34,314 nucleotides of DNA, taken from positions 1 through 34,314 of the forward strand of contig CAYNSI010000002.1 in NCBI GenBank assembly GCA_964399665.1. Reading direction: 5' to 3'. Positions 1 to 34,314 of this stretch are shown here, piece by piece. This DNA comes from an uncultured Enterobacterales bacterium (GTDB lineage: Bacteria > Pseudomonadota > Gammaproteobacteria > Enterobacterales > Succinivibrionaceae). Under the pieces are notes generated by a model. That model saw only the letters and a list, made by a program, of their open reading frames with translations. It did not search any database and had not been told where the DNA came from. Numbering within the stretch: position 1 is the stretch's first letter; every line of letters starts with the position of its first letter. Made by a program: the position numbers and the translations under genes.

Positions 1-236
1 TTTCCAAGCTCAATTATCCGCATCCAAAGCCTTAGCCTGCCATTGCTGTCACAATGGATCAGCCCTAAATTAACCATTTCATCTATAAGAACATAAACAG
101 TGCTGCGCGGCAGATTCAAGGATGACACAAGATCTCCTGCCGTGACCTCACCATGGTTATTTTTAATGTACTGCAAAATATTATGGCACCGGGATAATGC
201 AGGCACTCTTGATTTGCGCTCACTATTTTCACTCAT
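1..236 (-). CDS. IclR-family transcriptional regulator, N-terminal part only (gene runs off the left window edge)
   Basis: Not in the ORF track because it is truncated. Minus-strand ATG at 236..234 is preceded by AGAGGGG. My translation MSENSERKSRVPALSRCHNILQYIKNNHGEVTAGDLVSSLNLPRSTVYVLIDEMVNLGLIHCDSNGRLRLWMRIIELG fits the IclR-type winged-HTH N-terminal pattern. Confidence 0.75.
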   Translation of the reverse strand, partial: MSENSERKSRVPALSRCHNILQYIKNNHGEVTAGDLVSSLNLPRSTVYVLIDEMVNLGLIHCDSNGRLRLWMRIIELG

Positions 237-422
237 GTAAAGCCCCTCTTTTTAATCGAAAAAACAAGCTGTTAATTTTCTTATGAACACTAGCGTATTA
301 TAAGTCTATTATTTTGAATCAGATAATATCCCAATAACCATTTGATATATAAATATTAAATATAAGGAAAGCCGCTTTTTATGCATCTATTGTATTAGAC
401 GATTGAAACGCATATTAGAACT

Positions 423-504
423 ATGTGATACGGATTGTATTCTTTCCCCGCACTTTACCTATAACTATGGGTCACCCAAGCCATCTAAAGAGGATCTCAT
501 TTAT
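423..504 (+). repeat. Copy A of an ~85-bp direct repeat, homologous to the promoter-leader-RBS region of the plus-strand dctP at 4081; no gene follows it
   Basis: By-eye alignment of 423-504 with 3997-4082 gives about 80 % identity with a few indels. It ends in CCATCTAAAGAGG(A/G)TCTCATTTAT; copy A has ATC where copy B has the ATG start. Confidence 0.8.
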
Positions 505-814
505 CCTACTCCCCCTGATTAATATTAAGCATCAGATCCCCTGACATTCGGTTGAAAAATCTTATAGGGCTCGAACTTTTGATCTCAACAACTTTGAACC
601 TCGATCATCTTAAATTTTGACCTTAAATTAAGAACCAATTTTTACTCTCGTGGTTGTTTGTTAGCAAAAAGGAACTTTTTGCAAAAGATCTCACTATAAG
701 AGCCTATTTTTTAACTTTCTTGACTTCTGCACTAGTGCCTCTCTAAGCCATGGCCTGCCCTGCGACAAGTCAGGTGTCTCCAAGGCAACAGGGTAAACCT
801 GCTGCCAAATGTAC

Positions 815-2101
815 TTACATACCCAGCATATTGGGAATGAACATGGAGAACCACGGCACGAAGCTGAAGAGCAGGCCGCAGGCAATTTCCACCAGAATAA
901 AGCCGATAAGCGCTCTAGCTACCCCGATAACAGGTCTTCCCGAAATGCCGCTTGCAATAAACATGCAGGTGCCAAACGGCGGCGTGCACTGGCCCATCGA
1001 TAAGATGAAAACCACAACCAGGCCAAACTGTACAGGATCGATTCCGTAGCTTACCGCCAGGGGAGCCAAGATCGGTCCTAAAATCAGGATGATAGAGCCG
1101 TTGTCGAGGAACATGCCTGCGATGATCATTATGATGTTGATAATGATCATGAACAAAATCCAGGTATTGCAAAAGCCCATGAACCACTCGGTGACCTTGA
1201 CCGGGATTTGGTAGATGGTGACCAGATAAGCAAACACCGAGGCCGAGGCGACCAGACCCATCAGATTGGCCGTGACGATGGCGGTATTCTGGGAGATCCT
1301 CCACAAATCCTTCAAATTGATGTCTTTGTAGATGAACATGCAAACCACGATGCCGTAGAACACCGACACCACTGCAGCTTCGGTTGGGGTGAAGATGGCC
1401 GCATAAATGCCCCCCAAAATGATGACTGGCATCAAGAGAGCCCAAAAAGCACGCTTGAAGGAGGTTGTTACATTGGGCACCTTAAAATCGCTGCCTTTGG
1501 GGAAGTTGTGTTTCTTGGCCATGACATAGCAGTACAAAGCGAGCATCAGGCCGCAGAAGATGCCAGGGATAATACCTGACATCAGCAGCGAGGAAATGGA
1601 GACGCCGGTGATGGTTCCGTAAATTACGAATACCACCGAAGGAGGGATGACCACACCCAAGGTGCCTCCGATGGCCTGCACGGCTGCCGAATAATCGCGA
1701 GGGTAGCCGCGCTTGACCATTTCAGGATACATAACGCTACCGATGGAAGCCGTGGTTGCTATGGACGATCCTGAAATCGCTGCAAAGAAGGCACAGGCTG
1801 CCACCGCCACGATGGAAACGCCGCCAGCAATCCAGCCTATCAAGGAGTCGGCAAAATCGATAAGGCGTTTTGACAGACCTCCGTTGCTCATGATGTCGCC
1901 TGCCAGCATAAAGGCTGGGACGGCCAGCAGCGAAAACGAATCGGCGCCTGCGAACATGCGCTGGGCGATGATGACAAAGGTTAAACTGGGGTTTAAAGCC
2001 ACCGAAGTGACGCAGGCCAGGGCCAGGCTCCACATGATGGGAACGCCAAGGATAAGCGCAATTATCAAAGTGGCAAACAGAGCTAAGGCTGCAGGTTCCA
2101 T
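815..2101 (-). CDS. dctM: TRAP transporter large permease subunit (DctM family), operon 1
   Basis: 428-aa polytopic membrane protein with DctM-type motifs (FMLAGDIMSNGG, IPPS). AAGGAG RBS before the ATG. Follows dctQ after 23 nt. Confidence 0.9.
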   Translation of the reverse strand: MEPAALALFATLIIALILGVPIMWSLALACVTSVALNPSLTFVIIAQRMFAGADSFSLLAVPAFMLAGDIMSNGGLSKRLIDFADSLIGWIAGGVSIVAVAACAFFAAISGSSIATTASIGSVMYPEMVKRGYPRDYSAAVQAIGGTLGVVIPPSVVFVIYGTITGVSISSLLMSGIIPGIFCGLMLALYCYVMAKKHNFPKGSDFKVPNVTTSFKRAFWALLMPVIILGGIYAAIFTPTEAAVVSVFYGIVVCMFIYKDINLKDLWRISQNTAIVTANLMGLVASASVFAYLVTIYQIPVKVTEWFMGFCNTWILFMIIINIIMIIAGMFLDNGSIILILGPILAPLAVSYGIDPVQFGLVVVFILSMGQCTPPFGTCMFIASGISGRPVIGVARALIGFILVEIACGLLFSFVPWFSMFIPNMLGM

Positions 2102-2124
2102 TAATTTACTCCTTATGCACTACG

Positions 2125-2655
2125 TTATTTAGCATCCTGCTCTTTGGAGACTAATGCTCCTGTCAAGGTAGGATCCATGAGGACTTTGATGTGTTCGATT
2201 GCCTTAAGAAAAAGGGCAATGGTCGACAGAACATAGCCGCCAAAGACCACAGAGTACATGATGATCATGGGGATACGCATGGCAGGCGATTTTTGCACTC
2301 TGCCCACTGGGAATAGATCGACGGCATAGGAGGCAATAAGGATACAAGCGATGGCTCCTACCACGGCGTGCATCAAAGAGAGACCTGCGCGGCCCTTGAC
2401 GGTCTTAAACAAAGTTTGGATGGCGTCAATCTTGATGAGCTTATCCTGCGTAACGGCGATGTTAATGCCGACGAGCACAATGAACACGAACAAGTAGCGG
2501 GACAGTTCTTCTGACCATGGCAGGGAATAGAAAATTACGTACCGCGTGAAAACCTGCACAAAGATCACGACCATCATGATCAAGAGAGCTGCCGAAATCA
2601 GGGCCAGCAACAGTTTTTGAAACGCGCGGAAAAATTTATCGATAGTAGAAAGCAT
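2125..2655 (-). CDS. dctQ: TRAP transporter small permease subunit (DctQ family), operon 1
   Basis: Four-TM small protein between dctP and dctM. Start moved from the TTG at 2694 to the ATG at 2655 (MLSTIDKF...), which has a GGAGGAA RBS. Confidence 0.85.
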   Translation of the reverse strand: MLSTIDKFFRAFQKLLLALISAALLIMMVVIFVQVFTRYVIFYSLPWSEELSRYLFVFIVLVGINIAVTQDKLIKIDAIQTLFKTVKGRAGLSLMHAVVGAIACILIASYAVDLFPVGRVQKSPAMRIPMIIMYSVVFGGYVLSTIALFLKAIEHIKVLMDPTLTGALVSKEQDAK

Positions 2656-2715
2656 ATTTCCTCCAATCACGAGGCTGTTACCCCGTGATCTCAAAGAAAA
2701 AACTGTGACGAAGAG

Positions 2716-3687
2716 TTATTGATTGTCTTGCACGATTTTGATGATGTCAGGATAGGCTTCAAACTGCTCTTTGAGGAAGTCTGCAGTCTTGACACGGATG
2801 CTTTCCTTATCTGGTAAGGTCAAAGTCATGCCCCTGGAAGTCAGGTTACCGACAGCCTCTTCAGCTTGTCTGCGCTGCTCCTCTCGCTGATATGCACCTG
2901 CTTCCTTGGCAGAATCGTAGACGATCTTTTGCTGCTCAGGGGTAAGACGATTCCAGGTTTGGGCGCTCATGATGATGAAGATGGCTGAGTAGTTGTGATC
3001 GGTCATGGCCAGATAGTCATTGACCTCGTTAATGTTGTTGCCGTCGAGCACTGAAATGGCATTCTCCACGCCGTCAATGGCCCTTTGCTGCAAAGCTGTG
3101 TATGCCTCACCCCATGACATAGCCACAGGGTCAGCGCCCAAAGCCTTCCAGAACCCCTGATGCACACGCGAATCCATAACGCGCAGTCTGATACCTGCGA
3201 TATCATCAGCATTATTGATGGGTCTGGTAGAATTGGAGAATTCGCGAAAACCTACTTCCCAAACGTCGATGTTGACCAGATTAATGCCTGCATTGTTGAT
3301 CTCCTGCGTGTAATATTCGGTCAGAGGGCCGTTGTTTGCAAAAAGCTTATCGGCGTGCTCATAGGAGTTGATGAGGTAGGGAATATCGATGGCCTCGATG
3401 TCGGGGATGAAGGTGGTCATGACCGACTGATTCACGGCACCGATATCCAAGGTGCCTAGCTGGCAGTTAACCGCATAGTCGCTTGCGCTGCCTACCGTGC
3501 CGTTGTTGAATACTTGAATCTGCACTTCCCCATTGGTTCTCTCATTGACCAGCTCTGCCCACTTGGCCAGCCCCTTGGCAACGGGCACGGTTTCAGGGGC
3601 GTCGTGGCCTGCTCTCATGACAACGGGACTTGCGCTTGCTGAAGCAACTGATAAAGCCAAGATGCATGCGGATAAAAAGATTTTCAT
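2716..3687 (-). CDS. dctP: TRAP transporter substrate-binding protein (DctP family), operon 1
   Basis: 323 aa. Signal peptide MKIFLSACILALSVASASA, DctP-like body, AGGAGA RBS. Confidence 0.9.
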   Translation of the reverse strand: MKIFLSACILALSVASASASPVVMRAGHDAPETVPVAKGLAKWAELVNERTNGEVQIQVFNNGTVGSASDYAVNCQLGTLDIGAVNQSVMTTFIPDIEAIDIPYLINSYEHADKLFANNGPLTEYYTQEINNAGINLVNIDVWEVGFREFSNSTRPINNADDIAGIRLRVMDSRVHQGFWKALGADPVAMSWGEAYTALQQRAIDGVENAISVLDGNNINEVNDYLAMTDHNYSAIFIIMSAQTWNRLTPEQQKIVYDSAKEAGAYQREEQRRQAEEAVGNLTSRGMTLTLPDKESIRVKTADFLKEQFEAYPDIIKIVQDNQ

Positions 3688-4080
3688 TTAGGTTTCTCCT
3701 AGAAATTAGTCACATGTTAGCTGGAGTTTGTTCTGCTAATAACTTGTTATAAAGCAGTGATGAATCAGGTTAATCATAAGATTGCCCTCAACATTTATTG
3801 CATGTAAGAAGTAGTATAGAGTAATGTAGCATAAAGACTTTGATCTCGGTTACACTTTTCTATAAAAATATAAACATGTCTATTCAAATAGAACAAAAAA
3901 CACACAAGAAAAGAAGCATTTTTGTGGTTTATATAGCTAAAAACATTGAAAAGTATATTGTATATTATTGTAGACAAGAACTCTTTTTTTTTCCAAATGT
4001 GACACAGATTGTATTCTTTTACCGACATTTTTCCTAAACTCACAATGAGTTAGTCAAACCATCTAAAGAGGGTCTCATTT
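3688..4080. promoter_or_regulatory. AT-rich divergent control region between the two TRAP operons
   Basis: 393-bp gap between divergent dctP starts. Very AT-rich, with repeated ATTGTAT motifs. Individual promoters not resolved. Confidence 0.5.
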
Positions 4081-4082
4081 AT
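3997..4082 (+). repeat. Copy B of the ~85-bp direct repeat; functional leader/RBS of dctP (operon 2)
   Basis: Homologous to 423-504. Ends in the AAAGAGGG RBS and the ATG at 4081. Confidence 0.8.
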
Positions 4083-5070
4083 GAACAGGAATAAATTTGG
4101 TTTAAAAGCCATTGCTGCCGTCCTTGCAGTATGCGTATCACTTGTTGCTGCAAATTCTGCCCAGGCCCGCAATCTTCGTATCGGGCATTCCCATGTTGAA
4201 CATAAGGCCACCGATATTTCCTTCAGGGCCTTCGGAGAGAAACTTGCAGAACTTTCAGGCGGTGAACTTACCGTTACCATTTTTGCCAACGGCCAGCTGG
4301 GAGGCGAAAGGGAAATGGCCGAGCAGGTTCTCAACGGCGCCCTTGATATCTCCATGGTAGGCGGACAGATGATTGAAAGCTTCTTCTCCCGCTATGGAGT
4401 TTTAAACATGCCCTATCTGTTCACAAGCGTTGATCATTTATTAGCCTTTGTTAGATCAGATGACGCCCATAAATACCTGCTTGACGTTACAGGAGATCTA
4501 GGCTTTAAGGGGTTGTGGCTTGAAGGCTCAGGTCCCCGCAGTTTTTACACTAAAAAAGAAGTTACCAAACCTGAAGATCTTGACGGCCTGAAGATGAGGG
4601 TGCCGGAAGCTCAGATGTCTATTGATACCGTAAGATATTTGGGAGGACAGCCTACTCCGCTGTCATCAACAGAGGTTTACTCAGCATTGCAGCAGCAGGT
4701 AATTGATGGGGCCGAGAATAATTTTGTTTATTACGTACAGTCGCGCCACTTTGAAGTTGCTCCCTACTTCTGTGAAGATGAGCACTCCATGCCTCCTAAT
4801 GTAGTGATCATGTCCCAATACGTCTGGGATGATATGTCAGAACAGGAGCAGCAGTGGGTCCTTGAGGCAGCAAAGGTCGGACAGGAAGCCCAGATACAGG
4901 CATACCTCCAAGAAATGGAAGAGCACATGTCTCAAATAGAAGAGCTTGGCATCAAGTACCTGAAGGTTGACAAGACCCCCTTTGTGGAAAGGACCAAGCC
5001 AATTCTGGAAGCTGAGTTGAACAATCCTGACCGCGCTGATTTAATCAGGGCCATCCAAAATCTCCAATAG
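4081..5070 (+). CDS. dctP: TRAP transporter substrate-binding protein (DctP family), operon 2
   Basis: 329 aa. Signal peptide ending ANSAQA, DctP-like body. Confidence 0.9.
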   Translation: MNRNKFGLKAIAAVLAVCVSLVAANSAQARNLRIGHSHVEHKATDISFRAFGEKLAELSGGELTVTIFANGQLGGEREMAEQVLNGALDISMVGGQMIESFFSRYGVLNMPYLFTSVDHLLAFVRSDDAHKYLLDVTGDLGFKGLWLEGSGPRSFYTKKEVTKPEDLDGLKMRVPEAQMSIDTVRYLGGQPTPLSSTEVYSALQQQVIDGAENNFVYYVQSRHFEVAPYFCEDEHSMPPNVVIMSQYVWDDMSEQEQQWVLEAAKVGQEAQIQAYLQEMEEHMSQIEELGIKYLKVDKTPFVERTKPILEAELNNPDRADLIRAIQNLQ

Positions 5071-5130
5071 CTTATTTTAAGCTGTGAGATTGGGTTTTCG
5101 TTTTTATGATCCTCGTGCTAAGGAGGCGCT

Positions 5131-5619
5131 ATGGATTTTCTTAAGTTGGTAAGAAGAAGCATGGACAGAGCCCTGTTCCTTATCAACGGCATTCTCTTGC
5201 TTCTTTTGGTTTTAGATGTATCCTGGCAGGTGCTTGCGCGCTACGTTATGACGTCTCCTAGCACTTTTACGGATGAAGCGGCCCGGTACCTAATGGTTTG
5301 GATGAGCTTTTTGGGAGGAGCTTGGCTTTTTGGCAGTAACTCCCATTTGGCAGTAAGCTCCCTTCGCGACATGATGCCCAAAAATGTCCGTTATTTCGTC
5401 ATTCAGTTTACCTATGTGCTTATTGTGGTATTTGCGGTACTAGTGATGATCTATGGTAGTCAGAGACTTATTTTAAGAACTATGGCCCAGCCGTCCCCGT
5501 CACTGGGGATCCCTATGGGAGCCTTTTACACTATTCTGCCCATAAGTGCCGTCTGCATCATCATCTATATGATCCTTAACATCGTAGATGAAGCCGTAAA
5601 ACACAAAGAGGAGGCCTAA
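5131..5619 (+). CDS. dctQ: TRAP transporter small permease subunit (DctQ family), operon 2
   Basis: 162-aa four-TM protein. AAGGAGG RBS. Sits between dctP and dctM. Confidence 0.85.
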   Translation: MDFLKLVRRSMDRALFLINGILLLLLVLDVSWQVLARYVMTSPSTFTDEAARYLMVWMSFLGGAWLFGSNSHLAVSSLRDMMPKNVRYFVIQFTYVLIVVFAVLVMIYGSQRLILRTMAQPSPSLGIPMGAFYTILPISAVCIIIYMILNIVDEAVKHKEEA

Positions 5620-5621
5620 TA

Positions 5622-6926
5622 ATGGACGCAGGATTAGCTCTGTTTTTAATTTTTGCCTTTCTTATTGCCATCGGTGCGCCGATAGCAATTGCCATAGGGG
5701 TCTCTTCGGTGGTCATCCTAATATCAGCCATGCCTTTTCAGGTGGCTGTTTCAACGGCAGGCCAGAGGATGGTAAACGGGATAGACAGCTTCGCCCTTCT
5801 TGCAGTACCCCTTTTTATCCTGGCAGGCAACATTATGAATCACGGGGGGATAGCCAAACGTCTGGTTGAGTTCGCCTACCTTTTCGTGGGCAGAATTCCA
5901 GGTGCATTATCCCACGTCAATGTCGTAGCAAACATGATGTTTGGTGCCGTTTCAGGTTCAGCTTCGGCTGCAGTAGCCGCTGTGGGAAAAACTCTTCTGC
6001 CCCAGGCCAATGAGAACGGCATGGATAGGTCTTTATTTACCGCAGGCAATGTGGCATCAGGCCCCTGCGGCCAGCTGATTCCCCCGTCAAACGGCATGAT
6101 AGTCTATTCGGTGGTATCAGGCGGCACCTCCATAGGAGCACTGTTTCTGGCAGGCTATATCCCGGGGATCCTTATGGGGCTGGGAGCCATGCTGGTTATT
6201 GCTGGGTACTTCAAACTTTATCCTCACCTGGCAGGAAGGCGCGAGATAATAAAATACACCCTGATGCAGGCTTTAATCGTCACCTGGAGGGCCTTCCCCA
6301 GCCTGGCTATGATTATCGTGGTCATAGGAGGGATCATAGCCGGCATATACACGGCCACTGAGGCAGCCTGCTCTGCAGTGGTATATGCTTTTGTACTCTC
6401 GTGCATTTACCGGCAGATAAACTGGCAGATAATTAAAAATATCGCCAAAGACTCCATTGAAGTAAGCTGCCTGGTACTATTTTTGATAGGAGCCTCATCG
6501 GTCATGTCCTACGTGCTGGCATATACCCAGCTGCCAAAGACTATTTCCGATGCCATCCTGGGAGCAACCCAAAGTCCGATAGTGATTCTGCTTATCATGA
6601 ACATCATTCTGCTTATTGTAGGAATGTTTATGGATCTGACACCGGCGCTTTTGATCTTTACCCCGATCTTTCTGCCCATTGCCATACAATTGGGGCTTGA
6701 TCCGGTGCACTTTGGTCTTATTATGATGTTCAACCTCTGTATTGGCATTACCACACCTCCTGTTGGAAGCGCGCTGTTTGTGGGCTGCTCAATAAGCGGG
6801 GAGACCATTGAAAAAGTCTCGCGAAAACTCGTGCCGTTTTTTATCGTGGAAGTCATGGTACTGATGTTGGTAACCTATATTCCGGCGCTGTCGCTAACCA
6901 TCCCGCGCTGGGCCGGACTGTTATAA
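5622..6926 (+). CDS. dctM: TRAP transporter large permease subunit (DctM family), operon 2
   Basis: 434-aa polytopic protein (FILAGNIMNHGG, IPPS). GAGGAGG RBS. Starts 2 nt after dctQ. Confidence 0.9.
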   Translation: MDAGLALFLIFAFLIAIGAPIAIAIGVSSVVILISAMPFQVAVSTAGQRMVNGIDSFALLAVPLFILAGNIMNHGGIAKRLVEFAYLFVGRIPGALSHVNVVANMMFGAVSGSASAAVAAVGKTLLPQANENGMDRSLFTAGNVASGPCGQLIPPSNGMIVYSVVSGGTSIGALFLAGYIPGILMGLGAMLVIAGYFKLYPHLAGRREIIKYTLMQALIVTWRAFPSLAMIIVVIGGIIAGIYTATEAACSAVVYAFVLSCIYRQINWQIIKNIAKDSIEVSCLVLFLIGASSVMSYVLAYTQLPKTISDAILGATQSPIVILLIMNIILLIVGMFMDLTPALLIFTPIFLPIAIQLGLDPVHFGLIMMFNLCIGITTPPVGSALFVGCSISGETIEKVSRKLVPFFIVEVMVLMLVTYIPALSLTIPRWAGLL

Positions 6927-6957
6927 CCTTCAGCAGGAATTTAAATGAGGTAATGTT

Positions 6958-7383
6958 ATGAGCACTCAATGTTTTTACTGTGAAAATGGGGAAACCAGAA
7001 AAAATTTGATGATAGAGGTCTGCACCCTTAAAACTTCCACGGTGTATTTGAATAAGGATCAAAAACATCCGGGGCGTGTGGTGCTGATGTTTTACCGGCA
7101 TGCTGAGGAAGTCTGTGATCTGACCGCAGAAGAAAACAGCTCATTTTTTGCAGAACTATCCCTGGTGGCAGGAGCCGTAAAAAATCTTTACCACCCTGAC
7201 AAAATAAATTATGCCATTTATGGAGATCTGGTACCGCATCTTCATGTGCATATTGTCCCAAAATACAAGGACAAACTGCAGTGGGGAGGTCCTTTTGTAG
7301 ATTCGCCTGACTTGAAAGTCACTTTAAGTGACGATGACTATCAAAAAATGGTCACGCAGTTAAAACAGGAGATCCTCAAATAA
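6958..7383 (+). CDS. HIT-family (histidine triad) protein
   Basis: 141 aa. Histidine triad HLHVHIVPKY. N-terminal CFYC motif. GAGG RBS. 31 nt after dctM. Confidence 0.85.
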   Translation: MSTQCFYCENGETRKNLMIEVCTLKTSTVYLNKDQKHPGRVVLMFYRHAEEVCDLTAEENSSFFAELSLVAGAVKNLYHPDKINYAIYGDLVPHLHVHIVPKYKDKLQWGGPFVDSPDLKVTLSDDDYQKMVTQLKQEILK

Positions 7384-7423
7384 GTTTTGTGGTTATAACT
7401 TGACGGCTTAGGAAAGATTAACT

Positions 7424-8617
7424 ATGAAAAATTTCAATTTTTGCAGACCCACGGATTTTTACTTTGGACGTGGGGAAGAAAATAAAGTAGGAGAGATCTG
7501 CAGGAAACATGGTGCTGAAAAAATCCTGCTGCATTTTGGCGGTCAGTCGGCAATAAAATCAGGACTGCTTGCCAGGGTGGAAAAGTCCCTTACTGATGCC
7601 GGCGTAACTTTCATAAAATTAGGGGGAGTAAAACCCAATCCTACCGCTGATTTGGTTTATGAGGGCATTGATCTCTGCCGCAAAGAAAAGGTGCAGCTGA
7701 TCCTGGCAGTTGGAGGCGGATCTGTTATCGACAGTGCTAAGGCCATAGCCTTAGGCGTCCCCTATGAAGGTGATTTCTTTGACTTTTTTATGGGGAAAGA
7801 TACTCCGAAAAAATCCCTCCCAGTAGGAAGTATCCTGACCATTGCAGCTGCAGGATCTGAAGGATCCATGAGCTGCGTAATCCAAAAGGAAGTTAACGGC
7901 ATCATCAAGAAAAAAGGCTGCAATCATCTGCAGAATGTCTGTACATTTTCCATTTTAAATCCAGAGCTTACCTTCTCCCTGCCGCCTTATCAGACCGTCT
8001 GCGGCGCCTGCGATATCATGTGCCACGTAATGGAGCGGTATTTTTCCAATACTAAGGAAGTTAAGGTCACTGACGAACTTTGTGAAGGGGTTTTGCGTTC
8101 TGTGATTGCCATGCTGCCAAGGGTCATGAAAAATCCTGAGGATTATGAGGCAAGAGCAGCCATTATGTGGGCTTCAACCCTGGCTCATAACGATCTTTTG
8201 GGTCTTGACAGGGAGCAGGACTGGGGCAGCCACCGCATTGAGCATGAGCTGTCTGCCCTGTATGACTGTGCCCATGGAGCAGGCCTTGCCGTGGTGATGC
8301 CTGCCTGGATGGATTTTGTATGTACTCACGACCCCATGCGTTTTGCACAGTTTGCAGTAAACGTATTCGGATGTCAGATGAATTATGAAAATCCTGAAGA
8401 AACGGCACGAGCGGGCATTGCAGCCTTAAGAGCCTTCTGGGGAAGTGTCGGACTGCCTCTTAATTTTAAGGATTTGGGCATCAAAAAAGAGGACATCCCT
8501 GCCATTTTGCACAACCTGTCTTTGGGCAATCCTGATCATACCGAAGGACACTTTGTCGTTTTAAGCCTTAAGGATGTAGAAACCATCCTTACCATGGCAG
8601 CTGATTATAAGTCATGA
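7424..8617 (+). CDS. Iron-containing alcohol dehydrogenase, YqhD/BdhA-like (NADPH-dependent aldehyde/butanol reductase type)
   Basis: 397 aa. N-terminus MKNFNFCRPTDFYFGRG parallels E. coli YqhD MNNFNLHTPTRILFGKG. Also GGGSVIDSAK and metal-binding His motifs (HRIEHELS, AHGAGLA). Confidence 0.9.
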   Translation: MKNFNFCRPTDFYFGRGEENKVGEICRKHGAEKILLHFGGQSAIKSGLLARVEKSLTDAGVTFIKLGGVKPNPTADLVYEGIDLCRKEKVQLILAVGGGSVIDSAKAIALGVPYEGDFFDFFMGKDTPKKSLPVGSILTIAAAGSEGSMSCVIQKEVNGIIKKKGCNHLQNVCTFSILNPELTFSLPPYQTVCGACDIMCHVMERYFSNTKEVKVTDELCEGVLRSVIAMLPRVMKNPEDYEARAAIMWASTLAHNDLLGLDREQDWGSHRIEHELSALYDCAHGAGLAVVMPAWMDFVCTHDPMRFAQFAVNVFGCQMNYENPEETARAGIAALRAFWGSVGLPLNFKDLGIKKEDIPAILHNLSLGNPDHTEGHFVVLSLKDVETILTMAADYKS

Positions 8618-8681
8618 CAACAAACCGACAGGCAGGTCCCCACTACCATAGCAGGGGGCTTCCTGTCTTGAAACCTCCTTT

Positions 8682-8740
8682 AAAAAAGGCCCTGAAATCT
8701 TCCCGTGCGGCATTTGGCAGATTCAGGGCCTTTTGCTTTT
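8682..8740. terminator. Bidirectional Rho-independent terminator between the convergent ADH and trbL genes
   Basis: Stem GGCCCTGAAATCT (8688-8700) pairs with AGATTCAGGGCC (8719-8730). A-run on the left, TTTTGCTTTT on the right. The 18-nt loop is rather large. Confidence 0.6.
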
Positions 8741-8752
8741 GCTAAAAATTCC

Positions 8753-9712
8753 TCACTTAAGCTTTCTTGCTATATAGGCTAAGGTTGCAGCTACAGGAGC
8801 CCAGGCAATTGCTGCTGCCTGATTAAAACCGCTCCTGCCTTCCATAACTGCACCGCCGCCTCCTGCAACCAATCCTGCAGCCAGGGCAGGCAGCGATCTT
8901 GTCATCGCAAAAAACAACATCACCACAAACAGCATCAAAAGCATGTCATTTAGGGTATAGGAGCCGCTGTAATTGACCACCCAGGTGTGGACATTGGTGA
9001 TAGTACTCATGCCGCTGGTGCACACTAAAATCATCACCATAAGCTGCATTCCCAATGACAGGAGCAGCCTTAGGTAATTAACCGCAAAGGGTCTGGTATA
9101 GACAAAGGCGCCAAATCCTAATACCACAATTCCTGCCACGCACAGAATATAGGCTGACAAATAAAGAATGGCATAATTGATAACGCAAAGAAAAAGCAGT
9201 ATCGACACAAATACCTGCAGCAGCAAAAACAGCAGATCATCGGCAAAACTGCCGCCTCCTTTGACGCGGGATAAGTCATTATTAAGTGACATGACCTTAT
9301 TTAAAAGATCCACGGGGGTAATGGGATTGCTGCCTTCGGGAAGTTCCATTAGGGACTCAATAACCGCAATGCCTATTTCAGAACCGTGGGACAGGAGAAA
9401 CTCAAAGATGCCTATGATGACCACCATTTGTACAAATGCCCCGAAGAAGGTCTGTATACTGCCGTCTTCCTTAAAGATAAGCTCCACCCCCTTTAAGGCA
9501 AGACCAATAAGGCACAGACCCCAAAAAAGGCGGGAGGCTGCCGTGGTCAGGCGGCTTTCCATGGTTCTTGCTTCACTGACAAAGCTTTGAAAGGAATATC
9601 TGAGCATTTGCTCTACATCATCGGCAAAATAACTGGTTTCAGCCATTGCCGCTGTGCTCAGCACACCTAAGCAGATGATAAGTACCGCGCCTGTGACAGT
9701 CCAAAATCTCAT
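8753..9712 (-). CDS. trbL: T4SS inner-membrane channel protein TrbL/VirB6 family
   Basis: 319 aa. Signal-like N-terminus followed by multiple TM segments. Last gene of the trb operon. Its ATG overlaps the trbJ stop (ATGA). Confidence 0.75.
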   Translation of the reverse strand: MRFWTVTGAVLIICLGVLSTAAMAETSYFADDVEQMLRYSFQSFVSEARTMESRLTTAASRLFWGLCLIGLALKGVELIFKEDGSIQTFFGAFVQMVVIIGIFEFLLSHGSEIGIAVIESLMELPEGSNPITPVDLLNKVMSLNNDLSRVKGGGSFADDLLFLLLQVFVSILLFLCVINYAILYLSAYILCVAGIVVLGFGAFVYTRPFAVNYLRLLLSLGMQLMVMILVCTSGMSTITNVHTWVVNYSGSYTLNDMLLMLFVVMLFFAMTRSLPALAAGLVAGGGGAVMEGRSGFNQAAAIAWAPVAATLAYIARKLK

Positions 9713-10533
9713 AGACTCCCGTCCTTCCAGGCCTGCAGATCAAAGCTGAAACTCTGCTGATAGGGTACTTCATCCTTGTAGGAAGCTTCCTGCCTTTCTG
9801 CTTTCTGCAGATTATCGTTGGAAGTTCTTGCCATCTTGGTGCCCAAAAGAGTAATGAGCTGATTTACCTGGGTATTCAAGTCCATTATCGAATTTAGGGT
9901 CATGGCATTTATTTTGGCAAGATTATCCAGGGTATCTCCTATGCCTTCTGAGCTTTGGGACTTGTTCATCATGGATTTGATGAAATCGGCATCCTGCTTC
10001 ATTTTAGACTGCATGGCATCAGCATTCTGCATGGCGGTGCGTGAAGTCGCAATGGCATTGTTGTCCAGGGTCTTAAGGTAGGAGGCAAAATCGCATCTGC
10101 CGCTTGAAAAACATGTAGCCCAGGCCGATGATTTTTGAAAGGATGACAGATAAGATGACAGCGAGCCTGCTTCTGACCAGAGATCTGCTGCTGCACTTAC
10201 CAAAGTTAAGGTGCGCTCGGTAACCGACTTGGTGTCATCCCACAAGGTAAGATTCGGCATTGAGGCATTCTTTTTGGCAAGGCTGAAGCGATCCTGATTA
10301 AGCGAATAATTATTCTTAATATTGGTAAGTTGATTTATCTGGGTATTGTTATCTTCAAGCCACTGCTGCATGGAAAGGATCCGCATCGTAAGATTTTCAG
10401 CAAGATTGGAGCCGTCAATAACAGGAAGCCCTGCCGATGCCTCCTGCACAGGTAATATTAAGGCCAAAGAGGCTGCCAAAACTGCCGCAGCATATCTTCC
10501 GGTATTCTTGATATTTTTAAGTGCTAACAACAT
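9709..10533 (-). CDS. trbJ: T4SS TrbJ/VirB5-like periplasmic/minor pilus protein
   Basis: 274 aa. Signal peptide then GLPVIDGSNLAENL, followed by Q/N-rich coiled-coil sequence typical of TrbJ. AAGGAGGAG RBS. Sits between trbI and trbL as in IncP Tra2. Confidence 0.7.
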   Translation of the reverse strand: MLLALKNIKNTGRYAAAVLAASLALILPVQEASAGLPVIDGSNLAENLTMRILSMQQWLEDNNTQINQLTNIKNNYSLNQDRFSLAKKNASMPNLTLWDDTKSVTERTLTLVSAAADLWSEAGSLSSYLSSFQKSSAWATCFSSGRCDFASYLKTLDNNAIATSRTAMQNADAMQSKMKQDADFIKSMMNKSQSSEGIGDTLDNLAKINAMTLNSIMDLNTQVNQLITLLGTKMARTSNDNLQKAERQEASYKDEVPYQQSFSFDLQAWKDGSL

Positions 10534-10551
10534 TAATGCTCCTCCTTGACT

Positions 10552-11838
10552 TTAAGAGAAAGGATCCTGATAAGGGCCCTTAAAGCGTATATCTTTTGCC
10601 ACCACCACATTGAACAGGTACCCGGGCTCCACTTTGAGGGTCGGGGAGATATTCATGTTCTGCTCGATGACGCGGGTTAACACGTTGCCTAAACTTACCC
10701 CAAGCCCCTGGGATAAAGCCTGGGAGGCTGAAACACCGTCGCTGTCATATCTGTTGCTGTCGGTTGCAAGAGTAACGGATGCTGTGATCCCGCCTAAAAT
10801 GACGGCATTGGTCAACAGCCTGAACATATGGTTGTCAACATCAGCATCAAAACCTGAATACCCGTCCATGGCAGCCCCGGGCATAGATCCTAAGGTAAGG
10901 GCAGATCCATCAGGATAAATGACCCTGTTAAATCCGAGCATGACACGCTCCTGGCCTATTTTGGGAGAAGAGCCGTACTGGCCTATAAGACGGGAGCCTT
11001 TGGGAATTAGGAGGTGATTGCCCATAGCGGAATCATAGACATTCTCAATGACCTGGGCTATGACAAGCCCCGGAAGATCCGAGTTAATTCCGCTTACCAA
11101 CACCGCGGGGATCACAGCCCCCATCCTGATCATAAAGGGAGTATCAGCAGCCTCAACAGTGTAAGGATGGGCAAAATCACTGCCCTGATCTAATGAATTG
11201 TAGGCAGACAAAGTCTTGGAGCTTGATACAAAAGAGCCGCCGCTTCCTGAACCAAAGCCTGAAGAAGTATCGGAAAGATTGTTTAAATTCGCAACGGCCG
11301 AGCGCAGCTGACTTTGCTGATAAGATCTAAAATCTCCTGAGGCTCTGTTGTCAGGATCTAAAGTTTCGCTCCTTTTGTCATAAGAATTTGCCTCCACCAG
11401 GGTCAATGACACCCTCGAACCTGACTCCAGGGCCCTGAAAAAGGCAGTTTCCCGGTTGCGCGATAGTCTCTTGCGGTATTCCTCAAGAGGATCGCTTTTA
11501 TCATCAAGTCTTTGATATATTTCAAAGGCCTTATCGTTATCAGACGGGGGCTCTTCAATTACAGGCATGGTAATTAGCGGTTCAGGGATCTCAAATGCTG
11601 CCTCAATGTTCTCCTCTTTGACAGGTTTTAAGCTGCGCTGCATTCTTTCAATTTCATCGGCAGCCTTTCCCAATCCCTCATCATAGGTGACGGCCTCTTT
11701 TCTATCCTTATTATCAGAGGCTCTGCTGTCTACGGCAAACCAGGCAAGTGCTACCAGGATCACAGAGAAAATAATGATTAATATTGCAGGGGTGCGCGTT
11801 AACCTGCCTCGTAGCGGCCGGAAATTTCTAGACTCCAT
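10552..11838 (-). CDS. trbI: T4SS TrbI/VirB10 family protein
   Basis: 428 aa. Single N-terminal TM, acidic/Pro-containing linker and a conserved C-terminal VirB10 domain (GYSGFDADVDNHMFRLL...). GGGGAGG RBS. Overlaps the upstream lipoprotein gene by 11 nt. Confidence 0.85.
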   Translation of the reverse strand: MESRNFRPLRGRLTRTPAILIIIFSVILVALAWFAVDSRASDNKDRKEAVTYDEGLGKAADEIERMQRSLKPVKEENIEAAFEIPEPLITMPVIEEPPSDNDKAFEIYQRLDDKSDPLEEYRKRLSRNRETAFFRALESGSRVSLTLVEANSYDKRSETLDPDNRASGDFRSYQQSQLRSAVANLNNLSDTSSGFGSGSGGSFVSSSKTLSAYNSLDQGSDFAHPYTVEAADTPFMIRMGAVIPAVLVSGINSDLPGLVIAQVIENVYDSAMGNHLLIPKGSRLIGQYGSSPKIGQERVMLGFNRVIYPDGSALTLGSMPGAAMDGYSGFDADVDNHMFRLLTNAVILGGITASVTLATDSNRYDSDGVSASQALSQGLGVSLGNVLTRVIEQNMNISPTLKVEPGYLFNVVVAKDIRFKGPYQDPFS

Positions 11839-12316
11839 CTTTTACCTCCCCTGACATTAAGGATATAGGAGACAATGAAGTACCTGAGATCCTAAAAGTC
11901 TGCGCCAAATGCAGTTTTACGGTGTCTATTTGCGCCAGGATTTCTGAAGATTGAAGACTGTCAACGGATACGGTAATAGTATCCCCGCTGCACTGTTCAA
12001 TACTTTGGCATACCATAGCCCCCTTTGCCTTAAGGGAACTTTCAAGCTCTGTTTTCAAAAGATCTTCTTTGGGATCTTCCTTTTTGAAAGTTTCCAAAAG
12101 AAAGGTGGTTTTAGGCAGAGTATAGTAATGCTCCAAAGCCTCAGTAAAATTGGCAGCTGCATTCTCATAGGAGATCTGCTCTACCCTCTCTTCACTGCCA
12201 AAGCCGGCCTGAAGTTTGTCAAAGGCCGTACATGAACTTAAAACAATGACGCCAAAGGCAGCCCAAACTGTAGGAATGATAAATTTCATGCTGTTTTTCC
12301 CAAAAGGTAATGTCAT
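11828..12316 (-). CDS. Putative T4SS lipoprotein in the TrbH / VirB7 position
   Basis: 162 aa. Lipobox VLSSC after a hydrophobic signal. Size and position match IncP TrbH. I recognise no family-level sequence motif. Its ATG overlaps the trbG stop (TAATG); an alternative start is the ATG at 12289. Confidence 0.5.
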   Translation of the reverse strand: MTLPFGKNSMKFIIPTVWAAFGVIVLSSCTAFDKLQAGFGSEERVEQISYENAAANFTEALEHYYTLPKTTFLLETFKKEDPKEDLLKTELESSLKAKGAMVCQSIEQCSGDTITVSVDSLQSSEILAQIDTVKLHLAQTFRISGTSLSPISLMSGEVKDGV

Positions 12317-13236
12317 TACGCCTTCTCCCTGATTATGGAAACTTCAAGGCTGTCAGAGCCGCTGCCTAAGATAAGTTTGGCTCTGTCAAACAGGCTGTCG
12401 ACAATAAAACGCCGCCCCTGAATGCGGTAATTGGCAATTGAGGTCTTGTCAGAACCAAAAAATGAAGTGTCGTGCACTATCACAATGGCAGGCATTCTGC
12501 CTCCTGGCAGATCTTCAGGCATCTCCACTATGGTGTGTTTGCCGTCATTAAATACCCGAACCGGCATCAAGGCCTTGTCGCCTTTTAATTCATAGGCAAA
12601 GTCAAGCTTGTCTACGGTAACTTCGGTACCTGCAATGGTTTTTTTGTCCTGTTCTTGACGCTTTAAATCAGCAAGCTTTGCAAGTCTTTCCTTGGCAAGC
12701 CCGGGGTAGGCAAAGCGCACCTGGGGCATGAATTCATCTTCGGTGGACTTTAAAGACATGTGATAGACCCTTTTGTCAGTAGTAACTATCAAAGAAGTCC
12801 TAAGTCCGCTGTCAAGAGGCTTTACGATAAGATGCTGCACACTGTCAGAACCGCTTCCTGAGATAGCAGCGTCTACAAACCAGCGGGCCGTGTCCCCCAA
12901 CTGAACCGAACTTATGATTTCCCCAGGCTCCATGGCAATATCGGTAAGTTCAAGTACTGCACATACGATGACAGGACGTGAAGCTCCATGCGTAAAAATC
13001 ACCTCCCCTGGCCCTGTGACCTGACCCCTGCCGCCCTGCTTTAAGGTTCTTTGATCCAGGGTTAACAGATCCAGCAGGGCCTTTTTGTCAGCTGCGCTTA
13101 AGTAGTTTTCTGATGACTGTCCCTTAAAATCCTCAAGGGCACTGTCTGCATAAGTTTCCGGTAAATACACGGCTGATGCAGCGACAACTGACACTGCAAA
13201 ACCAAAATTTGCCAGCATATAGGCTTTATTAGACAT
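12316..13236 (-). CDS. trbG: T4SS TrbG/VirB9 (CagX-like) outer-membrane core protein
   Basis: 306 aa. Signal peptide. C-terminal motif LMPVRVFNDGKHTIVEMP is typical of TrbG/VirB9. Overlaps trbF by 8 nt. Confidence 0.8.
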   Translation of the reverse strand: MSNKAYMLANFGFAVSVVAASAVYLPETYADSALEDFKGQSSENYLSAADKKALLDLLTLDQRTLKQGGRGQVTGPGEVIFTHGASRPVIVCAVLELTDIAMEPGEIISSVQLGDTARWFVDAAISGSGSDSVQHLIVKPLDSGLRTSLIVTTDKRVYHMSLKSTEDEFMPQVRFAYPGLAKERLAKLADLKRQEQDKKTIAGTEVTVDKLDFAYELKGDKALMPVRVFNDGKHTIVEMPEDLPGGRMPAIVIVHDTSFFGSDKTSIANYRIQGRRFIVDSLFDRAKLILGSGSDSLEVSIIREKA

Positions 13237-13888
13237 TGGTAATTACCTCTGAAATCTCAAAATCGGTGACATAAATGGATAAAGGGTTTAAGAGGAGCTT
13301 TTGGGCATCCGGATTGGTAATGTTCTCTATCTGATAGCTGACAAGAGCCCTTTGTTTTTTATCGACACTCCGCCCCCCGGTTATGGTGCGCTCATTCCAG
13401 TCTATCTGCATAGCCTGCCCCTGCTGGGCAATAACATTGGCAATCTGCACCTCGATGCGCTTTTTCTGCCCTTCATCAAAAGGGTTGACCTTTTTATAAA
13501 AGGCATCAAGTTTTTGCTGTGAGGAAGAGCCGTCCTTGACATGGGAATAAACTTTTAAGATGGCCTGCTTTTGAATCATCTGATCTGAGCTTATCTGTCT
13601 AAAATCCTTGATAAATCCTGCCAATGTGGCAGCAATTACCTCCATGGGAACTTCAGGGCTTGGGGCAAGAGTGCCTCCTGCTAAAACCACGCCGTGAGAG
13701 TCAACGGTAACAAGGTAGGGAATAATGTGGGTGCGCTCGACCTGACGAATATAGGCTGATAAGGAAAAGAAACCAAATGATGCCCCCATAAAAGCGAAGG
13801 CAACCAGCAAAGCTCTGCCTTTGAGGACCCTTGATGCCAATGACACAGCCTCAAGCCCTCTGATACTTCTTACAATCTTCTTTGCCAT
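13229..13888 (-). CDS. trbF: T4SS TrbF/VirB8 family protein
   Basis: 219-aa bitopic protein (N-terminal TM plus periplasmic domain). Position after trbE. Its ATG overlaps the trbE stop (TGATG). Confidence 0.75.
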   Translation of the reverse strand: MAKKIVRSIRGLEAVSLASRVLKGRALLVAFAFMGASFGFFSLSAYIRQVERTHIIPYLVTVDSHGVVLAGGTLAPSPEVPMEVIAATLAGFIKDFRQISSDQMIQKQAILKVYSHVKDGSSSQQKLDAFYKKVNPFDEGQKKRIEVQIANVIAQQGQAMQIDWNERTITGGRSVDKKQRALVSYQIENITNPDAQKLLLNPLSIYVTDFEISEVITNV

Positions 13889-16812
13889 CAGGCAGCCTCC
13901 CTTTTCTTGGTGTCAGGGCAGGAGCCTTCAAAGCTGCTGCCTTGTTGAGTTTTGGGACTGTTATAAAAACCGTCCCTGCCGTCTTGTTGCAAACTAGTAT
14001 CAAGCGGCAGGGAACAGGTTTTACGAGCTGTGGGTGATATCTTGTCCAAACTTGTGGCAGCTGCCTTGAGGTTAGAAGATGCCCCGTCCTCTTTTATGCT
14101 GCGATCTTTTATTGAGGATTTAGGTTCATCACAATTTAAGAGAGTGTCATCCTTATTTAAGGCAGCAGGATTGTTAAAAGAACATCTCTTATCTGCTGTA
14201 ATGCTGCCAGATTCTGTCTTTGGCAGCTTAAAAGCCCCGGATGATGCGAAGCTGTTTTCAGATAATAAGTCTTGAGCATCAGGATTAGGTCCCCCGGGAT
14301 TTTCCTGGTGTTCTGACATTAAGGAGCTGTCAGGGCACAGCTTTTCACGGCGTAAATGAAGCCCCAGATCAGGACCGTGTTCTGCGTAAAGACTGTCTAT
14401 CTTGTCTACAATATGATCTCCTGCAAAAGATAACAGCTTAAGCTCCTGGGGCAGCATATTTAACTCAAAAAGGCTGCTGTGGGGGCCTTTTTTAAGAAAG
14501 TATTCCTTCTTAGGCTCAAGCCTTGAAATAATCTCAATCTGCTTTAGATTAAGACCAAGCTTTTCATAAATGGGGGCAAGGATCTCCCCTCCTGCGTCGA
14601 AGTTTGGCAGGAAGATCCTGGTTTTGGCACAGTCCAAAAAGGCCTCAAAATACGTAGTGCGGGAAAGATCGGTCAGCGACTGGGTGGCAAGCACCACAAA
14701 GACATTGTGCTTTCTTAAAGTCTTAAACCATTTGATAAGCTCGGAGGCAAAATAAGGCTCTTCGAGCATAAGCCAGGCCTCGTCTACAATAATGGCCTTG
14801 GGTTTGCCGTCAAAACTTTTTTCAAGCAGTCTAAAAAGGTGCTTTAAAACCGGGATCATAAAACGCTTTGAGGACTCAAAAAGACTTGAACACTCAAATA
14901 CGGTAAGAGGATTTTTAAAATCAGGATTTTTAAAGCCGTCTAATAGAGAGCCGCTGTTTGACTTTACGGTATAGCCTTCAATGGCCTCCTTCAAATGTCT
15001 TGAGGACAAAAGCATGTGCAGATCTGACAAAGAGCGCTTTTGTCCAGGTCGTAAGGATAGAAGCTTCAAAGCCTCAGTAAGCTCTAAGCGCAGTGACGCG
15101 TTAAGCTCGACACTGCAAAGTCTTGCCATGGTTTCTATGTACTCTAAGGCAAACTCCAAATCCTCCGTGGTATCGATGTACTCTAAGGGACAGAAAGAGG
15201 CTTTGTTATTGTCAAAGCGCAAATGCTCACCCTCAAGGGCCCGGGTTAAGGCATAGAATGACCAGCCCTTGTCAAAGGCAAATACCTTGGCATCTTGATA
15301 GCGGAGAAAATTGAGCATAATTTCTCCCAAAAGTACGGATTTGCCGGCCCCTGGCGGTCCAATTACTATGGTATTTCCCAAGTCCCGATCATGAAGATTA
15401 AGATAAAAAAGCCCCCTGCCGCTGCCGCTGTGACATTGGATCAAAGGAGTATTATTTCTGCCTATCATAGGATGGGGACAAATACTTTCCCCAATCCACG
15501 CCTGTGATAAGGGCAGCAAATCCGTTAATACCTCATGATTTACCATGGGACGGCGGACATTTTCCTCAACATGCCCTGGTAAAGAACCCAAAAAGGCCTC
15601 TATGGCATTTACGGTTTCCAGACGACAGGCAAAACCCAAATCTTCTATCCTGCGTACTATGCTGCAGGAGATCTTCTCCAAATTGGCAAAATTCTCATCA
15701 CTGATGCATACCGTGGCACAGTAGGAGCCGAACATGGTATCCCTGGCATCAAGGCGTGCTCTTTCAGCATCCACCTCCTGCACTTTTTCAACGGCATTTA
15801 AATTAAGCCTTCCGTTGAGGTTAAAAAGCTGGGCGATAAGTCCGCGCTGGCGCTGCAGCCAGAACCTGCGGTAACGCTCAAGCAAAAAGGCACTTTTAAA
15901 ATCGTCAAAGGTAAGATACCTGGTGGTAAAACGGTATTCACAGGAAAGAGAAGCCAGGGCGTTTAACACCAAAAAGTTTAATTTTGCCGGGATCCCCTCA
16001 ATGGCTATCACCGCGCAGTACATTCTGCCTATTTTGGGAGTAAAAGACACCTCCAAATCCTGAGCGGCAATTACGGCATCAAGATAGACGGGATATTCGG
16101 GGCAGACAATCTTCTGGGAAATCCCGCTGTAACAGCGGTAAAGATAGGATAAACCCTCGTGACAGCGCTCGCCGTTTTCTCCCGTGATAAAGCCCAAAGG
16201 CCGTAACTTCATTACCAAGGAGAGGGTATCTGCTATCGTGCGGCACTCCCCTTCAAAGTTTTCAATCAAAGCTGCGCTTTCTTTGATGCCTGACTCAAAG
16301 CTGTAACTGCCCTCCTTTTCAGTCATGATCCTGGTCAATGCCCTTACTGCTGTCTTTTCCCCAAGTTTGGTTAAAGTCAGGTAAAAGCGGGTTTTAAATA
16401 CCGGTTCTTCCTTTAAAAGAGCAGCTTTTTGATTGTCAAAGGAAGCGGTGAGAGATCCTGGATCAGAGGCTTTGGGAAGATAGTCTCTGACAATTGACCG
16501 CAGGGCATCAACATGGACGGCATAATTGCCGCCTAACTTTAAAACGGCTCTTTTAACCATAGTACGCACCTGCAAAAGTCTTGATTCATCCGCTGATCCC
16601 AAATCATCCAGAATGAGCTCATAAATCTTCATAAGACCGCCGTTTTTCAGGACGATTACCTCTTCTGATGCCAATGTGGCGTAATCGAGCAGATCAGCTG
16701 CCGCCCTCTGGGTAACTTTAGGTTTTGCCTTATGGTTAAAAACCACCAATACCGTTACTGCCGCCAGTAAGGATATAAAGGACAAAATAAGAGCAATTTG
16801 AGATAAATACAT
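13888..16812 (-). CDS. trbE: T4SS ATPase TrbE/VirB4 with a ~159-aa non-canonical C-terminal tail
   Basis: 974 aa. N-terminal TM. Walker A GPPGAGKS, Walker B IIVDEAW. CagE/TrbE/VirB4-like throughout residues 1 to about 815. AGGAGAG RBS. Confidence 0.9.
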   Translation of the reverse strand: MYLSQIALILSFISLLAAVTVLVVFNHKAKPKVTQRAAADLLDYATLASEEVIVLKNGGLMKIYELILDDLGSADESRLLQVRTMVKRAVLKLGGNYAVHVDALRSIVRDYLPKASDPGSLTASFDNQKAALLKEEPVFKTRFYLTLTKLGEKTAVRALTRIMTEKEGSYSFESGIKESAALIENFEGECRTIADTLSLVMKLRPLGFITGENGERCHEGLSYLYRCYSGISQKIVCPEYPVYLDAVIAAQDLEVSFTPKIGRMYCAVIAIEGIPAKLNFLVLNALASLSCEYRFTTRYLTFDDFKSAFLLERYRRFWLQRQRGLIAQLFNLNGRLNLNAVEKVQEVDAERARLDARDTMFGSYCATVCISDENFANLEKISCSIVRRIEDLGFACRLETVNAIEAFLGSLPGHVEENVRRPMVNHEVLTDLLPLSQAWIGESICPHPMIGRNNTPLIQCHSGSGRGLFYLNLHDRDLGNTIVIGPPGAGKSVLLGEIMLNFLRYQDAKVFAFDKGWSFYALTRALEGEHLRFDNNKASFCPLEYIDTTEDLEFALEYIETMARLCSVELNASLRLELTEALKLLSLRPGQKRSLSDLHMLLSSRHLKEAIEGYTVKSNSGSLLDGFKNPDFKNPLTVFECSSLFESSKRFMIPVLKHLFRLLEKSFDGKPKAIIVDEAWLMLEEPYFASELIKWFKTLRKHNVFVVLATQSLTDLSRTTYFEAFLDCAKTRIFLPNFDAGGEILAPIYEKLGLNLKQIEIISRLEPKKEYFLKKGPHSSLFELNMLPQELKLLSFAGDHIVDKIDSLYAEHGPDLGLHLRREKLCPDSSLMSEHQENPGGPNPDAQDLLSENSFASSGAFKLPKTESGSITADKRCSFNNPAALNKDDTLLNCDEPKSSIKDRSIKEDGASSNLKAAATSLDKISPTARKTCSLPLDTSLQQDGRDGFYNSPKTQQGSSFEGSCPDTKKREAA

Positions 16813-16820
16813 ACGCTCTC

Positions 16821-17120
16821 CTAGCTGCGGTATTTTTTGAAGGGGACCGAATACAAGGTAGCCTGCGCTCTGTAAAAGCTGCGGTATTTAAGCTGCCTTA
16901 CATATACGTGCCTTAACTTAAGATCCCGGCGCGCCATCATCCTCAAGGCTGTCATACCCGTGATAAAAGCCCCAAGACTAATAAAGCCTATGAGAAGATC
17001 CGCAGAACTTACCGCAAGACCGACACAAAAAAATGCCAAGGTCATGGAAAGTTCCCGATCGCACCCCAAAAAGGTTTGCGGCTCCAGCACAGCCTTGCAT
17101 ACGATAGTTTCAGGCAGCAT
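16821..17120 (-). CDS. trbD: T4SS TrbD/VirB3 family small membrane protein
   Basis: About 99 aa with a central hydrophobic hairpin, between trbC and trbE. I prefer the ATG at 17120; the ORF track uses the TTG at 17126, which overlaps the trbC stop. Confidence 0.7.
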   Translation of the reverse strand: MLPETIVCKAVLEPQTFLGCDRELSMTLAFFCVGLAVSSADLLIGFISLGAFITGMTALRMMARRDLKLRHVYVRQLKYRSFYRAQATLYSVPFKKYRS

Positions 17121-17122
17121 AA

Positions 17123-17830
17123 TCAAACTTCAAGCTCTTTAATGGATTTAAGCTGACGGACTGAGGATTTGTAGGAGCTCCGATAAACCCCAGGAGTGCC
17201 TGCCACATCATGTTCCAGATCCTCTGCCCATAGGTCTTTTTTATCAGCACGTTGCGGCAGGTAATTTGCAAATTCAGCAAAGCTTTGGGCTTCATACCCA
17301 AACATTGGGTTCTTGATACTTAAAATTCTGCCTTGAAGCCTGTTTGACCCGCTTTTAGGATAAGAGTAGGCCAAAGCCTGATACTCATCTTCAAAATCCT
17401 GATAACTGAGCCTTTGATGCAGGGTTCTTGTAAACCTAAGATCAGAGCCGACCACATTAGGAGCAAAATTCTTAGGATAGGAACTTTCGGTCTGCGCTGT
17501 CAGGCCGATGCTGGCGCCGTTGAAAAACCTCGTCATCAGTGAGTTTGCTCCTATCAAAAGAGTCATTACCAGCACTATGAAGATAAGAGACTGCATAAAA
17601 CGGCCTATTTCCCCTCCTGATAAGATCAGGGTAGCCCCGCAGGTTACAATCCCTATCATGGCAACGGAAAAAGCCACGGGACCTGTTAGGGATTGCTGCA
17701 AAGTCTGCAGCCAGCTTTCATAAGGAAGCGTGCCGCTGCTGCTTTCAGAGGCAAAAGCCGTACTAAACAGCATTACAGCCCCCGTCAACAAAAACAGAGT
17801 CAAAATCTGAAATTTTTTGGTTGCGCTCAT
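17123..17830 (-). CDS. trbC: TrbC/VirB2-type pilin precursor with a ~130-aa C-terminal extension
   Basis: Start set to the ATG at 17830 (MSATKKFQ..., GGAGG RBS). Signal peptide ends AFA. Two hydrophobic helices (PVAFSVAMIGIVTCGATLIL and SLIFIVLVMTLLIG) resemble TrbC. A long hydrophilic tail follows. Confidence 0.65.
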   Translation of the reverse strand: MSATKKFQILTLFLLTGAVMLFSTAFASESSSGTLPYESWLQTLQQSLTGPVAFSVAMIGIVTCGATLILSGGEIGRFMQSLIFIVLVMTLLIGANSLMTRFFNGASIGLTAQTESSYPKNFAPNVVGSDLRFTRTLHQRLSYQDFEDEYQALAYSYPKSGSNRLQGRILSIKNPMFGYEAQSFAEFANYLPQRADKKDLWAEDLEHDVAGTPGVYRSSYKSSVRQLKSIKELEV

Positions 17831-17925
17831 AAAACCTCCACAAATTAACTTAAGTTTCCAATCAGGCATAAAATGCCAGGACTTCTTTATTAATCATGCA
17901 AACTGTGCTGCCACCTCCTTACCCT

Positions 17926-17981
17926 GAACTTCATCAGGGTTCAAACTTTCATCAATCTGCATCAGGGTTTAAACTTTCATC
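17926..17981. repeat. 28-bp tandem duplication (2 units) spanning the trbB stop codon
   Basis: Unit 17926-17953 versus unit 17954-17981. The 22-nt core CATCAGGGTT(C/T)AAACTTTCATC matches at 21/22 positions; 24/28 overall. Confidence 0.8.
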
Positions 17982-18953
17982 TACAAACACCTGCCTTATA
18001 AGGAAAGTGTCTTTTGCAAAACCTTTAACCTCACCTATTACCGCAACTTTCCTGGAAGCACCTCTTTTAAGCTGCACAATCACATCCATAGCCTCAGCCA
18101 AGGTAGGTTCTATCAGTCTTGGGGCATTAGGATGCCTGGAGATCAAAAGCGTAAGACGCTTTAAAGCCTGGGAAATGGAACCTGCGTGCACGGTACACAG
18201 CCCGCCGCTGTGCCCAGTTGACAAGGCATCTACCAAATCAAGTGCCTCAGCCCCTCTTACTTCGCCTACTACAATGCGATCAGGTCTAAGTCTTAGGGCA
18301 GAGCGCAGCAGCACTGCCATGTCAGCACCATCAGAGGTGTAAAGCTGCACGGTGTTTTCAAGATCAATCTTAATTTCAGGAGTATCTTCAATGGTCAGAA
18401 CCCGCTCCTTTGGAGATACTGCCCCAAGTTCATTGATAAGCGCCTTTACCAAAGTTGTTTTGCCGGTTCCCGTACCTCCTGAAACTACTATGGTGCGCTT
18501 TTGGGCCACCGCCTCATGAAGGTAGGCAAAGCTTTTGTCACAAAGCATGCCGCCTTGGGCAAGCTGCTCTAAGCTTATAAAACTGACACTGTGCTTTCTT
18601 ATCGAAAAAATGGGGGCACGTACCAAGGGAGGCAGCAAGGCCTCAAAACGGGCCCCGTTACCCGGCACCTCACCCGAAAAAATAGGACTTAGGCTTTTAA
18701 GCTCCCGGTTGGCAACGGATGCTATTGTTCTTACCACAGCCTCAGCATCACCTGAAGGCAGAGTTCCCAGCTTTACTAATCCTCCGCCTTTAAATTCAGC
18801 AAATAAGGAACCATCGGGATTGAGCATAATTTCGGTGATATCATCATCGATTAGGGCATTGCGAATAAGCGGACCGAAACTGCTTTGAAACCTCTCATAG
18901 GCCCTGGTCTCGTAGGCATTAAGGGCTTTGAAAGAATTGTTATGTTCAGTCAC
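17952..18953 (-). CDS. trbB: T4SS ATPase TrbB/VirB11 family
   Basis: 333 aa. GTG start with GGGAG RBS. Walker A GGTGTGKTT, Asp box LTIEDTPE, His box GHSGGLCTVHA. Confidence 0.9.
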   Translation of the reverse strand: MTEHNNSFKALNAYETRAYERFQSSFGPLIRNALIDDDITEIMLNPDGSLFAEFKGGGLVKLGTLPSGDAEAVVRTIASVANRELKSLSPIFSGEVPGNGARFEALLPPLVRAPIFSIRKHSVSFISLEQLAQGGMLCDKSFAYLHEAVAQKRTIVVSGGTGTGKTTLVKALINELGAVSPKERVLTIEDTPEIKIDLENTVQLYTSDGADMAVLLRSALRLRPDRIVVGEVRGAEALDLVDALSTGHSGGLCTVHAGSISQALKRLTLLISRHPNAPRLIEPTLAEAMDVIVQLKRGASRKVAVIGEVKGFAKDTFLIRQVFVDESLNPDAD

Positions 18954-19399
18954 AGTAAAACTCCCGTAAAAATTTTTCTTAAAGTTTAGAAAGAGAGGTC
19001 TTAATGAAGATGCAAAACTGTGGGGTTAAAGGCCTTGTGAAAGAAATAAGCAAATGAGATTGCTTGAAATAAAAGCAAATTAATTTTTCAACTTTTTTGC
19101 AATTTAAGGATAATGCACCAAATCAGGGAGTATAAGCGGTGACACCTTGGCTGAGCACAGAAAGCTGGCAAACTAAAAATCCTGCTGGATTAGCTTTTTA
19201 GCACAGCTTTGTCCTGCATTAAAAAAGATAAAATGTCTCAGGCTTAAAAACTTAAGATGACATAAAGGATCTTGTAGGTAGTTCCTGGGTGCACAAAGTG
19301 CTTGTTACAGCAAACAAGCTTAAAAGCTGCAGGCTGTCGTAAATTAAGAGGATGGTTTGGTAGACAGTGAATATTTTTCCATCATGAGAAGGTAATTGC
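18954..19399. promoter_or_regulatory. Divergent control region between the trb operon and the AraC-family regulator gene
   Basis: 446-bp non-coding gap upstream of both trbB (-) and the AraC gene (+). AAGCAAAT occurs twice (19048 and 19073). No promoter hexamers confidently assigned. Confidence 0.4.
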
Positions 19400-20320
19400 A
19401 TGAGTTTTAATGTAGAAAACAGTTCAATTCTTGAGACACTTAAGGAGAAGATCCTCAAGCTTATGCCTCATCCTGCAGCTGATTTGACGGCAGCGATGAA
19501 GACCAACACCGGACTTGAGATCCTGCACATTGATACAAGATTGAAACCTGTCAACTGTTTTTTGGAACCTAAAGCTGTCTTTGTTATCCAGGGCGCAAAA
19601 CGCATAACAATAGGAGGCTATGACCATGAATGCCGTGAAGGAAGCTCCATGGTAACGGCAGTAGGCCTGCCTGTATCATGTAGGATCCTCAATGCCTCAT
19701 TTAACAAACCTTTCCTGTCTTTAGCAGTAAGCTTTGATCCTGTAATACTCAAGCAGTGCCTGAAAGACCTTAAAGATTGCGATACTTCCAAAAACTTAGG
19801 CGATATAAGAGCCATATCCTTTGCTTCCCAAACCCCGCAGCTTTGCGAGATCCTGCACAGAATGCTCTCCCTTGCCGACAACAGCACTGATGCTGCCCTC
19901 CTTGCACCGCTTTTGCACCACGAGCTTTACCTTTGTCTTCTAAAAAGCCCTCATGGCTGCCATATGCAAGAGCTCCTGTCAGAAGGTTTGGGAGCAGGTC
20001 AAATTGCCAAGGCAGTCAACCTGCTAAGGCACAATGTTCATCAACAGCTTAATGTCGAAGATCTGGCCCAGAGCGTACACATGGCCCCGTCAACTTTTTA
20101 CAGAAATTTTAAAAAGATAACCTGCCTAAGCCCGCTGCAATTTCATAAGTATTTTAGATTATGTGAGGCAAAGCAGCTCATGCTCTCAGGTATGAATGCA
20201 ACAAGAGCCTGCTTCAGCGTAGGCTATGCAAGCTGCCAGCAGTTTTCCCGTGACTACAAGCAGTATTTTGGCAATCCCCCTGCAAAGGATATTAAAGAAG
20301 AACTTTTAAAGCCTAAATAA
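19400..20320 (+). CDS. AraC-family transcriptional regulator with an N-terminal cupin-like (AraC_N type, YqhC-like) sensor domain
   Basis: 306 aa. C-terminal double HTH (LAQSVHMAPSTFYRNFKK... GYASCQQFSRDYKQYFG). The N-terminal ~190 aa resemble the AraC_N ligand domain; this is from memory and needs an HMM check. Confidence 0.85.
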   Translation: MSFNVENSSILETLKEKILKLMPHPAADLTAAMKTNTGLEILHIDTRLKPVNCFLEPKAVFVIQGAKRITIGGYDHECREGSSMVTAVGLPVSCRILNASFNKPFLSLAVSFDPVILKQCLKDLKDCDTSKNLGDIRAISFASQTPQLCEILHRMLSLADNSTDAALLAPLLHHELYLCLLKSPHGCHMQELLSEGLGAGQIAKAVNLLRHNVHQQLNVEDLAQSVHMAPSTFYRNFKKITCLSPLQFHKYFRLCEAKQLMLSGMNATRACFSVGYASCQQFSRDYKQYFGNPPAKDIKEELLKPK

Positions 20321-20480
20321 CAAAGCCTGTTCCCTGTCCTTTCCGATAATCTTCCAAAGGCACTTAGGGTTGTACCTTAAGCCTTATGCCTTGGGTACGC
20401 GCAAAAAGTTACAAATCTGCTAAAATCTAAGCCCGATTTTTGGAGTATCCACGTTTAAAAATAGTGTTATGAGGAAAAAG

Positions 20481-22523
20481 ATGAGTCATCGTTCTTTGCT
20501 AGTGACCTCTGCCCTGCCGTATGCCAACGGGCCCATTCACTTAGGCCATATGCTCGAGCACATTCAATCAGATATTTTTGTCCGCTATCACCGTGCCATA
20601 GGTGATGAGGTGCGCTATGTCTGTGCCGATGACTGTCACGGTACTCCCATTATGATCAAGGCCAAACAGCTTGAGATCACCCCTGAACAATTAATAGCCG
20701 AATCAGAAGCAGCTCATAAAGCTGATTTTTCAGGATTTTTAATAAACTACGATAATTATTACCGTACCCACTCCCCCGAAAATAAGGCCTTTTCAGAAGA
20801 GATCTATCACAAGCTTAAGGAAAAAGGATGCATCAAGACCCGCACGATAAAACAGCTTTTTGACCCCCAAAAGTCCATGTTTCTTCCTGATCGCTTTGTA
20901 AAAGGCACCTGCCCAAGATGCGGGGCCCCTGATCAATACGGTGACAATTGTGAGGTATGCTCTGCCACCTATAATCCTGTCGATCTTAAGGATGCCTATT
21001 CGGTAGTATCAGGTGCCAGGCCTGTTTTAAAAGAATCGCTGCACTACTTTTTTGATCTTCCACAATTTACGGATTTTTTGCACGATTACATCAGAAACTC
21101 CAAAGTCCTGGCCCCTGAACTTGCCAATAAGCTTGAAGAATGGTTCAAAGAAGGCCTTAAAGAATGGGATATTTCCCGCGATGCCCCCTACTTTGGCTTT
21201 AAGATCCCCGGAACTGAAGATAAATACTTTTATGTCTGGCTGGATGCCACCATAGGCTACATGGCATCTTTTAAAAATTACTGTGACAGGGAAGGTCTTG
21301 ATTTTAATGAATATTTCAAAGAAGACTCAGAAAAGGAACTTTACCATTTTATAGGCAAGGACATCCTCTATTTCCACTCCCTGTTCTGGCCTGCCACCTT
21401 AAAGGGTGCAGGATTAAGGCTGCCTACGGGTCTTTTTGTACACGGCTACGTCACCGTCAACGGCACCAAGATGTCAAAGTCCAAAGGCACCTTTATTCAG
21501 GCCTCAACCTATCTTAAGCACCTAAGGCCCGAATGCCTGCGTTACTATTTTGCATCCAAGATGAATGCCCAGGCAGCCGACTTGGATCTGGCCCTTGATG
21601 ATTTTGTTGCCAAAGTAAATTCAGATATCGTAGGCAAGACGGTAAACTTAGCCTCGCGCACCGCAGGCTTTATTACCAAGCGCTTTGACGGCATGCTCGC
21701 ATCTGAAGTCTTTGACAATTCCCTGCAGCAAAAAGCCCAAAACATTATGACAAAGGTAAAGGAAGGCTATGACAGCCGCAATTATGCCGAGGCCATACGT
21801 GAAATCATGACTCTTGCAGATGAGGCCAACCGATTTATAGACCGTGAGGCTCCGTGGGTACTTGCCAAAGATGAGGCCCAAAATAAAAGGCTTCATTTAG
21901 TCTGCACCCAGGGCATCAATATTTATAAGGCAGTCATTACCTACCTAAGTCCCGTGCTGCCCAAACTTTATGAGGACAGCCAAAAATTTTTAAATTCCAA
22001 GCTGCCCTTTGCCGACGCTGCAGTACCTCTTTTGGATCACAAAATAGAAGCTTTCAAGCCCCTTTTTACCCGCATCGACAAAAAAGATATCGATGCCATG
22101 ATAAATGAGAGTAAACAAAACTTGTCCTCATCACAACCTGAAACAAAAACCCCGGAAGGCAAACCTAAGAAAACTTCAGAATTCCTGCCATTGGAACCTG
22201 AAATTACCATTGATGATTTTGTAAAACTTGATTTGCGCGTTGCCACCGTAATTGCGGCAGAAGAGGTTGAACAGGCCCGCAAACTTCTTAAGTTAAAGCT
22301 TGATTTGGGCTTTGAAACAAGAGAGGTATTTGCAGGCATTAAAAGTGCCTATGATCCTGCAGCGCTTATAGGGCGCAAGGTTATCGTAGCTGCCAATCTT
22401 AAACCGCGCATGATGAAATTTGGACTTTCACAGGGCATGGTTCTGGCAGCAGGAGAAGGTGGACGGGACATCTTTTTGCTAAGTCCAGATGATGGTGCCA
22501 AAAATGGAGATAAGGTGCATTAA
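20481..22523 (+). CDS. metG: Methionine--tRNA ligase with C-terminal tRNA-binding domain
   Basis: LVTSALPYANGPIHLGHMLEHIQSDIFVRY closely parallels E. coli MetG. KMSKS present. Zn knuckle CPRCG...CEVC. The ATG at 20481 has an AGGA RBS; the ORF track start at 20469 is 4 codons upstream. Confidence 0.95.
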   Translation: MSHRSLLVTSALPYANGPIHLGHMLEHIQSDIFVRYHRAIGDEVRYVCADDCHGTPIMIKAKQLEITPEQLIAESEAAHKADFSGFLINYDNYYRTHSPENKAFSEEIYHKLKEKGCIKTRTIKQLFDPQKSMFLPDRFVKGTCPRCGAPDQYGDNCEVCSATYNPVDLKDAYSVVSGARPVLKESLHYFFDLPQFTDFLHDYIRNSKVLAPELANKLEEWFKEGLKEWDISRDAPYFGFKIPGTEDKYFYVWLDATIGYMASFKNYCDREGLDFNEYFKEDSEKELYHFIGKDILYFHSLFWPATLKGAGLRLPTGLFVHGYVTVNGTKMSKSKGTFIQASTYLKHLRPECLRYYFASKMNAQAADLDLALDDFVAKVNSDIVGKTVNLASRTAGFITKRFDGMLASEVFDNSLQQKAQNIMTKVKEGYDSRNYAEAIREIMTLADEANRFIDREAPWVLAKDEAQNKRLHLVCTQGINIYKAVITYLSPVLPKLYEDSQKFLNSKLPFADAAVPLLDHKIEAFKPLFTRIDKKDIDAMINESKQNLSSSQPETKTPEGKPKKTSEFLPLEPEITIDDFVKLDLRVATVIAAEEVEQARKLLKLKLDLGFETREVFAGIKSAYDPAALIGRKVIVAANLKPRMMKFGLSQGMVLAAGEGGRDIFLLSPDDGAKNGDKVH

Positions 22524-22566
22524 AAGCAGCAGCTCCCATTTGCTGCCTTGTCAAATGCCATATAAA

Positions 22567-22600
22567 GCAGGGCTTTATCATCAGATAAAGCCCTGCCTTT
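22567..22600 (+). terminator. Putative metG terminator hairpin
   Basis: Perfect 12-bp stem GCAGGGCTTTAT / ATAAAGCCCTGC with a 6-nt loop, followed by CTTTAAGCTT (weak U-tract). Confidence 0.55.
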
Positions 22601-22661
22601 AAGCTTATGACACCAAGTTTCCTGCCCTTAACTTAAATCAGCTTTGGTTTTTTGAGGTTTT

Positions 22662-24065
22662 ATGAGTTCTGTCCGCCTGCTGCCTGCAGTTCCTCCCTTA
22701 AGTACTGAAATCAGAAGGCTTTTTAAACTGTTCTGGCCTATTCTGTTAGGCCAGCTGGCTCAGACTTCCATGGGAGTAGTAGATACGGTGATGGCAGGTG
22801 CTGCAGGAACCGTGGAGCTTTCAGGTGTTGCCATAGGAGGATCTTTTTTCTGGCCGCCCCTGCTGTTTTTAATAGGTCTTTGCGTTGCTATCACTCCTGT
22901 TGTTGCACAGTTGCGAGGCTCAGGAAATACTGACAAGATACCTGAAAACATGCACCTTGCAACTATAATTTGTTTAAGCTTCTCGATAGTAACGGCAGTT
23001 TTGATGTGTTTTCTTCCAAGGCTCTATCACCTTGTTGAAAATGCCGACCCTCAAATGATTGAGGTAGCCACAAAATACCTTTACGCCGTGGCAGCGGGGA
23101 TCCCAGGCTTTACTCTTTTTAATATCCTAAGATCTTATTGGGAAGGCCTTGGCAACTCCCTGCCGACACTCGTCTTTGGATTTATCGCCCTGCTTCTTAA
23201 TATCCCCCTTAACTATATTTTCATATTCGGGAAACTGGGAATGCCCGCCATGGGGGGCGCAGGATGCGGTGTTGCAACGACTATTACCATCTACATTACC
23301 GCAGTCTTGATGCTCGTTTACGTGCAAAAAGGACAGTACTTTAAGAGGGTAAGACTTTACCGCAAATGGTACCCCTTCAAAAAAGAACAGGTAACAGGAT
23401 ACCTTAAGCTTGCCCTGCCGCTTGGTCTCTCCACTACCATTGAGGTAACCTGCTTTGCCATGGTATCTTTACTGCTCGCCCCCTTCGGTCCGGTCATGGT
23501 AGCCGCTCATACCATAGCCTTGAATCTGTCAGGACTGCTGTGGATCTGCCCTTTGTCCCTGGCCTCAGCTGCCACCATAAGAACAGCAGAAGCAGTGGGG
23601 GCAGGCTCCCTGCCAAGGGCCAGACGTACCGTGCAGGGAGTCATATCCTTAGGATTGGTCTTTTACCTTGCATGTTTTGTTTTGGTGATGCTAAACCGCG
23701 ACTTTATCGTCTCCTTGTACACCAAAGATGCTGCCGTACACGCCATTGCCGTGGTATTGGTTACCACCTGCGTTTACTATCTGCTCTCTGACAGCACCCA
23801 AGTGCTGTCAATAGGGATCTTAAGGGGCTTTAAGGACAGCAGGACCATCTTTATCGTCACTACCATTGCCTACTGGGTAGTAGGCATGCCCACAGGATAT
23901 ATCCTAGCCTACGGCATTATTGGAGAACCCATGCAGGCTTTAGGATTTTGGCTGGGATTTTTGGCAGCCCTAACCTTTGCTGCCATAATTTATGTCGCAA
24001 GACTTATTATGCTGTTTAAATCTCAAAAACTGCCAAAAGATCCTTATCAAAAGGCAGAAAAATAG
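22662..24065 (+). CDS. norM: MATE-family multidrug efflux transporter (NorM/MdtK-like)
   Basis: 467-aa protein with about 12 TMs. N-terminal LFWPILLGQLAQTSMGVVDTVMAG is typical of NorM-type MATE proteins. Confidence 0.8.
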   Translation: MSSVRLLPAVPPLSTEIRRLFKLFWPILLGQLAQTSMGVVDTVMAGAAGTVELSGVAIGGSFFWPPLLFLIGLCVAITPVVAQLRGSGNTDKIPENMHLATIICLSFSIVTAVLMCFLPRLYHLVENADPQMIEVATKYLYAVAAGIPGFTLFNILRSYWEGLGNSLPTLVFGFIALLLNIPLNYIFIFGKLGMPAMGGAGCGVATTITIYITAVLMLVYVQKGQYFKRVRLYRKWYPFKKEQVTGYLKLALPLGLSTTIEVTCFAMVSLLLAPFGPVMVAAHTIALNLSGLLWICPLSLASAATIRTAEAVGAGSLPRARRTVQGVISLGLVFYLACFVLVMLNRDFIVSLYTKDAAVHAIAVVLVTTCVYYLLSDSTQVLSIGILRGFKDSRTIFIVTTIAYWVVGMPTGYILAYGIIGEPMQALGFWLGFLAALTFAAIIYVARLIMLFKSQKLPKDPYQKAEK

Positions 24066-24086
24066 ACCGGCTTAAAAATCCCTGCC

Positions 24087-24614
24087 CTATTTATCGTCCT
24101 GAGACAGCATTCTTTGGTCAACTGCACGACAGGCTGTGGCAATTACTTCCTCAAGAGGGGGCGTAATATCAATGGTTATGACATCAGTCTCATCCTCCCT
24201 TGGAATTTCGAGGGCATCAAACTGGCTTTGTACCATGCTCTCCTTCATATAATGTCCCTGACGTGCCCTCATGCGCTCACAGATAAGGTCAAATGATCCT
24301 TTAAGGTGTACAAAAAGCAGATCATTGCCCTCACGCAAGATCTCACGGTATTTTTTCTTCAGGGCCGAGCAGACAATAACCCCGCTTGAGCTCCTTTGTG
24401 ACAGAGAAAAGAACACATCGGAAATACGTACAAGCCATGGGGCGCGATCTTCATCATTCAGAGGCTGACCTTGTGCCATCTTAAGAACATTGGCTCGAGG
24501 ATGTAAGTCATCACCGTCTAAGAATCTGCAGCCTAAATGTTCTGCAAGGGCTATCCCAACTGAAGTCTTCCCCGAACCGCAAACTCCCATCACCACAATA
24601 TTTTTCCCGGCCAT
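24087..24614 (-). CDS. gntK: Gluconokinase
   Basis: 175 aa. P-loop GVCGSGKTS, then FLDGDDLHPRANVLKMAQGQPLNDEDRAPWL, characteristic of GntK/IdnK. Confidence 0.85.
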   Translation of the reverse strand: MAGKNIVVMGVCGSGKTSVGIALAEHLGCRFLDGDDLHPRANVLKMAQGQPLNDEDRAPWLVRISDVFFSLSQRSSSGVIVCSALKKKYREILREGNDLLFVHLKGSFDLICERMRARQGHYMKESMVQSQFDALEIPREDETDVITIDITPPLEEVIATACRAVDQRMLSQDDK

Positions 24615-24662
24615 GTGTTACCTCACCTGTTTTCACTGCTTATATTGATACAAAATTTATCC

Positions 24663-26093
24663 TTAAGACTGCCCGATATTTTCAAGACTTTGCAGTACCA
24701 TAGTTACCGATTCTTCATCCGTACCTCCGCCCAAGGCTACCATCAGGGTCATCTTGGCATCCAAAAGATCCCTTTTTAATCCTAAAAAGCTTATGGCAGC
24801 CTGTCTTTGGGTATCACAGGCATCAAGAAAATCTGTCAATGTTGCCGAGCCGTAACGGTAACGGGCTTCATAGCGATCGCGGTTTAGAGTCGCAAGATTT
24901 AAGGTTTCCTCTGCCGTTACCACTGCCTTTTGGTAGTAATTAAGATTCTCCAGAGCATCGTAGACCTCCTTTACCGCATCAAGATAGGTGTCAACAAAGT
25001 CAACCCGGGCCAAATCCCTTTCTACCAGGGCAAGTTCCTTTTCATATTTAAGATCCCAGTAATTTAAAAAAGGAAAGGTAATGGCAGCCCCCAGGGCTCC
25101 TATGGGATCTGACAAAATTCTGCCAAAGCTTGCCGCATCTCCGCCTGTAACTGAGGCCGTAAGATTTAGAGTAGGGAAGAAACTTGAATTTGCCTCATCG
25201 ACATCATAGAAAGCAGCCTTAAGCCTGGCCTCGGCTGCCATCAGATCCGGGCGGCGTGACAGCAGGCTTGCGGGGATTTCAAGTCCAATGTCAGGACTTG
25301 CAGCATCTTCAAGCTTGAGAGTATAGACAGTACTTTGTGCATTTTCCCCTAAAAGATAGGTTAAGGCATTAGCTGCATTGCCTACTGCCTGAACCCTGGC
25401 ATCATAGGTATCCTCAATGGCAAGGAAATTGACTTTGGCAGTATCAAGCTCCAGCAAATCTGCAGATCCTGCCTCATAACGGCTTTGTACCAGCTCAAGG
25501 CGTCTTCTGCCGTCTTTAAGCTCCTCCTCTCCAAGAGCCAGAGCCTCTTTGGCATAGGCATACTGCCAGTAGGCCTGACTTACCGAGCTTATAACAGTAA
25601 GTCTCATGGCAAGATAATCATACAGTGAAGCCATGAGATTTTCTCCGCTTGAAAGCCTCTGGGCCTCAAGGCGCGAGAAAAGATCCACCTCAAAGGAAAG
25701 ACCAAGGCTTGATGAAGACGATCTAACACTGGGATTGCCATGATCAAGCTCACGACTGATATCAAAACCAATCCCTGAGTTAAAGTCAGGCAGGATATTA
25801 GTACGGGACAACCCCAAAGAATACCAGGCAGATCTTACATTAAGAAAGGCAGTCTGCATTTGGGAATTGTTGGAAAGGGCCTTGTCAATAGCATCAGAGA
25901 GCATCTTATCGCCAAAACTTTGGTAAAAGTCCTCATCTAAGCGATTTTTTTGATAAAGCTCCTCATATGGATAAGAGCTTATCTCATCAAGATCGGGTCT
26001 TTGATAATCAGTAAGCATTAAAGAGCAGCCCTGAACAATTAAAGCCGCCGCTAAAAGAACGATTAAAGCAGGAAGATTTTTTTCCCTTGGCAT
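24663..26093 (-). CDS. Efflux outer-membrane factor lipoprotein (NodT/TolC family)
   Basis: Start set to the ATG at 26093 (MPREKNLPAL..., AAGGAG RBS). Lipobox IVQGC. Two TolC-like repeats. Confidence 0.85.
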   Translation of the reverse strand: MPREKNLPALIVLLAAALIVQGCSLMLTDYQRPDLDEISSYPYEELYQKNRLDEDFYQSFGDKMLSDAIDKALSNNSQMQTAFLNVRSAWYSLGLSRTNILPDFNSGIGFDISRELDHGNPSVRSSSSSLGLSFEVDLFSRLEAQRLSSGENLMASLYDYLAMRLTVISSVSQAYWQYAYAKEALALGEEELKDGRRRLELVQSRYEAGSADLLELDTAKVNFLAIEDTYDARVQAVGNAANALTYLLGENAQSTVYTLKLEDAASPDIGLEIPASLLSRRPDLMAAEARLKAAFYDVDEANSSFFPTLNLTASVTGGDAASFGRILSDPIGALGAAITFPFLNYWDLKYEKELALVERDLARVDFVDTYLDAVKEVYDALENLNYYQKAVVTAEETLNLATLNRDRYEARYRYGSATLTDFLDACDTQRQAAISFLGLKRDLLDAKMTLMVALGGGTDEESVTMVLQSLENIGQS

Positions 26094-26131
26094 TTTTGCT
26101 CCTTTAAGATCCGCCTTAACCTGTAACATGA

Positions 26132-27157
26132 TTATTCCTGAAGGATTCTAACAGTAGATGATTTAGTATCAATGCCAAACTCCCTTACATCATCGCTCCT
26201 AAGACAGGTAAGCTTATCTGCATCCTCCATAGGATCTTCCCTGTCAGGGCTTTTTTCTTGATAAGATGCAGTTAACTCAAATGCTGCCTGTTCTAAGGTT
26301 TCCTCAAGATAATCCTCCCAAAGGGGCATCTTAAAATTGAAAGTCTCCTCAAACTTTGTAGTATCAAGTCTTGAGTCAGAGGGCCTTACCGCCTTAACAG
26401 GATATTCAAAGCTTGAAATGGAACGCACCCTGACATCATGAGAAATCAATCCTGTCTCAAAGGCCCTCTCAAAGATCTTTGAAGCAAAAAGGTCCCAGGA
26501 AGTTTCAGGCTTGCCTGCAAAATGATAGATCCCCTTTAAATCCCTTTGTTTTTTGGATAATTCCACGGCAGCTGTCACCAGGCCCTCAGCTAAAGCTTGA
26601 GCCGGAGTGGGATTTCCCTGCTGATCAAAAACTACCCTTACTTCATTGCGTTCCATGCCAAGTTTGAGCATGGTTTTTACAAAGTTTTTACCGAACTTTC
26701 CGAAAATCCAGGAAGAGCGCACAATAATATAATTGCAGCCGCTTTGCATAACAGCCTCTTCCCCTTTTAACTTGCTTTGCCCATAAACGCAGCTTGTTGA
26801 GGTTTCATCATCCTCCTTGTGGGCACATCCTGTTTCTTTTGAGAACACATAGTCAGTTGAGATATGAATTAGATCCATTCCCAAAATCCTGCAGGATTTT
26901 GCAAGATTTAAGGCCCCTTGTTCATTGACAGCAAAGGCAGCCTCTTTTTGTGATTCAGCACCTTCCACATCGGTAAAGGCTGCAGCATTTATAACTGTGG
27001 AAGCACCTGAGGCCTCAAGGACAGCCAATACCTCTTCAAAATTGGTAATATCAAGCCGTTCCCGGGATAAGGGGACTACTTCAATAAAATTCCTTAATAA
27101 GGCGGTTTCAAGCTCACGTCCCACCTGCCCTAATGCTCCGGTTACAGCAACGCGCAT
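26132..27157 (-). CDS. RmlD-family (dTDP-4-dehydrorhamnose reductase-like) SDR with an acidic C-terminal extension
   Basis: Rossmann motif VTGALGQVG. STDYVF... and catalytic YGQSK. VVFDQQGNPT. Its ATG at 27157 overlaps the pepT stop (TGATG), with an AAGGAG RBS inside pepT. Confidence 0.75.
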   Translation of the reverse strand: MRVAVTGALGQVGRELETALLRNFIEVVPLSRERLDITNFEEVLAVLEASGASTVINAAAFTDVEGAESQKEAAFAVNEQGALNLAKSCRILGMDLIHISTDYVFSKETGCAHKEDDETSTSCVYGQSKLKGEEAVMQSGCNYIIVRSSWIFGKFGKNFVKTMLKLGMERNEVRVVFDQQGNPTPAQALAEGLVTAAVELSKKQRDLKGIYHFAGKPETSWDLFASKIFERAFETGLISHDVRVRSISSFEYPVKAVRPSDSRLDTTKFEETFNFKMPLWEDYLEETLEQAAFELTASYQEKSPDREDPMEDADKLTCLRSDDVREFGIDTKSSTVRILQE

Positions 27158-28449
27158 CACATCTCCTTGCCGGCAATAATATTAACCAGGGAAAAAACAC
27201 ATTCTAATGACTTTAAAAAGGACTTAACCGGCAGACATTCATAAGGACCATGTGCACACAGACCCCCCGTGAAGATATTGGGGCAGGGAAGCCCTCTTGC
27301 CGAAAGATTAGCACCGTCGGTGCCCCCGCGCACTCGGTTTAATACGGGAGCAACTGAGGCACTGTTATATGCTTCCTGACACCAAGAGAGGATATCAAGT
27401 TTTCCTTGTGATTTGTCGAGGCTCTCTTGAAGATAATCCTTCATATTGTGGTACTGAAAGTCAATTTTGACCCTGACATATTCACAGCCGTATTTGTTAT
27501 TAAGCTTTGCAGCAGTCTTTGCAATAAAGTCCTGACGCTTTTGAAACTCTTTTTTATCAAAGTCCCTGATTAATACCTTAAGCTCAGCCTCTGCTGCACT
27601 GCCGGCAAGATCATAGGGATGATAAAAACCCTGCCCTCCTGCCGTGGTTTCAGGAGCCTCATGCTTGGGCAGCTGGTCTATAAACTCGCAGGCAAGCTTT
27701 AAGGCATTTACAAGTTTGTCCTTGGCATATCCTGTATGTACCGAAACTCCGGTAAATGTCACCACAGCCTTTGCCGCATTGAAGGTTTCCTCATCGATAA
27801 GACCAATTTCCCCTCCGTCTACGGTAACCCCGACATTTGCTTTTAATGAGGGGATATCAATACGGGCAGCAGACAGGCCTATTTCCTCATCTACGGTAAA
27901 CACCAAGGTTAAAGGCCCGTGCCTTAAAAGCGCCTTTTCTGCAGTACAGGCTTTTGCAAGCTGCAGCAGTACTGCCACGCCTGCCTTGTCATCTGCTCCA
28001 AGCAGCGTGGTGCCGTCAGTTACAATAATATCCTCTCCTACATGATTGTTAAGCTCAGGACAGATGTCATCGGTAATCTTAAGCCCGTTTGCAAGCTCAA
28101 TACCGTCTCCTTCATAGCCTACAACCAGGGCAGGATTTACATTGTCTCCTTTAAAATCTGCGGCAGTATCCATATGGGCAAAAAGAGCCAGGCAAGGGGC
28201 ATTCTCGCAGCCTGAAGACGCAGGGATCAAGGCCGTGACCACCCCGTTTTTTTCCTGCTTAACACTCAACCCCAAGGCGGTAAGTTTTTGATGAATAAAA
28301 GCTCCAAGCCTAAGCTGCCCCGGGCTTGAAGGAACACAGCCTGCTTTAGGATCTGATCTAGTATCAAAAGATACAAGCTCCAAAAAATCCTTTACAAGCT
28401 CATTTTGAGCCCCAAGTTTTTCTAAAGCCCCCGTCACTGCCTGCTGCAT
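27157..28449 (-). CDS. pepT: Peptidase T-like M20 tripeptide aminopeptidase
   Basis: Start set to the ATG at 28449 (MQQAVTG..., AGGGGG RBS). Motifs FAHMDT, LGADDKAG, DEEIG and GGTDGA are typical of PepT. Confidence 0.85.
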   Translation of the reverse strand: MQQAVTGALEKLGAQNELVKDFLELVSFDTRSDPKAGCVPSSPGQLRLGAFIHQKLTALGLSVKQEKNGVVTALIPASSGCENAPCLALFAHMDTAADFKGDNVNPALVVGYEGDGIELANGLKITDDICPELNNHVGEDIIVTDGTTLLGADDKAGVAVLLQLAKACTAEKALLRHGPLTLVFTVDEEIGLSAARIDIPSLKANVGVTVDGGEIGLIDEETFNAAKAVVTFTGVSVHTGYAKDKLVNALKLACEFIDQLPKHEAPETTAGGQGFYHPYDLAGSAAEAELKVLIRDFDKKEFQKRQDFIAKTAAKLNNKYGCEYVRVKIDFQYHNMKDYLQESLDKSQGKLDILSWCQEAYNSASVAPVLNRVRGGTDGANLSARGLPCPNIFTGGLCAHGPYECLPVKSFLKSLECVFSLVNIIAGKEM

Positions 28450-28487
28450 AAACCGCCCCCTAAAAACTTCTGCTGCCAAAATTATAG

Positions 28488-30452
28488 CTACTCGCGGGCT
28501 AATGCCTCAATAGGATTGAGCTTTGATGCCGATCTTGCCGGCATAAACCCAAAGGCAATACCAATAAGGGAGGAAGTTGCCACAGCCGCGATAATTGAAT
28601 CCACTGAAAAGGCCAGGGTAATGGAGGGGACAAAATACTGGACGACGCTTCCTAAAGCAAAAGAGCACACCACCCCTACTGCGCCTCCTAAAAGACAAAC
28701 CATCACCGCCTCAATTAAAAACTGGGCCATAATATCACTTTGTCTTGCCCCAACTGCCATACGGATCCCAATCTCCCTGGTGCGCTCGGTAACTGACACC
28801 AGCATAATATTCATGACCCCGATCCCGCCTACAACAAGTGAAATTACCGCAATAGCCGAAATTAACAGGGTAAAGGTCATGGTGGCAGAGGATATCGATT
28901 TCATAATGGTATCTGAGGACTGGATAAAAAAGTCCTGTCTGCCGTGTCTTGTAGTAAGAAGATTTACCAATGACCTCTCAGCAACTGCAGTAGGAAAGCC
29001 CTCTGAAATTCTGATGATAATCGATGACAGATAATCCTGCTTATAAAGCCTGGTCATGGCTGCCGTATAGGGCATGAAAACATACAGGCTGTCGCTTCTC
29101 ATAAAAGGGGAGTCAATTTCAGCAAGCACCCCGACAACGGCAAGGGGCAGGGCATTTACCAAAATAGTCTTGCCTATGGGATCTTCTCCTGCAAAAAGAT
29201 TGTCAGCAGTTTCCTTTGAAATAACGGCAAGCTGTAAATTATTCTCCACCTCTTCTGCGGTAAAAAGCCGGCCTTTTTGCACTTGATAGCCGTAAACGCG
29301 GAAAAGATCCGCTGTCACCCCCTGGGCAGAGCCGTCAAATTCCAAAGGCCCCCTGCGAAGCAGTACGCTCGACTCTACCGAAACTGAAGCAGAATCCACA
29401 AAAGGCTGGCCCTCAAGGGCCTTTAAATCCCTGGGGGTTAACGTCCTTACTCTTCCTGATCGCACATCACCCATGCGCTCCCCAGGATAAATGGTAATAG
29501 TATTGGTGCCCAAAGAGGAAATATTGTCCATGATCTGCTGGGAGGCACCGCGGGCCAGGGCCACTACGGATACAACGGCCATAATGCCTATAATGATGCC
29601 AAGCATGGTAAGCAGCGTTCTCATGCGGTTTGCAAACATAGCCCTGATTGCCATGGTAAAGGCCTCATTGAAGCGGTCATAAAAGGCACCGGGCCTTGTT
29701 GCCCAGACTTTATTTAACCTGACGCCGTCTTCATTGGATACTCCCTCGTAGGAGGGGATTTTCTCATTGATCTCATCTGATACTATCTGGCCGTCACCAA
29801 TGGTAATAATACGCCTTGCCTGCTCTGCAATCCCTCTGTCATGGGTAACTATAATAATAGTGTGGCCTCTTTGATTAAGGTCTTTGAGAATACGCATTAC
29901 CTCCCTGCCGGACTTGGAATCAAGAGCCCCTGTAGGCTCATCGGCAAGAATGATCTGCCCTCCGTTCATAAGGGCCCTTGCAATGGAAACACGCTGCTGC
30001 TGTCCCCCTGACAGCTGTGACGGCTGATATTCAGCCCGCTCCTTAAGTCCCAGGTTTTCAAGCAGGTTTATGGATCTGAATCTTCTCTTGCTTTCTTTTA
30101 CCCCTGCATAAACTGCTGGAACCTGGACATTTTCCTCTGCCGACAGGTGCCCCAGCAGATGATAACGCTGAAAGATAAAACCAAAAAAATCACGGCGCAA
30201 AGAAGCCAAATCATCAGGCAGTAATCGTGAGGTATCGGTGCCTTTTACCTCATATTGTCCTGCAGTAGGGGTATCAAGGCAGCCTATGATATTCATGAGG
30301 GTGGACTTGCCTGATCCTGACGGTCCTACAATTGCCAGCATCTCACCCTGGTACACCTTAAGATTGATGCCGTGCAGAACCTCAACCTCCTGTTCCCCCG
30401 AGGCATAGGATCTGCGTACATCCTTTAATTCCAGCAAGAGCTCAGCTGCCAC
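28488..30452 (-). CDS. macB: MacB-type ABC transporter (fused ATPase-permease)
   Basis: 654 aa. GTG start with AGGAGA RBS. Walker A GPSGSGKST, signature LSGGQQQRV. C-terminal FtsX-type 4-TM domain with a large periplasmic loop. Confidence 0.9.
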   Translation of the reverse strand: MAAELLLELKDVRRSYASGEQEVEVLHGINLKVYQGEMLAIVGPSGSGKSTLMNIIGCLDTPTAGQYEVKGTDTSRLLPDDLASLRRDFFGFIFQRYHLLGHLSAEENVQVPAVYAGVKESKRRFRSINLLENLGLKERAEYQPSQLSGGQQQRVSIARALMNGGQIILADEPTGALDSKSGREVMRILKDLNQRGHTIIIVTHDRGIAEQARRIITIGDGQIVSDEINEKIPSYEGVSNEDGVRLNKVWATRPGAFYDRFNEAFTMAIRAMFANRMRTLLTMLGIIIGIMAVVSVVALARGASQQIMDNISSLGTNTITIYPGERMGDVRSGRVRTLTPRDLKALEGQPFVDSASVSVESSVLLRRGPLEFDGSAQGVTADLFRVYGYQVQKGRLFTAEEVENNLQLAVISKETADNLFAGEDPIGKTILVNALPLAVVGVLAEIDSPFMRSDSLYVFMPYTAAMTRLYKQDYLSSIIIRISEGFPTAVAERSLVNLLTTRHGRQDFFIQSSDTIMKSISSATMTFTLLISAIAVISLVVGGIGVMNIMLVSVTERTREIGIRMAVGARQSDIMAQFLIEAVMVCLLGGAVGVVCSFALGSVVQYFVPSITLAFSVDSIIAAVATSSLIGIAFGFMPARSASKLNPIEALARE

Positions 30453-30464
30453 TGTTACGATCTC

Positions 30465-31673
30465 CTAAAACGGCCCCGGGGGACGGCGGCGGCGATCATT
30501 GTCCATGGCAGCCTGTTCTGCAGCTTCCACATCATCACCTATGACCACCTGATCGGTAATATCAAGACCTGCAATAACCTCAATGTACTGCTCATCCCTG
30601 ATGCCAAGCACAAGTTCTTTTTCCATCACCCTGCCGTCAACCAAAACATATACCGTGCCCCGGCCCAGGTAGTTGTCGGTCCTTAGAGTGGTAAGGGGAA
30701 TTGCCAGGACATTTTCCTTGGAATCAATATCAATAGTGACAGAGGCTGTCATATCAATACGCAGCAGGCCTTCAGCATTGTCAACATCCAAAAGCGCATT
30801 GTAGTAAACCGCCTCAGTAGAGCTTGAAGAAGAGCTTGAGGAAGAATCATCTGAAGCGCTTTCAGGCGCAGGCTCAATACGGTACAAGGTAGAGTAAAAG
30901 GGCTGGTTTGGCAGGCCCAGAATGGTAAATGAGCAGGGCATCCCCACCTTTACCTTAACCACATCAGCCTCTGAAATCTCAGTTTCCACCGTCATGACAT
31001 CAAGCTTTGCCAGTTTTAAAATAGTAGGCGTGGTTTGATTAGCATTGACCGTCTGGCCTTCTTCAACCGGAATGGCGTATACAGTTCCATCCATGGGAGC
31101 TGAAATCCTGGTATAGGCTAAATTGGTTTCAGCATCATCAATGGCAATCCGTGCCTGCTCAAGCTGGGCATCCAGAGCCTCCAAATCAGCCACGGCCATC
31201 TCCCATTCAGCCTCGGCCGTTTCAAAATCCTGCTCTGAGGACGCCCCTGAAGCCCTTAATCTTTTTTGTCTTTGGTACTCAAGCTCAAGGCGCTTTAAGT
31301 CAGCCTTCCCGGATTTTATCTGCGCCTGAATAAGGCGTTCCTGGGCTTTGGCATTGCGAAGCTCATTCTCCTGGATATCAGGATCAATTTCTGCCAGTAA
31401 ATCTCCTTCCCTGACAACATCTCCTGTCTGCACATGCAGTTTTTTGATCTGTCCTGAAACCTGGGCACCTACCTCAACTTCCACCTTGCCAGCCAGGGTT
31501 CCTGTTGCAAAAACCTGATTTTTAATATCCCTATAGGTGGGGCTTGTGGTCATAAAGGTTTCTTCAGAACCGCCAAGCAGTGAGGCTGCCCCATAGAAAA
31601 GAAGAAATAACAGCACAAGAGCCGGCAGAATAAATTTTTGGTACCTTTTGAACCTGTAAAACTCAATGGGCAT
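30465..31673 (-). CDS. macA: MacA-type periplasmic adaptor (membrane fusion protein) with a poly-Ser insertion
   Basis: Start set to the ATG at 31673 (MPIEFY...). N-terminal TM, lipoyl/coiled-coil/beta-barrel HlyD-like pattern. Directly upstream of macB. Confidence 0.85.
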   Translation of the reverse strand: MPIEFYRFKRYQKFILPALVLLFLLFYGAASLLGGSEETFMTTSPTYRDIKNQVFATGTLAGKVEVEVGAQVSGQIKKLHVQTGDVVREGDLLAEIDPDIQENELRNAKAQERLIQAQIKSGKADLKRLELEYQRQKRLRASGASSEQDFETAEAEWEMAVADLEALDAQLEQARIAIDDAETNLAYTRISAPMDGTVYAIPVEEGQTVNANQTTPTILKLAKLDVMTVETEISEADVVKVKVGMPCSFTILGLPNQPFYSTLYRIEPAPESASDDSSSSSSSSSTEAVYYNALLDVDNAEGLLRIDMTASVTIDIDSKENVLAIPLTTLRTDNYLGRGTVYVLVDGRVMEKELVLGIRDEQYIEVIAGLDITDQVVIGDDVEAAEQAAMDNDRRRRPPGPF

Positions 31674-31763
31674 TTTATCCTTCAACCCCTAAGGTCACAC
31701 ACTATCAAGAGTCTATGAATTATTATAATAGCCCACAATTAGGTCATAATTAGGAACAAGCAA

Positions 31764-32975
31764 ATGGATAAGAGCATTTTTCTCAAACAGGACCGCCAAA
31801 AAGCCGCCCTGCGCCGCCACCCCTGGGTTTTCTCAGGGGCGATTGATGAAAAAAAACTTCCCAAAAACCTTAAAAATGGTGAGCTTGTATCCTTAAAAAG
31901 CGCTGATGGTAATTTTATTGCCAGAGGATTTTACTCAAAAAACTCCCAAATCCGGGTAAGACTGATATCTTTTGATGAAAAGGAAGTCATAAACCAGGAG
32001 TTTTTTCTAAAACGCCTCAAAACCGCCTGCTCTTTACGAGATCCTCTTGTTAACTCAGGCTGTGACGGCATCCGCCTGGTATCCTCCGAAGGAGACTTAC
32101 TCCCGGGACTTATAGTAGATAAATACAATGACATTATCGTCATCTCAATAACCTCAACTGCTATGGAGCAAAACAAAAGCTGCATCACACAAGCTTTAAA
32201 AACCCTCTACCCGGACTGCCTTATTTATGAAAGATCCGACAGCCCCTCACGTTCAAAGGAAGGCTTAAAACCGGTAACAGGCCCGGTAGATGGCAGTGCT
32301 GCAGATCTCAAGAATATAGTCTATGTGCGTGAATATGAGGAAATTCTGCTCCCCGTTGATATTAAAAACGGTCATAAGACAGGTGCGTATCTAGACCAAA
32401 GAGTCTCAAGGCGCTATCTTAAAAACCTCTGCAGGGATAAAAGCGTATTAAACTGCTTCTGCTACACAGGAGGCTTTGGCCTTTGGGCCTTAAAGGGCGG
32501 AGCATCAAAGGTTGTCAACGTCGACACTTCAGATCATGCCTTAAAAATTGCACAAGAAGGCGTGATTGTTAATCATTTGGACCCGGGGCGTTGTAAATTC
32601 CTCAAAGAGGATGTCTTTTCTTTTCTAAGAGACAGTCACAAAGAAGGTCTGCAATACGATGTCATCATCCTGGATCCTCCCAAATTTGCAGACAGCTCTG
32701 CCAATCTTAAAAAAGCTTGCCGCGGCTATCAAGATATCAACAGGCTGGCTTTTTTGTTGTTAAAAGAAGGCGGCAGCCTCCTTTCTTTTTCCTGTTCCGG
32801 GCTTATAAGCTTAAGTTTGTTTCAGAAAATTGTCTCAGATGCCGCCCTTGAGGCAGGTGTAGACGGCAGGATCATCAAGGTTCTCATGCAAGATTGTGAT
32901 CATGTAGTATCCCTTGCCTGCCCGGAAACTTCCTATCTAAAAGGACTGCACATTGTCAAAGCAGGCAGATTTTGA
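31764..32975 (+). CDS. rlmI: 23S rRNA m5C1962 methyltransferase RlmI
   Basis: 403 aa, collinear with E. coli RlmI: LRRHPWVFSGA, GHKTGAYLDQR, NCFCYTGGF, DPPKF, ACRGYQDIN. Confidence 0.9.
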   Translation: MDKSIFLKQDRQKAALRRHPWVFSGAIDEKKLPKNLKNGELVSLKSADGNFIARGFYSKNSQIRVRLISFDEKEVINQEFFLKRLKTACSLRDPLVNSGCDGIRLVSSEGDLLPGLIVDKYNDIIVISITSTAMEQNKSCITQALKTLYPDCLIYERSDSPSRSKEGLKPVTGPVDGSAADLKNIVYVREYEEILLPVDIKNGHKTGAYLDQRVSRRYLKNLCRDKSVLNCFCYTGGFGLWALKGGASKVVNVDTSDHALKIAQEGVIVNHLDPGRCKFLKEDVFSFLRDSHKEGLQYDVIILDPPKFADSSANLKKACRGYQDINRLAFLLLKEGGSLLSFSCSGLISLSLFQKIVSDAALEAGVDGRIIKVLMQDCDHVVSLACPETSYLKGLHIVKAGRF

Positions 32976-33008
32976 GGATAATAAAGACCGCAAGGCGAGG
33001 AATTAACC

Positions 33009-33650
33009 ATGAAATTTAAGATAAAAACCCTGGTAGTAGGTCCGGTGATGCAAAACTGCAGAATCATTTACGATCCTGATACCAGGGACGCCGTGGTAGT
33101 AGATCCTGGGGCTGATTTTGCCAAAATTAATAAAGAGATCAACTCACTTAATCTTAACCTTAAAGCTGTCCTGATAACCCACGGCCATTTTGATCATGTA
33201 GGAGCGGTTCAGGAAACTTATGATGCCTACCACGTACCGGTAATGGGTCCTGCCTGCGAAGATGATTTTTTAATCTATGACGTTCCCCGTCAAAGCGCCA
33301 GATTCGGCCTGCTGCCCTCGCCTGCCATAACCTGTGATGTTGATTTTCTTACCGACGGAAAAATTATTGAGCCTGTTTTGAATCTTAAGCTTAAGGTCAT
33401 CACCACCCCGGGACATACCCCGGGCGGGATCTGCTATTACTGCAAAGAAGAAGACTTTGTTTTGACAGGAGATACCCTCTTTTTGGAAAGCATAGGCAGA
33501 ACTGATTTTGAGCGCGGTTCTTTACAGGATTTGACAAAGTCCATTGTCAACAAGCTGTTTATCCTGCCTGAGAGTACTGCAGTACTTTCAGGACACGGCG
33601 GGGATTCAACTATAGGCCATGAGAGGGAATTTAATCCCTTTGTAAGGTAA
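33009..33650 (+). CDS. MBL-fold metallo-hydrolase (YcbL/GloC-like glyoxalase II type)
   Basis: 213 aa. THGHFDH metal motif. The size and layout resemble YcbL. Confidence 0.8.
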   Translation: MKFKIKTLVVGPVMQNCRIIYDPDTRDAVVVDPGADFAKINKEINSLNLNLKAVLITHGHFDHVGAVQETYDAYHVPVMGPACEDDFLIYDVPRQSARFGLLPSPAITCDVDFLTDGKIIEPVLNLKLKVITTPGHTPGGICYYCKEEDFVLTGDTLFLESIGRTDFERGSLQDLTKSIVNKLFILPESTAVLSGHGGDSTIGHEREFNPFVR

Positions 33651-33661
33651 CGCTGCTAATA

Positions 33662-33988
33662 CTAGTGAAAAAAATCCTGGATGGCGTCTTTTTCCAAAGG
33701 CGGCAGTCCAAGCCTTCTTCTTTCTTCGTTAAGAAGATTTTCTTCAGCATCTTCAAGATCAAGGCGTAAAAAGTAGCCTTTTTCATTCAATGCCTGCTGA
33801 AGCTTTTCAGGCGTTATCTTAGGGAGAGTTTTTCTTCTGCCAAGGGCAAAAACCATGACAAACTTCGGAGATCCGAAGGCATCAAGCAAAGCTCCCGGCA
33901 CTGCGGCAAAGGCATCCTTCTCCTTAAGATAAAGGTATGAACGCACCTTCTTCGAGCTTTTGTAAACGTAAACCAGGCTCTCCTGCAT
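33662..33988 (-). CDS. ycgL: YcgL-domain protein
   Basis: Start set to the ATG at 33988 (MQESLVYVYKSSKK..., GGAGGA RBS). VYKSSKKVRSYLYLKEKDAF..VP..L...FG parallels E. coli YcgL. Confidence 0.8.
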   Translation of the reverse strand: MQESLVYVYKSSKKVRSYLYLKEKDAFAAVPGALLDAFGSPKFVMVFALGRRKTLPKITPEKLQQALNEKGYFLRLDLEDAEENLLNEERRRLGLPPLEKDAIQDFFH

Positions 33989-34314
33989 GATCTTATCCTC
34001 CATAACACCTATAGATTGTGACTAATAAGAACCAAAGTCAAGTTCTCTCACATTACACAGCAAAAGGATCCATTCCAATCTGCCATTCTACAAATCTTTT
34101 AAGCACAGCCTAACAGGAGATCTTTTTTGGATTTAATTACCATCATGAAAATCTTTAGGTTTGAGAAAAAATTATCCCCCGTAAGTTGGCTTTTTATCGC
34201 TCATCCGGGGGCTTTGCAATAAGTCGGTTATACCTTCAAAAGATATTGAGGGCTTATGGGAAAATCCCCCAAATCTGTTGTTTTGTAAAATTTTATCTTA
34301 TCTTTTGATGCCCT

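Follow-up and report, generated by a model that had tools for sequence, protein, structure and literature searches.

The window analysed here, a whole contig of 34.3 kb from a gut bacterium in the family Succinivibrionaceae, encodes an IncP/Trb-type type IV secretion core that was probably domesticated by its bacterial host. From comparisons of sequences, we place the probability of this reading at about 0.7. An ancestor of the Succinivibrionaceae would have captured a Tra2-core operon (trbB-C-D-E-F-G-H-I-J-L) and would have lost, or never retained, the Tra1 half (the coupling protein (T4CP) TraG, the relaxase and oriT) and the accessory genes trbK/M/N/O/P. Since the capture, the core would have been passed on vertically in the chromosome, with purifying selection acting on the operon, and it probably serves the bacterial host rather than a plasmid. 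The operon belongs to the known VirD4-less or MOBless kind of type IV secretion system (T4SS).

The ten intact, translationally coupled genes of the operon occupy positions 8753-18953 on the minus strand in the same order as in RP4. Nine of the ten products matched Trb/VirB families in Pfam and NCBIfam. Together with hhalign comparisons, these matches confirmed the ten head-to-tail Trb genes recognized in a preliminary description of this DNA. The genes and the region next to trbB are as follows.

18954..19399, no strand assigned: non-coding, AT-rich region of 446 bp between trbB and a divergent AraC-family gene, defined by position only
17952..18953, minus strand: trbB, VirB11-type traffic ATPase, 333 aa, GTG start (TIGR02782 TrbB_P, E=2e-91, above cut-off; PF00437)
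17123..17869, minus strand: trbC, IncP-type pilin precursor equivalent to VirB2, 248 aa (PF04956, E=7e-15; NF010467, E=6e-31)
16821..17126, minus strand: trbD, VirB3 homologue, 101 aa, TTG start (NF010395 TrbD, E=3e-17, above cut-off; PF05101)
13888..16812, minus strand: trbE, VirB4 ATPase, 974 aa (NF010466 TrbE, E=5e-166 over aa 25-815)
13229..13888, minus strand: trbF, VirB8 homologue, 219 aa (PF04335, E=8e-25; NCBIfam TrbF models)
12316..13236, minus strand: trbG, VirB9 homologue, 306 aa (TIGR02775 TrbG_Ti, E=8e-68, above cut-off; PF03524)
11828..12316, minus strand: TrbH-like lipoprotein in the VirB7 position, 162 aa (LSSC lipobox; hhalign to IncP TrbH)
10552..11838, minus strand: trbI, VirB10 homologue, 428 aa (PF03743, E=8e-55; NF010405 IncP-type TrbI, E=3e-62)
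9709..10533, minus strand: trbJ, VirB5-type pilus-associated protein, 274 aa, signal peptide (NF010452, E=4e-14, and TIGR02780, E=1e-13, both below cut-offs)
8753..9712, minus strand: trbL, VirB6 homologue, 319 aa (TIGR02783 TrbL_P, E=5e-36; PF04610)

Adjacent genes overlap by 4 nt at trbC/D and trbJ/L (the latter ATGA), by 8 nt at trbF/G and by 11 nt at trbH/I, and have 1 nt in common at trbE/F (TGATG) and trbG/H (TAATG). Coupled junctions, intact frames and ATPase motifs had all been claimed before, and all were found. The motifs comprise Walker A (GGTGTGKTT), Walker B (RIVVGEVRG) and the His box in TrbB, which shares 44% identity with TrbB of the IncP plasmid pMHAD031, and Walker A (GPPGAGKS) and Walker B (IIVDEAW) in TrbE. 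The conserved body of TrbE extends to about aa 820 and is followed by a low-complexity C-terminal tail (13891-14346), which had no match in Pfam and is missing from the TrbE of the closest relative (829 aa). The TrbH-like lipoprotein had no direct match in Pfam or NCBIfam. However, a profile-profile comparison by hhalign aligned its family with IncP TrbH (probability 93.6%, E=2e-7, 45 columns), and its homologue in S. hippei showed a weak match to PF07283. TrbJ is 25% identical to IncP TrbJ (E=2e-11), and its gene is kept at the same position in all related loci. IncP TrbL proteins (538-610 aa) have a long C-terminal extension that is missing from TrbL here. These assignments suggest a machine with TrbB and TrbE as ATPases, TrbD, TrbF and TrbL as an inner-membrane platform, TrbG, the TrbH-like lipoprotein and TrbI as an outer-membrane core, and TrbC and TrbJ as the pilus. 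By its position alone, the region at 18954..19399 is presumed to contain the operon promoter; a scan of it for the sigma-70 consensus gave no informative site on the operon strand. The GTG and TTG starts, and the long non-conserved C-terminal tails of TrbC and TrbE, are additions to the preliminary description.

The pilin precursor TrbC begins with a signal peptide (aa 1-40), and the remainder was divided into three parts.

17516-17749, minus strand: predicted mature core, Ser41-Gly118, 78 aa
17504-17515, minus strand: ASIG tetrapeptide directly after the core
17126-17503, minus strand: hypervariable tail of 126 aa, unalignable between species

The core has exactly the IncP length, and the site at its end reads G/ASIG here against G/AEIA in IncP. 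The aligned pilin region is 47-81% identical across genera, and few products of the operon are as conserved as the mature core. The C-terminal tail had no match in Pfam. The maturation pathway of RP4 TrbC has been described (PMC13434634). Here, the precursor would be stripped of the signal peptide (40 aa) and of the C-terminal tail, which is specific to each species, and the 78-aa core would probably be cyclised, Ser41 to Gly118, by a TraF-type peptidase encoded elsewhere. Since the TraF-type site is kept and the contig has no TraF, at least one component must be encoded elsewhere and the system is not self-contained.

The other main ORFs of the contig (20 of 20) are of ordinary chromosomal types, namely two TRAP systems, HIT, Fe-ADH, AraC, metG, MATE, gntK, NodT, rmlD, pepT, macAB, rlmI, a gloB-like gene and ycgL. 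The contig start cuts through a partial IclR-type regulator. The flanks are thus core genes, as previously described (e.g. metG, rlmI and pepT). No T4CP, relaxase, TraF, TrbK/M/N/P, integrase or tRNA was found in the 34.3-kb contig, nor were att-like repeats. A tblastn search of the contig with TraG, TraI, TraF, TrbK/M/N/P and TraJ/K/L/M of two IncP-like plasmids gave no match. These results uphold the earlier statement that T4CP, relaxase, TraF, TrbK, integrase and tRNA are absent from the window. The lack of a GC shift, noted earlier from a few lines of sequence, was also seen for the whole operon (0.465 versus 0.471 in the flanks). Codon usage (RSCU, r=0.92 against the metG-side flank) and the dinucleotide signature (delta*=17 against the metG flank) agreed with it, so that the composition check proposed at that time returned a host-like operon.

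The same operon was found at about 25 loci in the Succinivibrionaceae. These represent 20 species or more and no fewer than four named genera, the carriers being Succinivibrio, Succinatimonas, Anaerobiospirillum, Avisuccinivibrio and unnamed MAGs. Its neighbours at these loci vary between genera and are always housekeeping genes (among them TamAB/CpoB, LpxK/KdsB, dapF-xerC-uvrD, metG and fumarase). No T4CP, relaxase or S26 peptidase occurs within 10 kb of the operon at any of the approximately 25 loci. Synteny and phylogeny had been suggested earlier as checks: the metG-trbB junction is conserved in the MAG BRZ_RI__bin27 of another species (78% identity for MetRS, 74% for MATE and 66% for TrbE), and the TrbE proteins of Succinivibrionaceae are monophyletic (100/100 bootstraps), and their identity to plasmid TrbE proteins does not exceed about 36%. 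The dN/dS ratios of all ten genes were 0.03-0.26, with dS saturated, indicating purifying selection on every gene. Conservation, monophyly, purifying selection, composition and the metG junction indicate a machine that is probably old, vertically inherited and host-domesticated, in support of the earlier view of an orphan, intact and domesticated operon.

The operon might instead be what is left of a decaying plasmid or ICE that had integrated, or an artefact, the contig being chimeric or part of a plasmid. Degrading elements occur among MOBless T4SS loci (PMC4027160), a 28-nt tandem duplication lies at the trbB stop codon, and a prophage is inserted in trbB of one Succinivibrio-like strain, where the operon is therefore dispensable. 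However, none of the ten frames is broken here or in any related locus of sufficient length, dN/dS is far below 1, the composition is host-like, essential single-copy genes such as metG lie on the same contig, and the metG junction recurs in a MAG obtained independently. This explanation is extremely improbable and already largely refuted. Of the two objections anticipated in the preliminary description, that of a plasmid or ICE contig is rejected, and that of decay in relatives is rejected except for the strain carrying the prophage.

It is possible, though doubtful, that the operon supplies mating-pair formation, as one half of a functional DNA-transfer system whose T4CP, relaxase, oriT and TraF lie elsewhere. 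This could be a chromosomal split of the RP4 Tra1/Tra2 type, or mobilisable plasmids or islands with their own relaxase and T4CP could borrow the host channel. The TraF-type cleavage and cyclisation site of TrbC is kept with no TraF within 10 kb at any locus, so at least one Tra1-type function must come in trans, and if one partner gene is encoded elsewhere, others might be too. Tra1 and Tra2 are separate blocks in IncP plasmids, there is an abundance of mobilisable elements that rely on a T4SS in trans (PMC4027160), and the absence of T4CP and relaxase here concerns the 34-kb contig rather than the rest of the genome. On the other hand, neither gene is near the operon in the approximately 25 loci, the entry-exclusion gene trbK is absent, integrase and att-like repeats are lacking, and a vertical, chromosomal and host-like history over deep divergence is abnormal for conjugation modules of mobile elements.

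For the domesticated core, we tentatively regard antagonism of neighbouring cells in the dense gut community as the most likely action; by analogy with RP4, it would depend on contact but not on cargo. The genes essential for assembly of the RP4 T4SS are traF and trbBCDEFGHIJL, and this set, rebuilt without TraG, relaxase and oriT, caused contact killing of neighbouring Gram-negative bacteria on overexpression in E. coli (PMC11045733). The killing was abolished by TrbO or TrbP, and target cells were protected by TrbJ or TrbK (PMC11045733). Antagonism, one of several options listed in the preliminary description, thus has a direct experimental precedent for the same ten genes (PMC11045733). The window holds the ten killing genes of RP4 without traF, and trbK/M/N/P are absent too. 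Killing is not known to be a selected natural function of RP4. Without a coupling protein for cytoplasmic cargo, the machine would act on neighbours through the pilus and the channel itself, and sister cells would be shielded by their own TrbJ. Several observations speak against this reading: the window lacks TrbM, an enhancer of killing by RP4, the conserved pilin core suits any pilus-dependent role equally, the operon is dispensable at least in the strain with the prophage in trbB, and no evidence for its transcripts or proteins came to light.

Other VirD4-less machines provide further models. The Helicobacter ComB system is a VirD4-less T4SS for DNA import (PMC12857230; PMC3548315), but a similar competence function is very unlikely here, as ComB lacks VirB11 and VirB5, both kept in the operon, and competence genes are linked to it at none of the loci. 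A two-step export as in Bordetella Ptl or Brucella VirB, in which Sec-exported periplasmic substrates are taken up by the outer-membrane core and then released or delivered without a T4CP, is established for those VirD4-less systems (PMC12857230). In Anaerobiospirillum, additional ORFs without annotation lie within and behind the operon (clusters c11, c33 and c34) and could be substrates or accessory parts. Nevertheless, neither the window nor the closest relatives have a linked candidate substrate gene, the neighbours are housekeeping genes that differ between genera, and Ptl has lost VirB5 whereas TrbJ is kept, making such export rather improbable. An adhesive organelle like Bartonella Trw, with a cyclic TrbC pilus and a TrbJ tip attaching to mucus, host cells or bacteria after translocation was given up, is unlikely, though less so. 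Only one trbC and one trbJ are present in the window, the mature pilin core is highly conserved unlike the sequence-variable Trw pilus genes, and adhesin domains were not found; the variable tail of TrbC lies beyond the predicted cleavage site. Yet the composition is the same as in Trw (VirB2-B11 equivalents including VirB5 and VirB11, no VirD4; PMC12857230), and the motifs for pilin maturation show full conservation. In chickens, Anaerobiospirillum is associated with the mucosa (PMC13040750), and one locus of this genus (L018) carries two tandem trbC genes.

The operon consists of ten successive ORFs on the minus strand, running from position 18953 down to 8753, and nine of the ten products were assigned to protein families by Pfam and NCBIfam searches.

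Trb operon of the window (18953 down to 8753, minus strand), in gene order
trbB: VirB11-type ATPase (TIGR02782, E = 2e-91)
trbC: VirB2-type pilin (PF04956)
trbD: VirB3 homologue (NF010395)
trbE: VirB4 ATPase (NF010466, E = 5e-166)
trbF: VirB8 homologue (PF04335)
trbG: VirB9 homologue (TIGR02775)
trbH-like, 11828-12316: tenth ORF, with an LSSC lipobox
trbI: VirB10 homologue (PF03743)
trbJ: VirB5 homologue (weak match, E about 1e-13)
trbL: VirB6 homologue (TIGR02783)

The tenth ORF had no direct match in Pfam or NCBIfam. When its counterparts in five related loci were included in the alignment, it matched IncP TrbH with a probability of 93.6% in a profile-profile comparison. The ten-gene Trb operon proposed in the preliminary description is thus real. 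All the translationally coupled junctions listed there were correct, and a further 4-nt overlap was found at trbC/trbD. The ATPase motifs reported for TrbB and TrbE were also recovered, with intact Walker A and B motifs in both proteins and a His box in TrbB. Based on its Tra2-order homologues, NTPase motifs and TrbC precursor layout, the operon is predicted to encode the core of an IncP/Trb-type (MPF_T) T4SS. By homology, its products would form a whole envelope-spanning machine with a pilus, and a receptor for cytoplasmic substrates is absent from the operon.

Two local peculiarities were observed within these genes. The 3' end of trbB contains a 28-nt near-perfect tandem duplication (17929-17981), of which copy 1 closes the frame (…DESLNPDAD*) and copy 2, in another frame, would give DESLNPDEVQGKEV…. 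Such an arrangement suggests that the frame was shifted and a short C-terminal tail trimmed, although the length of TrbB still equals that of its relatives. In trbE, about 450 bp (13891-14346, TrbE residues ~823-974) encode a fused low-complexity tail rich in Ser, Pro, Asp and Lys. This tail had no Pfam match and is missing in the closest relative (829 aa), and TrbE extensions of other sizes occur in other genera.

The gene set and its order (B-C-D-E-F-G-H-I-J-L) are those of Tra2 in the IncP-1 plasmids RP4/RK2. The same order is found in the IncP plasmid pMHAD031 (B-C-D-E-F-G-H-I-J-(K)-L) and in a Haemophilus plasmid. Every product of the operon was pairwise homologous to its pMHAD031 counterpart, with amino acid identities of 54% for TrbC, 52% for the TrbI C-terminus, 44% for TrbB, 41% for TrbG and 35% for TrbE. 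As judged from these sequences, all ten proteins are members of known Trb families, arranged as in the IncP Tra2 core. Two products differ in size from those of IncP plasmids: TrbL is short (319 aa versus 538-610 aa), and the tail of TrbC is long (126 aa versus 24-27 aa).

In contrast to the IncP plasmids, the operon is chromosomal, vertically inherited and host-like in composition, and lacks nearby TraG, TraI, TraF, TraJ/K/L/M and trbK/M/N/P. The window comprises the whole contig (34,314 bp), which opens with the N-terminal part of an IclR-type regulator. Outside the operon, its 20 main ORFs correspond to two TRAP transporters, a HIT protein, an Fe-alcohol dehydrogenase, an AraC-family regulator, metG, a MATE pump, a gluconokinase, a NodT-type outer-membrane factor, rmlD, pepT, macB, macA, rlmI, a metallo-beta-lactamase-fold hydrolase and ycgL. 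A tblastn search of the window with proteins of two IncP-like plasmids gave no match for TraG (T4CP), TraI (relaxase), TraF, TrbK/M/N/P, TraJ/K/L/M, topoisomerase III or a primase-like protein. No relaxase was found among the ORF families of the window, and two MOBP TraI queries had no tblastn match. Integrase, rep and par genes were likewise absent from the window ORFs. The TrbK entry exclusion protein had no match in the window, where trbJ and trbL overlap by 4 nt. A tRNA search and an Rfam scan of the window returned nothing, and PADLOC gave nothing relevant for its small unannotated proteins. Att-like direct or inverted repeats bounding the operon were limited to short matches at chance level. 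A scan for promoter and terminator consensus sequences gave counts near those expected from shuffled sequence and no informative site upstream of trbB. The earlier statements that the window holds no other transfer-system gene and no tRNA were therefore borne out by the ORF families and these searches. Locally, the operon fails as a self-transmissible element, with T4CP, relaxase, integrase and entry exclusion all absent.

The composition of the operon resembles that of its core-gene flank. GC content was flat along the window, and the values for operon and flank were 0.465 versus 0.471 for GC and 0.48 versus 0.49 for GC3. Relative synonymous codon usage of the operon correlated with that of the metG-side flank (r = 0.92), and the dinucleotide distance between the two (17) was smaller than that between the flank's own halves (36). 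The GC calculations agree with the hand count of the preliminary description, which had noticed no obvious GC shift. The compositional outlier of the window is the left flank (delta* 70-81 versus 17-36), in which the first TRAP operon (dctM, Q, P; 815-3687, minus strand) has a GC3 of 0.60-0.67 versus 0.39-0.56 in the remaining contig. The left flank, rather than the trb operon, looks like a more recent arrival or a differently expressed unit. On the other side, the AraC-family regulator (AraC_N and HTH_18; 19400-20320) lies between metG and trbB, divergent from the operon. In the closest relative (MAG BRZ_RI__bin27), metG directly adjoins trbB and the AraC-family gene is absent; this gene is therefore a lineage-specific insertion in the window and a candidate local regulator. 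Further along (24663-31685), macA-macB and the NodT-family factor lie on the same strand and are split by pepT and rmlD, an unusual interruption of an efflux cluster.

The operon belongs to a clade confined, as far as our scan reached, to the Succinivibrionaceae. The window TrbE had no exact match on record. Among 5.8 billion sequences, the closest TrbE proteins showed 66% and 58% identity and all others at most 51%; the named ones came from Succinatimonas. A scan of one genome per GTDB species, which rested on two peptide patterns and may miss carriers in other genera, found 19 loci in 19 species, all of them Succinivibrionaceae (Succinatimonas, Anaerobiospirillum, Avisuccinivibrio and unnamed MAGs). 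Succinivibrio forms a more distant branch, with TrbE 37-39% identical. The order B-C-D-E-F-G-(H)-I-J-L and intact frames were retained in every locus of sufficient length. The neighbouring genes vary by genus and are housekeeping genes, among them TamB-TamA-CpoB, LpxK-KdsB, dapF-xerC-uvrD, pyrBI, GH31, fumarase and metG. In the contig and in all related loci, the VirB-type channel genes are complete and T4CP and relaxase are locally absent. Within ~10 kb of any locus, the precomputed Pfam annotations and tblastn revealed no accessory gene of the Tra1/Tra2 kind, T4CP, relaxase and TraF included. Large upstream ORFs of Anaerobiospirillum (~630 aa and >870 aa), considered as T4CP and relaxase because of their sizes, proved to be TamA and TamB, and a 260-aa upstream ORF in these loci is CpoB-like. 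An apparent Fe-alcohol dehydrogenase/AraC synteny with Avisuccinivibrio did not hold up either: the proteins share no more than 34-36% identity and represent paralogues.

In a neighbour-joining tree of TrbE, the related loci and three metagenomic sequences formed one clade (100/100 bootstraps), set apart from the TrbE proteins of plasmids and ICEs in Alpha-, Beta- and Gammaproteobacteria, and the internal branches of the clade tracked genera. The operon of one of the three metagenomic members, P0047, is an orphan in the same way. Among 72,556 plasmids, no TrbE came closer than ~36% identity.

These genes have been maintained. Across six pairs of loci, synonymous sites were near or at saturation (pS 0.5-0.9), with pN of 0.06-0.36 for nine genes and up to 0.48 for the TrbH-like gene; dN/dS was 0.03-0.26 for every gene wherever it was computable. 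The metG-trbB junction of the window recurs in its closest relative, as does the MATE gene beyond it, with identities of 78% for MetRS, 74% for MATE and 66% for TrbE. Such sharing would be expected of genes that diverged together at a fixed chromosomal site. The sole sign of loss was found in a Succinivibrio-like strain, in which an integrase-bearing prophage lies inside trbB at about codon 187 (locus L031, about 7100-8880, with terminase, portal and lysozyme genes upstream). An otherwise identical strain has an intact trbB (locus L032, 2566-3537), and TrbE is identical in the two. The interrupted trbB is a natural knockout of the operon. Because dN/dS is low, the metG-trbB junction is shared and only one loss was seen, the description of the operon as domesticated is well supported, also by the monophyly of the clade and its family-wide occurrence. 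Two of the ways in which that description could have failed were rejected: host-like composition, core flanks and the fixed metG junction speak against a plasmid or ICE contig, and decay in relatives amounts to the single prophage insertion. As far as sequence comparison can tell, the operon is chromosomal, lineage-wide (19 GTDB species and a Succinivibrio member), vertically transmitted and under purifying selection. That it is a remnant or an artefact is hardly credible.

The pilin gene bears on the claim that the system is non-conjugative. In RP4, LepB takes off the signal peptide of TrbC and an unknown host protease takes off 27 C-terminal residues, after which TraF cuts four further residues and joins Ser1 to Gly78 to give a cyclic pilin (PMC13434634). 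Alignment of the window TrbC to IncP TrbC placed a signal-peptidase site at AFA/S (cut between A and S) and a core of exactly 78 residues from Ser41 to Gly118. The core is followed by Ala-Ser-Ile-Gly, where IncP has Ala-Glu-Ile-Ala; the Ser start, the length of the core and the Gly-Ala-x-Ile-x processing site are thus shared with IncP TrbC. Across the clade TrbC is nearly invariant from LPYESWL to FFNGA-x-I, directly after which the sequences are unalignable and variable in length. The 126-aa extension of the window TrbC has no recognisable domain and would most simply be a discarded propeptide. In an Anaerobiospirillum MAG (L018, 4592-6303), two tandem trbC genes each have a complete conserved core and differ in their tails, which is reminiscent of the pilin amplification of Bartonella Trw.

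Two TraF queries had no tblastn match in the window or in ~25 related loci, and no S26 family peptidase was found among the annotated neighbours. Since the conserved site implies a TraF-type peptidase and no TraF lies near any locus, the operon depends on at least one gene elsewhere. This dependence makes it more likely a priori that further partners, a T4CP for example, could also be encoded elsewhere. Therefore, the claim of a non-conjugative system was only partly supported: the domestication is well supported, and a distant T4CP could accompany the implied pilin peptidase. The operon may then supply only the MPF part of a conjugation system that is split or shared, in which case it would be ordinary. 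No TraG/VirD4-family T4CP was found in the entire contig or in the 10-kb flanks of the related loci, and we regard this explanation as rather doubtful.

The operon fits a known kind, the chromosomal MOBless or VirD4-less T4SS, and orphan T4SSs are an established category, common in genome surveys. In one such survey, 646 of 1623 T4SS had no nearby relaxase, often in chromosomes and with no integrases, and were read as repeated exaptations (PMC4027160, PMC3548315). The MOBless loci of Guglielmini et al. (PMC3158045, PMC3548315, PMC4027160) are likewise chromosomal, MPF_T-type and without a nearby relaxase or integrase. However, that class is defined by the missing relaxase and usually keeps its T4CP, which is locally missing here too. 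Known roles of VirD4-less T4SSs are periplasmic toxin export (Bordetella Ptl), effector delivery partly via the periplasm (Brucella VirB), DNA uptake (Helicobacter ComB) and adhesive pili (Bartonella Trw) (PMC12857230). The first three resemble the window operon in lacking T4CP and relaxase and in serving the host (PMC12857230), but have a VirB-type gene order, and Brucella VirB carries VirB1 and VirB12. Ptl has no VirB5 and is transcribed together with its toxin substrate, whereas the window operon keeps a VirB5 homologue (TrbJ) and has no linked substrate genes beside it; two-step secretion of the Ptl or Brucella type is quite improbable. DNA uptake is more improbable still, as ComB lacks both VirB5 and VirB11, which the window operon keeps. 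The Trw system is closer in being conjugation-derived, chromosomal, devoid of VirD4 and found in a host-associated lineage, and it likewise keeps the VirB2-B11 equivalents including VirB5 and VirB11 (PMC12857230). It derives from IncW R388 rather than from IncP Trb, and its pilus genes are amplified and sequence-variable, while trbC and trbJ of the window are single-copy and the pilin core is highly conserved. A Trw-like adhesive pilus is therefore unlikely.

Since VirB5 and VirB11 are kept and the pilin maturation site is intact, a pilus or contact function appears to be under selection. In RP4, assembly of the T4SS requires traF and trbBCDEFGHIJL (PMC11045733). This RP4 core, rebuilt in E. 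coli without TraG, relaxase or oriT, kills neighbouring Gram-negatives in a contact-dependent, cargo-independent manner with membrane damage (PMC11045733). The killing is raised by TrbM and abolished by TrbO or TrbP, and TrbJ or TrbK in the target cell protects against it (PMC11045733). The window operon keeps exactly trbBCDEFGHIJL and none of trbK/M/N/P. It thus shares its trb set with the reconstituted system (traF and trbBCDEFGHIJKL), which retains TrbJ and works without T4CP, relaxase and oriT. TrbO and TrbP are missing from that system, and TrbP is likewise absent from the window by tblastn. The two differ in that the RP4 killer is engineered, overexpressed in E. coli together with traF and enhanced by TrbM, whereas neither traF nor trbM was found in the contig of the window operon. 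Because the exact RP4 assembly core is kept without trbK/M/N/P, the RP4 precedent leads us to favour contact-dependent antagonism, in which TrbJ would protect kin cells, over any other single use, with a probability of about 0.35. With no receptor for cytoplasmic substrates, the machine would act on neighbours through the pilus and the channel themselves.

More broadly, we tentatively propose, with considerable doubt, that the clade carries a host-owned, core-genome, vertically inherited IncP-type T4SS, retained over a very long time throughout a family of gut bacteria, whose role is either that of a natural contact weapon needing no cargo or that of a public mating channel. A weapon would be what the engineered RP4 "T4SS-only" killer looks like in the wild. 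In a public channel, DNA would be transferred through the operon's machine by hitch-hiking elements that bring a relaxase and T4CP, or by the chromosome itself. In such a host-owned system, the cyclic pilin would be matured in trans by a chromosomal peptidase. Either would add a fifth independent lineage to the VirD4-less T4SSs, and none of Trb ancestry or from commensal anaerobes would have preceded it. Only four VirD4-less T4SSs (Ptl, Brucella VirB, ComB and Bartonella Trw) have been characterised, all from pathogens and all of VirB/Trw ancestry, and chromosomal MOBless T4SSs, of which there are hundreds, are known from databases only. In our literature search we found no description of a Succinivibrionaceae T4SS or of this clade, nor of a spread over several gut and rumen anaerobe genera, a reduction to the exact RP4 assembly core, or a conserved cyclic-pilin site with hypervariable propeptides. 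The clade is old, intact, family-wide and pared down to exactly the RP4 assembly core defined by experiment, and so offers a clean natural case for the role of such machines in commensals and a good system for a real open question. Its cultivable hosts include Succinatimonas hippei YIT 12066 and Anaerobiospirillum NML isolates. Two direct tests are possible in the clade: whether the cargo-independent killing of engineered RP4 occurs in nature, and how an IncP-type cyclic pilin matures without a linked TraF.

The related loci also vary in gene content. Six Anaerobiospirillum loci (L017, L020, L021, L022, L025 and L030) have expanded operons, with a 400-700-aa lipoprotein-like ORF containing low-complexity regions at the TrbH position. 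An additional 440-530-aa ORF lies between trbI and trbJ in L017, L025 and L030, and a 550-590-aa ORF follows trbL in L017 and L025; no Pfam family was matched by any of these additional ORFs. The ORFs for TrbF and TrbG in these loci seem much longer, in calls that use the longest possible start. In the Succinivibrio branch (L028/L029 and L031/L032), the gene call between trbG and trbI is absent, which suggests that the TrbH-like lipoprotein is lacking or fused. Finally, a pair of polytopic membrane proteins (c0/c1, about 220-260 aa and 450-465 aa), absent from the window and without a Pfam family, adjoins the operon in at least seven species. The pair is either downstream and co-directional or upstream and divergent (L014, 9201-11307; downstream of trbL in L003 and L015; upstream of trbB in L010, L012 and L013), and may reflect an old synteny or a functional link.
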